Origin: Squalus acanthias
Lineage: Eukaryota
Direction of reading: 5' to 3'
NCBI GenBank assembly: GCA_030390025.1
Contig: CM059431.1
Span: 116,996,001-117,060,000 of the forward strand
DNA: 64,000 bases
The position numbers were made by a program, and so were the translations under genes. The notes beneath the pieces are model-generated. The model saw nothing but the letters and a program-made list of their open reading frames with translations. It was not told the DNA's origin and did not search any database. This document shows, one piece after another, positions 1 through 64,000 of this stretch. How positions within the stretch are numbered: position 1 is the stretch's first letter; the number at the start of each line of letters is the position of its first letter.

Positions 1-225
1 CACTGGCGCAAGAACTGCAGGAACCCTTGGAAGGAGTCCAGGGATAAAAATCCCGCAGTCCGATCCCAGGCGCATGTCTCTGATAGGGGAGCTGGTGTGC
101 CTATCCATCCCGATGCGATCGAATCAATGTTGGGAGCCATGCGCACCCTCATGATTTCGCAGGGAAGGGTGGCAGTCGCTACCGGCCCCGCATATGCCGC
201 AGCCCCGTCCAACAGTACCCAATGA
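1..225 (+). CDS. gag: Gag C-terminus (end of zinc knuckle), 5'-partial
   Basis: Frame 1 reads HWRKNC (H-X4-C end of a CCHC knuckle) and stays open to TGA at 223-225, in frame with pol. Confidence 0.75.
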   Translation, partial: HWRKNCRNPWKESRDKNPAVRSQAHVSDRGAGVPIHPDAIESMLGAMRTLMISQGRVAVATGPAYAAAPSNSTQ

Positions 226-3200
226 GTAGAACCCGCACAGTCCGTCTACCTGTGTCCGCTCAGCTATGATGCGTGGAAGCGACCCCTGGTGGAGATGGAG
301 GCAGAGAAGCAGAAGGGTAGTTATTTGTTGGACACGGGAGCTTCATGCACCGTGATTCATACGGATAGCCGCTTTGACTCACCGCTATCTACCAAGGTCC
401 CATACACATTAGCGGGGTTTACGGGAAAAGAGCAGGCTGGCGCGTTCTCCATTCCGCTCTCCATTCATTTAGGAGCACTCCACATCACGTGGAAGTGCAT
501 ACTGATGAAATGGCAAGAGGGGGGTGGGAGAGGCATCCTCGGATCAGATCTCCTATCGGAGCACGGGATCCTCGTGGACCTTAGGAATCACTGTCTCTGG
601 GGAGCTAAGGGTGGAAAAGGCAAGGTAGTGGCAATCCCGGGGAAGGAAGGTAAAGGGGCCCTGTGTACCATGAAGTCATCCGGAGGCTACGACCTCGGGC
701 TTATGGTCGCGGATATCCCAACGGACATGCAGACGTACGTGTCAGATAATATGCACGCGTTTGCAACCCACAAACACGATTGTGGGAGGGTTACCGGGTT
801 TGAGGTCAGCGTAAACGGGGACACCATGACCCGGCCCCAAAAGCAGTATAACTTCCCCAAAGAAGCAGAACCCGACATGGAGACAGCAATGTCCTCATTG
901 GTGCAGCAGGGCGTGTTGAGGCCAATAGCCACACACGTGAACTCCCCATTATGGCCGGTGAGAATGCCGGATAATTCGTGGAGGGCCACGGTGGACTACA
1001 GAGTCCTTAACAGTAACATTCCCGCCTGCGCGCCCACGGTAGCAGCAGTTGCTGACCTAATAGGGAGTATCCCAGCGTCCGCGACCACGTTCATGGTGCT
1101 GGATATCTCAAACGGTTTTTGGTCCATCCTGCTGCGGCGAGAGGACCAGTACAAGTTTGCCTTTACTTTTAAAGGACAACAGTACACATGGAACTGTTTG
1201 CCACAGGGTTTCCACAACAGCCCCAGTATTTTCCATCAGTGTATGGCAGGAAGTTTAAAGGAGTTTAGTCAGCCCAATCAGATAGTGCAGTACGTGGATG
1301 ATTTGCTCCTGTTCACGGACTCAAGGGAGGAGCATGGACCACTGCTAGCCGAGTTATTGGAGCTGCTAGCGAGAAAGGGTTTTAAAGTAAACCCTAAGAA
1401 AGCACGCATCGGTCAGCAGGAAGTAAAATTCCTGGGTCTGACCATTCGCGCTGGGGAAAGAGCCATAGATAAGGCTAGGAGGGAGTCGGTGCAGGAGTTA
1501 CCGATTCCCAACACGATAACGGGTGTGAGGTCCTTTCTGGGACTGACCGGTTACTGTCGAGACTTCATCGAGGTCTATGCGGCCACAGCAGCTCCGCTGC
1601 TCCGACTGCTCCATAAGGGAGTGGAGTGGTCTTGGGACGAGGGTTGCCAGGCAGCATTCGAGAAGTTAAAAAGGGATTTGCAGACCGCGCCAGCTTTAGG
1701 GGCCATAGATGGGGGGAAGGAGTTTTTCCTGGAGGTAGCTGCCAGCGGAGACAGCTTGAGCGGCGTGCTGCTCCAAGAGCGTCACGGCAAGCTGAGGCCG
1801 GTTGTCTATTCGACCAGGGTGTTAACGGATGTGGAGAGGAGTTTTACCAACTGCGAAAGGCATCTTTTTGCCACGCATTGGGCTGTGAAAAGATCAGCGC
1901 TCTTCACAGGGCTCTCTCCCATCACTCTCCTCACCCATCACACACCAACTAAGATGCTTCTAGATGGGAGGATTAAGGATGGGACCGTAAGCAGCGCTCG
2001 CATTGCGCGCTGGACCCTTCTCCTTTCCCAGATGGATCTTAGAGTTAAAGGTCTTTGCGAGCCCAGGCTTGCGGCCAACTTGGTATACCCCGGAACAGCC
2101 CACCGGTGTTCGGTAGAAGGGGTGTGGGAGGTCAACATAGGTTTGATGGCCGGGATACATCCCACAGGTCGCGAGCTTTATGTTGATGGTTGCAGCACAG
2201 TGTCCGCTGGCGAACGACTCACAGGGTGTGGAGTTTATGACCCTGCGGCAAACCTTGCCCTGGCGATTAAACTCCCCAGCACCATGAGCGCGCAGCAGGC
2301 TGAGCTGTCTGCGGTGGCGTACGTAGTGAACCACCCAGAGATCTTCCCAACCCCATACACGATTTTTTCGGACAGTATGGTTACGTGCAATTCGTGTACG
2401 GAATACCTGGCCATTTGGTCCCGCCGTGGTTACACCTCCGCGGACGGGCGACCTTTAACGGTGAAGCCCTTGCTGGAAAAGATCCTAGCAGCAGTGGGGG
2501 AGGAAGGGGAGATTTTCATCCATAAGATGAAAGCTCACTCCTCCACAGAGCCCCGTGGGGAGGGCAACCAGCAGGCGGATGCACTAGCCAGGGAGGGTGC
2601 CCGTAATGGCATTTTCTGGGACCCCTATGGACCCGGACCCGTGGCAGCGATCCAAGGCAGGGAAGGGAATCCCGGGAACACCAGGGTAGCACTGCCTCTA
2701 GACCTTAAGACCGTCCAGAACCAGGATCCCGCCCTAAAAGCAGTTCTCAGAACGATTACTGAGGGCAAGCAGGTAGAGGGCCCGTACAGTACGGCAACCC
2801 TCTCCGTTAAAGAAGGCATGCTGTTCCGCGAGGAACAGTGGGTTGTGCCGCAGCAGCACAGGAGGGAATTCCTCCAGTTGGGTCATGAGCGGCCGGGGGC
2901 AGGGCACCCCGGGCCCGAGGTTACCTGGTAATGGGTAGAGCAGGCGGGATGGTGGCCGGGACTCAGGGAGCAGATCCGCGAGTTCTGTGCAAACTGTCTC
3001 GTGTGCGCTGCAAACAACCCAGACCCCCAGAAAAGGAAAGTGCACATGGGGCACATCAGGAGGGTGGAGGGACCTTGGCCGTCGATACAGATCGATTACA
3101 TAGGGCCCCTGCCCACCACCCAGGGAGGCTACAAATACTGCCTCGTCTTGATGGATGTGTTTTCCAAATGGGTAGAAGCCTTCCCCTGTAGAACAGCTAC

Positions 3201-3579
3201 GGCACTGGGTACTGCTAAGATCTTGGTCCGGGAAGTGTTCTCGCGGTGGGGACTCCCCCGTTTCGTGGAGTCAGACCAAGGGAGTCATTTCACCGGCCAG
3301 GTGATGCAGAACACCCTCATGCTTTTGGGCATTGAAGGGAAGTGGCACGTAGCGCACAATCCCCAGTCATCCAGGATTGTTGAACGCATGAACCGGACCC
3401 TCAAGGAGAAGCTGAGGAAAGAGAGTATGAACTCGCCCCAAAAATGGGCGGAGGTTCTGCCTCTAGTCCTCATGGGAATCCGGGCCAGCCAGTCGAAGAG
3501 TACGGGGTATTCCCCGTACGAGGTGATGACTGGGAGAATCATGCAAACCCCCACCCATGTACTAGCCCCGGTGCTCACT
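226..3579 (+). pseudogene. pol: Pol part 1: aspartic protease, RT, degenerate RNase H (tether), RNase H, integrase zinc finger and catalytic core
   Basis: Protease LLDTGAS/ILGSDLL. RT LPQGFHNSP and YVDD (1291-1302). Tether FFLEVAAS..GVLLQ..RPVVYS. RNase H YVDG..SAQQAEL..FSDS..KAHS..GNQQADALA. Integrase HHCC and IDYIGP/SDQGSHF/VERMNRTLK. In-frame TAA at 2929-2931, after which the same frame continues (WVEQAGWWPGL..FCANCLVC). Confidence 0.95.
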
Positions 3580-6026
3580 TGTAAGGGGGTTCGCATGGCT
3601 CTGTGTTTAGCCTGGGTGCTAGTGCGGGGTTAGGCCTTGTTGCCTGTTCTGGTCTCCAGCCAGCCTGGTAGCACTAGACACCTGTGAGTGGTTCGACCCA
3701 CTCGCCCTTACGGTTCTGACACTGGACTTAGGTGCGAGAGCAATAATGCACAGAAAACTCAGGTAGACTCGGTTGAATAGTACGAAATGGAAAATCTTTA
3801 TTGCATATTGTTCAAGATTACGAAATACATGTCATAAGCACAGATTAATGACAGTACAAGCTTACATTCATTTAGGAAACTAGGTTTAGGGAAACGAGGA
3901 GCACACGACACATCGTAAAAGGGGACACACATTATAATTATCCTTAAAACAAAAACCCTCCCCTATCAATACCTGTCCTAATCTAGATCTGTAGGATTGA
4001 GGCTCATGCTCACCACTCGTGATAACTCGAAGAATTCCTAAACGCTGCTCGGATGTTTTCGCCACAGCACCTGAATATTCACGTGTTGATCAGTGTTCTC
4101 TGTACCCCACTTGTTTACTCGCTTTGCTCCGGCTAGCAGGCTGGACCATCTACTGTCATGAAGATCTGTGTTGACCTCGGAACTCTGATAAAACTCAAAG
4201 AAGAGTCTTCCTGTGCCCGACACCAGTTAGCCGGTAGAATTCAAAGAAGAGTCTTTCTGGATCGACACCAGTTCGATAAAATTCGAAGAAAAGTCTTCCT
4301 GCGTCAGTTCGTGCAGTAACCTATAGAGTTCAAAAATGGTCTATATATTTTCGGGCGCGGTCGGGGTTTACTGACCGCGGCGGCACATGCAGTCTTCTTC
4401 TTCTTCTTCTTGTCTTGTTTCATCTCGTCGGGCCTTCGTGTCCCTACACCGTCTACCGACCCTCGGGATGGTGTACCCGCTTACCGGCCTTCGCAGCCCA
4501 GCTCTTCACAGATCTTCGCGGCAAGCCACGAGGTTGACTCCTGGCAGATCAGCGGACCAAGAGCTCAGTAGGCCGCAAACGAGAGCCAGGGGTCGAATCA
4601 AGAGAGAGATGGACGTTTGTTTACTACAGTTATAGTACTGTAATTCTTTATCTCCCGCCCAATCTTAATGTTCATCTTTTGTCATGTTTTGGCGCTCAAA
4701 CTTCTTGTATGGGGTGGTACTTGTCGTTAATGGGTTTCGGTGATACTTGTAACTGTCTGAGTACCCGTTAATATTTCTCCCCTTGTGGAACCGGCTAGGA
4801 GTCTCCCTGGAGGGGTTTTGGGGGCCTCCGAATTCTTGCTGTGAGTACCCGCGAACGGCTCTCTCATCGTAGAGCCGTGGGGAATTTGCGTATCAATGTC
4901 TTTGGATGGGCCCCTTGATTGCCCAGTACAATAGCTCTCATTTGTACATGGAAAACCCGATTCCAGCACTTATATTCCTTGCTTGGTTGTTAAAAATGCA
5001 AAACAATCTCGTCTTGTCTTATCTCAATATGCTGAGTCCTGTCCGATCTTGCTGAAATGTGTATTGAAACGCCATCTTGTCTGCCTACTGAAAGTCTAGA
5101 ACCTTCTGCCACGAGGCGTGGCGGCCATTTTACAGGCTGCTTGTGTCCGTTTTGAAACCTGACAGCATTTTGCTGAAATAAAGCTGTTTTTACGAAACTG
5201 TATGGGGGAAAAATTCACCTGCTTGCGCCTCCCGTTAGCGCCTTAAGAGGGCGCTAATGGGGCGTAAAGCAGCTAACGCCCGGGCGCAGCGCCGCCCACG
5301 CCTCCCGAAAAATTTAGTGGGAGGTTAGCGGCGGCGGCAGCCGGTAGCGCCCTGTGGCGCTGCGCCGCCGGCGATGACGTCATCGCCGTGCGCAGCGCCC
5401 CGCTCGCGCCCCGGCCGTGATCTTCAGTCGCGCCCCCTGATTTACCGCCAGACGCTATGTCCGACGGGTTCAGGGGGGCGTACGTGCGGCCGGGGCGGCG
5501 ATATTTAAAGGGGAGGTGGCAGGCGGCCATTTTTGTTGCTGGCCGCCTGCCAGCACCTGCCCCCGTTGCTGTCCCCGGCCCCCGTGAAGCCCCCCCACCG
5601 TGAAGTGCCGGCTGCGCTCCAAGAGCCCGGCACTTCTCTTGAGTGCCGGGCTCTTTTGCCGGCACTCCCGATCCCCGGGGGCCCAGCTGGGCCCCGGTTC
5701 GCGCTGCGCAAGGCCCCTCCCCTTTAAGAAGGGGAGGAAGGCCTGCAATACCGCGGCGCGACGTGCCGCAGCGCATGGCGCTGCGGCACGTAGCGCCAGG
5801 ATATTCACTCGCAGCGCCCCAAGAGGGATGCGGGGTGCTTCCAGTTGCGCCCCGCTTCCCTCTTGGGGCGCAACCACTGAAGTTCCGGCGCGGGGCCGCT
5901 AATTTTTTCGGGGCGCTAAAAGTCACGCCCCGGCGAGGTTAGCGCCCCAAATGGGGCGCGACTCAATTTTTACCCCTATGTCTCTATCTCGTTATTTCGA
6001 AATCGCGATAATTTGCGAATTCTACA
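3580..6026 (-). mobile_element. Solo LTR of a related ERV family, inserted antisense into integrase (contains a MITE)
   Basis: TG..CA termini and 4-bp TSD CACT (3576-3579/6027-6030). The reverse complement aligns by eye with the 10193-11895 LTR at both ends and internally. Removing it restores the frame PVLT-EVQLQEVKW. Confidence 0.92.
5204..5976. mobile_element. GC-rich non-autonomous Harbinger-type MITE, copy 1
   Basis: TIRs gggggaaaaatt / aatttttacccc and 3-bp TSD TAT; near-identical to 13425-14167. Confidence 0.88.
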
Positions 6027-6030
6027 CACT

Positions 6031-7167
6031 GAGGTACAGCTCCAAGAGGTGAAATGGGACAAGTTTTTCCAGACCCTCTTGGAGCGCCTGAAGCAGGTTT
6101 ACGAGCAGGCGGTTGGGAACATGGGAAGACAGCATCAGGGCAATCGCCTGTTGCTGGAACCCCGTAAGAAGCAGGAGTGGGAAGTCGGAGATCAGTTCAT
6201 GGTTAGGAACTATACCAGAGTAGGGAGTTTGGAACCACTGTATATGGAACCCTACAGTATTGTAGATAAGGCGAGTCCCATGGTGTACGCCGTAAAGGTA
6301 CCTCGGCGCACGAAATGGTTCCACATTAACCAGTGCAAGTTGTATAAGCCGGGTGCACAGGGGCCAATCACAGGGGCCAAAACTGCGAGTGGGGACTCAC
6401 AGCCCAGGATAGGACAGCAGGGCACACAGACCGGTAAAGCAGCCTGCTTGAGGGGAGAGGACATTCTAGAAAAGTGTAGGATCTTTTCTTGGTGTTGGGA
6501 TTCAGATGAGGAAGAGCTCGAGGAGCTCGACCAAGGTAGTGACCCGATCGGAGAGGTGCTGGGGTCAGAGGACGAAAGTTTCGTCCTCGACTCAAGCTCA
6601 GGGGAGATAGGGGCTGCGAGTGGAGATCCACACAGGGTGGAATCGAAAACTGCAGATCCCGAGCCCAGGGGGGCGGAGCTAGGGGAGACGGAGCCAGCGG
6701 CTGTGGTAGGACCACAGGCCGTGACGGTGGAAGTCTCGGTACCCGGTCCGTCGGCCCTGGAAGTCTTGCCCTTGGGGGAGGTAGGGATTGCGAGTGGAGG
6801 ACCACATACTGGGCCAAGTAGGGTGGAACCAGAAACTGCAAATCCCGAGTTCAGGGGGGCGGAGCCAGGGGAGACGGAGCCAGCGGCTGTGGTAGGACCA
6901 CAGGCCGTGACGGTGGAAGTCTTGGTTCCTGGTCCGTCGGCCCTGGAAATCTTGCCCAATGTAGCCCTCCGTAGGTCAAGTCGGACACCCCAGCCCAGGA
7001 AGCCGTGGTCAAGTCCCCCGTACGCCCCCAGGCGTAAGTTCAAGGTCAAGGCAGCCCAGGGAGATCCCAGTCCCAGCGAAGCGGTGACAGGCTGCAGCAG
7101 ATCAAAGGAAGGGGTCAGTGCCCTCCCACCACTGGGAAAAGCTCATGGCAGCCTTCGCAGAATTTAG
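6031..7167 (+). pseudogene. pol: Pol part 2: integrase C-terminal (GPY/F-like) domain plus long acidic/proline-rich tail
   Basis: VGDQFMVR..LEPLYMEPYSIV..YAV..WFHINQCKLY, then a low-complexity tail with an internal duplication (6601-6774 / 6775-6957) and an LRRSSR motif. Confidence 0.88.
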
Positions 7168-7444
7168 GTAGGCCGCCCTGGGAACGGGCGGCGCTGTACA
7201 GTTTAAGTTTAGGATAAGTTTATAAGTTTAAGTTTAAGTTTTGTAAGTTTGGTAAGTTTGTAGTTTAATTTTAAAAGTAAATGGTAAAATGATGGGAGTT
7301 AGAGATAGGAATAGTTAAAGTCTATCCAGCATACATGTCGTTATACGTGAGACGAGGTCAAGGGACCCGCTCACCCTTCACAAAAGCCAGAGACTCTTGG
7401 GAGGCTGGCTACATCATTTTATCTGATCACAGGAACCAGGAAAG

Positions 7445-9796
7445 ATGGAAAGGATTCTGATAGTGCTCGCAACGATCGGATATGGATTGGCCTATCGGGG
7501 CCTCACCAAGGATGTCGTTGTGTTCGGTTGCTCCGGGGACACGGGCCCCATGGCGACGGATGGGACCGGGGAGCGAAAGGCTGAGGAGACCGCCACGTAT
7601 TTCCACAAGGGAAGGTGGCCGGGATGGCTGGGAACTAATTCAACGGAATACTCCAACGCATCCGGATTTGCCTACAAAGAGACCTCTTTACTGTGCCCCA
7701 GAGTGAGGATCATTGCACCCAGAATCAGCGTCACCGTCGGCAAAAGGATTTGTTTGACATGCAATGGGAAGGTCCCATTGAGCCGATGGTGGTGGTTACG
7801 GAAATTAAGCAAGACTATGAGAAATTTCTCGGTTGAGTGGGAGCGATTGGGTAACAACACCCATCGGACAATTACGGGGACTAACGGACAATTGAAAGTC
7901 TGTTGGGACAAATGGTGGGAACCGGATGAGGGAATATATGTTTGTATGTGGGGATCGAAGTACGCTTGCCCCAAGGGTATATCCATATTCTTCGTACACC
8001 AGTGGCAGGATAACGGAAAAGGGATGAGGTGGGATGTCAGCACCAAGGGGTGCGGAGCTCCATTCTCCCCGATCCCGGTAAACGCCACTGAACTCATCAC
8101 GCGCCCACGCAAGGCTCCGCCCACGATTCCGGTGGTTTTGGCTCAGAAGGAAGGGTGCCCTAAAACCACTAAGGGGCCCGGGAATGGTTTGATACTGGTC
8201 CCAACAGACCAGATACTATTTCAAGGGGTACATTACGCGGTGGCTTCGGTGATTCTAAATCTCACCGAGGTGCGTTTACCAGAGTGGTGCCCCAAAGAGA
8301 CGGAACAATTGTACCAGGTCCTGTTGACAAACATGTTCAGACAATTCTACGAGTTTGATTTTGCGGAGATTGACAAAACAAGCTTGTACACCACACCACA
8401 CGAAGTTTTGGGTCAGGTGGGGAGACAAAGAAGGGGTATTGTGAACGATATGTTCACTGCCTTTAATACAGGAACATCTGTGGTCAACGCTCTAGACAAC
8501 GTGGAGCCGCAGAACCAGATCAATGGTTTAAAAACACAATTAAAAAGCATCCTCACAAGCGAAAAAAAGGTAGTAGGGTCTGAGTTACATGAGGACCAGG
8601 CCATGACACTACACTTAAAGGAGATTATAGCAGAGCTGGAGAAGCATGCGAGACCGGTAAATGCCCTGATCAGGGAAGATCGGAACGCATCTGATCAAGC
8701 TTCGCAGAACGAGGTGTGCGTACTATACGGGGCGTGGTTACTGGGCGAGGGCCGCAGTAATTTGGAGGATTTAAAACAAGGTTTGGTCCCGTCCTGGATA
8801 AGTAACAAACACCTGCAGGCGCTCCACCCTTTTGAGAACGCATTAAGCCCGTGCCAGCTCAGGCTAGCCTCAGAGGCATAACCAAGCCCCGTGGACTGCG
8901 GACGGTCAAATCATACCATCATGGGTATAGTACTACGTATGCCGGTGTTGGGCGACACGGCAAAGCCCGCCCCGGTGTATCGGGTGGAGAACATTGGTGT
9001 CATTCAGGGGGGAGCCCACATTCGCTACGCAGCGGTCCCACCTTACGTCATCCGCTGGGAGCAAACGATGACAGGTACCGACCTATCGGGTTGTCGTGGC
9101 CGGGGAGCACACATAATCCTGTGTCCCCAGCACTTGAATGCCTTTTTAACACCACAATGTGGGTTCAGAACAGCTGACGCCAAGCCCATGAATTGCACCA
9201 TGGAGGCAATGACACAAGATCATGTGCCTCCGCAGGTGGCATACATAGGGGGTGGAACATATTGCGTTACCACTGCAGCGCAACACTACCAGCATGGAAA
9301 CCACAGCCGGTGTCCGGTGAGTGACAGCAGTTTCTGTTTTAAACCCAGGGCTGAAGTTCAAGTGGCACAACAGCGAATTGTCCTGATCCCTGAACCATCC
9401 ACTGTTCACCTTACAGTAAAAGAGAATTTCACCGACTTGCAGCGATTCGTCGCGCATTTCGGATACATCATTCCCCCTCTCGCTGAACACCTCACCAAGC
9501 TTTTGAAAGCCGTCGCGGTATCACAAAAACATTTTTACACCCTGGAACAGAAAACAGTAGAAATAGGGACAGAAATTTTGGACATAGTAATCCCACCGTG
9601 GTGGGATCTGTTCACCAATATTGAAGTTCCTCCATGGATCAGGATAGCCTCCCACATTTTGGTTGTGTGCCAAGTTATAATTGTAGTGTACCTATTGGTC
9701 GTGCACTGCAAGAGAGGCAAACGCCTCACAAAGCAGGAGAACACAGGGGAGTGGAGAGAACGTTACGTGCGCGTGAACGAGGAAAGCGCCGCGTAA
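7445..9796 (+). pseudogene. env: Envelope glycoprotein (class I fusogen, F-protein-like) with N-terminal Ig-like domain; one in-frame stop
   Basis: Signal peptide MERILIVLATIGYGLA, N-glycosylation sequons, furin site RQRR (8423-8434), fusion-peptide/heptad region, Cys-rich region, and TM segment ILVVCQVIIVVYLLVV followed by KRGKR. ORFs 7445-8881 and 8891-9796 are in the same frame, separated by TAA at 8879-8881. Confidence 0.9.
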
Positions 9797-10192
9797 ACGG
9801 CCAGGATGACGCCGCTCCATTTTACCATGTGTGTTTTGTAATTGATTGTTTAGTTATGTAGATGTGTAACTAAGTTTGGAACTTTGTATTTTAAAAGAGT
9901 TGTTTTGATTATTTTTTTCTTGTATAATAAAAACATGCATATACAGTTGGTGTGAGAGGCATCGGCCTGTTGCACCTGGAAGGCGTATACGCAATGTAAG
10001 TTCAAAGGCAATGCTGCCTACGGTTTGTCCAAGTTTAAACAATGTAATTTTCCCTGGGAAATGAGGACGGCATGGAGGCCATAGATAGTTTAAGTTAAGG
10101 GAATGTTTGGATGTGGAGAATCGGGATAATTTTGCTCACCACCACTTTTAATTGATACGATAAGCGGAGTTATTCGCATCAACAGGAGGGAC

Positions 10193-11895
10193 TGTAAAGT
10201 TTCGCAATTATCGCGATTCGAAATAACGAGAGAGAAGCAGATTCGTTTGATCAGTTTATTTAAACGAAATGCTGTCATGATTAAAAAGGACACAGAAGCC
10301 TGTAAAATGGCCACCGCGCATCGTGGCAGAAGCTTCCAGAATTACAGTGGGCAGACAAGATGGCGTTCGAATAAACATTTCAATATAAGACGGGATCATA
10401 CTCGATAAGCACTGATAAAGACAGGATGCAACCTGTTTGCATTTGTGACAATAGCAAAATATATGAGTGCTGGAATCGTTTTCCATGCACAAGTAAGGAC
10501 CATTGTACTGGGCAATCGAAGGCCCATCCAGACACATCAATACACAAATACCCCCATGGCTCTGCAATGAGAGAGCCATTCTCGGGTGATTAAACAAGTA
10601 TTCGGGGGCCCCCAAAACCCAGCCAGGGAGGCTCCTAGCCGGTTCAACAATGAGGAAAACATTAACGGGTAGTTGGCCAGTTTCAGGTGCTACCGAATCC
10701 CGTTAAAGACAAGAATCGCCCCATGCTGGGAGTTTTGAGCGCCAATATTTCACAAAGGACAAACATTAAGATTTGGGCGGGAGATAGGGGAACACAGCAC
10801 TATAACTATAGTGAACAAATGTCCATCGGTCTCTTATCTCTGCTGACTCTTGACTCGGGCTGAACTCTTATTCTCCTATTCTGATCCTCGGGTATCGCTC
10901 TGCTGGACGAGCAGCCTTCTGTGTTTCTCTGGACTCTGTTGACTCTGGACTTTTGCTGCACTGGACGGTTATTCGAATGTTGGGTGGAGCTCAATCGGAA
11001 CGAGCCGCCTCGACAAAGGCAAGTGACCGGGTGCACCATCCCGAGAGTCGGTAAACGGTGTCTGGACCCGAAGGCCCAACAAGACAAGACGAAATGACAA
11101 GAAAAGAAGAAGAATCCACGTGCCACTGCGGTCAGTAAACCCCGACCGCACCCGAAAATATAAGACCCACTGCTTGAACTCTGCAGGTTATTGCACGAAC
11201 CGGTCAAAGACTCTTCTTTGAATTCTACCGACAACTGGTGTCGATACAGGAAGACTTTTCTTTGAGTTCTACAGCCGGGCCCGAGTTCTGTCGAGTTCTT
11301 CATGACAACGGGGAGCCCGGCCTGCTTGCCGCAGCAGCGAAGATAAACAAGTGGGGTACAGAGACCCCTCCAAACACGTGACAGTCAGGCGCTGCAGCGA
11401 AACGAGCCGAGTGCCTCACTTTAAAATTCTCCGAAGTATCACAAGTGGTGAGCATGTTTCCTGATCCTACAAATCTAGATGTAGTGTAGGTATTGATAGG
11501 GGAGGGTGGATTTATTAAGGATAAAGTATAATGTGTTCCCCTTTTTACGATGTGCCGTGCGTTCTTCATTACCATAGACCAAGCTTTATGAATGTATGTA
11601 TACTTGTACTCTCGTTAATTTGCGCCTATGACATGTACTTCATGATTTTGGACGCTATGCAATAAAGATTTCCATTTCGTACTATTCAACCAGGTCTATT
11701 TGAGTTTTTCTCTGCATTACTGCTCTCGCACCTAAGTCCAGTGTTAGAACCGTAAGGGCGAGTGGGTCGAACCACTCACAGGTGCTTATTGCAACAAGGC
11801 TGGCCGGAGACCAGAGCAAGCAATAGCATTAGGCAACGAAGGCCTAACCTCGCACCAGCACTGTCTGTGATACAAGCACGCCGAAACCCCTTACA
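10193..11895 (+). repeat. 3' LTR (1703 bp)
   Basis: Follows the polypurine tract; inverted termini TGTAA...TTACA; AATAAA at 11661-11666; homologous to the solo LTR at 3580-6026. Confidence 0.92.
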
Positions 11896-13390
11896 GATGG
11901 CACGTTCGAAGACGCTGTATTTAAGGGGGCCATGTCCCCTTTGGCTTTCACTTACATTTTGCTGCTCCTGAGTGCTGGTGGTTGCATACCTGACAGCACC
12001 GAGAACAAAGGCTGCTCCTCTTTCGACGATGACTCCCTCCATGTTCTTGTGGATGGAGTAAGAGGACGCAAGGAGGTGCTGTTCCCTTCTGATGGAAGGA
12101 GGAAGCCTCCTCAGCACACCAAGGCAGCCTGGCTGCAAATAGCTGAGGAGGTCAGTGCAAGGTCTATCTTTACACTCACCTGGTCCATTGTAGGAAGAGA
12201 TTCAATGATCTCCTGCGTTCAGCAAAAGTGAGTATAACAGCACACTTACCTTCATTCTGCTGTGCCTGTCTTCACATCCCCATCACTCTGTATTGCCAGC
12301 CCTACTCCTGCACAATCTAACTCACCCCAACATCCCTTGCACCGTCACCCTTCCCTCTCTCCCTCTGTACAGAATAACTTCCCCATCTTACTATGCACCC
12401 CTCACACCCACTCTCAATGTTATGCAATGACAACAACTAACAACTCACAAGGAACTTGGTAATGGGAACCCACTCCATCGTATTCTCCCTCTAAACATCT
12501 ATCCTATCCATTCTTTACACTCATTCCATCACTCTCGCTAAAACTGCACTTCTGTCCCTCATTGCAGGAAAAGAGAGCCTACAATAAGAGGGAGCCGGAG
12601 AGAACAGGAGGAGGACCACCATCCGTGGCACAGCTCACCCACGCTGAGGAGGCAGCTCTGGACATTGTTGGAGGTGCTGAGGAGCTTGAAGTGGGGGACG
12701 GAGAGACGGGCTCAGTCGAACAACCTGGTGACAGAATTATTTTCCAACCATCTGATTTGGCATTCATGAGTGACTCATATGGGATCTGGTGTTCATAGAA
12801 ATTGAATGCTCATCATGTGCACAATGCAACCTACAAATCACATGTCTAAATCAGGTCTTTAATCTCCCACAGAACCATCAAGAGCCCCCCTCTCTATTGC
12901 CCAGGAGGAAGAGCAGGAGGACTCCTCAGAGGATCCTCCAGCCTCTGAGGGAGTAGCGTCAGCAGAAATGAGTGCACCCTGCACCAGCACAGAGACGCAC
13001 ACCTCGGTGGGTCCAATGCGAGATAGAGTGGTGTTGTCACCTGGTGTCTCAGAGCTCACAAGTGAGCTAGAGCAGATGATGGAGACAGTGACAGCAGTGG
13101 AGAGTCCTCATCGGCGGCTGTAAGATGCTCCTAGCTTAGCTGAGCTACATGCAGACGCTGAGCCTGAGGGGCCATCCAGGAAAAGAGCAGTGCTGGAGAT
13201 TCAGGAGCAAGTGCAGGAGGCTCTGACTGGTTTAGCAACCACGGTGACTGCGAGTGTGCAAAGAATGGAGGAGTCCATCTAAAATATGAGCAGCGCCATG
13301 GTGCAGGCTCTGGCAAATGTAGGTCCCGCCATGGAAAGGATGGCAACCTCCAAGGCGGACATAAATCGCCAGACTCAGGAGAACATGATA
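11896..13390 (+). mobile_element. PIF/Harbinger fragment with degenerate 3-exon Myb/SANT-like gene; host of the ERV insertion
   Basis: FDDDSLHVLVDGVRGRKEVLFP..AWLQIAEEVS..RFNDL followed by GTGAGT; exon 2 EKRAYNKRE..RTGGGPP; frameshifts; homologous to 16079-17939. Confidence 0.8.
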
Positions 13391-13424
13391 ACACTTCTAA
13401 ATAGTTCGAGTCATAGAGTCATAT

Positions 13425-14167
13425 GGGGGAAAAATTCAGCTGCTTGCGCCTCCCGTTAGCGCCTTAAGAGGGCGCTAATGGGGCGTAAAGCAGCTAATGC
13501 CCGGGTGCAGCGCCGCCCACGCCTCCCGAAAAATTTAGTGGGAGGTTAGCGGCGGCGGCAGCCGGTAGCGCCCTGTGGCGCTGCGCCGCCGGCGATGACG
13601 TCATCGCCATGCGCAGCACCCCGCTCGCGCCCCGACCGTGATCTTCAGTCGCGCCCCCTGATTTACCGCCAGACGCTATGTCCGACGGGTTCAGGGAGGC
13701 GTACGTGCGGCCAGGGCGGCGATATTTAAAGGGGAGGTGGCAGGCGGCCATTTTTGTTGCTGGCCGCCTGCCAGCACCTGCCCCCGTTGCTGTCCCCGGC
13801 CCCCGTGAAGCCCCCCCACCGTGAAGTGCCGGCTGCGCTCCAAGAGCCCGGCACTTCTCTTGAGTGCCGGGCTCTTTTGCCGGCACTCCCGATCCCTGGG
13901 GGCCCAGCTGGGCCCCGGTTCGCGCTGCGCAGGGTCCCTCCCCTTTAAGAAGGGGAGGAAGGCCTGCAATACCGCGGCACGTAGCGCCAGGATATTCCCT
14001 CGCAGCGCCCCAAGAGGGATGCGGGGTGCTTCCAGTGGCGCCCCGCTTCCCTCTTGGGGCGCAACCACTGAAGTTCCGGCGCGGGGCCGCTAATTTTTTC
14101 GGGGCGCTAAAAGTCGCGCCCCGGCGAGGTTAGCGCCCCAAATGGGGCGCGACTCAATTTTTACCCC
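13425..14167. mobile_element. GC-rich MITE copy 2, in the 3' tail of a CR1 LINE
   Basis: Same TIRs and near-identical interior to 5204-5976, apart from one ~30-bp indel. Confidence 0.88.
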
Positions 14168-15905
14168 ATAGAATTATTCAGCACAGAAAGAGGCCCTTCG
14201 GCCCATCATGTCCGCGCCGGCCATCAAGCCCTGTCTATTCTAATCCCATTTTCCAGCACTTGGTCCGTAGCCTTGTATGCTATGGCATTTCAAGTGCTCA
14301 TCTAAATGCTTCTTGAATGTTGTGAGGGTTCCTGCCTCTACCACCCTTTCAGGCAGTGAGTTCCAGATTCCAACCACCCTCTGGGTGAAAAAGTTTTTCC
14401 TCAAATCCCCTCTAAACCTCCTGCCCCTTACCTTGAAACTATGTCCCCGAGTTATTGACCCCTCTACGAAGGGGAACATTCCTTTCTATCTACCCTATCT
14501 ATGCCCCTCATAATTTTGTACACCTCAATCAGATCCCCCCTCAGACTTCTCTGCTCTAAGGAAAACAGCCCCAGCCTGTCCAGTCTCTCTTCATAGCTGA
14601 AGCGCTCCAGCCCAGGTAACATCCTGGTGAATCTCCTCTGCACCCTCTCCAATGCAATCACATCCCTCCTATAGTGTGGTGACCAGAACTGCACACAGTA
14701 TTCCAGCTGTGGCCTAACTAGCGTTTTGTACAGCTCCATCATAACCTTCCTGCTCTTATATTATATGCCTCGGCTAATGAAGGCAAGTATCCCATATGCC
14801 TTTTTTTTTACCACCTTATCTACCTGTCCTGCTGCCTTCAGGGATCTATGTCCATGCACACCAAGGTCCTTCTGATCCTCTGTCCTTCCTAGGATCCTAC
14901 CATTCATGGTGTATTCCCTTGCCTTGCTAGTCCTCCCAAAATGCATCACCTCACACTTTTCAGGGTTAAATTCCATTTGCCACTGTTCTGCCCATCTAAC
15001 CATCCCGTCCATATCATCCTGTAGCCTGAGGCTTCCCTCCTCGCTAATTACCACTCCACCAATTTTCGTGTCATCTGCGAACTTACTGATCATACCTCCT
15101 ACATTCATATCTAAATCAATAATGTACACTACAAACAGCAAAGGACCCAGCACCGATCCCTGCGGTATACCACTGGACACAGGCTTCCAGTCACAAAACC
15201 AACCTTTGACCATCACCCTCTGCCTCCTGCCACTAAGCCAATTTTGGATCCAATGTGCCAAATTGCCCTGGATCCCATGGGCTCTTACCTTCTTGACCAG
15301 TCTCCCATGTGGGACTTTGTCAAAAGCCTTACTGAAGTCCATGTAGACTACATCAACTGCACTACCCTCATCCACACACCTAGTCACCCCCTTGAAAATG
15401 TCAATCACATTGGTCAGACATGATCTCTCCCTGACAAAGCCATGCTGACTATCCCTGATTAATCCCTGCCTCTCCAAGTGGAGATGAATTCTGTCCCTCA
15501 GAATATTTTCCAATAATTTCCCTACCACTGATGTTAGGCTCACTGGCCTGTAATTCCTGGTTGATCCCTGCTACCCTTCTTGAATAATGGTACTATGTTA
15601 GCTGTCTTCCAGTCCTCTGGCACCTCCCCTGAGGAAGGAGCGATAGCTCCGAAAGCTTGTGATTTCAAATAAAACTGTTGGACTATAACCTGGTGTTGTG
15701 CGACCTCTCAATTTTGTCCACCCCAGTCCAACACCGGCATCTCCGCATCATGACCTCCCCTGTGGCCAGAGAGGTTCTGAAAATTTGTGTCAGAGAACCT
15801 GCAATCTCCTGCCTTGCCTCACACAGCAGCCTGGGATACATCCCCTCAGGGACTGTGGATTTATTCACTTTTAAGCCCGTTAAAACCGTCAGTACCTCCT
15901 CCCTC
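14168..15905 (-). mobile_element. 5'-truncated CR1-type LINE (RT region, frameshifted)
   Basis: YMDFSKAFDKVPH, PQGSVLGPLLF, KFADDTK, RPQLEYCVQFWSP; tail of catagagt-type repeats. Confidence 0.92.
15629..15752 (+). mobile_element. Short Penelope-derived insert with hammerhead core, inside CR1
   Basis: CTGAGGA-aGGAGC gata GCTCC-GAAAGCTT-GTGA; 10-bp flanking duplication acctcccctg (15622-15631/15753-15762). Confidence 0.75.
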
Positions 15906-16078
15906 TCAATACCAGCCCAATAAAATGGAGCGGGTCTGCTGATGTCACCGATGACTCATTTTCAGCACAGATACTTAAAACAGTCTTGCACACATCCCAG
16001 TTGAAGGTTGTTGGAGGAGAGAAAAAGGTGCTTGGGAGAGGTGGAAATTGTTGGATATCACAGAGATTTGTGTGGGAC

Positions 16079-17939
16079 ATGGAGTCACACTGACAGAAGG
16101 CTGCGTCCAGATTCCCTGATGCCTCCCTCGAAGTGCTGGTCCAGGGAATCAGAGCATGCAGGGAGTTCCTATACCCTGCAGATAGGCGCAAAAGAGCAGC
16201 CAGAGACACCAAGAGGACATGGCTGGAGATCGCGGAGGAGGTCAGCAGTAGGGATGTCATAAGGTGGTCCTGGATCCAGTGCTGGAAAAGATTTAATGAT
16301 CTCATGAGGTCAGGAAAGGTGAGTGTAATGCCAAAATCAACTACATCCTGATGTGCGTGTCACCCCAACCCCATCACTCTGTCTTCCCAAGCATACTCCT
16401 GCACCTCAATCCTCACACCAACCTACCTTGCAAGGTGCACCCATCCCTTACTCTCTATCTGCCTACTCACATCCCCATCTATCTAACCACCACTGACACT
16501 CACCCTCATCCTAATGCAATCATAGGAAGTAACACCACAGAAGGAGGTCATTTGGCAATGTCACTCCACTCCCTCATAGTCACTCTCTACAGATGTAGCC
16601 TATCCATTCCTGACACTCATTCCACACTCTCACTCAAAGTTCTCTTCTTTCCCTCCTTGCAGGAGAGAGCCCAAAACAACAGGGAGAGGCAATGAACCGG
16701 AGGTGGCCCTCCAATTTTCACCAACTTGACTCCAGCAGAGGAGGAGGCCCTTGAAATCACTGGAGTTGCAGAGGTGCTGGCGGTGGGAGATGGAGAGAGG
16801 CAGACCTCCCAGCAGCCTGGTGACAGAATTAAATCTCATACTGCCACATGGCATACAACATCATGGTGACTTGATCATGGTCAGCAGCCAGTCAAATGCC
16901 ATCATGTGCATAATGGTAACATTACATATTCTTATCATAAGACTTCTAATTCATCTCTTTACTCTCCCACAGGTCCATCAAGTGTCACCCCCTACTGTTT
17001 AGCCAGAGGAGGAAGATGACTCCTCAGCGGAAGCTCCAATTTCTGCGGGTGCACCGTCACCAGACCCAAGTGCACCCAGCACCAGCGCAGATATGCACAC
17101 CTCGGTGGGTACAGCGAGTCATAATGTAGTGTTGTCACCTGGTGTCTCACAGATCACAAGTGAGCAAGAGCAGATGGTGGAGACAGGGACACCAGTGGAG
17201 AGTCCTTGCCGGAGGGTGCAGGACGCTCCCAGCTCTGCTCATGTTGCATGCAGATGCTGAACCTCGGGGGCCATTGAGAAAGAGGGTGATCTTGGAGGAG
17301 CAGCAACAAATGCGCGAGGCTCTGGCAGCTTTTGCAGCCGCGATGTGTGCAAATGTACAGAGAATGGAGGAGTCTATCTCCAACATGAGCACCACCATAT
17401 CACAGGCGATGGCGACTGTAGGCTCTTCCATGGAAAGGATGGCCACCTGCATGGAGCAGCTAATGCGCCAGTCAAATGAAAACATGCTTGCTGTGAACAA
17501 CAAATTGCAGACTCTTATTGAACTCATCTCTAGAAGGGATAGCAACATCGATTTGGGTGTTCATCGCCCCACAGATGTGCAGCAAGATGCTCTCCAGCTC
17601 CTTGCTAGCAGGGAAGTGCGGGTGGCTCATGAGAGGGATGATGGTGAGAGGGGACATGGAAGTGGGGGCTCCGCTCAAAGCATTCCCACTTCTCCCCCGT
17701 TGCCTCCCCCTCAGTCAGAGTCCCACATGCTTCCTCAGATCTCGATGGCCGAGTCTGCACAGTTGCAGAAGGAGCAGTCTTTGGCGGGGCCAACACAGGC
17801 TCCAAAACCCAGAGGGCGTCCGCCAAAAGTTTCTAAGCAGTCAGAGCAGGGAAATGAGCAGCCTGTCTCTACCACTGCTGAAGCCACAGAGGGTGCACCT
17901 CGTAGAAGCATTCAGAAAAGAAAAATGACAGAATCATAG
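16079..17939 (+). pseudogene. Harbinger Myb/SANT-like DNA-binding protein (exons ~16079-16318, 16663-16819, 16973-17939)
   Basis: RFPDASLEVLVQGI..TWLEIAEEVSS..QCWKRFNDLMRSGK; GT/AG boundaries; coiled-coil-like C-terminus; stops present. Confidence 0.82.
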
Positions 17940-18180
17940 ATGCACAAGGGTATGCATATGGTTGTTTGCTAAAATGTTAGTGTTAAGTTGCAGGAGGAGC
18001 AGTCTTTGGTGGGGCCTCACAGGCTCCAAAACCCAGAAGATGTCTGCCAAACTGTCAAAGCAATGGCAGCAGGGAAATGATCAGCCTGCGGAAATGAAAA
18101 AAGACTCAATCGTAGATGCACAAGGGTATGCACATGGGTGTTTGACAAAATGCTATGGTTAAGTTTCAGTAATATTTATG

Positions 18181-18290
18181 AACATAAGAACATAAGGACA
18201 TAAGAAATAGGAGCAGGAGTAGGCCATTCGGCCCCTCGAGCCTGCTCCGCCATTCAATAAGATCTTGGCTGATCTGATCTTGGCCTCATG
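18181..18290 (-). mobile_element. CR1 3' tail fragment
   Basis: aacataag repeats followed by aggagcaggagtaggccattcggcccctcgagcc, matching the CR1 3' ends at ~48500 and ~50030. Confidence 0.7.
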
Positions 18291-18519
18291 ATGTACATAA
18301 ATTTATTTCTTTGCACTACTTTCCGGTCTTGTCCATTTTTGCCTGCTACCTGGGAAGTGGCTTTGACACTTGGAGTGAATGGTGAGACATTACTTAACCT
18401 CGAGCAATGGGGGTTTGGGTGACAGGAATGGCTTGGTCATTGTAGGACTGCTTTGTGATGTTGTTGTGGGGGGGATGTAGGTACAGCATTTGGCAGCCAT
18501 ATGGGTGCACTGGTGCAAG

Positions 18520-19651
18520 TTAAGTAAATCTGGCCATCCCGGGCCTCCCTGGCAGCAATGTGCACCGCTGCTGGTGCCATCTCCACCTCAGGTTCCTCCT
18601 TCTCCTCCTCCTCCTCGTGTTCCACCTGTTCCTCCTCCTCCTCTGAAGAGGCTGTGCACTCTGCGCCTTGCTCCTCCTGCAGCTCCAGTCCTCGCTGCTG
18701 TGCTGTGTTGTGCAGTGTGCAGCATACGACAATGATTCTGGAGACCCTAGCTGGTGTGTACTGAAGGGCTCCTCCAGATCTGTCAAGGCTTCTGAAGCGC
18801 ATCTTCAGCATGCCAATTGCTTGCTCTATGATACATCTGGTGGACATGTGGCTGTCATTTTAGCACTCCTCGGCCTCATTGCTTGACCTCCTCAATTGTG
18901 TCATCAACCACGTCTTCAGTGGATAAACCTTGTCTCCAAGCAGCCACCTGATAAGTCTGTTTGGAGGTGTGACGAGCTGAGGGAGGGTGGACTGGCGCAG
19001 CACGAAAGACTCATGACAGCTGCCAGGGAATCTGGCGCACACATGCATAATGATCTTTTAATGGTTGCAGACGAGCTGCACTTTGAGGAAGTGGAAGCCC
19101 TTGCAGTTCACAAACATTCCTGGGTGATGTGGGGTTGCCTTAATGGCCACATGTGTGCATTCGATGACGCCTTGCACCTGTGGGAAGCCAGCCAGAGCCG
19201 CAAAGCCAAGCGCCCGCTCATTAACACTGGCTTCATCAGTGGCAAAATTGACATAATTGGCTGACTTGTCAAACATGGCATCAGTCACCTGGGTGATGCA
19301 TCTGTGGGCGGCCGACAGAGACCCCGCAAATGTCTGCTGCAGATCCCTGCAAGGACCCTGGGGCGAAGAAGTTGAGGGTGGTGGTGACTTTGACAGTTAC
19401 TGGTAAGGCATGTCCACCAGGTTCTCTGGGCAGCAGCTCTTGTTCCAGCAAGCTACAAATGTCTACGACGACCTGGCAAGATAGCCTGAGCCTCCTGAAG
19501 CACTGCTGCTCAGTCATGTCCAGGAAGCTCATCCTCTGCCTGTATACCCTGTGTTGGGGTTAACGCCTCCAGCGTGCCGCAGCCCTGTGCTGATCCCCTC
19601 TCCTGTGGAGCATCAGGTCGGTGAGGAGAAGGCTGCTGCTGTTGTTGCTGC

Positions 19652-19684
<33 letters not shown>

Positions 19685-19767
19685 TGGTGTGGCTGGTGTT
19701 GTTGGTGCTGGGGCTCACCTTGGTCCGACTCTGATGACTTAGGTATGACAGCATAAGCGGCACCCAT
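18520..19767 (-). pseudogene. Harbinger DDE transposase (HARBI1-like), frameshifted
   Basis: [79 protein letters not shown]. Confidence 0.9.
19633..19690. repeat. (CTG/TTG)n microsatellite encoding polyQ in the nuclease N-terminus
   Basis: Run of gctgctgct/gttgtt triplets seen directly. Confidence 0.9.
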
Positions 19768-19782
19768 GCTGATCTAATAGAT

Positions 19783-20810
19783 TGAGAGGTCGCACAACAC
19801 CAGGTTATAGTCCAACAGTTTTATTTGAAATCACAAGCTTTCGGAGCTATCGATTGCTCCTTCCTCAGGTGAAGTAAATTAGATACAGAATCGCCAAAGC
19901 ATATATAGATAGAAAACAAAGCATGTGTACCTTACAATTGCAGACCACCAAATTAAATCATCCTGACTATCTGCCGAGGTGTGATAAAGTTAATTAAGTC
20001 AGCCAGGAAGGTACCACATCAAAGACATAGCAAGATACAACTGAGACAATGAGGTGTAGTCGCAGGGGTTCTAACGTGTCAAAAGCTGCCGTCTGTATGT
20101 AAAACAAAAAGCTTTAAAATTTTTACTTTTTTACTGGGAAAATTTTTACTTTTTTACTGGGAATCACATCTGTGAACAAGCTAACGACGACTCGAGTCCG
20201 GATCACGTCATGTATCGTGACATAAACCCAAAATCCCGATTGAGACCGTCTTCATGAGTGCGGAACTTGGCTATCAGTTTCTGCTCGATGATTTTGCGTT
20301 GTCGTGTGTTTCTAAGGTTGCCTTGGAGAACGCTTACCCGCAGATCCGAGGCTGAATGTCCTTGACTGCTGAAGTGTTCCCCGACTGGGAGGTAACAATC
20401 CTGCCTGGCGATTGTTGCGCGGTGCTCGTTCATACGTTGTCTCAGTGTCTGCATGGTCTCGCCGATGTACTATGCCGCGGTGCATTCTTTCCTGCAACGT
20501 ATGAGGTAGACAACGTTGGCCGAGTCACATGAGTATGTACCATGTACCTGGTGGGTAGTGTCCTCACGTGTGATGGTGGTATCTGTGTTGATGATCTGGC
20601 ATGTCTTGCAGAGTTTGCCATGGCAGGGTTGTGTGGTGTCGTGGTCGCTGTTATCCTGAAAGCTGGGTAATTTGCTGCGAACGATGGTACTTCTGAGGTT
20701 AGGCGGCTGTTTGAAGGCAAGTAGTGGAGGCGTGGGGATGGCCTTAGCGAGGTGTTTGTCGTCATCGATGACATGTTGAAGGCTGCGAAGAACATGACGT
20801 AGTTTCTCCG
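19783..20810 (-). mobile_element. 5'-truncated Penelope-like element (GIY-YIG endonuclease) with terminal hammerhead motif
   Basis: YSCDSANVVYLIRC..YIGETMQTLRQRMNEHR..EQKLIAKF..GLNRD; 9-bp TSD ctaatagat (19774-19782/20811-20819). Confidence 0.9.
19831..19873 (-). ncRNA. Minimal type I hammerhead ribozyme motif (Penelope-associated)
   Basis: Minus strand reads TCAC-CTGAGGA-aGGAGC..GCTCC-GAAA-GC-TT-GTGA: stem I TCAC/GTGA, stem II GGAGC/GCTCC, palindromic stem III. Confidence 0.75.
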
Positions 20811-21239
20811 CTAATAGATGACAGGTAAAGTGGAGCTCAGACGCACAATCCTCCAATGTACCGAGAGTGACTAGCAATATAGTGAGAGTGGCTACAGAGG
20901 TTGCAGAAATGATCTGCAAACTCCTGAAAGCTAAATCTCTGCACAAAATGATGTCAGCCAGAGCCTTTCTCTTAGGCAAGGAAGCAGGTGTAAGTATGTG
21001 TATTAATGTGCTTTTTCCAGCTGTCACTTAATTAATTTGCACAATGGCCACTGAGCTCCCACCTCCCCTTCACAGGCGAGGCTCCCGAGGTGCGTGAATC
21101 CCGTGCACAACCAGTTAAAGTCCAAACCTGACGCTAAAAAGGCAGTTTAGGATCTGTAAACGAGCAGTTAAATACCTCAATGAGGTCACCCGCCTCTCCT
21201 GAATGAGTCAGCAGACATAAAAATAATAAATTCTTTAAA

Positions 21240-22720
21240 AGAAAATGTATATATCCCCTTTCACACCCTCAGGATGTCCCAAAGCACTTTACAGCCAACT
21301 AAGTACTTTTCAAGTGTAGTCACGGTTGTAATGTGGGAAACGTGGCAGCCAATTTACGCACAGCAAGCTCCCACAAATATCAATGTGATAATGACCAGAT
21401 AATGGGGGGTATTTTGGCCTAAGTGTGAAAACAGGCTCTAAATGGTGCTGTGCTAATAACACCAGCCTGTTTAAAAGTTTGGATTTAGCACCCAATTTTG
21501 GTCCTAATTGCTGATTGCAATGATTTGAATTTGCCTGGAGGTGCTAAACCAGAAACCTGCAGGTTTCACACTCCAGTGCTGATTAGACACAATTTTCGTG
21601 GAGCAGTATATGTGGGCTCCTCGCACCAACTTCCACTGAATGTGTGGAGTGCTCTGGCTGGCACACAGCGGCACATTGCAGATTGGCTCAGGGACCGAGG
21701 GAGAGGGCACACAGGTTCTCGGATGCGAAATTGGAGGTCCTGGTGGAGGAAGTCCACAGGAGGAGGGATGTCCTGTACCCGCAGGGGGAAGGACGCCATC
21801 TCCCCCTCCTCGCCCTCCTGTCCCTCACTCTTGCAGCAGCTGGTACTGCTCTGCCTGGCCTCATGTCCTGCTCCCATTCATTGTCCAGACTAAGGGGACC
21901 CCTGGCAAGATGCCCATGACCAAGCACTCCCTTTCTCCTCGTGACTCCTATAAGGTGTCCAATAAGGTGGCGTAGCGCAGCACATTTTAGGTGAAGTCCT
22001 CAGAGAATTTCCAGAATAAATCATGCTCGAGTGTTGCTGAAGTCTTGACAAAGTCTCCAAGAAAGTTTCCCGATGTGTTTCAGAGGTCCTTTTCACAGCT
22101 CCAGCAGCAATGATCATAAAATGGGGAGTTATCGCTTTAAGTAGCGCTTGAAATCGACATCAACGCCGTGTTTACTCCCAAACAAATTGGTCGCTGTTAG
22201 GAGAGGGCGGTAGTTGAAGCGCGAGCCACCAAAATGCCATGCAGCCTCTTTAATGAGCGCTAGCAGGCATTTTATGTGGCAATCAGTTGTTTAACAATAC
22301 ACCGGGCGGTCATCCCTAGTGCCGGCTTCAACTCCTTTACCAAGAGCGCATCTTGCGCTAAACACGGGCTAAAACGGTGTTTCAGCTTAAGACACCATCT
22401 TGGCCACCTCTTTTCCTCTTTAGCGCCTAAAGTATTTGGCAAAAATCGCCGCCAATCTTTTTTTTAGTGATGTTAGTTGAGGAATGAATATTGACCAGGA
22501 CACCTACACTTCTTGGAAATAGTGCCGTGGGATCTTTTACTTCCAGCTGCGAGGGCAGATGGGGCCTCAGTTTAATGTCTCATCCAAAAGATGGCACCTC
22601 TGACCATGCAGCACTCCCTTAGTACTGCAGTGGAGTGTCAGCCTAGATTTTGTGCTCAAGGCTCTGGAGTGAGGCTTGAACCCACAGAGGTGAGAGGACT
22701 ACCATTAAGCCACGGCTGAT
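21240..22720 (-). mobile_element. tRNA-derived DeuSINE (SacSINE1-like), split by a Harbinger insertion
   Basis: Deu-domain-like ggcagccaatttacgcacagcaagctcccaca; the SINE resumes after 22456; matches 36206-36625. Confidence 0.75.
21404..22453. mobile_element. Non-autonomous Harbinger derivative with Myb fragment
   Basis: 3-bp TSD AAT; imperfect TIRs ggggggtatttt/aaaaatcgccgcc; RAHRFSDAKLEVLVEEVHRRRDVLYP. Confidence 0.75.
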
Positions 22721-22724
22721 ACCA

Positions 22725-24586
22725 CGGTGGAATTTTCCAGGGGGTCAGCTGGCGCAATCGGTGGCGGGTCGGGTGGGGAGGTGTTTTCTTTACAGCGGGT
22801 CAGGAACCCGATGTCAACCCGCTGCCACGTGCCATTCCCAATGTCGGTTCTGTCAGTGCTGAGCAGACCTGACAGGCAGTGGCAGGAACCCAATTAAGTT
22901 CATTATTGCTTTGTTGACAGATAATTAACAGGCTTTTTTAACTTACCTTTTCACTTTAACTTCACGGTCACGGGAACCGCACTGTTCAGGGACCACGGCT
23001 GTCAGCCTGAGGCGAGAGTTCAGTGGCCATTGCTCCAGCTGATTCCTTGACAGCTTCAAATGTACAGTAGAAACTCCCACCTGACAGAAGTTCACTTTCC
23101 TCAACCACAAGCTGTTTCTCAGTCCATTTCCAGCACAGATTCTGCAGGCTTTCCATTTTCCACTCTCCATCCAGTATTACAACAGTGACTACACTCCAAA
23201 AGTACTTCATTGCGTTCGGTGGTCGTGAAAAGCGCTATATAAATGCAAGTATTTCTTTCTTTCTTTCTTTACCTCTTTGCAAGAACTCTCTCACCATTGA
23301 CAGAATGCTTCTATTATCTGTACTTCACCTGCCATCTATTCCATCAACATGGATGCCCTTAATACTATCTCACCTTGGTCCTCAGAATCTGACCACGATC
23401 AGCCCCAACGCCAGCAGTACCAGGCACACCAGCAGCACCAACAACAACACCAACCTTCTCTGCAGTCAACTGATGCTGCACAGCAGAGAGGGCATCAGCA
23501 TCCGAGCACATTGCTGCCTGGGAGGTCAGGGATGGCCTCACCATGGCCAGATTTACTTCACTTGACCCTGTACACCCTGGCTGCCACATGATGCACCAGG
23601 TTGGCACCACCCCACACCAACACCCTAAAGCATCACTACAATGCCCAAGCTATTCCTTTCACACTCACCACCATTGCGGGGGGTACCGTTAAGTCTCACC
23701 ATTCACATCAACTCACTAAGCCACTTCCGAAGGTGCACACAAATCTGTCCAAGATCAGAAATTGTTGAAAATAAAGGTTTCAATGTTTGACAGCACATTA
23801 ACAGTAACTTTACATGAACATTGGCTAAAACACCCAAGTGGCCTTCTTGTGTGTTGTTAGTTGTTATGATTCCACTAGGATGAGGGTGAGTGTGAGGGGT
23901 GGCTAGTGAGATGGGGATGTGATAATGTAGATAGAGAGAGAGGGATGGGTTAATGTGCAAGGTAAGTTGGTGTGAGTAAGGGTGTGCAGGAGTAGGGTAG
24001 AGAAGGCAGAGTAATGGAGATGTGATGAGAGGCACAGCAGGATGAGGTTGAGTGTGGCTTTGTACTAACGTTTCGTGATCTAATGAGATAATTGAAAGGT
24101 TTGCACCACTGCACCCAGGTCCTCCTGACGACATCCCTGCTTGTGCCGTCCTGTGCAATGTGTAACCAGGCTGCGTTGGTCTCCTGGGGAGATCTCTTCC
24201 GCCCATGGGAAGGGAAGAGGACCTCCCTGCGTGCTCTGACTTCCTCCATAAACATAAGGAGTCATGGGAGAGCCTGGGTGCAGCCCTGCACCTCTGTGCA
24301 GTGATTGTCAGTGTTTGCAGCACTTCGATGCTGTAGAACACTGACAGCACAAATGTCAAAATAAAGTTGGCCATGGTCCCTTTAAAGAAACCGGCTGATG
24401 ATGCGTCATGAAATGACATCACCAGACCCGCTTCCTCTAATTGGGCGGGAAACACGCTGGGCGGGCTTAACAAGTCGCATCAATGAAAAGTCATTTCACA
24501 GAGCAGGCTGGAGCCAACAGCGGGGTCAGGATCCGCCACCGACGTCGCCCGCCCTGGACCCTCCGAGGTGAGTAAAATCGCGACCC
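22725..24586. mobile_element. Non-autonomous Harbinger derivative (family C, copy 1)
   Basis: Myb exon 1 on - (EEVRARREVLFP..AWLHIAQ..QWCKPFN) and nuclease 5' end on +; homologous to 27597-30167, 43559-48720 and 53097-54821. Confidence 0.75.
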
Positions 24587-25216
24587 ATGATTTTATTTTT
24601 TATTTATTAATTTTTTTGATGTCAACTGCAGTATGAATTTATTAATACAGTGGTTCTCCCTTGGCCATTAACTTATTAATTCATCATTAATTCACTAGTT
24701 TCTGCTGCTCCAACTAATATATCATTTGATGGTGGCTACTGTTCTATTACTTTATTGATTCAGTGGTGCCTGCTTAGCGGTTCTGAAATGTGCACCGGTA
24801 ACCTTTTGTTGTTGTGAGTAAGTGGTCATGTATGCAGTTTTTACTGCTGGTTGGTGCTCCAACAATTCATTCATTCACTGATACCCACTGCTCCAATCAT
24901 TTATTGATATTTTGGTGCGCTCGTTGGTCTTTGAATTTATTCCTTCACTTCTGCCGGCTTTTGCATTAATTCACTAGTGCCTGCTGCTTTATTAATTTAT
25001 TAATTCACTGATGCCTGTTGATCCAATCATTTACTGATTGACTAGTGTCCCACTGCAGTATCATTTATTAAATTGCTGATGTTCCCTGCTCTGTGAATTA
25101 ATGGATTCAATGGTGATTATGCTCTCTCAATTTATTAATTCATTTGTTCTTGCTTAGCTGTGCTGGAATGTTCATCAATAGTTTATTGTTTGTGAGTATG
25201 AATATGATTCATGTTG

Positions 25217-25337
25217 ACCTGATGAAGGAGCAGCGCTCCGAAAGCTCGTGATTTCAAATAAAACTGTTGGACTATAACCTGGTGTTGTGCGACTTCTCAT
25301 TTTTGTCCACCCCAGTCCAACACTGGCATGGAGCATC
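25217..25337 (+). mobile_element. Short Penelope-derived insert with hammerhead core
   Basis: CTGATGA-aGGAGC agc GCTCC-GAAAGCTC-GTGA; 13-bp duplication atgattcatgttg (25204-25216/25338-25350). Confidence 0.78.
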
Positions 25338-27596
25338 ATGATTCATGTTGGTTTGGGTTGGTTGGTATTTTTTTGCAATGACTGTATAGTATCAAACAAA
25401 ATCAATAAGACATTTTTTTGCAATTCAAGTATTCGAGCTTGTTCAGATTTTTTTAAATCTCCATGTTATTACTTAGGCAGGAACTGTTGTGCCATCTTTT
25501 AGATTGTACTACCATTAAATTCTTTGGGAAAATCAAGACAAAACTCTTCAACACTGCACAGATCTTGACTCACCATTGCAACTCTGTGAGAGATCAACTA
25601 GTGTATAAGTAAAAAGTAACTGCAGGGTTAAAATCGCCCCTTAATTATTCACAAATTTTGCCTGATATCTCAGTTTTGAGCAGTTTCAGGTACGGAAACT
25701 TTTTTTTCCATCCTGATTTCATTCAGCACAATGGGTATTCACTTAAATATCCTCACGATGGAGGCAGAACAGAAGCAGGGTGAAGAGGAAATGAGAGAGG
25801 ATCACAGAAAAAGGCTGCCCAAATGGAGACGGGCAACTAGAATCTATAGACCACACTGCTCTTTCAAGGATATATCAGGAAAGATCTGTTTAAGGAGGCA
25901 GCAGTTCAGTATGGTGGCATCGCAAGGACCCTGTGCCCTGTTGCAAACAGACCTCCAAATATTCTCCCAAACACAAAATAAACACGCTTCTGAACATTAG
26001 ACATCATATCGCAAAGTTTTTTTGCTATGCACATTAATATTTAGCACAAATGTTGCATTGTTTACTGTGCACATTAATATTTACAATTATTTTTTCATTT
26101 TTTTAATGTGTTTCCTCTTTCTGTGTAGTTCTTAACCTATCCTGATGCTCCGTGTAGATGCAAGCTTAAGACCAGTGACATCAAAGATGGTTGGCTGCAC
26201 TGTGCTATCATGAATATTTTGGGGCTGAGGTCGCCCTCGTATCAGGGCTTCTGTGTCCCAGGAAACCTCTTCTGCAGGCTATGTCAGCACTCCAGGTGCA
26301 TGGGCAGCCTGGTCCTGTATCATGCCACTTACATAAGCAGACATCTGAAGTGACTGACTGAAAAACTCATATGAGATGTCATCAAAAGTGAGGATAGCAT
26401 CATGGGGGTGTATTCTTGCCATGCCACTTGTGCTAACCCTGCCTTTTGATCAGCATGAGGGTAGACCTGATGGTGGCATGAAGTTCATGAAGACTCTGAA
26501 AAATGGTGCCATGAAGCTTTATGAAACCGGCTGCCTTCATTTTCCAAGGCTTAAAGGCCAGTGGTCAGTACCTCCGCATGGGAGTCACCAACTGGTCTGG
26601 AGGCCTCTTAGTTAGGGGGATGGATGAAGAAGTGCGATGCTCATCCAGCATTTATTTTTATTTTTGGAACAAACCCTTGGGAACTGAGCCCTGAGACTCT
26701 GGAGCTGGGGTTAACCTCTGTGGCACCTCCAGTACAAATTACCAGACTCGACTGGAACCTGTGACTCTCCCGACACACTTATGCTCTGTGACTCAACCAG
26801 TGTACAACTCTCATCACAACCAACTAGAACCCCCACTCTCCTCGGATATGTTTCTCTGAACTAGTGAGAGAGAAAGGGTGGATGGTAGTGTGGGTGATGA
26901 GTGGGTTGTTAGAGCAGAGGTGAAAGCTTGCTTCTCACGTTCAATTGCTTCTTTCTCCTCCACAGCATCCTATTGTGACTCATCTAAGGGGGGAAAGATA
27001 TGAGATGAATTGGCTTTTTAGACAAGCCTCATCAGCTGCATTTAAACACTGCCACTTAGGTTTCTTGCAAGGATGCTCTTGTCCACAAGCCAAGGTAACA
27101 GCAGACTCCTGATGAGCTGACAAACTTGCAACTGCCATTGATCCTCCCACTTCACCATCTCCAATAATGTCTGCTGAGCAACTACCCAAGATCTATAATA
27201 TTTCTTTCTCCTGTGACGTCAAGGGTTGAATGTCAGGGGGTCCTCCACCTATAGCCAGCAATTCGCAATTGTTGTGGGTGACATTCTCCTCTGATGGAGG
27301 ATAAAAGAGAAAAGGATGTTGGTTGGTTGTTAAAAGGGAAGTGTTTCTTCTTCTGAAAGGCCCTCCCCTATCATCTTCAGACAGAGGCTAAGACCTGCAC
27401 AGCTGAAAACTGGCATTTGGAAAGGCATACTGATGCGTGTCACTCCAAGAAGGATGGTTAATCTTAAAGTTGAAATTTCTGCTGGTTACTGATAATGATG
27501 GATGTGTGAAGTTTGATCCATATGTCACAGTGACGATCAATACTGTGGCTGTCACTGAAATTTAAATACAGTTCTCTTGTTACACACGCACATGCT

Positions 27597-30167
27597 GGGC
27601 TGGATTTTTCCAAACTCGGCGGCTCCGGGGTGGCCGACGTCCGTGGCGTGTGGGGACCCTGCATCTGTCTCGATCCCAGCCTCCAACAAGATTTTCCGTT
27701 GATGGGGCTTGTTAAGCCCGCCCTGTGAGGTTCCCGGTCAATTAATAGGAATCAGGGGGAAAAATTGTGTCGCGCCTCATTTGGGGCGCTAACTTCGATG
27801 GGGCATTACTTTTAGCGCCCCGGAAAAATTAGCACCCCCGTGGCCGAAATTCATCAGTAGCGCCCCAAGAGGGAAGCAGGGTGCTACTGGAAGCCTCCCT
27901 CTTGGGGCGCTGCGAGTGAATATCACGGCACGTCGCGCCGCAGTACTGCAGGCCTTCCTCCCCTTCTTAAAGGGGCGGGGCCGAGCGCAGCGCAACCCGG
28001 GGCCCAGCTGGGCCACCAGGGATCGGAGAGCCGGCAAAAGAGCCCGGCACTCAAGAGAAGTACCGGGCTCACAGAGCGCAGCTGGCACTCTGCGGGGGGT
28101 GCTGAAGAGGAGGCCGGGGACGGCAGAGGGGGAAGGTGCTGGCAGGCGGCCAGTAACAAAAATGGCCGCCCGGCACCTTCCCTTTAATTAGCGCCGCCCC
28201 GGCCGCAGGTTGGCCCCCCGACCCAGTCGGACATAGCGTCCGGCGGTAAGTCAGGGGGCGCGACCGAAAATCGCAGCCGGGGCGTGAGCGGGGTGCTGCG
28301 CACGACGATGACATCATCGCTTGTAGCGCAGCGCCGCGGGGCGCTAACGGTTACCGCCGCCGCTAACCTCCCACTGAATTTTGCGGGAGGCGTTGGTGGC
28401 GCCGCGCCCAGGCGCTAGTTGCTTTGCACCCCGTTAGCGCCCTCCGGAGGCGCAAAGCAACCGAATTTTTGGGCCCAGGTCTGATGACGTCATTTTATGA
28501 CTCGTCATCAGCCCGTTTCCTTAAAGGGACCATGTCCACAATTATTTTGGCAGTTGTGCTGTCAGTGTTCTACAGCATTGAGGTGCTGCAAACAATGACA
28601 AGCACTGCACAAAGGTGCAGGTCTGCATCCAGGCTCCCCCATGGCTCCCTCCATATACTTATGCAGGGAATCACAGCACACAGGGAGGTTCTCTTCCCTT
28701 CCAATGGGCGGAACAGACCTCCCCAGGACACCAACGCAGCCTGGTTGCACATTGCACAGGAGGACACAAGCAGGGATGTGTTCAGGAGGACCAGGCTGCA
28801 GTGGTGCAAACCTTTCAATGAAACGTTACTGCAAAGCCAAACTCAACCTCATCCTGCTGTGCCACTCATCACATCCCCATCACTCTGCCTTCCCTACCCT
28901 AATCCTGCACATCCTTACTCACACCAACTTACCTTGCACCTCTACCTATCCCTCGCTATCTACATTATCACTTCCCCATCTCCCTAGCCGCCCCTCACAC
29001 TCACCCTCATCCTAGTCCAATCATACCAACTAACAACACACAATGGTAGGCACTTGCGTCTTTTAGCCAATGTTCAAGTAAAGTTTCAGTTAATCTGTTG
29101 TCAAATATTCAAATCTTTATTTTCAACACTTTGCCTTCTTGGACAGATCTTTGTGCACCTTTGGAAGTGGCTTAGTGAGTTGCAGTGAATGGTTAGACAT
29201 AACGGTACCGCCACCCCCCACCCCCCCCGCACCCCCCCGCCCCACCCCCTGCCAATGGTGATGAGTGTGAAAGGAATGTCTTGGGCAATGTCGGGATGCT
29301 TTATGGTGTTGGTGTGGGGTGGTGCCAAACTGGTGTATCATGTGGCAGCCAGGGTGTACAGCATCAACGTAAGTATATCTGGCCTCGGTGAGGCCATCCC
29401 TGGCCTCCCGGGAAGCAATGTGGTCGGGTGCTGATGCCCTGTGTCCTGTGCAGCATCAGGTGATTGCGGAGAAAGTTGGTGCTGTTGTTGGTGCTGCTGG
29501 TGTGCCTGGTGATGCTGGTGTGCCTGGTGATGCTGGTGTGCCTGGTGATGTTCATATTTGGGGCTGATTGTCGTGGGATTCTGAGGACCAATGTGAGATT
29601 GTTTCAAGGGCTCTGATGCTGATGGAATAGATGGCAGCTGAAGTTGAGATAGCAGAAGCGAGCTGTCAATGCTGAGAGAGGTTGCTCCAAGAAAGTGACA
29701 CTGGACAGAGAGTTTACTCCAAACACTTCAAACCTTCATAAAGCTGAAAAATGTATCCCAAATCCTGAATGCTCCAGCCTCTAAGTTTGGAAATTGAACA
29801 GCTGTGAAGTGGTAGATTTTATACCACTTTTGCAGCTGTCAACCATTCACAGCAATGCAGAGTCATTGAGAACCCGACACACTTACCTGACGTAATCCCT
29901 GAGCACAGGGAACTTCATAAAAAACCTGGAAAAATCATTAGGACCTGGTAAAATGCTGCTTAAATACCTTTAAGCAGCTTCTTAAGTATCTCAATTGCCT
30001 GACCCGTCGCTTAGTGCCGGGTCTGCAAACCGCAGGCAGAGCCGGCACTTGGGAAATTAACAAGGAGGCGGGTTCAGTGCAGACTTCTGCCCCGCTGTCA
30101 ATCACTGCCATTTTGACAGCGGACCCGCCTCCGGACCCGCTCTCTGAGCGCCGGCAAAACTTAGCCC
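27597..30167. mobile_element. Non-autonomous Harbinger derivative (family C, copy 2) with nested MITE
   Basis: Termini gggctggatttt / aaaacttagccc; Myb exon 1 on + at ~28590-28820. Confidence 0.78.
27755..28476. mobile_element. GC-rich MITE copy 3 (opposite orientation, diverged)
   Basis: Reverse-complement similarity to 5204-5976; interrupts the host motif aggaa..ggtctgatga. Confidence 0.8.
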
Positions 30168-30657
30168 TCTGTGTGGGGAAGCGTCTTTTCTGTTAGAGGG
30201 AGGTCAATAAATTTTATTGGCACTGGAGAAGTGCCTTTCACTTGCCCCAGATGATAACTCTAGCATTGCAGGCTCAATTTAAACAACCTGCACAGCAACG
30301 AATAATCTCACTAGTTGATCCCATGATTTCTGGCGGGGTCAGAACCACAGCAATATAATGGGTAAAAGACCTGCCCCATTGTATTTCTAGTGCTGCAATG
30401 ACACCACAACATTTCTAGGTTAATATTTGCAATTCCAGGTTTTTGAGAAAGGCTGATGCCTGCAAGTAAAAAAGCTTGAAAGTATTCACAGATACAATAT
30501 TTTGTATGTAATTTTAATCATATTATTGTGTTAATATATATATTTTATAAAATACATACTTTTAAAATGTTTTTATTGCATTAGAAACTTTTAAGATACC
30601 CGATAAAATCTATTAGAGTTATACCATTCTGCTTATATATAGAGCCATAGATTTATA

Positions 30658-31346
30658 GGGGGCCAAATTCGGTTGATTTGCGCCTCCCGTTAGTGCCCTA
30701 AGAGGGCGCTAACGGGGCGCAAATCAACGAGCGCCTGGGCGTTGTTAACGCCTCCCGCGAAATTCAGTGGGAGGTTAGCAGCGGCGCTAACCATTAGCGC
30801 CACGTGGCGCTGCGCCGCCGGCGATGACGTCATCGCTGTGCGCAGCGCCCCGCTTGCGCCCCGACTTTAATATTGGATGGCGCCCCCCCCCCCCCGACTT
30901 ACCACCAGACGTTATGTCTGCTGGGGTCAGGGGGCCTACCCGCGGCCGGGGCGGTGCTAGTAAAATGGGAGGTGACGGGCGGCCATTTTTGTTGCTGGCC
31001 ACCTGCCAGCACCTGTCCCCAGCCCCCATGAAGCCCCCCCCCCGGGGGGCCGGATGCTCTCTGTGAGCCCGGCACTCCTCTTGAGTGCCGGTCTCGTTTG
31101 CTGGGCGCCGGGACATGCTGCGCCAGGCCCCTCCCCTTTAATAAGGGGAGGAAGGCCTGCAGTATCACGCGCTGCGGCACGTCGCGCCGCGATATTGGCT
31201 CGCAGTGCCCCAAGAGGGACGCGGGGCGCTTCCAGTAGCACCCCTCCTCCCTCTTGGGGCGCTACCTGGGAAAATCAGCCGCGTTGGCGCTAACTTTTTC
31301 GGGGCGCGAAAATTAGCCAAAGGGGGCGCTACTCAATTTTTACCCC
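30658..31346. mobile_element. GC-rich MITE copy 4, in a CR1 3' tail
   Basis: Termini gggggccaaatt / aatttttacccc; TSD ATA. Confidence 0.82.
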
Positions 31347-32890
31347 ATAGAGTCATAACGGCACAGAAGGAGGCCATTCGGCCCATCGAGTCTGTGCCGG
31401 CTATCTGTAGAGCAATACAGTCAGTCCCATTCCCCCGGTCTATCCCCATAGCCCTGCAAGTTTATTTCCCTCAAGTGCCTATCCAGTCTCCCCTTGAAAA
31501 CACTGAGTGACTCCGCTTCCACCATTTCCGTCGGCAGCGAGTTCCAGGTCCTCACTACTCATTGCTTAAAAAGTTTTTCCTCACATCCCCCCAAAACTTT
31601 TAATCTGTGTCCCCTAGTCCTTGTACCATCAACTAGTGGGAACAGCCTTTCCCCGTCTAGCCTATCCAAACCCGTCATAATCTTGTACACCTCTATCAAA
31701 TCACCCCTCAGCCTCCTTTGCTCTAATGAAAACAAATCCAGCTTCGCCAACCTGTCCTTGTAGCTAAGATCCCCCATCCCCGGAACCATTCTGGTAAATC
31801 TCCTCTGCACCCTCTCAGAGCCTTCACATCCTTCCTAAAGTGTGGTGACCAGAACTGGGCACAATGCTCCAGTTGTGGCCTAACCAGCGCTTTATAAAGG
31901 TTCAGCATAACTTCTCTACTTTTGTACTCAATACCTCTATTTATGAAACCCAAGATCCCATATGCTTTGCTAACCACTCTCTCAATATGTCCTGCCACCT
32001 TCAGGGACTTATGCACATTAACTCCCAGGTCCCTCTGTCCCTGCACACTTTTTAAAACTGTGCCTCTCCCTGTTCCTTCTGCCAAAATGCATCAACTCAC
32101 ACTTCTCTGTATTAAATTCCATCTGTCACTTGTCTGCCCATTCTGCTAGCCTTTCTCTGTCCTGTTGCAGTCGAATGGTATCATCCTCACTGTTTGCCAC
32201 ACCATTTACCACAACTCACTGTTTTCTGTCCTTAAGCCAATTCCTTATCCAAGCTGCCACTGACCCACCTATTCCATGAGCCTCAATTTTGTTAACCAGC
32301 CTTCTATGTGGTACTTTGTCAAACGCCTTCCTAAAATCCATGTAGACAACTTCCATTGCATTCCCTTCATCGATCCTCCCTGTTACTTCATCAAAAAATT
32401 CAATTAGATCTGCCTTTTACAAATCCGTGTTGGCTCTCCTTAATTAGCTTAAACCTCTCCAAGTGCCCGTTAATTTTTTCTTGATTATTGTTTCTAAAAC
32501 TTTCCCCACCACTGATGTTAAACTGACTGACCTGTAGTTACTGGGATTGTCCTTACACCCTTTCTTGAACAATGGTGTCACATTTGCCAATTTCCAATCC
32601 TTAGGTACCTGCCCCACATCTAGGGAAGATTGGAAAATTATGGCAAGCCCTTCCGTAATCTCCTTCCCCAATTCCCTTAGCAATCTGGGATGCAAGCCAT
32701 CTGGACCAGGCGTCTTATCCACTCTACGCATACCCAGCCTTTCTAGTACATCCTCTCTATCAATTTTCACCCCTTCCACTGCTTCTACCTTTCCACTGCT
32801 ACCGATATTTTGTCAGCATCCACCTCCTTAGTAAACACCAATACAAATTACTCATTGAGTATTCTAGCCTTGCCCTGTGCCTCTAAGTAT
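31347..32890 (-). mobile_element. 5'-truncated, degraded CR1 LINE
   Basis: KTPGPDGLHPRLL, NYRSVSLTSVVGK, RPQLEHCAQFWSP, RRLRGDLIEVYK. Confidence 0.88.
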
Positions 32891-32934
32891 ATAAAATCTC
32901 AACACCCAAGTTGCTTTTTCATTAAAATGTCCTG

Positions 32935-33330
32935 ATCCAAAGTGAGCAGCTTTGTTCAGTTGTTAACATACAATGAATTACTTTATGAAGTGTAGCGATT
33001 GTTGTTATGCAGCTATTTTGCAAACAGCAAGATCCCATAAAGAGCAATACGAAAAATGACCAGTTAACAGGTTTCTTTTGCTGATGTTGATTGAGGGAGG
33101 ATGTTAACCATTGCACTGGAAGAACTCTCTGCTCTTCTTCGAATTGTGCCATGTTCTCTTTAACATCCACCCATAAGCGGGCAGACAGGACATCAATTCA
33201 ATGCCGTATCTGAAGGATGGCATCTCCAATAATAAGGCAATACTGCACTGTAGTTTCAGTCTGGATGATGTCTTCAAGTCCTGAAGTGGGGCTTGAACCC
33301 ATAATTTCCTGCCTCAAATAAAAATGTTAA
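32935..33330 (-). mobile_element. Degraded DeuSINE copy
   Basis: Patchy similarity to 36206-36625 (acagcaagatccca, gtggggcttgaaccc). Confidence 0.55.
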
Positions 33331-33355
33331 GTTGTTTTGAGCTTAGCTGCCAATC

Positions 33356-33730
33356 TAGGGTTGCCAACCCTCCAGGATTGTCCTGGAGCCTACAAGAATT
33401 AACAATTAATCTCCACGACCCACCTGCGAGCAACCCAGGAGAACAATCATAGGGGCATTAAACAAGTTTTTTTTGCATTTTCTTTGAACACTTTCATTTA
33501 CTGGTTATCAAAATATTGGAGATTAGAAAAAAGATGGTTTATACAGTCAAGAATCATCCAATCAGGTAATGAGGAGTCTGTTTGCTGTCCAATTGGTGGG
33601 GGAAAGGCGGTAAACCGCGAGGAGGGACGTTTTAGACTATCAACGGCGGGCGTGTGAGGGCGGGGCGGATGGAGGCATGAGGTCAGGTGATGAAACCTCC
33701 AGGAGTACGCCCAACCAGAGTTGGCAACTG
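33356..33730. mobile_element. Old hAT-like MITE
   Basis: Inverted ends tagggttgccaac / gttggcaac and subterminal inverted ctccagga/tcctggag motifs. Confidence 0.45.
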
Positions 33731-35459
33731 GCTGCCACTGGAAATGCCTTCCCTTTGATCAAGGTTGCCCGCAAGTCTGATCCAGCAGGTGGCATAGCTC
33801 CTTAACTGCTTCCTTGCTGAACCTGAGCCTGTAGAGGCAGGTCTTTCTCCAAAGTTGTCAGGTAGCTATGGCTAGGCCTTTGGAAATGAGTGGATATGGT
33901 CAGGGAACTCTAGCAACTTCATTACCACCCCAAATTCAGCACTCCGCTTGAACACTTTACAGCAGCGAATCTGTTTTCACCAGCCCTGAACTTTTATTCT
34001 GTTATAAGATGCTATATGAAGCCAACATTTTCTTTCCAAAGTTTTGCTTTTCTAATCGATGAATAGGAACTTTAGACAAGATTGAAATTTGCATTTAGCA
34101 AGAAAACAGTTAAAAATAAATCCTACCCTATTTTAGCTACTAAGTTAAGAAAAAAAGAAAAGCCCAGTCATTGTTTTTGGAAATTGTCCCATTTTTCAAC
34201 CTCATCAAGCACTGCCTCCAGCAGAAGTATAATTCTCAGATGGCGACTGTTTTAAGTGTTCTTTGAATCTTGAAATGCTGAAAACAAGTCAATCAATAAT
34301 GCTGCAGACTACAGAATAGCAGAATGAGTGGAAAACAAAAAAAATTGTCAGGAAGCGTACTCTTTGTCATTAAGCAGACGTATTGGTAATAAATGTGACC
34401 AACGCAAGGACTGAGAACCTGGTGCAATTTTCACCGTAGAACTGTGTTCGCAATTGAGTAGAATTTGTTATTTTGACAGCATCACTATGTCAGCAATTGA
34501 GGACAGATCAATATTTTCACAGCAGTGCCGTGTGGTGAATAAGTATAGGTCCCTACTTTCGCTGACATCTGAGGAGATTAGTGTTTTTGGAGCGGCAGTA
34601 GATTAGAAATCATTACATCCCGGTCTGCACACTAACGATTACTTCTAATCTTTTTACACAACTACCAAGTGGACTATAGAGGTCACCATTTATATTACAA
34701 GCAAAATATATGCTTATTTTATAAGTGATTGCCTGTGAGCCTCAATGGCTTCTTGTCATTCTTGCTATTTTCTGCTTTCTGGCTATGCTCAAGAACCAAA
34801 TTATATTGAATGAGGACGAATAATGAATTATGTAATTACAATTGAATGCACATATAAGTAAATCTGATAAGATAACATTTCTCACAATTCCTTACAATAT
34901 ATAACTATGTTACAAAGATACAACTTATTTATTCTTCCTCCCCTTCCCTTCATCCCCGCAAACATTACATTCACCTTCCTCTTTAGATTCTCTTCCATTA
35001 AATTGCGTGGTTTTCACAATTAAGTATTCACCTGCCATCAGCCCAAGAACCCGATCATCTGACTCAAGCACAATTACTCGGGTAAGTCTGAAGAGACCTG
35101 CCTTCGCTGTATCTTATTCGGTGGGTTGTTCCCTCCACTGGAGCCTGACCAACAGACATGGTTCAGCGCAGGGCCAGTCCAGTCTCTTTCAGTGAAAGTC
35201 TATCACCACCTTGAGCTTTTATACCAACGCCTCCATTAATCCAATCCGACAGATGCTGGACCACAGAGCCATCAAGCGCATCACTGAAGCCTTCTTTGCC
35301 ATAGTAGCATTTTTGTCACTTTTCCCATGGAACAGCTGGAGAGGGCAAAGCACTTCTGCCTGTTACTGCTTTCCTTAAAGTACATGGCAGCATCCATGTA
35401 GCCAACAAGACCCTTGACAACAATCCTGTGCCATATATGAATCATAACTGCTATATATT

Positions 35460-35752
35460 AATTCTTGCCTTAGAGGGGGTGTAACAAAGGTTCACTAGAT
35501 TGATTCTTGGGATGAGAGGTTTGTCCTATGAGGAGAGATTGAGTAGAGTGGGCCTATACTCTCTGGAGTTTAGAAGAATGAGAGGTGATCTCATTAAAAC
35601 ATATAAGACTCTGAGAGGGATTGACAGGGTAGATGCTGAGAGCCTGTTTCCCCTGGCTGGAGATTCTAGAACTAGGGGGCATAGTCTCAGGATAAGGGGT
35701 CGGCCACTTGGGACTGAGATGAAGGGAAATTTCTTCACTCAGAGGGTTGTGA
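35460..35752 (+). mobile_element. CR1 LINE fragment
   Basis: GLSYEERLSRVGLYSLEFRRMRGDLI..NFFTQRVV. Confidence 0.8.
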
Positions 35753-35789
35753 CCACCTCCGCCCCAAACACAAACACACACACAGGTGG

Positions 35790-36099
35790 AAAGAAAATAT
35801 CATGCATTTTGGTGCTGATTGCAATTGGCACGCTGATTCAGCAATTCCGCTGTCTGGACAGATCAGTTGGGATCCTACTCTGCAGCCCTGATAAAGTTGG
35901 CAAGATCATCTGCATCTCCCGCATGTTGTATAATTTTGTCATTCAGAGAGGGAAACCCTTTCAGCTGGAAGAGTCGGTAGGTGGGCCCGCAGCTTTGGCA
36001 GAGGAGGAAAAAGAGGAGGAAGGAAAATTGGTTGAGGTTGAGGCTGATGCACAGCTAGGCAGACTGCATTTATTATTGATTGACAGCACTTTCAGTTAA
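35790..36099 (+). pseudogene. Degraded HARBI1-like nuclease C-terminal fragment
   Basis: QQFRCLDRSVG..SPDKVGKII..MLYNF plus an acidic tail, comparable to 18437-18847. Confidence 0.6.
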
Positions 36100-36205
36100 A
36101 AGCACCACTTGAGTCACCAGATTAACAGGCATATGGTCCTCTCCATACAACAATAGTCTCCATACTGAAATGTTGGGCTAAATAATCTTGTCCTCAATCT
36201 ATGTG

Positions 36206-36625
36206 AAAAAAAGACTTGCATTTATATAGCGCCTTTCTTGACTACCGGACATATCAAAGCACTTTACAGTCAATGAAGTACTTTTGAAGTGGAGTCACTG
36301 TTGTAATGTGGGAAATGCAGCAGCCAATTTGCACACAGCAAGCTCCCACAAACAGCAATGCGATAATGACCAGATAATCTGTTTTTGTTATGCTGATTGA
36401 GGGATAAATATTGACCAGGACACCGGGGATAACTCCCCTGCTCTTGTTTGAAATAGTACCTGGGGATCTTTTACGTCCACCTGAAAGTGCAGACAGGGCC
36501 TCTGTTTAACGTCTCATCCAAAAGACGGCACCTCCGATTTTTGTGCTCAAGTCCCTGGAGTGGGACTTGAACTCATAACCTTCTGAGTCAGAGGCGAAAG
36601 TGTTACCCACTGAGCCACAGCTGAC
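36206..36625 (-). mobile_element. Full-length tRNA-derived DeuSINE (SacSINE1-like)
   Basis: Minus strand has A box TGGCTCAGTGG, B box GTTCAAGTC, the Deu-like core, and tail aaaggcgctatataaatgcaagtc. Confidence 0.82.
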
Positions 36626-38524
36626 ATATGCCACATCAGTGGGAAGAGCAAATGAGGTGACCTGTCACTGTTCCTCAGTGGGTATTTGTTGTCTTGCCTG
36701 TGGCAATTACCCTCTTTCTGTTGGCCTTGCCATCACTGCCAGCACCCCAGCAACATCCCATATCTGCTCTTCTGTAGTCCTCTGAGGGGGACGTCTGGGA
36801 GGGGCAGATGGATAATCACCCTGGAAGGTCAAGTCTTCAATCATTCACCTTCCTGCCATACTCAAACTCCTGGATGCCCCTTGTGAATTACCAGAAATCT
36901 GTGTGGGGACACACCCTTGCCCACCATCAAACTCCTCTCTAGCTAATTCCGTAGACTCACGAGCACAGAAGTGGAAGCCTCCTATATATTAGAGTCCAAG
37001 ATCTCAATAATGGCAGACACAGTGTTGGCAATCAATAATGCATCAGCACTGGCAAGTAATATTGTATCAGCACTTGGATCCTCTGTCCTTGAGGGTCCCC
37101 TGCAGGTTACCCTGGAGTTGCTACTCATTCCATGGTGCACTACAGGTTTCCAAAACCCTTTGCACACCTACACAGATGTTGGAGCAGCATAGTCTCCACA
37201 ATACATGCATGGAACTCTAAAGATTCTCAAAGAACTTCACAAAGTACTTCTGTTGAATATTCAGTGCAGCTAAGTGTGCAACCACTGCAAAGTATGAATC
37301 ATAAGTACCGTAACAGGTGCCTCTCTGGCCCTAGCTTTCCTCTTCTCTGATTGGCACTATCTGCTGCCACCTCCCCTTGGTCCTCTTCGCTGGTACTCCT
37401 GCCCTTCACTAGGTGCTTCTAACTGACTCCCCTATCTAATACCGCAGCAATGGATAGTTCCAGGCTGTTCCTTGTGCGGTTTAGAATGCTCACAGGTGCT
37501 CCTGTAATGGGACAGCTTTGTGCTCTTTGCTCATGCTACCTGCATCATTAATAATGGACCATGTGTTATTATTTGGTATGCAGCCAATGGCTCCTTCCCG
37601 ACCAAATCACCCTCCCTCCTGACCCAGTCTTCTTGATCGCCCTCCCGCTTTAACTACTTACCTGATGTCTGCTGTTGGCATCGGAGCAGCCCTATCCTTG
37701 CTTCCGCTTCATCGGCAAGTTGACTGGTGATGACTATTAGGTGTCTGAAGCTCACCGGCTCGATGATAGAGGCCCGAGGACCAATACCACGTGCGCCTCC
37801 GGCCTATCTATTGAGGCACGAGGATTGTTTCCTGCGTGCTCGAATTTCTAGGCCATGCAGTTCAATATTTAGGTTACATTTGTTTTTAAATACAGACAAG
37901 ATTCACAGAAAGAAAGGCACACCCTTTAAATTAGGGAGTCTTTCAACCATTCATTGAACTGACATTAAGAAAGCAATGGGTGAGTTGACTATTTCCTGCA
38001 ATGAACCAGCTGCTTTCTCTAGTATATCAAACTGTCTGACAGTAACACATGGAAAGCAAACTACTGCTACTGAGATGGTAAGCTTGATAACATGTATATA
38101 AATATATATATATAGTTACCTCACTTTATTTTATATCTCGTTGCAATGACAATAGCAACTAGAAATGTATGATGCTGCAGTAATTTTATCTTTTCTTGTT
38201 AGTTTTTTCCCTTCTCTCCTCTCCTGAAGGCAGTATAGGGGGTAATTTTAAACCCCAAAAATGAGTGGGATTGGGTTGGGTAGGAGTTGAAAAAGTTAAA
38301 AACCTGAAACAGGAACCCAACCCATCTCAAACCCACCTACTTTCGGTTTTAAAGGTGGCGGGACGAGGGTCGGGCAGGAGGCGGGTTGTTGCTAAAATCT
38401 TTTATGGAGGCTGTGTGCCTTCATTTTAACAGTGTTTCTATTGTTAACCCATGCTGGCCGTGTTTCCCTGACCTCGGGAAACCCGACAGGTAAAAGGAGG
38501 CAAGAAGGGCCAGATCCATGTAAG

Positions 38525-39617
38525 TAGAAGCATAGAAGCATAGAAGATAGGAGCAGGAGTAGGCCACTCGGCCCCTCGAGCCTGCTCCGCCATTTAAGGA
38601 GATCATGGCTGATCATCCAAATTCAGTACCCTGTCCCTGCTTTCTCCCCATATCCCTTGATCCCTTTATCCTTAAGAAATATATCTAACTCCTTCTTGAA
38701 TATATTTAATGAATTGGCCTCAACTGCCTTCTGTGGTAGAGAATTCCACAGGTTCACCACTCTCTGGGTGAAGAAATTCCTCCTCATCTCAGTCCTAAAT
38801 GGCTTACCCCTTATCCTTAGACTGTGACCTCTTGTTCTGGACTCCCCCGCCGTCGGGAACATCCTTCCTGCATCTAGTCTGTCTAGTCCTGTTAGAATTT
38901 TATAAGTTTCAATGAGATCCCCTCTCATTCTTCGAAACTCTAGCGAATATAAGCCTAATCGACCCAATCTCTCTTCATACGTCATTCCTGCCATCCCAGG
39001 TATCAGTCTGGTAAATCTTCGCTGCACTCCCTCCATGGCAAGAACATCCTTCCTCAGATAAGGCGACCAAAACTGCACACAATACTCAAGGTGTGGTCTC
39101 ACCAAGGCCCTGTACAACTGCAGCAAGACATTCTTGCTCCTGTACTCGAATCCTCTCGCTATGAAGGCCAACATACCATTTGCCTTCTTAACCGCCTGCT
39201 GCACCTGCATGCTTACCTTCAGCGACTGGTGCACAAGGACTCCCAGATCTCTAGTTCCCTCGTTGGACTTCCCCTTTTCCCAATCTATTGCCATTCAGAT
39301 AATAATCTGTCTTCCTGTTTTTGCCACCAAAGTGGATAACCTCGCATTTATCCACATTATACTGCATCTGCCATGCATCTGCCCAATCACCCAACCTGTC
39401 CAAATCATACTGGAGTTTCTCTGCATCCTCCTCACAGCACACACACCCACCCAGCTTTGTGTCATCTGCAAACTTAGAGATATTATATCTAGTTCCCTCG
39501 TCTAGATCATTAATATATACTGTGAATAGCTGGGGTCCTAGCACCGATCCCTGCGGTACCCCACTAGTCACTGCCTGCCACTCGAAAAAAGACCCGTTTA
39601 TTCCAACTCTTTGCTTC
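38525..39617 (-). mobile_element. 5'-truncated CR1 LINE, same subfamily as 46634-48565
   Basis: GVPQGSVLGPQLF, FADDTK, and C-terminus KGYGEKAGTGY identical to the 46727 ORF. Confidence 0.92.
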
Positions 39618-39739
39618 AGTGTCTTTACAGCACTGGTTGTGGGCCAGGAGAAGCAGGAGTGGTTCCTCCAGACCCAACAAGCTACCCAATAAATGCCCCC
39701 CCCACAACGATCTTACTCCCCCCCCCCTGCAATTGGACC

Positions 39740-40205
39740 CCCCGACCACCATCTCCCCCCTCCACCATGTTCTACCGCAACCAAGATCGACTCCCGACCA
39801 AGACCGACCCCTGACCAAGATCTACCCCCGACCAAGATCTACCCCCGACCAAGATCTACCCCCGACCAAGATCTACCCCCGACCACCATCCCCCGCATCA
39901 CGTTCTACCCCAACCACCATCTCCCTCACAACCACCATCTCTCCCCACCATGATCTACCCCCTGATCACGTTATACCCACCTGACCATGATCTACTTCCG
40001 ACCATGTTCTACCCCCCAACCACAGTCTACCGCTCGATCACTATCTACCCACTGGCCACATTCTACCCTTGACCATGTTCTACCCCCGTACCGCCGACCA
40101 CCATCTCCCGCACCACATTCTACCTCCGACTACCATCTACACCTCGACCACATTCTCCACCCCAAACACCATCTCCCCCCACCACCACATTCTACCCCCC
40201 GACTG
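39740..40205. repeat. C-rich minisatellite (16-bp core ccccgaccaagatcta, degenerating outwards)
   Basis: Tandem units visible at ~39810-39885. Confidence 0.85.
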
Positions 40206-43200
40206 CAATCTCTCTATGCCTCCCTACCTGCTTTTAGCTCGATGGGTCTTTGTGCTGCAGGCTTTCTCAACTGACAGACAGCCAGCCTGTCAACCAGGCT
40301 GGTTGTCGGGCAGGAAACCTGGAGAATAAATTACTTCTGGGTTTCCCGTCCATAACTCCACCTCCCCGCACTGAACGCACAGCCCCGTGAATATCATGGC
40401 TATATGCTCTCAAGCCCCAGTCACTCTCTAGTGCCTTAGCTAAAAGCCCAAGCTAAAAGCTAAAGTGAACCTTGGCAGTGATCTTCAGTTGGGTATTGAA
40501 CCACTAGAGACATCAAAGCCAAACCCAATCTTGTTCTTATCCAACATTCACGTTTTCAACAGCAAGCAGAAGCAGAAACTGGTTTGTTTCCCCCCTCCTT
40601 AGCCCAATTGTAGGACCAAATGACCTGATCATACTGTGCATCTCACTTCAATAAATGGGTGGTCTTTGAGATCCTAGCCAGACAGGTTGTCAACTGCATA
40701 ATGAATTCTGAAAATATAACTACCTCTTAGCAGGGGATTTGATTAGTTTATTTTTGCTTGTGAATTTCAAAGGCAATATAAGAATACATACGATGCAATG
40801 ATATGAACATGCATTTTCAAGAAAATGTGGACAAATATAAAAACACATTTAGTAACTAATAGCCAATACTTCCCATTGAATTACAAGCCAGTAATCCTAT
40901 TTTGAAGGTTCAGATTCTGAGCGCAAACCACTCGAGTATAAGAATATAAGAGTAAACAGGTCTGCAGAGCACAGAATGGGATGAAAACAGAGTGTACTTA
41001 AACAAAGTGTTTTATTTGCGAATTTGGAAAGAGTGGGAATTCGGAGAAGAGGGGGAAGGAGTTGTTGCTTTTTGCCTACAGTACCTGTAGTGCTTTGTGT
41101 TACAGGTAGATATTTAATGTCAGTACGCATAACTTAATCTGGATCAAGTAAGTAGTCAAGAAACTACACTGTAAACTAAGTTACCGAATTATAAGTTTAA
41201 TTAAACTTAATTAAATAAATCAAGGTCATATAGGGATGGCAGTGGAGGTGGTGTGCTGCAACTGCAGCATGTGGGAGTTTGTATGGAGCATTGTGATCCT
41301 GGACAACCATGTTTGCAGTAAGTGCCTGCATCTTGAGGACCTTCAGCTCAGAGTTTTTGAGCTGGAGTCTGAGGTACAGACATTGCGGGGCATCAGGGAT
41401 GGGGTGAGTTACCTGGACACTTTGATCCAGGAGGCAGGCACACCCCTTAGGTTAGGTAGTGGTACAGGTCTGGTTAGTGGTCAGGGACAGGAGGGTGTGG
41501 CTGCAACTCAGGCAGGTAAGTGGACCCCAGGTGCAGTGCTAGAGGAGCCGCAGCCTTTGCCCTTGTCCAACAGGTATAAGGTTCTTGCTGCCTGTGTGGA
41601 TGAGGGAAAAGCCTGCAGGATGGATGAGCAAGCTGATCATGGCACCATGGTGCAGGAGGCCATTCAAGTGGGGGGAGTGAAAGGGAATGTAATTGTGGTA
41701 GGGGACAGTATAGCCAGGGGGGATAGATGCTGTTCTCTGCAGCCGCGACCGAGAGTTCTGAAGGTTGTGCTGCCTGCCCAGTGCCAAGGTTAAAGACATC
41801 TCCTCATGGCTGGAGGAGAACTTGGAGTGGGAGGGGGAAGGATCCAGTTGTCCACGTAGGAACTAACAACCTAGGTAGAACTAGGAATGAGGTTCTGCTG
41901 AGGGAGTTTGAAGAGCTAGGATCCAAATTAAAAAGCAGAACCTCAAAGGTTATAGTCTCTGGATTGTTACCTGTGCCACACACAAATTGGCATAGGGACA
42001 AACATATTATAGGTTTAAATGCGTGGCTCAAAGAGTGGTGTGGGAGGAATGGGTTTTGCTTCATGGGGCACTGGCACCAGTAGGGCAAAGAGGGAGCTGT
42101 TCCGTTGGGACGGGCTCCACTTAAACCGGGCTGGGACCCGTGTCCTGACGAAGTGAATAACTAGGGCAGTAGATAGGGCTTTAACCTAATGAAGGGGCAG
42201 TGGGAGGATTCAGGAAAGAGTAAATTTAAAAGCAGCGAGAGAAATGTCAAGGCTCTAGAGCTGAGTAGTGTTTTGGGTAAAAATAAGCAGAGTGGGTCAG
42301 GAAGGGACAGAGAGAGTAACAAAGGTAGTAAGGCATCAGTGACTAAGGTGACATCAGGGAAAAATAGAAATAAGTCAAAGCGAAAGGCACTATATCTGAA
42401 TGCGTGAAGCATTCACAACAAAATAGATGAATTAATAGCACAGATAGAAATTAATAGGTTTGATCTAATAGCCATTATGGAGACATGGTTGCAATGAGGC
42501 CAAGGTTGGGAACTAAATATTCCAGGATACTTAACTTTTAGAAGAGATAGGCAAGATGGTAAAGGAGGAGGAGTAGCCCTGATAATAAAGGATAGGATAA
42601 AGACAGTAGAGAGAAAGGTCTTAGCTCTGAAAATCAAGAAGTAGAATCAGTTTGGGTGGAGCTAAGAAACAGCAAGAGGTAGTAAACATTGGTGGGAGTT
42701 GTTTATAGGCCCCCAAAAAATAGCTGTAATGTAGGGCAGAATATAAATCAGGAAATTAGAGGTGCATGTAACAAGGGTAATACAGTAATCATGGGGGACT
42801 TTAATCTACATATAAACTGGGCAAACCAAATTTGCAGTAATAGTTTGGAGGACAAATTCATGGAATGTATGTAAGATAGTTTTCTAGTTCAGTATGTTGA
42901 GGAACCAACCAGGGAACAGGCTATTTTAGATCTAGTATTGTGCAATGAGAAAGGGTTAATTAATAACCTTGTAGTAAAGGGGCCTTTAGGGAAGAGTGAC
43001 CATAATATGATAGAATTTTAAATTGAGTTTGAAAGTGATTTAGTTAAATCCGAAACTAGGGTCTTAAATCTAAACAAAGCAAACTATGTAGGTAAGAGGG
43101 ACAAGTTGGCTCAGGTAGATTGGGACAATACATTAAAAGGTATGATGGTAGAGAAGTAATGGCTAGCATTTAAAGAATTAATACATAATTTACAACAAAT

Positions 43201-44882
43201 ATACATTCCTTTAAGGCACAAAACCCCACAGGAAAATTGGTACAAACGTGGCTAACAAGAGAAGTTAAAGATAGTATTAGATCAAAGGAAGAGGCTTATA
43301 ATGTTGCCCAAAAGAGTAGTAAGCCTGAGGGTGGGAGGATTTTAGAATTCATCAAAGGAGGACCAAGAAATTGATAAAGAAGGGAAAATAGAATATGAGA
43401 GTAAACTAGCGAGTGACATAAAAACAGATTGTAAAAGCTTCTAAAGGTATGTAAAAAGGGAAAGATTAGCAAAAGTAAATGTGGGTCCCTTAAAGGCTGA
43501 GACAGGAGAAATTATAATGGGGAATAAGGAAATTGCTGAGAAATTAAACACATTTTTTGGTCAGGATTTTCCCTGCGGAGGTGGGATGGCGAAGGGAGAG
43601 CTGGTTGGTCGGTTTCGGTCTCGCTCCCATCTGCAGTCGCTCTCTGAAAATGATTTTCCTTAGATTGGCCTTGTTAAGCCCGACCTGCGGGGTTCCCGGC
43701 CAATTAATAGGAAGTGGGTCTGATGATGTCATTTGATGACACTTCATCAGACGGTTTCCTTAAAGGGACCATGACCACATTGATTTCAACAGTTGTGCTG
43801 TCAGTGTTCTACAGCATTGAGGTGCTGCAAACACTGACAAGCACTGCACAAAGGTGCACGGCTGCACCCAGGCTCATGCATGAATCCCTCCATATGCTTA
43901 TGGGGGGAGTCACAGCATGCAGGGAGGTTCTCTTCCCTTCCAATTGGTGGAAGAGACCTCTCCAGGAGACCTACGCAGCCTGTTTGCACATTGTACAGGA
44001 GGGCAAAAGCAAAGATGTTGTCAGGAGACCCTGGCTGCAGTGGCGCAAACCTTTCAATTATATCAATAGATCATGAAATTTTACTGCAAAGCCACACTTA
44101 ACCTCATCCTGCTGTGCCACTCATCACATCCCCATCACTCTGCCTTCCCTACCCTAATACTGCACATCCATACTCACACCAACTTACCTTGTACCTCCAC
44201 CCATCCCTCTCTATCTATATTATCACTTCCACATCTGACTAGCCACTCCTCACACTCACCCTCATCCTAGTGCAATCATACCAACTAACAACACACAAGG
44301 GTAGCCACTTGGGTGTTTTATGCAATGTTCATGTAAAGTTTCTGGTAATGTGGTGTCAAACATTGAAAACTTAATTTTGAACACTTTGCGTTCTTGGACA
44401 GATTTGTGTGCATTTTTGGAAGTGGCTTAGTGAGTTGCAGTGAATGGTGAGACATAACGATACCCTCCGCAATGGTGATGAGTGTGAAAGGAATGGCTTG
44501 GGCATTGTAGGGATAATTTATGGTGTTGGCGTGGGATGGTGCCATCATGTTGCAGCCAGGGTGTACAGCGTCAAGTGAAGTAAATGTGGCCATGGTGAGG
44601 CCATCCCAGGCCTCCTGGGCAGCAATGTGGTCGGGTGCTGATGCCCTGTGTCCTGTGCAGCATCAGTTGATTGCGCAGAAGGTAGGTGTTGTTGTTGGTG
44701 ATGTTGGTGTGCCAGGTGATGTTGTTGTTGGGGCTGATCATGGAGGGATTCAGAGGACCAAGCTGAGATTTTTTCAAGGGAACCGATGTTGCTGGAATAG
44801 ACAGCAGCTGAAGGATGGCAGAAGCGATCTGTCAATGGTAAGAGAGCTTGCTCCAAGGAGGTATCAGTGCATATAGAGTTAA

Positions 44883-46344
44883 TGTAGGCTTCGCAACCCC
44901 CCCCACACCAGAAACTTGTATAGAACCCTAAAGGGGGTGAGTTTTGGATCTGAACACGAATTTGGAATGATGGGAGCTAAATGAAGGAATTTGAGGTCAA
45001 AACCTCAGTTTTGGACATTTTTAAGGATCAGGGAAGAAAAACCCTGAGGAAAATGACTTTTGGATGATAAGGCACCTTTTTAAAAAGGGCCATTGGGTAA
45101 ACCTGCAGTCACATAAACACAGGCTGCAGGAAAGGGTGTGGTGAGGCAGGGGACAGCTTGTGGGTATTGGGACTGAGCCAAGCTGTCTGGGAGATGTTTG
45201 CACTGCAATCCAACCAAGGAGGAAGAGCCTCACCCAAAACCTCACAAACATATCCAGAAAAATGAATAAACCAAGACCCCTTTGAAATCCCCAGGTCCAA
45301 ACAGAATTCCTAACAATAAAACGTCCAGCACACAGCTTCACAGCCCATCATCCCATCAAAAAACAATTAGCCAAGAAGATCGACAGGATGCAATCCATCC
45401 CAAAAATAAACACATTTGACACTTACAGAACCCATTAAAGACATGCATAAAGATAGATGTCTTAGGCCCAGTCAAGAAACCCAAAACATGAGGACAATTC
45501 AAACTCTGATTAAACAACAGATCGACAGGATGGAGCTATCCGGAAACCACTTCACACATTTACAAAACCAGTTAACACGCTAGTAAAGTCGTTACTGTTA
45601 ACGAGGTCTTACAATGACCGGGATTTGATTTGGGGTAGATAAGGCCACTACAATTTAGTATAATTGAAGGCCCATCAAACAGTAAAAACAGTTCAAGTTC
45701 AACAGAAGGCAGTTCTGCAGTTCAATCGAAAAGCCTGTTTTCAGCAGAAGTCAGGGCTGGAGTTGCAGAGTTCAGGAGAAGCAAGGAAGAAGCAGAAAGG
45801 AGTTCCACAGTTCTGCAAGAAGGCAGTTCCACAGCTCAGAAGAAGACAGTTTAAACAGAGGCAGAGTTCAACAGAAAGAAGTACAACAAAGAAGGCCAAC
45901 AGTTCAAGAGACCAGAGCGACCGCCTCAGTGACCATCGGACACCCCGCGGCAACAAGGGCCTTACGAAACCTTTTACTCAAAAGACTCTAAACCCTAACT
46001 CTCAACTGTCAAGAACTGTCATTTGGTGAGCATTATCCCTGATCTTCTGGAATCAACCCTAGCTAGGCAGTGGGATTTGGGAGGGATAAGGGTTTTTGTA
46101 TATTGTCATTCTCCCTCACATGTACCGTGTGCTTCCCAACCTGTGTTTAAGCATTAAGTGTGTTTTAAGTTTGTTACCTTTTTCTTTAATAAAAGTCAAA
46201 ATTCTTTCATCAAAACCTGTTGTCTGCTGCACCTTTGTTCACAACCCCCAAATAAGTCCAAGGTCTAGAACCAGGGGCGTGGGAGCGATTCGAACCGCTC
46301 ACTGAGTCAGAGGTGAACCTGACCCCCACACACCACCCCCTACA
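44883..46344 (+). mobile_element. Solo LTR (1462 bp), distantly related to the ERV LTR
   Basis: TGTAGG...CCTACA termini; 4-bp TSD TTAA; AATAAA near 46188; U5 motif taagtcca..tagaacc..gggcg..tcgaacc.ctcac shared with 11733-11779. Confidence 0.85.
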
Positions 46345-46633
46345 TTAACACCACACACTTACAGCCTCCAGACAGATCAAATGTGTCATCCAAATCCTGA
46401 AATCAGACATCTCTGACATTTGAAAGTGATCAGATGTGAGTGTTCAACTTTTATACAGCAGTTGCAGCTGTGAAGTATCCAGCTTGTTGGTCCTCCCGAC
46501 ACACAAACCTGGCGTGATCTCCGAACATCGTGAAACCCGAATAAAATTTTGGAAAGTAGGAATAGGCTGTCAAAATAGCAGTTAACAAGCACTTAACAAG
46601 GTTATAAGTGCCTTAATCCCTTACCCGCCGCTT

Positions 46634-48565
46634 GGGACAAAGGGATTAATTAAGAGGGGGAAAATAGAGTATGAGAGTAAGCTTGCGAGGAACATAAAAA
46701 CTGACTGTAAAAGCTTTTATAGATATGTGAAGAGAAAAAGATTGGTGAAGTCAGGCGTAGGTCCCTTGCAGTCAGAATCAGGGGAATTTATAATGGGGAA
46801 CAAAGAAATGGCAGACCAATTAAATACATACATTGGTTCTGTCTTCACAAAGGAGGATACAAATAATCTCCCAGAGATGTCGGGGAACATAGGGTCTAAT
46901 GAGAAGGAGGAACTGAAAGAAATCAGTATTTGTAGGGAAATAGTGTTAAGGAAATTGACAGGATTGAAGGCCGCTAAATCCCCAGGGCCTGATAATCTAC
47001 ATCCTAGGGTACTTAAGGAAGTGGCTCTAGAAATAGTAGATGCATTGCTGGTCATCTTCCAAAATTCTATAGACTCTGGAACAGTACCCAGGGATTGGAG
47101 GGTAGCTAATGTTACCCCACTATTCAAAAAAGGTGGTAGAGAGAAAATGGGGAATTATAGACCAGTAAGCCTGACATCGGTAGTGGGGAAAATGCTAGAG
47201 TCCACTATAAAAGATGTAATAGCAGAGCACTTGGAAAACAGTGACAGGATCGGACAAAGTCAACATAGATTTACAAAAGGCAAATCGTGCTTGACTAATC
47301 TACTGGAATTTTTTGAGGATGTAACTGGTAAAATGGATAAGGGAGAACCAGTGGATGTGGTGTATTTGGACTTTCAGAAGGCTTTTGATACGGTCCCGCA
47401 CAAGAGATTAGTGTGTAAAGTTAAGGCACATGGGATTGGGGGCAAGGTATTGACTTGGATAGAGAACTGGTTGGCAGACAGAAAGCAAAGAGTTGGAATA
47501 AATGGGTCTTTTTCCGAGTGGCAGGCAGTGACTAGTGGGGTACCGCAGGGATCGGTCCTAGGACCCCAGCTATTCACAATATATATTAATGATCTGGCTG
47601 ATGGAATTGGATGTAATATCTCCAAGTTTGCAGATGACACAAAGCTGGGTGGGAGTGTGTGCCGTGAGGAGGATGCCGAGAAACTCCAGTATGATTTGGA
47701 CAGGTTGGGTGATTGGGCAGAAGCATGGCAGATGCAATATAATGTGGATAAATGCGAGGTTATCCACTTTGGTGTCAAAAACAGGAAGGCAGATTATTAT
47801 CTGAATGGCAATAGATTGGGAGAAGGGGAAGTGCAACGAGACCTGGGTGTCCTTGTGCACCAATCGCTGAAGGTAAGCATGCAGGTGCAGCAGGTGGTTA
47901 AGAAGGCAAATGGTATGTTGGCCTTCATAGCGAAAGGGTTCGAGTACAGGAACAAGAATGTCTTGCTGCAGTTGTACAGGGCCTTGGTGAGACCAAATCT
48001 TGAGTATTGTGTGCAGTTTTGGTCGCCTTATCTGAGGAAGGATGTTCTTGCCATGGAGGGAGAGCAGCGAAGATTCACCAGGCTGATACCCGGGATGGCA
48101 GGAATGGCATATGAGGAGAGATTGGGTCGATTGGGCTTATACTCACTGGAGTTTAGAAGAATGAGAGGGGATCTCATTGAAACTTATAAAATTCTAACAG
48201 GACTAGACAGACTAGATGCAGGAAGGATGTTCCTGGTGGCCGGGGAGTCCAGAACCAGGGGTCACAGTCTAAGGATAAGGGGTAAGCCATTTAGGACTGA
48301 GATGAGGAGGAATTTCTTCACCCAGAGAGTGGTGAACCTATGGAATTCTCTACCACAGAAGGCAGTAGAGGCCAATTCATTAAATATATTCAAGAAGGAG
48401 TTAGATATATTTCTTAAAACTAAAGGGATCAAGGGATATGGAGAGAAGGCAGGGACAGGGTACTGAATTTGGATGATCAGCCATGATCTCATTGAATGGC
48501 GGAGCAGGCTCGAGAGGCTGAATGGCCTACTCCTGCTCCTATCTTCTATGTTTCTATGTTTCTAT
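46634..48565 (+). mobile_element. Young 5'-truncated CR1 LINE with uninterrupted RT ORF (46727-48466)
   Basis: 579-aa ORF with YLDFQKAFD, PQGSVLGP, FADD; 3' tail (ttctatgt)n. Confidence 0.95.
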
Positions 48566-51038
48566 GGTATCGGGTCTGTTGTGAAATCGCATACCCGACA
48601 CTCTTGAAACTGACACGGAGGCGTGATCGCAACGGGTTGACAACTCGCCATCAATCATTTTGAATTTAACAGCTGACCCGCCTCCGAACCCGCCCTCTGA
48701 GCGCCGGCAAAATCATGGCCTTTGTGTCTGTCTTCGCAGAAGCAGAGGCAAAAATCTTCCCAGAAATAGTGCAGAACCAAGGGTCTGGTGAGAATGAGGA
48801 ACTGAAAGAAATTATTATTAGTAAAAAAATAGTACTGGAGAAATTAATGGGACTGAAAGCAGATAAATCCCCTGGACTTGATGGCCTACATCCTAGGGTT
48901 TTGAAAGAGGTGGCTATAGAGATAGTGGATGCATTGGTTGTCATTTTCCATAATTCCATAGATTCTAAAATGGTTCCCGCGGATTGGAAGTCAGCAAATG
49001 CCACTCCACTATTAAAGAAAGGAGTGAGAGAGAAAACAGAGAACTACACACCAGTTAGCCTGACATCAGTAGTATGGAAAATGCTAGAATCTATTATAAA
49101 GGACGTGGTAACAGGGCACTTAGAAAATAATAATAGAATTGGGCAGAGTCAACATAGATTTATGAAAGGGAAATCATGTTTGACAGATCTGTTAGAGATT
49201 TTTGAGGTTGTAACTAGCAAAATAGATAAGGGGGAACCAGTGGATGTGGTGTATTTGGTTTTTCAGAAGGCATTCGATAAGGTGTCACACAAGAGGTTAT
49301 TAAACAAAATTAGGGCTCATGGGATTGGGGGTAATATACCAGCATGGATTGAGGATTGGTCAATGGACAGAAAACAGAGAGCAGGAATAAACGGGTCATT
49401 TTCGAGTTGGCAGGCTGTAACTAGTGAGGTACCGCAAGGATCAGTGCTTGGGCCTCAGCTATTCACAATCTATATCAATGATTTGGATGAGGGGACCAAA
49501 TGTAATATATTCAAGTTTGCTGATGATACAAAGCTGGGTGGGAATGTAAGTTGTGAGGAGGATACAAAGAGGCTTCAAGGACATATAGACAAGCTAAGTG
49601 AGTGGGCAAGAACATGATGTGGAATATAATGTGGAGAAGTGTGAAGTGGGATGGGGGGATTGTCCTATGAGGAGAAATTGAGTAGACTAGGCCTATATCC
49701 TTTAGATTTTAGAAGAATGAGAGATGATCTCATTGAAACATACAAAATTCTTACAGGGTTTGACAGGGTAGATGCAGGGAGGATGTTTCCCCTGTCCTGG
49801 CCATTTAGGACTAAGATGAGGAGAAATTTCTTCACTCAGAGGGTGGTGAATCTTTGGAATTCTCTACTCCAGTGGGCTGTGGAAGCTCAGTCATTGATTA
49901 TATTCAAGACATAGATCGATAGATTTTTGGATAGTAAGGGAATCAAGGGATATGGGGATAGTGCAGGAATGCGGAGTTGAGGTAGAAGATCAGCCATGAT
50001 CTTATTGAATGGCGGAGCAGGCTCGAGGGGCCAAATGGCCTACTCCTGCTCCTGTTTCTTTTGTTCTTATGTTCTATTTGTTCTTGTGGTTTATCGTAGC
50101 TGCTGAGCTACTTAATTATATTAGTATCTTGTAAGTGAGCGAGAGGTAGATTGAATTCTCTATATAACGTTACTGTTTTCATTTAACCATCCATGTCAGA
50201 TGAAAAGCAAGTTAATTGAGGGAAACAACATTTTCACATAATCTTAAAGTAATGGTGAGCCAGATAAAAGAAAATATTTAATTGAACCATCTTTTCAAGC
50301 TTAACCGTAAAGAACTCTCAGTGAAACCATGTGTCGTGGCTCATTATTCATTAATAGGTCCTTAAGCCGATAAGTGTGATCTTAATATTCAAAGGAATTT
50401 TGCAACTTATAACCTTCTATAAACCTTGAAATTGCACAGCAATGTCATACAAATTAAATTATTGGATGAGAAATTCTGCCTTTCACAGATAGTGGGTAGA
50501 TAAATGAAGTGATCTTCTACATAATTTAGTTTTTGGTAGGGTTATTAGTCACCATTTTCTATGAGTTACATACATTTCCAGTCAAATATCGGGCATTTTC
50601 TTTTTCGTGAATTAATCTGACATTGTTAAATGATACAGAAGATTCGGTAGCACTCTTTATTCCTCCATATATAATCTTGATGGGTGGCATTCAGTGTTAC
50701 ATAAATTTAAATTCTATGCGCTGCTAACGAGCTTCATGTGTATTTCTCCCAATTAATTAAACTATTTCTGATATGACTTACATTGTTCTCACTGCATAGC
50801 TCAAATCCCAGCTTTTCACTGTAAAGAAGCCATCATTCATGGTATGATCAATCAACCACTTGCTGTTAGCAATGCAGCAATTTCAATACTCCTCTCCATC
50901 CCAGTATTGAACTCTCTGTAGGTTTTAAGATATACAGATAGATTCCAATGTGTAACAGGAAATAATATATAAATTTCTGGTTGCCGTTCATCTCTATCAT
51001 CTTCCAGTTCTGGTGAAAGGTCATCTATCTGAAATGTT

Positions 51039-52265
51039 GGGCTGAATTTTAATGTGGAAGAGTGCGTGGATTTGGGTGCGGGGGGTTTAAAACCGTCGAA
51101 ACTGACTGCGCATTGGGAAGCCGGCTCCAACCCGTCGACTTCCGCTTTTGACTCCAGCGCGTTAGGCTGCCTGCGCGCAACCCCCTCGGGAGAGGCGGGT
51201 TGCCGATTAACATATGTTAATCGCTCAATTAGAGCAATATTAACACACTGTTTTCACTTTAACGTCGGGTCCACGGGTTTCCCAGGCTTCCTGAAACTCG
51301 CCCGTGAAGCCAAGGTGAGAACACCGGCAATTGTGGGGGCTGAAGCCATCTCAGTCAAAGGGGCAAATAAATAATCAGCTGCTTTCTTACCTGCTATTGG
51401 GAAAGGGTTTGTTCACAGTACTTTGTGCAATTTAGAGGTTGCCTTCTACACTTTGGAGGGTTGCTCTATCACATCAGGATGGGTGGCGCTTATGCGGCAT
51501 TAGATTGGATCTCAGATGAAGACCAGCAACAGCACCCATAGCCTGTTGTTCACAGACCTGCAGCTGCACAGCAGAGAGAGGACCAGCAGAGAGGGGACCA
51601 GCAGAGAGGTGCAGCTCACAGGAGGCACTATCCATGAAACAGGGTCTACAGGCAGAGGATCAGTCTCCTTGACATGTCTGAACACCAGTGTCTTAGGAGG
51701 CTCAGGATGTCCCATCTACAGCTGCTGGACGAGGTCCTGCTGCCAGCTGGGCCTGGTGACAACACGTTACCAGTGGCTATCGAAGCCACCACCACCCTCA
51801 ACGTTTTGCCTCCGGATCCTTCCAGGGCTCTGCCACAGACATAAGCAGGATCTCCCAGTCCGCTGCGCACAAATGCATAAGACAGGTGATTGATGGGTTG
51901 TTTGCCAGGGCCGGCAATTATGTCAACTTTGCCACCAATGATGCCAGTCAGAATGAGCAGGCGCTCGGCTTTGAGGCTGGCTTGCCACAGTGAGCCCCAG
52001 AACAACCAGGAATATTTGTCAACCGCAAGGCCTACCACTCCATTAATGGGCAGCTGGTGTACAACCACAAAAAGATCTTTATTCAGAAAGGCGTCACTGA
52101 AACGAGGCGTGGGCTTTGCATTCTGGCACTTCCTTCTCTTTGGTTCCCAGCTCCAAACTCCTTCAAATTGCATGTTTGGAGTGTCCCTTTAAATACTGCA
52201 GTTGAGATCGCGTCATGTGACTCCACATCATGCCCACCGCCGCTGATTGGACAGGGAACCCTGCC
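51039..52265. mobile_element. Internally deleted Harbinger element inserted in a Penelope-type hammerhead repeat
   Basis: Starts gggctgaatttt; nuclease 5' remnant on + and Myb start (PTPRFSDAFL) on -; GTT on both flanks. Confidence 0.65.
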
Positions 52266-52974
52266 GTTAACTCTGTTTCTCTCTCCACAGATGCTGCCTG
52301 ACCTGCTGAGTGTTTCCATCATTTCTGTTTTTATTTTATTAAAACCTACCTCATTGACCAAGCTTTTGGTCACCTCCCCTAATATCTCTTTATGTGGCTC
52401 GGTGTCAAATTTTGTCTGATAACTCTCCTGTGAAGCATCTTGGGACGTTTTTACTACATTAAAGGCGCTATACAAATGCAAGTTGTTATTTTATTGTAAA
52501 TTTCTAGCACTCATATTGACTGTAGAATCTGAACAAAGCACTCAAATCGGAGAATATCTGGCAAATTTCCTGAGTATGCCACAGAGGTGAGTAACTTTGC
52601 CTGCTGCCAGGGGTTATGGGAAAATCGTGGATGTGATGCTCTCCAATTTCCGACATGTCAAGCGATTTGTTGACAGCTGGTTATTGACTGACACACATTC
52701 TGAAAATTTAGGTTCAATTTTTAATTCATGATAGTTGTCGAATTAAAGAAAATATGCCCTTGAAATTATGCTGGGGGATAATAGTTTGAAATCTGAAATT
52801 CCTTTATGTGCCGGTTCAGTGGCAATTGGAGACACTAACCTTTTTACTTTAAACATTTCAACACGGTCACTAAAATCTTAGAGGAGCGCTTATCAACAAA
52901 ATACTTCATACCACATTATCCCATGGTGTCATTTCAAGGCCTATATTGTTTCTTAGAACAAATATTGGTTTCAG

Positions 52975-53073
52975 TTAAAACAGAAAATGCTGGAAATACT
53001 CAGCAGGTCAGGCAGCATCTGTGGAGAGAGGAACAGAGTTAACATTTCAGGCTGATGACCTTTCATCAGAACT
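52975..53073 (-). mobile_element. Second Penelope-type terminal repeat family with hammerhead-like core
   Basis: Minus strand reads AGTT-CTGATGA-aaggtcatcagcct-GAAATGTT-AACT..gatgctgcctgacctgctgag; other copies at 51006-51038+52269-52335 and 53078-53096+54825-54910. Confidence 0.6.
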
Positions 53074-53096
53074 CATCGTCATCGACCTGAAACGTT

Positions 53097-54821
53097 GGGC
53101 TGAATTTTACCGCCACTCAGAGAGCGGGTTTGGAGGCGGGTCTGCTGTCAAAATCACAAAGATTGACAGCGGGCCGGTATCCCACTGTAAACCCGCCTCC
53201 TTGTCAGTTTCCCAAGTGTCGGGTCTGTCATCCCTGAACACACCCGACAGCAAGCGGCGGGTCAGCCAATTTAGATAGTCAAAAGCTTATTAAAAGGTAG
53301 TTAAGATCCATTTTCCCATTTACTTACCATTTTAGCAAGTTTTCAACGAGGAGAGCGGCTATCACGTCAGGTAAATATGTCGGGTCCTCAATGATTGTGG
53401 ATTGCTGTGAATAGGTGACAACTGCAAAAGTGGTATAAAACCTACCATTTCACAGCTGTTCACTTCCCAATCTTAGAAGCTGGAGCATTAATGATTTGGA
53501 ACCAACTTTTGAGCTTTATGCACTTTTGAAGTGTTTGGAGTAATCTCTCTATCCACTGTTAGCTCCTTGGAACAACCTATCTCAACATTGACAGATTACT
53601 TCTGTCATCTCAACCTCACCTGCCATCTATTCCATCAGCATCAGTGCACTTAAAAAAATCTCACCTTGGTCCTCAGAATCCCAACATGATTAGCCCCAAC
53701 ACCAGCATCACCAGGCACACCAGCAGCACCAACATCCACACCAACCTTCTCCGCAATCACCTGATGCTGCACTGGACACAGGGCATCATCACCCATGCAC
53801 ATTGCTTCCCAGGACGCCAGCGATGGCCTCACCATGTCCAAATTTTCTTCACTTAGCACTGCCACATGATGCACCAGGTTGGCACCACCCCACCATAAAG
53901 CACCATAGAGCATCCCTGCAATGTCCAAGCCATTCCTTTCACACTCTTAACCATTGGGTGGTGGTGGTGGGGGTGGGGGAGACTGTTATGTCTCACCATT
54001 CACTGGAACTCACTAAAACACTTTCAAAAGTGCACACAAATCTGACCAAGAAGGCAAAGTGGTGACAATAATGATTTCAATGCTTGACAACACATTAACA
54101 GAAAGTTTACATGAACATTGGCTAAAACACCCAAGTGCCTACCCTTGTGTGTAGTTGGTATGATTGGACAAGGATGAGGGTGAGTGTGAGGGGTGGCTAG
54201 TGAGATGGGGAAGTGATAATATAGACAGAGAGGGATGGGTGGAGGTGCAAGGTAAGTTGGTGTGAGTAAGGATGTGCAGGTGTAGGGTAGGAAAGGCAGA
54301 GTGATGGGGATGTGATGAGTGGCACAGCAGGATGAGGTTGAGTATGGCTTTGCAGTAACATTTCGTGATCTACGGATATCATTGAAAGGTTTGCACCACT
54401 GCAGCCTGGTCCTCCTGACGACATCCCTGTTTGTGTCCTCCTGTGCAATGTGCAACCAGGCTGTGTTGGTCTCCTGGGGAGATGTCTTCCACCCATTGGA
54501 AGGGAAGAGAACCTCCCTGCGTGCTGTGACTCCTTCATAAGCCTATGGAGGGAGTCATGGGAGAGCCTGGGTGCAGACGTACACCTTTGTGCAGTGCTTG
54601 CCAGTGTTTGCAGCACCTCAATGCTGTAGAACACTGACAGCACAACTGTCAAAATCAATTTGGACATGGCCCCATCAAATGGCATCATCAGACCCGCTTC
54701 CTATTAATTGGCCGGGAACCTCGCAGGGCGGGATGAAGAAGCCCAATTAATGTAAAATCTTGTTGGAGGCCTCGATCAAGACAGATGCTGGGTCCCCACA
54801 CGTCACAGACGCCGTCAGCCC
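53097..54821. mobile_element. Non-autonomous Harbinger derivative (family C, copy 4)
   Basis: TIR gggctga / tcagccc; Myb exon 1 on - at ~54370-54600. Confidence 0.78.
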
Positions 54822-56584
54822 CTTAACTCTGTTTCTCTCTCCAAAGATGCTGCCTGACCTGCTGAGTATTTCCAGCATTTTCTGTTTTTATTTCAGATTT
54901 CCAGCATCATTTGCTTTGTATTAATTGCAGTTGACAATTATAGCACTGTTGACCAAAGGTTGAAGAAATGATTGAAATTTTGTTATGATGATGGTAATGT
55001 AAGATTGCGAACATTATTGATGCCTTAGTATAATTTCTGCCTTTGCGTAATAGCTTACTTTGTAGTAAAATATACCTCTACAATCAGCATCCTCAAGTGG
55101 TAAATGGGAAAGCTTTGCTCCTCTTTTATACAGATTGTGTTTTCGTGTAATATTCATGCAGGAACTTTATGGTGTTGAGAGTTTCTATTTTAATTCAGAC
55201 TGTCATTGCTCATTGAAGACTGCTTTTCACTGATGTAAGCTAACGGCCACAAAACAAAATTATTTTCATTCCATCTTATTTGTATTGACGCAAATATTAA
55301 AAAGGATTAAGCAGCTCTCCTTCATTATCAGTAAATGTTGCAATAGCACAGCAGAAGTAATTTACTGTATCCCACATGAAGTCTGAATGAATTTCAATTA
55401 TCTATATTTGAAATTCATGGGTTTCATGGGGAGTTATTAGAGCGTGATCTGAAAATTGTGGGTCCTCATGGGTTTTTTAGGGACTTTACAAATCGGGAAG
55501 CGCAGCAGTTTAATCATTATTGATCTAACAGCCATTCCCAACACCAAAATGTCCTGGTTCTTTCTCTATAAGATTCGACTCTCGCTACAAGGAGAGGTGT
55601 TTAATCAGAATAACAAATAATTTGTTAAACCCTGTGTGAATGGAAAAAAAAATGTCTGTGTTAAGTGAAAATGTGTACAGATTTATTTTATTCAATATAA
55701 ATGCAAATGAACCAGTCCTAATATTTGATGCAAATGTTCCCAATTATCTCCGGAGGATAGGTAGGCAGAGGTTGAAAACTAGAAGAGAAATCAGGGAATT
55801 CTAATTGAATGATAGTGTTGAAGGCATCAATGATTTTAGAACAATTACCTTTTTTAATACAGGATATAAAAATCTGAAGTTATTATATAGATCTATGTGA
55901 ACTAGCAGCAGGGTACTCCATCACAATAACAACTGATGTGAATGGATCTGCTGACATACCAAGCAATAATGATTTATTATCAGCAAAATTTCACCTGAAG
56001 TGTTTCATGAAATTGCTTGAATTTCATAAGTGCACTACTAATATTGTGATTTATGGAAGACTAAAATGTTTCCTCTGAACTGAAAGAATAAATACCAAAA
56101 TTATCCGAGTCAGCATGTGGGACTTCTATGCCGAGTGAGGCAAAATATTTTCTCAAATTGCAAGAATATTTTAACATTTACACAGCTGAGACGTAGATTA
56201 AGTTCCATGAAATTCAATTGTACATGACCTGGTGGCGGTTGTTGCATGACCGCAGCATTGCTAAAGCTACAACAGTATTTGGATCAAGTAAATGTGTTTT
56301 ATTTGTTCCAGCCTCTATAATTGAAGCGTTATTGCACGCCTCTAAATATAGACAAAAAGCAGATTCGCATTTTGATAATTAAAAAACCCCAGAAATATTA
56401 ATAAATATCCTCAAGAAATCAGATATCTATAGCAGTCAGGTTTCTACACTGCATGTTACTGTTAGTTGAAGGAACTATAGTGCAATACGTTTACCCCAAG
56501 AACTCAGATTCCAAATAAAAAGCGTACTTATTGATGATAAAAGATCATAGCTTATAATTATTACACAAGTGACTAATATAGACA

Positions 56585-56670
56585 CTTCACCTGACGAAGG
56601 AGCAGCGCTCCGAAAGCTTGTGATTTCAAATAAAGCTGTTGGACTATAACCTGGTGTTGTGCGACTTCTC
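56585..56670 (+). mobile_element. 86-bp Penelope-derived insert with complete minimal hammerhead motif
   Basis: TCAC-CTGACGA-aGGAGC agc GCTCC-GAAAGCTT-GTGA; 10-bp TSD aatatagaca (56575-56584/56671-56680). Confidence 0.8.
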
Positions 56671-57409
56671 AATATAGACAATGACATAAGAAATACCAGG
56701 CATCTGCTGGTTGCCTCAGTCACAATATATTAAGGCTGATCTGTTGCTGCACAGGCACTGTGTAGCCTAAACAACTCCATTCCCATCAGCTGCTCAGAAC
56801 CAACATTATTATCTTGCCATTTCTCCCTAAATTACTATAAGTTGTAATTGGGAATATACTCCTTGTGCCAAGAGATTGTTGCTCAGCAACAGACTAAATC
56901 ATATAGCTACAGGCCCAATTAAGATGACCAAAAGTTACAGAGCATATGTTGTGACTGAGAGAGCGTGTGACGACCAATCACAGTTCACCTGGCTGGCCTT
57001 AGACTTGGGAATTGCCGTTATTATTCTTGTTTCTGAATAGGCCAGACATCACCAATACAATCACATGGACAAGACTCTGATATCTGTCTCTCATACAGCC
57101 TATGGGTAAAGGCCTCTGTGAAAATAATATTGTTTCCCCTGTTGAGGTTTATAATGAATCAGAAATTTATCCTAGATTCAAACCTGGAATAAAATGTATA
57201 AATTGTTATCATTAATAGAGGCCTAACTATGAAGAAAGTGGAGGAGAAGGCCCAACTGCAGACAAGGCCAAATCAAGACACTGACAATGGCCGAGAGGAT
57301 ATTGCTGGTGAATCACTCTTGTGCAAAATTGCTTCACCAGCAATATCCTCTTGAAGAGTAGTATGCCAGGCTCTGACAGAGGAGACATTCATTTATGTGC
57401 TTCTTCGTA

Positions 57410-58030
57410 GCCAGAGAATCACTTGCAATGGCTTCTCTTCCTGCTCCCATACCATTACCTCTGGATAACCAAGGATCTATCCTTGGCCCCATCCTATTTC
57501 TCATCTACATACGGCCCCTCAGTGACATCATCTGAAAATATAATGTCAGGTTCCACATGTAAACTGATGACACCCAGATCGACCTTACCGATTGCTCTCT
57601 CGACCACTCCACTGCCTCTGATTTGTCACACTGCTTATCCAACGTCCATTATTGGATGAGCAGAAATTTCCTCCAATTAAATATTGGGAAAACCAAGCCA
57701 TTGTCTTTGGTCCCCAGCACAAACTTCATTCCCTAACCACTGACTCCATCCCTCTCCTTGGCCACTGTCTGAGGTTGAACCAGACCGGTTGCAACCTTGG
57801 TGTCTTATTTGATCGAGCTGAGCTTCCAACCCCATGCACATTCCATCACCAAGACCTACTTCCACCTCCGTAACATCACCGGTCTCCACCCCTACCTCAG
57901 TTCATCTGCTGCTGAATCCCTCATCCATGCCTTTGTTACCTCTAGACTTTGCTATTCCAATCCTCTCCTGGCCAGCTTCGCATCTTGCACCCATCGTAAA
58001 CTTGAGCTCATCCAAAACTCTGCATCTGTA
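57410..58030 (+). mobile_element. Degraded L2-clade LINE RT fragment
   Basis: QGSILGPILFLIY, DDTQ, NLGVLFD, LIHAFVTSRL..YSNPLL..LIQNSA. Confidence 0.75.
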
Positions 58031-58074
58031 TCTATTCCTGCTACTGGCACTTCTTCAGTATGTCCACTGATCTG

Positions 58075-58797
58075 TGTAGGAACAGACCTCTGGGCAGAAA
58101 GATCAGACCAGTGGACAGAATGAACAGACCTCTGGGTACCAATGAACAGACCTCGGGGCACCTATGAACAGACCTCTGGGCAGAATGAACAGACCTCTGG
58201 ACACCAATGGACAGACCTCTGGGCATCAATGAACAGACCTCTGGGCACCAATGAACAGACCTCTGGGCATCAATGAACAGACCTCTGGGCACCAATGAAC
58301 AGACCTCTGGACACCAATGAACAGACCTCTGGACAGAATGATCAGACCTCTGGGCACCTATGAACAGACCTCTGGACACCAATGAACAGACCTCTGGACA
58401 GAATGATCAGACCTCTGGGCACCTATGAACAGACCTCTGGGCAGAAAGATCAGACCTCTGGGCACCTATGAACAGACCTCTGGGCAGAATGAACAGACCT
58501 CTGGACACCAATGGACAGACCTCTGGGCATCAATGAACAGACCTCTGGGCACCAATGAACAGACCTCTGGGCATCAATGAACAGACCTCTGGGCACCAAT
58601 GAACAGACCTCTGGACACCAATGAACAGACCTCTGGGCACCTATGAACAGACCTCTGGGCAGAATGAACAGACCTCTGGACACCAATGGACAGACCTCTG
58701 GGCATCAATGAACAGACCTCTGGGCATCAATGAACAGACCTCTGTGCACCAATGAACAGACCTCTGGACACCAATGAACAGACCTCTGGGCATCAAT
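58075..58797. repeat. Minisatellite with 21-22-bp unit aatgaacagacctctgggcac(c)
   Basis: Tandem units seen directly, with recurring variant blocks. Confidence 0.95.
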
Positions 58798-60334
58798 GAT
58801 ATTTTGAAACCTTGAATTACAATTATTTCAATCAAATTTCCCAGCAATTTGATGTTGAAAAAGATAACTCTTCCATAACTGCAATTTTAGCATTCACAAT
58901 AGATGTTTCCACTGAAACTCTGAAATCGAGGGCTGTACTGCAAGTGCTCGTGGAGTTGCTACATACCCCACACTGGACAGCAGTGCCAATAAACCTTCTT
59001 GCAGGACTGCACAGATGCAAATAACAAACTTCTCCATAGTCATCACCACACTTTGTACTTTGTATATCCTCAAATTACCTAATGCAATCATGCTCAAATA
59101 ACAACCTTATTTTATAAGCAGTAGCCCATGATGTTTGAATCCCTGAGCTCTGCAGGTTAAGTCGATGGGCTGGACCTCCAGCCAGCAGGTTCCTGCTTCT
59201 CCACTGCCACCACGACTTACTCATCTTCTTTCATGTCTAGTGTTTCACCTGATGCTCCCTCCTGAAGCTCACTATCTAAATTCCCCTGGGTTGAATGTAA
59301 ATATGCTAGTATTTGCAACAAGTCAATTAATGACACAAGATACTATGAGGTGCTGGCTTCTTCTGGGGCAAAGGGGACTGAAGTTGGATCTTTTGGATGG
59401 CTAAAGAAAGAGAAGTGTGACATATATTAGAATGTTGGCTGAATAACACCCCTTAAATATTATTTGCATGGCAATATAGTGTGTGTCATATTGTTGTGCT
59501 TGAGTAAATCACTGTGTGAAAGTTAGTGAGTGAGTATGGAGAGAAGGAATATAGGAAAGGGTTGGTATTAGTCCTCAGCTTGGGGAGACATGGCTTCATC
59601 CTCTCATACTGCCTCTATTTTCTCATTGCCAAATATTTCAAGGGTGGACGCCTCAATTAAAACTGCATAGTCTTTCTCTTGTCCCTTCTATTTGTGTACC
59701 TTGTTCTCTGGGCTGAGAAGTAGTATTGAGATGTTGGAAGTTTCAGGAGAACATGCAATGGTACCCAAGTGCCCATCCAATTTGTGGGTGATTAAATGAA
59801 CATGCATCATGTACCTAAGCCCCAATTTTAACTCCGGCTGGGTTTTGGGTGGACGGGTGGCAAGGTAAGTTGGAAACCCATCCACTGCAGGCTATTTTAA
59901 CTCTAGAGCTTCATTTAGATGCCGCCAGTCAACTTCACAACAGAACAGGTGAGAGGCGTGGAAAAATCACGGGACCTGGAGGTCACATGCTGACACAAAG
60001 GTGAGTAGCGTGATTGGGTTCCAAGGGTGTCTTGTGGCAGTCTTGCATTTGTGAAGGGGGGGGGAAGTCCAGACTGGGAGAGGCCTAAGATTTTCTTGTG
60101 GGGCCCTGCTGTTCCTGGCCCTACAAAGGAAAGAAAAAACATACCTCCTTCTAGGGCTGAATGTCCTCCAACCTAGTTCAGCCTGGCAGAAAAGCAGCAG
60201 CGCGTTCTCTGCTCAGGCGTCAATTAAAATTGCAGTGGGGTCCTGATGGCGACATGCATATCAGCCTTGGGTGGGTGTCATTAACGGCTGCTCAGGAGAG
60301 CAGGGTAAAATCAGAGAGATTGAAGGAGAAAAGA

Positions 60335-60655
60335 AAGAAAGAACTTGCATTTATACAACACCTTTCATGACCTCAGGATGTCCCGAAGCGCTTTACAGCC
60401 AATGAAGTACGTACTTTTGAAATGTAGTCACTGTTGTAATGTAGAGAACATGGCAGCCAATTTGCGCACAGCAAACTCCCACAAACAGTAATGAATAAAT
60501 TAGCAGATAATCTATTTTTAGCGTTGTTGGTTGGGGGATAAATGTTGGTGAGGACACTGGGGAGAATTCCGCTATTTTTTTTGAATAGTGTCATGAGATC
60601 TTTTATGTCCAACTAAGAGGGCAGATGGTGCCTTGGTTTAACATCTTATCCAAAA
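60335..60655 (-). mobile_element. DeuSINE copy
   Basis: cttgcatttata..aagcgctttacagccaatgaagtac..ggcagccaatttgcgcacagcaaactccc. Confidence 0.78.
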
Positions 60656-61199
60656 ACAGGAGTATCTAGTCTAGATCGCAAGGTAACAGATGCCATAAGG
60701 TATTACTAAGTTCGGAGACATTAATTTTAAAGACAATAGAGGGCATAAATGTCAAGACAACAGGTCTTATTGGAATCTAAAGAACAAAGAATGTAACAAA
60801 CCTAACAGCGATAAAACTAGGTGTCGGTCATAATGATTGGACACAATGGAGAGAAGGACTTTATTAAAACATCGAGATTATTGTTGAAGGAGAAATGTCA
60901 GCGTAAAGGTCACCTTTTTCTTCAGCAGAGTCAGAAACTGTGCCAAAAGGATGGAAGAAGAGCAGCAAGGAGGATTCAGAATATCAAAAAAAAATTAACA
61001 TTGATTCTCACTACCAGGAGCCAGCTGATGTAATATATTGATTGAACTTTGAGGAAATGGAGAAAGCAGAAACTTATGATCCTGAGACTGGTTACATATC
61101 ATAGCTGTACTAATCCATAAAAAGTTTGCAATCCTAAAATTGCTTTTCTGGACTGTGACCTGGTTTATTCCTTATTTTGTAATGTAGCTGATTTTTTTT

Positions 61200-61980
61200 T
61201 TAAACATTCACAGGATGTGGGCATCATTGGCAAGGCTGGCATTTATTGCCCATCCCTAATTGCCCTTGAGAAGGTGGTGGTGAGCCGCCTTCTTAAACCA
61301 CTGCAGTCCGTGTGGTGAAGGTACTCCCACAGTGCTGTTCAGGAGGGAGTTCCAGGATTTTGACCCAGCGACGATGAAAGAACGCGATATACTTCTAAGT
61401 CAGGATGGTGTCTGACTTGGGGGGGATCGTGAAGGTGGTGGTGTTCCCATGCACCTGCTGCCCTTGTCCTTCTAGGCAGTAGAGGTCGCGGTTTGGGAGG
61501 TGCTGTTGAAGAAGCCTTGGTGAGTTGCTGCAGTGCATCTTGTAGATGGTATGCGCTGTAGCCACGGTACGCCGGTGGTGGAGGGAGTGAATGTTTAAGG
61601 TGGTGGATGGGGTGCTAATCAAGCGGGCTGTTTCATCCTGGATGGTGTTGAGCATCTTGAGTGTTGTTGGAGATGCATTCATCCAGGCAAGTGGAGAGTA
61701 TTTCCTCAAACTCTTGACTTGTGCCTTGTAGATGGTGGAAAGGCTTTGGGGTGTCAGGAGGTGAGTCACTCGCCGCAGAATACCCAGCCTCTGACCTGCT
61801 CTTGTAGCCACAGTATTTATGTGGCTGGTCCAGTTAAATTTCTGGTCAATGGTGACCCCAAGGATGTTGATGGTGGGGGATTCAGCGATGGTAATGCCAT
61901 TAAATGTCAAAGGGAGGTGTTTTGACTTTCTCTTGTTGGAGATGGTCATTGCCTGGCACTTCTGTGGTGCGAATGTTAAT
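61200..61980 (-). mobile_element. Non-LTR retrotransposon 3' fragment (post-RT region plus 3' UTR); clade not assigned
   Basis: FAPQKCQAM..INILGVTIDQK.NWTSHI..LGILRRV..IYKAQV..KYSPLAW; poly-T at 61192-61201 fits an antisense tail. Confidence 0.75.
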
Positions 61981-62637
61981 TGATCTCTCCTCCACGGTCC
62001 ATCTATGCGGTACTGCTTTCTCATGGTTCCACGCTTAACTGTCGCCTTGAAAAAAACTCATTACCTCCAACAGATTATTCTCCCATGTCCACACAGTTAC
62101 CTTTGGTATAGTCCAGGGTTCCAAATTTAGCTCTTTCCTTTTCACCGTTTACATGACTACCCTTCAACAACATTATCTAGGAACATGGGATAAGCTTTTA
62201 CATATATGCTAAGAATAGTACGCTTCTTCCTTTGATTCCATTTCTTAGACCTTCTAGCCAAATGCCTGTTGGACATTAAGGGGTAGAAATTAGGTCGCGC
62301 CCCATTTGGGGCGCAAATATCGTCTGGACGCAAATATTAGCGCCTGGCGCTAATTATTGGCACTGACAGGAAACTTCACTTTTACCGCCCCGGGAGGTGA
62401 GTGGAGCGCTAAAGCAGGTGCTGCACACCTGTCTTAAGGCGCAAAGGCCAAGGAGTGAGGCGCTAACTCAGCGCGCGAGCGCAGCGCAGCTGCTGCCAGT
62501 TAGCGAGGGAACACAGACACACTGGCGCCGGACACTTCTTAAAGCGGGGGGGGCCACTTGCTCCCCAGCCACACCCTGCTCATTGCAGCCTTGAATCTCA
62601 GCCTGGAGAGACCTGTGAATCCATTTTGCTGCCAAGC

Positions 62638-64000
62638 ATGGAGAGGGTGAGAGAACGCGCTCATCGCTTCACCGAGCGGGTCTTGGATGCTCTGGTTGGC
62701 GCAGTGGAGCGCAGACGATGTATGCTGTTCCCTGAGAGTGGCAGGAGGCCTTTGCCACGCGAGTTCAGAAGAGTGTGAAGGGAGGTGGCTCAGAGCGTCT
62801 CCTCCAGGAGCATGGTGCCCAGGACCCATACTCAATGCCGCAAAAAGTTCAACGACCTCACTCGGGTCGTCAGGGTGAGTGGCTTTTTCTCAATACCTCT
62901 CCATCCCTCCATCTCAACCTCACTCTATGGCCAGAGGGTCTTAAAACCCCAATGCACAACACTCATCCAACACCTATGGCCCTTTCATCAAACACACACA
63001 CACATTCCACACTTTGCATACAGTAAGGGCTATTCACCTATGGGAGGCACATCAGGCAAGACCATGGCTGCATACAGTAAGGGCTATTCACCTATGGGAG
63101 GCACATCAGGCAAGACCATGGCTGTATATTGTAAGGGCTATTCACCTATGGGAGGCACATCAGGCAAGACCATGGCTGTATATTGTAAGGGCTATTCACC
63201 TATGGGAGGCACATCAGGCAAGACCATGGCTGTATATTTACTCAGATGCTGTCCTTTTTCTTGCAGGCTAAGCTGGCTCATAATAGGAGACAGCAGCAAC
63301 GGACAGGTGGAGGGCGGCCTCAGCTGCAACCCCTCAGCGATCTTGAGGAGCACGTCCACAGGATTGTGGCAAGCCGGGTGATCGGTCCCGTCGCCACTGG
63401 AGATGCCGACCCCGTTCTGGACAACAATGGTAAGGTCATCACCTTTTTGTCCTCTGTCCTTCCACTTGTCCCTCACAACACCAGCCTTTGACACTTTCAA
63501 TCCAACTTGCTAACTCGCTGCACTTATTCCTCCCTTACTGCCACCCTGTCCTCACGCTAAAGCCACTCTTGTACCTCCCTGCTTTCAGATGGTGATTCAC
63601 CAGCTGAGGAGACGGGCCCTGAAGCTGCCACTGGGAGTGATGCTGCAGCTGAGGAGGAAGAGGAAGCCAGAGCATCAGTGCCACCCTCTCCCGAGGAAGC
63701 CCATGCCCACACTGGGAACACGCCTTCCCCGGAGGGGAGCAGGGGGGAAGGGGCTGATGAGGTTGAAGCTCCAGGACCCAGCGGGCTGCAGCAACGCCAT
63801 GGGGGGGTAGGGAAGAACGGGGGCCTTCTCCCCAGAGGGAGAGTATGCCAGACACTCCTACTGCAATGGACGCAGAGGAGGAGCGGCTGATTGCAGAAAT
63901 GAACACCCAGGCGGTGGGCATGCACACTGAGCTCATGGGTGCAGTGGGAAGGGTGCCCGAATGCATTGAGTCACTGGCAAGGAGTGTGGAGCACTTCGCT
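62638..64000 (+). pseudogene. Harbinger Myb/SANT-like gene (exons 62638-62874, 63267-63429, 63589-end)
   Basis: MERVRERAHRFTERVLDALV..V*REVAQSVS..QCRKKFNDLTR / AKLAHNRRQQQRTGGG; canonical GT-AG sites; one TGA where Trp is expected. Confidence 0.82.
63017..63232. repeat. Four 54-bp tandem repeats in Myb intron 1
   Basis: Unit catacagtaagggctattcacctatgggaggcacatcaggcaagaccatggctg starts at 63017, 63071, 63125 and 63179. Confidence 0.95.

Follow-up and report, generated by a model that had tools for sequence, protein, structure and literature searches.

A stretch of 64,000 nucleotides from Squalus acanthias (GCA_030390025.1, CM059431.1:116,996,001-117,060,000, forward strand; 'the window') carries at positions 1 to 11,895 a defective copy of a large, recently amplified family of cartilaginous-fish endogenous retroviruses, which appears to belong to a deep-branching lineage of canonical Retroviridae with frog and coelacanth members, and which would have used a class Ib (paramyxovirus F-like) Env for entry; that reading is given a probability of roughly 0.8. 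The element is a deep branch on the canonical retrovirus side with an Env predicted to fold like the fusion protein of measles virus and RSV, and the lineage is class III-like and probably lies inside the published clade Huo. Literature searches found no description of this Env, in which, as read from its sequence, an N-terminal module precedes the fusion core.

A first-pass annotation had proposed a near-intact, lokiretrovirus-like provirus from a cartilaginous fish. The provirus and the host were both confirmed, the element displaying LTRs, a tRNA primer binding site, a polypurine tract and gag-pro-pol-env order, and its closest named Env relatives coming from Rhinoraja (76% identity) and Pristiophorus (53-58%); the lokiretroviral assignment and the intactness of the copy were not.

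Organization and composition of the copy

The gag frame closes with a TGA in frame with pol, a codon found at that boundary in 12 of 13 copies examined, and its product is helical towards the N-terminus and has a single CCHC knuckle. Within pol, protease (LLDTGAS at 325) and reverse transcriptase (RT; YVDD at 1291) are followed by the two RNase H domains described initially: a tether with LEVAAS at 1729-1746 (Pol residue 502), inside a Pfam RT_RNaseH/RT_RNaseH_2 domain (E 6e-16 and 7e-19), and then a second RNase H (YVDG 2179, QAEL 2296, SDS 2368, KAHS 2530, NQQAD 2566) ahead of Integrase_H2C2 and rve domains. The extension that ends pol is approximately 270 residues long, acidic and proline-rich, with an internal duplication. 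The two stops counted earlier are present, one being premature in pol (2929-2931) and the other lying in env. The single insertion reported previously is indeed found; it lies in integrase and holds a second repeat as well. An empty-site joint (3575>6027) was recovered for the inserted LTR in two of four runs, and over aligned columns that LTR matches the 5' LTR at 90% and the 3' LTR at 84% identity; for the nested and putatively DNA-transposon-like repeat, the joint 5200>5977 was recovered in all four runs.

Table 1. Features of the element (window coordinates, except those prefixed L009, which lie upstream of the window).
Feature	Position	Strand	Basis or remark
5' LTR	L009:5765-7397		subfamily A
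3' end of gag	1..225	+	frame of 625 codons begins upstream of window (L009:7348-9225)
pol 5' part: protease, RT, tether, RNase H, integrase zinc finger and core	226..3579	+	subfamily A type
Tether (Ty3/gypsy-like RNase H, degenerate and without its first Asp)	1633..2031	+	Pfam PF17919/PF17917, Pol aa 470-602
Second, complete RNase H	2173..2601	+	Pfam PF00075, Pol aa 650-792, E 4.6e-18
Solo LTR in reverse orientation, from a third related subfamily; interrupts integrase, flanked by 4-bp duplication CACT	3580..6026	-	LTR alignment and empty-site joint
GC-rich repeat, ~776 bp, short terminal inverted repeats, nested in inserted LTR	5201..5976	.	94% copy at 13422-14167
pol 3' part: integrase tail, including an SH3-like domain, and the extension	6027..7167	+	subfamily B type, from 6339 at the latest
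env (783 codons; premature stop codon 8879-8881)	7445..9796 (9793 without stop codon)	+	subfamily B type, 153/158 informative sites
Probable Ig V-set-like domain, Env aa ~83-174	7691..7966	+	weak matches and low-confidence model
Predicted class Ib (F-like) fusion core, Env aa ~245-719	8177..9601	+	predicted-fold matches
Furin site RQRR	8423-8434	+	Env aa 327-330
Env transmembrane segment	9644-9703	+	hydrophobicity scan, aa ~734-753
Polypurine tract	10182..10192	+	sequence
3' LTR, 1703 bp, TG...CA	10193..11895	+	subfamily B; 97-98% identical copies elsewhere in genome

The family is large and young: a first look returned 5506 and 6526 candidate copies, and the LTR pairs of seven copies differ by K2P distances of only 0.0025-0.024, all seven being flanked by 4-bp target-site duplications. 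The 5' and 3' LTRs of the window copy are 82% identical and no target-site duplication surrounds them (next to the 5' LTR stands TGCC in place of the expected GATG), so that the copy, with LINE RT sequence on its 5' side and a Myb/SANT repeat on its 3' side, is neither near-intact nor datable by its own LTRs, as had been supposed. Judged by informative sites, it is a hybrid of two subfamilies, A and B: gag is of type A at 63 of 64 sites and the 5' part of pol is 92-100% identical to an A copy in 200-bp bins, and type B is found at 42 of 42 sites between 6339 and 6649 and at 153 of 158 in env. Such a hybrid would have arisen after integration, when a B-type provirus recombined with one of type A that carried pol, with a crossover between ~3400 and 6339. 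An assembly misjoin of two proviruses could also leave unrelated flanks and no duplication, in a genome holding thousands of candidate copies, and none of the contigs compared spans the element; a misjoin is nonetheless improbable, as the switch falls in the short stretch over which A elements and pol-less B elements become homologous again, as expected from ectopic recombination, and the contig carrying the element is 160 Mb long. Conclusions regarding the family hold whether or not the hybrid is a misjoin.

In the proposed replication cycle, LTR-driven RNA would be primed by tRNA-Arg(TCG), which the primer binding site upstream of the window matches; Pol would be made after Gag by readthrough of the in-frame UGA; integrase generates the 4-bp duplications observed at relatives; and pol-less gag-env copies may have spread on the Pol of other copies.

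Placement of the reverse transcriptase

Three RT trees were built, of 119 rows (quick), 78 rows (site-mixture, quick) and 37 rows (LG+G4 with bootstrap), with anchors matched by eye to published alignments (P0023 as SnRV, P0130 as Loki-Str, P0043 near Loki-Aro, P0154 and P0159 near Odin, and L025 near CoEFV-type foamy viruses); their sampling leaves out class II, lentivirus and amphibian lokiretrovirus sequences, and foamy viruses enter it through a single, long-branched genomic family. The query RT grouped with canonical retroviruses, and not with lokiretroviruses as first predicted. In the 37-row tree the canonical clade (foamy, SnRV, ERV-L and class I) received 100/99 support, the query clade with frog and coelacanth Pols 98/96, and lokiretroviruses plus Odin 100/99; SH-aLRT values were 99 and 94 for the canonical and query clades in the 78-row tree, and 99 for the canonical clade in the 119-row tree. 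AU tests rejected the query with lokiretroviruses (p 5e-6) and its clade with lokiretroviruses (3e-47), Odin (5e-37, with two Odin-like rows), gypsy (6e-5) and class I (0.028); sisterhood to foamy viruses (0.147, for one long-branched row), SnRV (0.202) and ERV-L (0.145) was neither rejected nor recovered in the tree. The query RT shares 30-37% identity with 14 loki/Odin rows and 45-53% with 10 frog- and coelacanth-type rows (43.5% with SnRV), and it carries the motif PQG, as opposed to the PFG found in all 24 published lokiretroviral RTs; among the tree rows, PFG occurs in 13 of 14 loki/Odin sequences and in none of the query clade, where 10 of 12 have PQG.

In the RNase H tree that had been suggested as a further check, a loki plus Odin clade (100/100) left the query outside, though near lokiretroviruses. 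Similarly, the integrase tree separated loki plus Odin (100/99) from the query, whose integrase scores close to lokiretroviral integrase and is annotated as loki/NYNRIN-like; the query clade is not monophyletic in either tree, and deeper nodes lack support.

Several other assignments were considered. Odin retrotransposons share the dual RNase H, but have no env and carry PFG (PMC9040795), and the query was rejected as their sister; Metaviridae (Ty3/gypsy, errantivirus) were rejected on the two RNase H domains and the AU result, and class I (gamma/epsilon) elements on theirs, together with the lack of their Env motifs; membership in Spumaretrovirinae is disfavoured by Env, which has no receptor-binding domain (RBD) inserted between its subunits. 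Members of Huo (SnRV, ERV-L, CmiERV lineage I) resemble the query in their deep canonical position and wide aquatic host range, and differ in that the query forms its own supported clade and that an F-like Env is not described for them, as far as excerpts of the two sources extend (PMC6001957, PMC4422223).

An Env of predicted F-like fold with an N-terminal module

As first annotated, Env carries a RQRR site followed by 453 residues that include a transmembrane segment, and contains neither CX6CC nor an ISD-type motif. The further claim that it is F-like rather than gamma-type is borne out by its predicted fold: in Foldseek, human PIV3 F was matched at E 1e-10 and every listed PDB row was an F protein, and in a VIA search ranks 1 to 16 were all F or foamy Env, among them NDV F (Z 10.6) and foamy Env (Z 8.1 and 7.9), although the model has a mean pLDDT of 58.8, TM-scores are 0.2-0.3 with high rmsd, and Z values of 8-10.6 are only modestly above background. 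A profile search of the PDB gave foamy Env TM as best match (E 0.002), and weak fold matches were seen to the Env of the fish epsilonretroviruses WEHV-1 and WDSV. Pfam F (PF00523) matched none of 40 Env-family members, and in a hydrophobicity scan the transmembrane segment passed while a signal peptide and a fusion peptide did not. Since residues 238-653 align to 8RM0 139-849 over 270 residues, the foamy-type RBD insert is missing, and only 83 residues separate the start of the core from the furin site. The gene is under purifying selection, with dN/dS of 0.08-0.11 in eight A-versus-B pairs.

Ahead of the core lie approximately 215 extra residues (aa ~22-238), a separate module that the first-pass annotation had overlooked. 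It probably contains an Ig V-like domain: the V-set motif C...W...DxGxYxC is present (C103/C106, W114-116, DEGIYVC 161-167), seven of nine weak phmmer rows against the PDB were antibody light chains (E 0.55-1.5), one relative (P0271) matches Pfam V-set weakly (E 0.045), and another (P0248) is named 'Ig-like domain-containing' by UniRef; the corresponding model (mean pLDDT 39) gave a best VIA Z of 6.3, under 8, with rmsd 3.2 over 85 residues, and a best Foldseek E of 3.9e-3. By analogy with the S1 module of coronavirus spike, this module most likely would serve attachment. Furin would split Env into an N-subunit (the module plus predicted F2-like strands and helix) and an F1-like C-subunit, and by comparison with F and foamy Env, the cleaved protein would carry out membrane fusion. 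Paramyxovirus and pneumovirus F proteins share the predicted three-domain core, furin cleavage, heptad repeats and transmembrane segment, but are only 9-15% identical, and operate beside a separate attachment protein, whereas the provirus-encoded Env has its own N-terminal module.

Competing histories and the origin of retroviral Env

That the element is a true lokiretrovirus, or a loki/Odin sister and the first in cartilaginous fish, is scarcely credible. Lokiretroviruses share its LTR-gag-pol-env layout, tether and RNase H, F-like Env with an RX(K/R)R site (RXRR in the query), NYNRIN/CGIN1-like integrase annotation and aquatic vertebrate hosts (PMC7947760); in addition, the opening motif of the F core resembles the start of Loki-Xtr Env, a likeness judged by eye only, and the helical N-terminal Gag recalls the lokiretroviral smc/spc7 region, by impression only. 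Lokiretroviruses occurred in none of six chondrichthyan genomes in the original screen, and one here would therefore be new. The label is largely refuted by the RT tree and identities, the AU tests (p 5e-6 or lower), PQG, and RNase H and integrase trees that also keep the query out of the loki clade; further differences are the in-frame gag/pol stop and long N-terminal module (in Loki-Xtr gag and pol form one frame, and such a module is missing), the missing Pfam F match and the chondrichthyan host. The hedge that the element might be a 'neighbour' of that lineage holds only loosely, given that it branches deeply among canonical retroviruses. Nor can dual RNase H with an F-like Env, taken previously as a hallmark, call a lokiretrovirus, because the tether and second RNase H are common to all retroviruses (PMC7947760) and to Odin, and foamy Env is likewise F-like (PMC11468914).

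That the element is foamy-like (clade Tu) and has a reduced Env is very unlikely, even though the best PDB match of the RT is foamy (169 bits versus 158 for MLV-type), both Envs are of class Ib and sisterhood was not rejected by AU. The RT of the genome's foamy-type family is only 34% identical and branches elsewhere, Gag has a CCHC knuckle, which is not known from foamy Gag, and the extra Env module is N-terminal, versus one inserted between subunits (8RM0/8RM1, PMC11468914). Downstream of env, no accessory frame of at least 90 aa that matched a family was noted. A less remote, though still unlikely, history is that of a recombinant, in which a class III-like canonical RT acquired env (and perhaps integrase) from a lokiretrovirus or RNA virus, making the F-like Env a local gain and not ancestral; this history agrees with the RT placement and bears only on that of Env. 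Retroviral domain swaps are common (PMC7947760), integrase and RNase H lie near lokiretroviruses, the minimal core resembles loki Env and differs from RBD-bearing foamy Env, and the top fold matches are negative-strand virus glycoproteins. Conversely, two further families in the genome have related Envs beside non-loki RTs of separate branches: in one, the RT upstream of a 27%-identical Env joins the query clade (99/96), and in the other the RT is sister to P0022 (100/98); the divergence of Env relatives (18-31%) is what long vertical descent would predict; foamy Env is the best profile match in the PDB; and none of 10 named Env matches is from ray-finned fish. The hosts of Env relatives (10 of 50 matches looked up) are sharks, frogs and coelacanth, the same as in the Pol clade, the pairing of Env with Pol in frogs and coelacanth being by host overlap only.

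The canonical placement bears on the origin of retroviral Env. In describing lokiretroviruses, Wang and Han (2021, PMC7947760) listed four scenarios for the origin of Env and excluded none, and a class Ib Env has been considered to set foamy viruses apart from other retroviruses (PMC11468914). With foamy, loki and now the query lineage's Envs all F-like, an ancestral F-type Env is favoured, and class Ib Env may be ancestral to retroviruses. A fuller version, held tentatively and at somewhat less than even odds, is that the query clade comprises the earliest-branching canonical retroviruses, retaining a minimal class Ib Env from the common ancestor with lokiretroviruses; foamy viruses would have gained an internal RBD, and the query lineage interchangeable N-terminal modules (often captured host Ig, for attachment), while fish epsilonretroviruses may keep the core; gamma-, beta- and lentiviruses would have replaced it later by their class Ia Env. 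If true, the choice among the four scenarios would fall to a single F-type origin. Elements of this kind stand in databases as 'NYNRIN-like' or 'Gypsy integrase-like'. They would give retroviruses an example of an F scaffold preceded by an N-terminal module, an arrangement listed for coronavirus spike (PMC11468914). As a third lineage, one that is abundant, sits among canonical retroviruses, has a minimal F core and occurs in sharks, frogs and coelacanth, they make the scenarios for Env origin testable through comparison of Env and RT trees.

Placement by reverse transcriptase

By its reverse transcriptase (RT) the window element is a canonical retrovirus, and at its envelope (Env) it is loki- or foamy-like. 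The closest relative of its Pol (88%) is followed by frog, coelacanth and turtle proteins at 44-51%, which carry the labels NYNRIN-like or Gypsy integrase-like; a second search, begun from an eel protein that matches Loki-Aro, returned about 45 loki-type Pols. The main tree comprised 37 rows picked from 206 RTs (LG+G4; support as bootstrap/SH-aLRT), with anchors identified by eye against published alignments in the accessible supplements of PMC7947760 and PMC9040795: P0023 (SnRV), P0130 (matching Loki-Str), P0154, P0156 and P0159 (matching Odin) and L025, a foamy-type locus of this genome. That tree united loki with Odin (100/99) and the query with the canonical retroviruses (100/99), grouped the query with five Pols from frog, coelacanth and others (98/96), and placed this query clade, together with two turtle-type rows, as a weakly supported sister of all remaining canonical rows (86/58). 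The same picture was obtained in 78-row and 119-row trees (site-mixture, quick searches); none of these trees included RTs of class II, of lentiviruses or of amphibian loki elements.

The first-pass annotation had assigned the element to the lokiretroviruses or a neighbouring lineage. Lokiretrovirus membership is rejected by an AU test of the query with loki (p 5e-6), by an RT motif that reads PQG where 24 of 24 published loki RTs read PFG (accessible supplement of PMC7947760), and by the RT, RNase H and integrase trees, all of which leave the query outside loki; the latter two place it near loki and do not recover the query clade. Phylogenies of RT and RNase H were the check that had been proposed. 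Further AU tests rejected a grouping of the query clade with any of loki (3e-47), with Odin (5e-37), with gypsy (6e-5) or with class I (0.028), and retained foamy (0.147), SnRV (0.202) and ERV-L (0.145) as possible sisters. All ten loci fetched after a loki-query search of the 3.71-Gb genome (51 candidates scored, a stricter first look) belonged to the window element's own family, a result compatible with loki elements elsewhere in that genome; viral contigs scanned with the RT yielded no relative. The RT lineage may well lie inside published data for clade Huo, described in the accessible text of PMC6001957 as including SnRV and class III elements and as found across all vertebrates; SnRV-like ERVs are described from elephant shark in the portion available of PMC4422223.

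The envelope protein

The 783-codon Env carries RQRR at residues 327-330, with 453 residues following and a transmembrane segment at approximately 734-753. A phmmer search of 1.84 billion representatives returned 50 matches; eight of ten looked up were named (Mustelus, Chiloscyllium (two), Pristiophorus, Pelodytes, Xenopus, Mantella and Latimeria), and the closest named relatives were from skate (76%) and sawshark (53-58%), which makes the host a cartilaginous fish. The P0281 cluster of Mantella aurantiaca (16 members), with its many near-identical Env relatives, suggests that this type of Env was recently amplified in that frog too. Four shark-type gene models (P0004, P0005, P0246 and P0268) join parts of this env to host genes, some bearing Niban-like or zinc-finger names and others no name, and are probably annotation chimeras, the alternative being exonisation.

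Pfam matched no family in the window Env, Pfam F matched no relative in a 40-row Env alignment, and phmmer against the PDB returned nothing below E 0.46; the best PDB profile match of that alignment was the foamy Env TM (E 0.002). An AlphaFold2 model of Env (mean pLDDT 58.8; mostly 70-95 over residues 240-300 and 430-650) matched hPIV3 F at E 1e-10, the matches listed being all paramyxo- or pneumovirus F, with TM-scores of 0.2-0.3 and high rmsd. In an unbiased fold search, ranks 1-16 were F or foamy Env, including NDV F at Z 10.6 over 351 aligned residues (rmsd 24.1), RSV F at Z 8.1 over 282 (rmsd 5.7) and foamy prefusion Env at Z 7.9 over 270 (rmsd 5.8). The predicted F core begins near residue 245 and is without the foamy RBD insert. 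The earlier view of an F-like rather than gamma-type Env is borne out by the predicted fold and by a sequence containing neither a CX6CC nor an ISD motif. Weak matches in a viral fold library to the predicted Envs of the walleye epsilonretroviruses WEHV-1 (E 7e-9, rank 18) and WDSV (E 1.4e-6, TM 0.13, rank 32) provide a lead only, that these Envs may belong to the class Ib fusogens; the second-ranked match in that library was A0A384ZVF2, of 928 residues and without a name.

Approximately 215 residues precede the F core, and contain an Ig-like motif at about 83-174. Antibody light chains made up seven of nine weak PDB rows in the Env phmmer search, a separate low-confidence model of this module, whose pLDDT averages 39 and lies at 50-66 across most of the domain, matched V domains with Z up to 6.3, and among the relatives one gave a weak Pfam V-set match and one is 'Ig-like' by UniRef name. 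Zinc fingers contributed by one chimeric gene model dominated a profile search with the N-terminal alignment, which was uninformative. Other relatives carry a different module (P0247, P0259) or none (P0272, P0285). From these models and matches, residues ~83-174 probably adopt an Ig fold; the modular scheme set out in the accessible text of PMC11468914 suggests, by analogy, that the module may serve in attachment.

A hybrid copy and its family

The 3' end of gag opens the window, and pol encodes, by Pfam and sequence, a protease, RT, two RNase H domains, of which the first is Ty3/gypsy-like and the second complete (Pfam E 4.6e-18), and an integrase. The degenerate RNase H, the second RNase H, RQRR, two stops and one insertion were all correctly observed at first pass, and the description of a near-intact provirus is withdrawn for a locus both degraded and hybrid. 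Contigs from other copies bridged the empty site of the integrase insertion in two of four runs and that of its nested repeat in all four. The TGA between gag and pol, found in 12 of 13 copies examined, is thus a family trait and is presumably read through. Gag gave a single weak match to protein P0009 (E 0.004, one comparison); because a zinc knuckle was its sole match in the PDB, the capsid is putatively assigned by position. The Gag N-terminus is long, helical and coiled-coil-like, recalls the loki smc/spc7 region and has no Pfam match. Beyond integrase, the pol frame continues for approximately 270 acidic, proline-rich residues; since pol-less copies retain this stretch, it may have a separate role.

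Features of the element and its surroundings (window positions, or positions in L009, the locus carrying the upstream gag and 5' LTR)
Feature	Position	Detail
5' LTR	L009:5765-7397	then PBS complementary to genomic tRNA-Arg(TCG)
Gag N-terminus	L009:7348-8000
gag/pol TGA	223-225	in frame with pol
LEVAAS	1729-1746	first RNase H
Premature stop, pol	2929-2931	one
Integrase insertion	3580-6026	inverted; LTR of related subfamily, 4-bp duplication, nested 776-bp repeat
Pol extension	6360-7167
Duplication in extension	6601-6771 / 6775-6957	~180 bp
env	7445-9793
Premature stop, env	8879-8881	one
3' LTR	10193-11895
GC-rich repeat	5201-5976, 13422-14167, 27754-28456, 30658-31346	~750 bp; short terminal inverted repeats, internal palindromes
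Myb/SANT-like repeat	11896-13400; near 16097-17486, 23846-24265, 28641-29043, 43880-44300, 54152-54558	3' LTR adjoins one copy
Tandem arrays	58031-58879, 62961-63284, 39777-40159	22-, 54- and 17-bp units

The two LTRs of the window copy are 82% identical (K2P 0.21), and for each of them dozens of the 40 candidates scored match over the full length at 93-98% (lower bounds). A 5' LTR flanked by a GATG duplication had been expected upstream: the LTR is there, but its flank reads TGCC, GATG lying at the 3' side only, and the copy has no target-site duplication. On the 5' side the element abuts a LINE RT broken off at the LTR, and on the 3' side a Myb/SANT-encoding repeat (Pfam match below cut-off) that we take to be Harbinger-like. 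Informative sites distinguishing subfamilies A and B read A at 63 of 64 in gag, B at 42 of 42 across 6339-6649 and B at 153 of 158 in env. The LTRs of one provirus are identical when made by reverse transcription, so the hybrid formed either in the genome or in assembly; ectopic recombination is most simply its genomic origin, with an assembly origin as the alternative. The LTR dating once suggested is unworkable for this copy, whose LTRs belong to different subfamilies.

Relatives with paired LTRs have a 4-bp duplication in seven of seven cases and a K2P of 0.0025-0.024, corresponding to 0.6-5 My at a mammalian rate borrowed from PMC7947760 or 6-54 My at an assumed shark rate borrowed from PMC4422223, each as given in accessible text. 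Among copies fetched, all five B-type and one of two A-type keep gag and env and are without pol; such LTR-gag-env elements are common (six of seven paired copies, L014-L018 and L022), non-autonomous yet envelope-bearing, and their env stays under purifying selection. Between the subfamilies Env is under purifying selection, with dN/dS of 0.08-0.11 for the whole protein, 0.11-0.13 for its N-terminal module and 0.055-0.10 for its F core (eight pairs, Nei-Gojobori). Twenty sequencing runs from eight studies are on record; contigs of two that may be RNA runs extend across the stretch, with neither expression nor splicing evident.

Related families and the origin of the envelope

Further families with related Envs are present in the genome (83 and 66 matches). 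Two of four upstream stretches gave placeable RT pieces (L051 lacked an RT, and the fragments in L052 were all below 100 residues): one joins the query clade (99/96), and the second pairs with P0022 as its sister (100/98) on a separate non-loki branch near the foamy row. Their Envs, linked to these RTs by an assumption from distance and strand, are 27% and 30% identical to that of the window. The loci L043/L049, L045/L050, L040-L047 and L052 represent at least two more ERV families having F-like Envs with differing N-terminal modules, and L024-L029 (49 PF03539 matches) a foamy-type family whose RT resembles coelacanth EFV motifs by eye.

In the accessible text of PMC7947760, lokiretroviruses are defined by RT, carry an F-like Env, were found in none of six chondrichthyan genomes, and are discussed under four scenarios of Env origin; the available parts of PMC9040795 make Odin sister to loki and favour independent Env origins, and those of PMC11468914 place foamy Env in class Ib. 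In the literature searched, which lay outside Repbase/Dfam and subscription journals where the lineage may already be covered, no canonical ERV other than foamy was described with an F-like or Ig-bearing Env. Nor is the present Env described in the accessible portions of PMC12440569, PMC13709493, PMC12287698, PMC12583693, PMC11521997, PMC12456133, PMC9447858 and bioRxiv 2023.10.26.564294. It is this lineage, rather than the degraded hybrid locus, that carries the value of the finding, in that the origin of the retroviral Env becomes testable.

Follow-up and report, generated by a model that had tools for sequence, protein, structure and literature searches.

Fusion proteins of the paramyxovirus F type normally depend on a separate attachment protein, and some pneumovirus F proteins have been reported to attach by themselves. 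The surface subunit (SU) of gammaretroviruses combines a receptor-binding domain, seen for example in the Friend MLV structure, with a proline-rich region and a C-domain. The envelope protein (Env) of lokiretroviruses is related to the F proteins of Mononegavirales (Wang and Han, Mol Biol Evol 2020/21, PMC7947760); the main text of that paper contains no mention of immunoglobulin, receptor or N-terminal, and its screen based on reverse transcriptase (RT) was positive in none of three Orectolobiformes genomes. The F-type ENV of invertebrate errantiviruses was predicted to adopt a head-and-stalk shape like that of RSV F (bioRxiv 10.1101/2023.10.26.564294). Its authors report no homologous intact endogenous retroviruses (ERVs) in vertebrates, and the main text, in which the additional 'Domain A' is a C-terminal helix, mentions neither immunoglobulin nor Ig-like. 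A preprint on anamniote Env proteins treats, in its accessible part, gamma-type Env only, and the Ig-like domains in the zebrafish Env38 paper are those of CD4. Literature searches that paired lokiretrovirus with immunoglobulin, ERV envelope with immunoglobulin-like domain and paramyxovirus, or endogenous retrovirus with shark, env and fusion glycoprotein yielded nothing. The first-pass annotation knew of no description of an Ig-like domain on a retroviral F-type Env, and we likewise found no account of it in the literature on lokiretroviruses, on ERV envelopes with Ig-like domains and on shark env.

The window analyzed here is a stretch of 64,000 nucleotides from Squalus acanthias (GCA_030390025.1, contig CM059431.1, positions 116,996,001 to 117,060,000), and all genes described lie on its forward (+) strand. 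It contains a young, high-copy endogenous retrovirus-like element, of which gag is upstream of the window and the 5' end of the provirus falls outside it. The pol ORF (289..2931) encodes, according to Pfam, protease, RT, an RNase H-like tether and RNase H (RVT_1 1.2e-33, RT_RNaseH_2 5.5e-19, RNase_H 3.2e-18; the aspartyl protease match is weak). The N-terminal and core part of the integrase follows in the ORF list (3001..3633) and is truncated by an insertion of foreign repeats some 2.4 kb long (3634..6012, boundaries approximate), with the integrase frame stopping at 3640, the start of repeat arm I3. Within this insert, 3640-5141 repeats 10294-11823 in inverted orientation (72-91%), and 5201-5976 repeats 13422-14167 directly (97-98%). 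The C-terminal part of the integrase (6013..7167; weak SH3_Tf2-1 and Integrase_p58_C matches) runs into a long acidic and Pro-rich tail carrying a 138-nt tandem duplication (repeat D5, 6634-6771 and 6820-6957, 92%). The Pfam domains thus stand in the retrovirus-like order protease, RT, tether, RNase H, integrase, with env downstream, and no second glycoprotein gene was seen in the interval between integrase and env. An IMG/VR scan with pol returned no relative of it. The pol of this element may not be lokiretroviral, in which case env genes of the F type would have passed from one retroviral lineage to another.

The env gene (7445..9796) comprises 783 codons and a terminal stop in a single frame throughout. 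In this copy it is disrupted by an in-frame TAA (8879..8881), at which relatives read a residue and which was read through as X in the translation used here. A putative signal peptide (residues 1-16, 7445..7492) is suggested by the hydrophobic N-terminus and a helix at 2-14 in the model. Between it and the F2-like segment lies an extension of about 225 residues. The extension begins with a segment of beta strands (residues 17-84, 7493..7696) that contains Cys29, Cys84 and two N-x-S/T sequons, and part of which packs on the Ig-like sandwich (VIA alignment, model range from Env ~31). The Ig-like domain itself (residues 85-189, 7697..8011), delimited by motif, profile and fold evidence, ends in a predicted G strand at 180-189. 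After it, a Pro-rich stretch at residues ~206-231 forms the core of a probably disordered tether (residues ~205-236, 8057..8152) with one sequon and pLDDT below 50 at residues 206-236. The F2-like segment (residues 243-330, 8171..8434) starts where the structural alignment to F begins and closes with R-Q-R-R (residues 327-330, 8423..8434), a putative furin-type cleavage site, judging from its sequence, at which R-x-[KR]-R is aligned in relatives; a Gly/Ala/Ser/Thr-rich segment and a helix follow. The F1/TM-equivalent subunit (8435..9796), assigned from model secondary structure and fold matches, opens with the fusion peptide and a long heptad helix at 332-444. A head rich in beta strands comes next, and a second helix (679-711) leads to the membrane anchor at ~731-760, which is followed by a short tail.

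The Ig-type motifs that had been read in Env residues 85-185 are present at those residues in the env frame. Cys106 (nt 7760-7762) and Cys167 (nt 7943-7945) are separated by 61 residues, within the 55-75 range for the B- and F-strand cysteines of the immunoglobulin superfamily (IgSF), and the further hallmarks are a strand C tryptophan, expected some 10-15 residues past the first Cys, among Trp115-117 and the D-x-G-x-Y-x-C signature in D161-E-G163-I-Y165-V-C167. Trp116 pairs with the conserved Trp in alignments to antibody light-chain variable (VL) domains. Two sequons lie within the domain, bringing those in Env residues 17-189 to four. Unusual traits are the run of three Trp, the abundance of Trp in the E-F segment and the extra Cys103, Cys153 and Cys175. 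A strict pattern (L-x-C ... W ... D-x-G-x-Y-x-C) occurred in 1 and a looser one in 217 of 100,000 shuffles of Env, figures that are generous because the pattern was picked after the sequence was seen. Among the 21,605 residues of the six-frame ORFs of the window (>=90 aa), the loose pattern matched in the Env region only.

Profile comparisons bear out the assignment to the Ig superfamily in part. Pfam Ig_3 was the top or sole match, yet it remained below threshold: scores of 11-19 bits compare with a curated cut-off of 30. The window Env reached E 0.37-0.47 (11.4-11.8 bits), and the relatives P0002, P0003 and P0011 reached E 0.58, E 0.0027 (18.6 bits) and E 0.0085 (17.0 bits), with all of these matches beginning at profile position 2-7 and ending at 74 of 78. 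The relatives P0001, P0009, P0016, P0029 and P0042 gave no Pfam Ig match at E <= 1. Weak sequence matches in the PDB were to antibody light-chain V domains in 14 of 14 cases, and the full-domain VL alignments were in register (Env 93-173 against chain residues 10-94). PDB profile searches added nothing to the Ig signal: alignment A3 retrieved an scFv as one of seven weak matches and alignment A4 retrieved no Ig; the best matches were this scFv and the HR2/anchor region of a coronavirus spike (E 0.0022).

When six Env domains were compared by hhalign with 15 host Ig_3 exons, the match had a probability of 56% (P 1.1e-4) over 71 columns, aligning Env 85-168 with profile positions 1-72 of 75. Its score of 27.4 exceeded the shuffle maximum of 21.6, and none of 300 column shuffles reached it. 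Against 26 host antigen-receptor V-set exons, hhalign gave P 0.041 over 17 columns only. By sequence, the domain thus appears closer to I-set/Ig_3 than to the antigen-receptor V-set. The N-terminus of the distant frog relative P0061 alone matched Ig_3 at P 2.3e-5 (0 of 150 shuffles reached the score), that of P0016 was weakly Ig-like (P 0.011), and those of P0029, P0042, P0014 and P0022 showed no Ig-likeness by hhalign (P 0.12-0.24). A local HMM of the close group scored the distant N-termini at -5 to +3 bits and aligned in register with P0029 only.

Antibody, nanobody and embigin V-type domains made up every listed row of the Foldseek search with the N-terminal model. These matches had E 0.009-0.04, with target-normalised TM of 0.51-0.59 and rmsd of 2.2-4.0 for single-domain targets, at low model confidence. 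The BFVD viral fold library held no match to this model at E <= 0.001. In the ESM Atlas, the ten rows shown scored 0.90-0.92 and nine bore Ig families; the ten best family-bearing matches all belonged to one family or clan, as they did for about a third of shuffled proteins. True membership of the Ig superfamily is therefore moderately supported: the Ig_3 match lies above shuffles, while the curated thresholds were missed and the models are of low confidence. Because the Pfam cut-off was missed, the domain is described here as Ig-like, bearing hallmarks of the IgSF, and is not counted as a Pfam member.

The F-type nature of the Env body, as proposed from the sequence, was borne out by the predicted fold in both Foldseek and structural alignment. 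The full-length Env model matched 195 PDB chains at E <= 0.001, and every row listed was a paramyxo- or pneumovirus F (best 1ztm_C, E 3.3e-8). In the model, Env 243-647 resembles F, and the resemblance would extend to ~712 for postfusion RSV F. The model also shows the characteristic F elements: its head has three domains, heptad repeat A follows the fusion peptide and heptad repeat B precedes the anchor. PF00523 gave no match at E <= 1, whether to the two halves of the window Env, to its read-through form or to the 22 relatives scanned, and F was absent from the PDB profile searches with Env alignments, so that the F-type assignment rests on predicted structure. The VIA alignment pairs Env from 243-245 onwards with F residues 23-38 (73 in one row). 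As it starts directly after the signal peptide of F, F has no counterpart of Env 17-242.

The Ig-like region can likewise be described as an N-terminal extension that is absent from the published lokiretrovirus env genes. In 22 of the 23 lokiretrovirus consensus env genes, inspected by eye at their gene starts, the signal peptide is followed directly by a P-G-P-x-x-G-[IL] start, and R-x-K-R lies ~115-126 codons from the start, compared with codons 327-330 here. Such an early cleavage site leaves no space for an extension of ~225 residues in these 22 genes; the printed part of the 23rd, Loki-Lch, includes no gene start.

Intact sister copies were expected to retain the domain if it was genuine, and it was kept in all genomic copies examined as well as in proteins of other species. 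The copies compared were the 30 best-scoring of at least 89; a first look had listed 9,159 candidate ERV copies in the animal's own genome. Both Cys106 and Cys167 were kept in 30/30 copies, and the Ig-like region was free of indels in all of them, on many contigs. Over 435 pairs, pN/pS was 0.15 for the Ig-like domain and 0.13 for codons 1-478, with pN biased somewhat downward because the best-scoring copies were taken. The Ig-like domain of this Env is under purifying selection. The env frame was uninterrupted in 8 of the 30 copies and this, together with the high copy number and the pN/pS of 0.13, suggests that the element may have spread by reinfection until recently.

Env relatives that carry the stretch were found among proteins of skate, sawshark and whale shark as well as other sources, and two of the species are ones that we take to be Orectolobiformes. 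Cys106 and Cys167 are invariant in all 14 aligned relatives with residues there, which come from sharks, skates and frogs and include some at ~20% identity. The other motif residues are conserved to varying degrees (Trp115 8/10, Trp117 8/10, Gly163 10/13, Tyr165 6/13). Between species the Ig-like domain is conserved to nearly the same degree as the fusion body, with identities to the skate relative of 73% versus 78-80%. A word-indexed search with frog P0029 added one new distant member, P0061, and the same kind of search with alignment A4 added no new distant family members. Host gene models in public annotations carry fused fragments of this Env.

The idea that this virus had itself captured the module from its host did not hold in that form. 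No host IgSF donor was recognised among the 40 matches of a profile search of 1.84 billion proteins, which comprised Env relatives, host gene models containing fused Env fragments, and short unnamed proteins. The module occurs in elements of both elasmobranchs and frogs, at ~20% identity, and is thus old, not a recent acquisition. We posit that IgSF ancestry may nevertheless trace to capture of a host gene.

In our judgement, this Env is reasonably likely to be a paramyxovirus-F-type class I fusogen with a receptor-binding head of IgSF type held by a proline-rich tether. The extension would consist of a short beta segment, one IgSF-type domain (~85-189), presumably with a Cys106-Cys167 disulfide, and the tether. 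Cleavage at R-Q-R-R would release the extension plus the F2-like segment as an outer, SU-like subunit and leave the remainder as the membrane-anchored fusion subunit. It is probably through the Ig-like domain that Env takes hold of the host cell, with receptor binding as the most likely role of the domain. Since F-type fusogens normally have a partner and no second glycoprotein gene was seen between integrase and env, a single Env may both attach and, through its Ig-like head, trigger fusion.

Other readings of the extension have to be weighed against this one. The head might be a beta-sandwich without IgSF ancestry, in which the Cys-Trp-Cys pattern arose by convergence and no host gene was captured. 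All curated thresholds were missed, neither profile searches of the PDB nor hhalign against the V-set gave a positive result, no donor appeared among the 40 matches, Ig-likeness went undetected in several distant relatives, and the three consecutive Trp, the Trp-rich E-F segment and the extra cysteines would all suit such an origin. We nevertheless consider it unlikely, as the Cys of strand B, the Trp of strand C and the full D-x-G-x-Y-x-C motif are all in register, the sequence-only matches are Ig V domains without exception, and the hhalign Ig_3 alignment covers 72 of 75 profile positions at a score no shuffle reached, with frog P0061 as an independent match. That the stretch is no genuine part of Env, but a motif arisen by chance, a chimera of the assembly or a host exon caught in this one copy, has practically nothing to recommend it beyond the weak family scores; the 30 indel-free loci on many contigs and the skate, sawshark and whale shark proteins refute it, and the pN/pS of the domain and the rarity of the motif in shuffles also argue against it.

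A real Ig-like domain could also serve purposes other than receptor binding. As an immune decoy or ligand, or as an antibody shield, it would leave attachment to the F-like body, and its host-like IgSF features and the four sequons of residues 17-189 would fit, as would the comparison with skate, in which it is not faster-evolving, unlike many receptor-binding domains. This explanation appears improbable to us, given that class I fusion proteins usually carry their receptor-binding domain where this domain sits, flexibly tethered at the N-terminal end of the outer subunit, and that the purifying selection seen among the proliferating copies is explained at least equally well by a role in entry. 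There is very little chance, in our view, that the extension mainly serves as a clamp or chaperone, with no specific ligand, that locks the F-like subunit in the prefusion form until pH or proteolysis triggers it. In favour of this reading, the extension forms one continuous chain with the F2-like segment, whose counterpart in F proteins lies on the prefusion head, and nothing in the analysis points to a ligand. Against it, a flexible, low-confidence Pro-rich tether of ~30 residues would be an odd clamp design, and neither F proteins nor the published Envs of lokiretroviruses have such a piece.

The preferred reading, a receptor-binding Ig-like head on an F-type fusogen, bears on how single-glycoprotein elements enter cells. 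F-type fusogens are the textbook case of partner dependence, and the lokiretrovirus paper (PMC7947760) does not address the way in which retrovirus-like elements whose only env is F-type reach their receptor. An Ig-like head that is joined through a proline-rich tether would give a concrete, testable answer, and would exemplify the modular assembly of an entry protein from host adhesion-domain parts, in parallel to the receptor-binding domain and hinge of gamma-type SU. The element also extends F-type Env elements to the cartilaginous fishes, where the RT-based screen found no lokiretroviruses, and this occurrence raises the question whether env and pol of these elements have separate histories. 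As a tentative conjecture, in which our confidence is less than even, there may be an undescribed vertebrate retrovirus-like lineage of elasmobranchs and anurans in which a host cell-adhesion-type Ig domain was placed on the F2-like N-terminus, creating a self-sufficient attach-and-fuse Env. A captured Ig domain would then choose the receptor by ligand mimicry, binding the natural partner of the domain.

Compared with known systems, the Env combines features of several. It shares with paramyxovirus and pneumovirus F (hPIV3 F 1ztm, RSV F 3rki, Langya F 8tve) the fold of residues 243-647, the furin-type site followed by a long heptad helix, and the second helix and anchor at the C-terminus, whereas F proteins have nothing equivalent to the extension and no detectable sequence similarity to Env. 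With cellular I-set/Ig_3 domains (PF13927, clan CL0011), the Ig-like domain has in common the B-strand Cys, the C-strand Trp, D-x-G-x-Y-x-C, a model resembling V/I-set folds and the 71-column profile-profile match; unlike them, it falls far under the Pfam cut-off, carries WWW, the Trp-rich E-F segment and three extra cysteines, and is part of a viral glycoprotein. Errantivirus ENV is likewise an F-like Env carried by LTR retroelements, although these are Ty3/gypsy elements of invertebrates (bioRxiv 10.1101/2023.10.26.564294). The lokiretrovirus Env, which likewise belongs to a retrovirus-like ERV of vertebrates, has the same order of signal peptide, F2-like part, R-x-K-R, fusion peptide, coiled coil and anchor (PMC7947760), and P-G-P-x-x-G-[IL], recognised by eye, opens the F2-like part here as well (Env ~244-251). 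The two differ in that the F2 side is, by eye, ~225 residues longer here than in 22 of the 23 consensus genes, and in that lokiretrovirus Env matches PF00523 (E 2.2e-7; PMC7947760) while this Env and its relatives do not at E <= 1. Gammaretroviral SU, for which we claim no sequence relation and which is paired with a gamma-type TM instead of an F-type fusion subunit, may offer the closest analogy for the working of the module, since in both a predicted or known N-terminal beta-sandwich head is followed by a proline-rich hinge.

According to our analysis, the N-terminal region of Env at residues ~85-189 very probably folds as an Ig-like sandwich, and we favor, with more reserve, true descent from the immunoglobulin superfamily (IgSF). 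The first-pass annotation had claimed a captured Ig-like module here, and the motifs it named at Env 85-185 (nt 7697-7999) all read as it stated: a B-strand-like L-x-C ending at Cys106 (7760-7762), Trp115-117, D161-x-G-x-Y-x-Cys167 (Cys167 at 7943-7945, 61 residues from Cys106) and a proline-rich stretch at ~206-231. Shuffling Env 100,000 times gave the strict motif once and a looser version 217 times, and among the 21,605 residues of the six-frame ORFs of the window the loose pattern matched the Env site only. Since the pattern was picked after the fact, which limits what such counts show, the test shows only that the motif does not simply follow from a composition rich in Cys (22) and Trp (20). 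Three more cysteines lie in or beside the domain, Cys103 (7751-7753), Cys153 (7901-7903) and Cys175 (7967-7969), retained in 10/13, 6/11 and 7/10 relatives, and may form a putative extra disulfide.

Several profile and structure comparisons agree with an Ig-like fold, although no match of the region reached a curated Ig-family threshold. Pfam Ig_3 was the top or only match in four family members (profile 2-7 to 74 of 78), with E-values of 0.37-0.47 for the window and 0.58, 0.0027 and 0.0085 for the other three, and the Ig signal was no stronger in profile searches of PDB sequences with the Env-family alignments A3 and A4. All 14 weak phmmer matches in PDB were antibody light-chain V domains, the full-domain alignments (Env 93-173 with chain 10-94) matching Cys106, Trp116 and Cys167 to their canonical V-domain counterparts. 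The N-terminal model of residues 17-245 (13 sequences) was poor, with a mean pLDDT of 45.7, but contained the expected strands, and the Foldseek matches listed for it were all V-type domains of antibodies, nanobodies or embigin (E 0.009-0.04; target-normalised TM 0.51-0.59 for single-domain matches). In the full-length model a G strand is predicted at 180-189, with per-block pLDDT of 48-75 over the domain. An ESM Atlas search with Env 80-200 gave scores of 0.90-0.92 in the ten matches shown, nine of them with Ig families, and the ten best family-bearing matches all belonged to one family or clan.

A profile-profile match was obtained with hhalign, pairing six Env domains with 15 Ig_3-type exons of the host (probability 56%, P 1.1e-4, 71 columns; Env 85-168 with profile 1-72 of 75). 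Its score of 27.4 was reached by none of 300 column shuffles (mean 11.4, maximum 21.6), and the reversed alignment scored 13.4. The same comparison with 26 antigen-receptor V exons of the host was negative (P 0.041, 17 columns), and the Env domain is closer to I-set/Ig_3 than to the antigen-receptor V-set. The V-set exons of the host form dense clusters (150 scored matches; contigs C29, C911, C13 and C75), many of them in a stretch of a few Mb on C29 or inside C911, as would suit the multi-cluster layout of antigen-receptor loci in cartilaginous fishes.

The remainder of Env is predicted to be F-type, that is, like the fusion glycoprotein F of paramyxoviruses and pneumoviruses, as shown by predicted structure and not by sequence alone. 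Neither the window Env nor the 22 scanned relatives gave a PF00523 match at E <= 1, and F was absent from profile searches of PDB sequences with the Env family. The AlphaFold2 model of the X-read-through Env (33 sequences, mean pLDDT 61.7) matched 195 PDB chains in Foldseek at E <= 0.001, and all matches listed were paramyxo- or pneumovirus F, led by hPIV3 F (E 3.3e-8). The whole-chain rmsd of 15-19 Å in the top four is expected because the monomer model mixes pre- and postfusion features, and most matches gave 5.5-6.5 Å over 260-300 residues. Model residues 243-647 pair with F from ~23-38 (73 in one match) to ~420-463, and postfusion RSV F lengthens the match to ~712 of the model and ~517 of F. 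The furin-type R-Q-R-R at 327-330 is followed by a helix at 332-444, a second long helix at 679-711 and an anchor helix.

Since F aligns from directly after its own signal peptide, it has no counterpart of Env 17-242. A similar difference is seen in the consensus env genes of the lokiretrovirus supplement, of which we compared all 23 starts by eye (Wang and Han, PMC7947760). In 22 of these, including the three frog lokiretroviruses, the signal peptide leads directly to P-G-P-x-x-G-[IL], with R-x-K-R after about 115-126 codons; the gene start of the 23rd, Loki-Lch, is missing from the printed part. The F2-like part of the window Env, which precedes its cleavage site, opens with the same short motif at ~244-251. 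By eye, this shared start and the late cleavage site place the extra ~225 residues of Env precisely where the signal peptide would otherwise meet the conserved F2-like start, as an add-on.

The env gene (7445-9796; 783 codons in a single frame) lies downstream of integrase in a provirus that the 5' edge of the window cuts, gag and the 5' LTR falling beyond it. The pol region (289-2931) encodes protease, RT, an RNase H-like tether and RNase H according to Pfam; integrase starts at 3001, is broken at ~3634-6012 by foreign repeat DNA and continues at 6013-7167. This copy is dead on two counts because of the integrase insertion and one env stop, an in-frame TAA at 8879-8881. No second glycoprotein gene was seen between integrase and env in the window. 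The interrupting DNA contains an inverted copy of 10294-11823, downstream of env, at 3640-5141 (72-91%) and a direct copy of 13422-14167 at 5201-5976 (97-98%); it may be a further transposon, an LTR-related piece or the product of a rearrangement. After the integrase C-terminal domain, an unusually long acidic and proline-rich tail (ORF of 384 aa) holds a 138-nt tandem duplication (6634-6957, 92%). Direct repeats ~4.09 kb apart (12184-13387 and 16275-17486, 71-79% identity, repeat families D2, D3, D6 and D7) point, downstream of the provirus, to an ancient segmental duplication or to a different element present twice. Summed contig depth in four small public runs of unknown type was several-fold higher over env (7296-9800) than over 6400-7150, a measure that cannot rank gene parts.

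A six-frame search of the 3.7 Gb host assembly with the first 478 Env residues returned 9,159 first-look candidates. All 89 that were scored are 94-97% identical across the full query, many with open frames of 789 codons. In the 30 copies with the best scores out of at least 89, window included, the env frame is uninterrupted in eight, the others carrying stops or frameshifts mainly in the C-terminal half. The Ig-like region is free of indels in all 30, with Cys103, Cys106, Cys167 and Cys175 unvaried; three copies have a stop within it and one a Trp117 change. Nei-Gojobori sums over 435 pairs gave pN/pS of 0.13 for codons 1-478 and 0.15 for codons 85-185, and therefore most differences between copies arose in lineages needing a working Env; choosing the best-scoring copies lowers pN somewhat and cannot account for a seven-fold gap. 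Sister copies thus keep the domain.

Relatives of Env were found in skate (72-76% identity), sawshark, whale shark, catshark and metagenome/Logan records. A profile search of 1.84 billion representatives yielded 40 proteins at E <= 0.001, among them full-length distant members from bamboo shark (P0016), smooth-hound (P0014) and two frogs (P0029, P0042); another search brought in P0061, the third protein from frogs. To judge by the nearest relatives and by its antigen-receptor V exons, the host appears to be a cartilaginous fish. Some public gene models (P0004, P0005, P0030, P0026) join Env fragments to host genes, for example 'Niban 1-like' and 'zinc finger protein ZFP2-like' in sawshark, and a cadherin-domain protein; ERV insertions probably gave rise to these chimeric annotations.

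Of the 33 aligned sequences, the 14 that have residues at Cys106 and Cys167 all keep both cysteines, and they include bamboo shark, smooth-hound, sawshark and two frog proteins at 12-25% identity in the Ig-like region; Trp115 is retained in 8/10 and Gly163 in 10/13 relatives. The bamboo-shark protein bears the automatic UniRef name 'Ig-like domain-containing protein'. Compared singly with the host Ig_3 profile, P0061, which lacks both cysteines, gave a probability of 76% (P 2.3e-5, 0/150 shuffles), the window Env P 3.7e-4 (0/150 shuffles) and P0016 P 0.011; P0029, P0042, P0014 and the further relative P0022 were negative (P 0.12-0.24). An Atlas search with P0029 showed Ig families in nine of the ten matches listed (0.82-0.84), scores that the tool treats as no more than a lead. 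This conservation across elasmobranch and frog Envs argues that the module is older than the split of these branches of the Env family; it is not a recent capture by the window virus. Most simply, it was gained once, long ago, with several gains as the alternative.

The Env family occurs in whale shark and bamboo shark, both of which we take to be Orectolobiformes. An RT-based screen for lokiretroviruses scored 0/3 genomes of this order as positive (PMC7947760). Either their elements were missed by the RT screen, or their pol is not lokiretroviral and the F-type env is shared across lineages. The first-pass annotation knew of no description of this arrangement, and in the open-access literature searched we came across no account of an F-type retroviral Env that bears an Ig-like module at its N-terminus. 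The main text of the lokiretrovirus paper contains none of the terms immunoglobulin, receptor, surface or N-terminal (PMC7947760), the main text of an errantivirus preprint does not mention immunoglobulin or Ig-like (bioRxiv 10.1101/2023.10.26.564294), and neither does a 2026 review of ERV structure.

We posit that, once the signal peptide is removed and the chain is cut at 327-330, an outer subunit would be formed by the N-terminal segment, the Ig-like domain, the proline-rich tether (pLDDT below 50 at 206-236) and the F2-like segment, and that the F1-like subunit would bear the fusion peptide, heptad repeats and anchor. F-type fusogens generally require an attachment function. The obvious candidate receptor binder is the Ig-like head; the tether would relay the signal to the fusion core, and a head of cell-adhesion type could engage whatever its cellular ancestor naturally bound. 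Alternatively, the domain may act as an immune decoy or shield, or the extension may serve as a prefusion clamp. As a receptor-binding device, the Ig-like head and tether of Env would be much like gamma-type SU, in which an RBD is joined to a proline-rich hinge. Class I fusogens that have gained a receptor-binding module at the N-terminus are a familiar theme, which would here be played out on an F-type retroviral Env.
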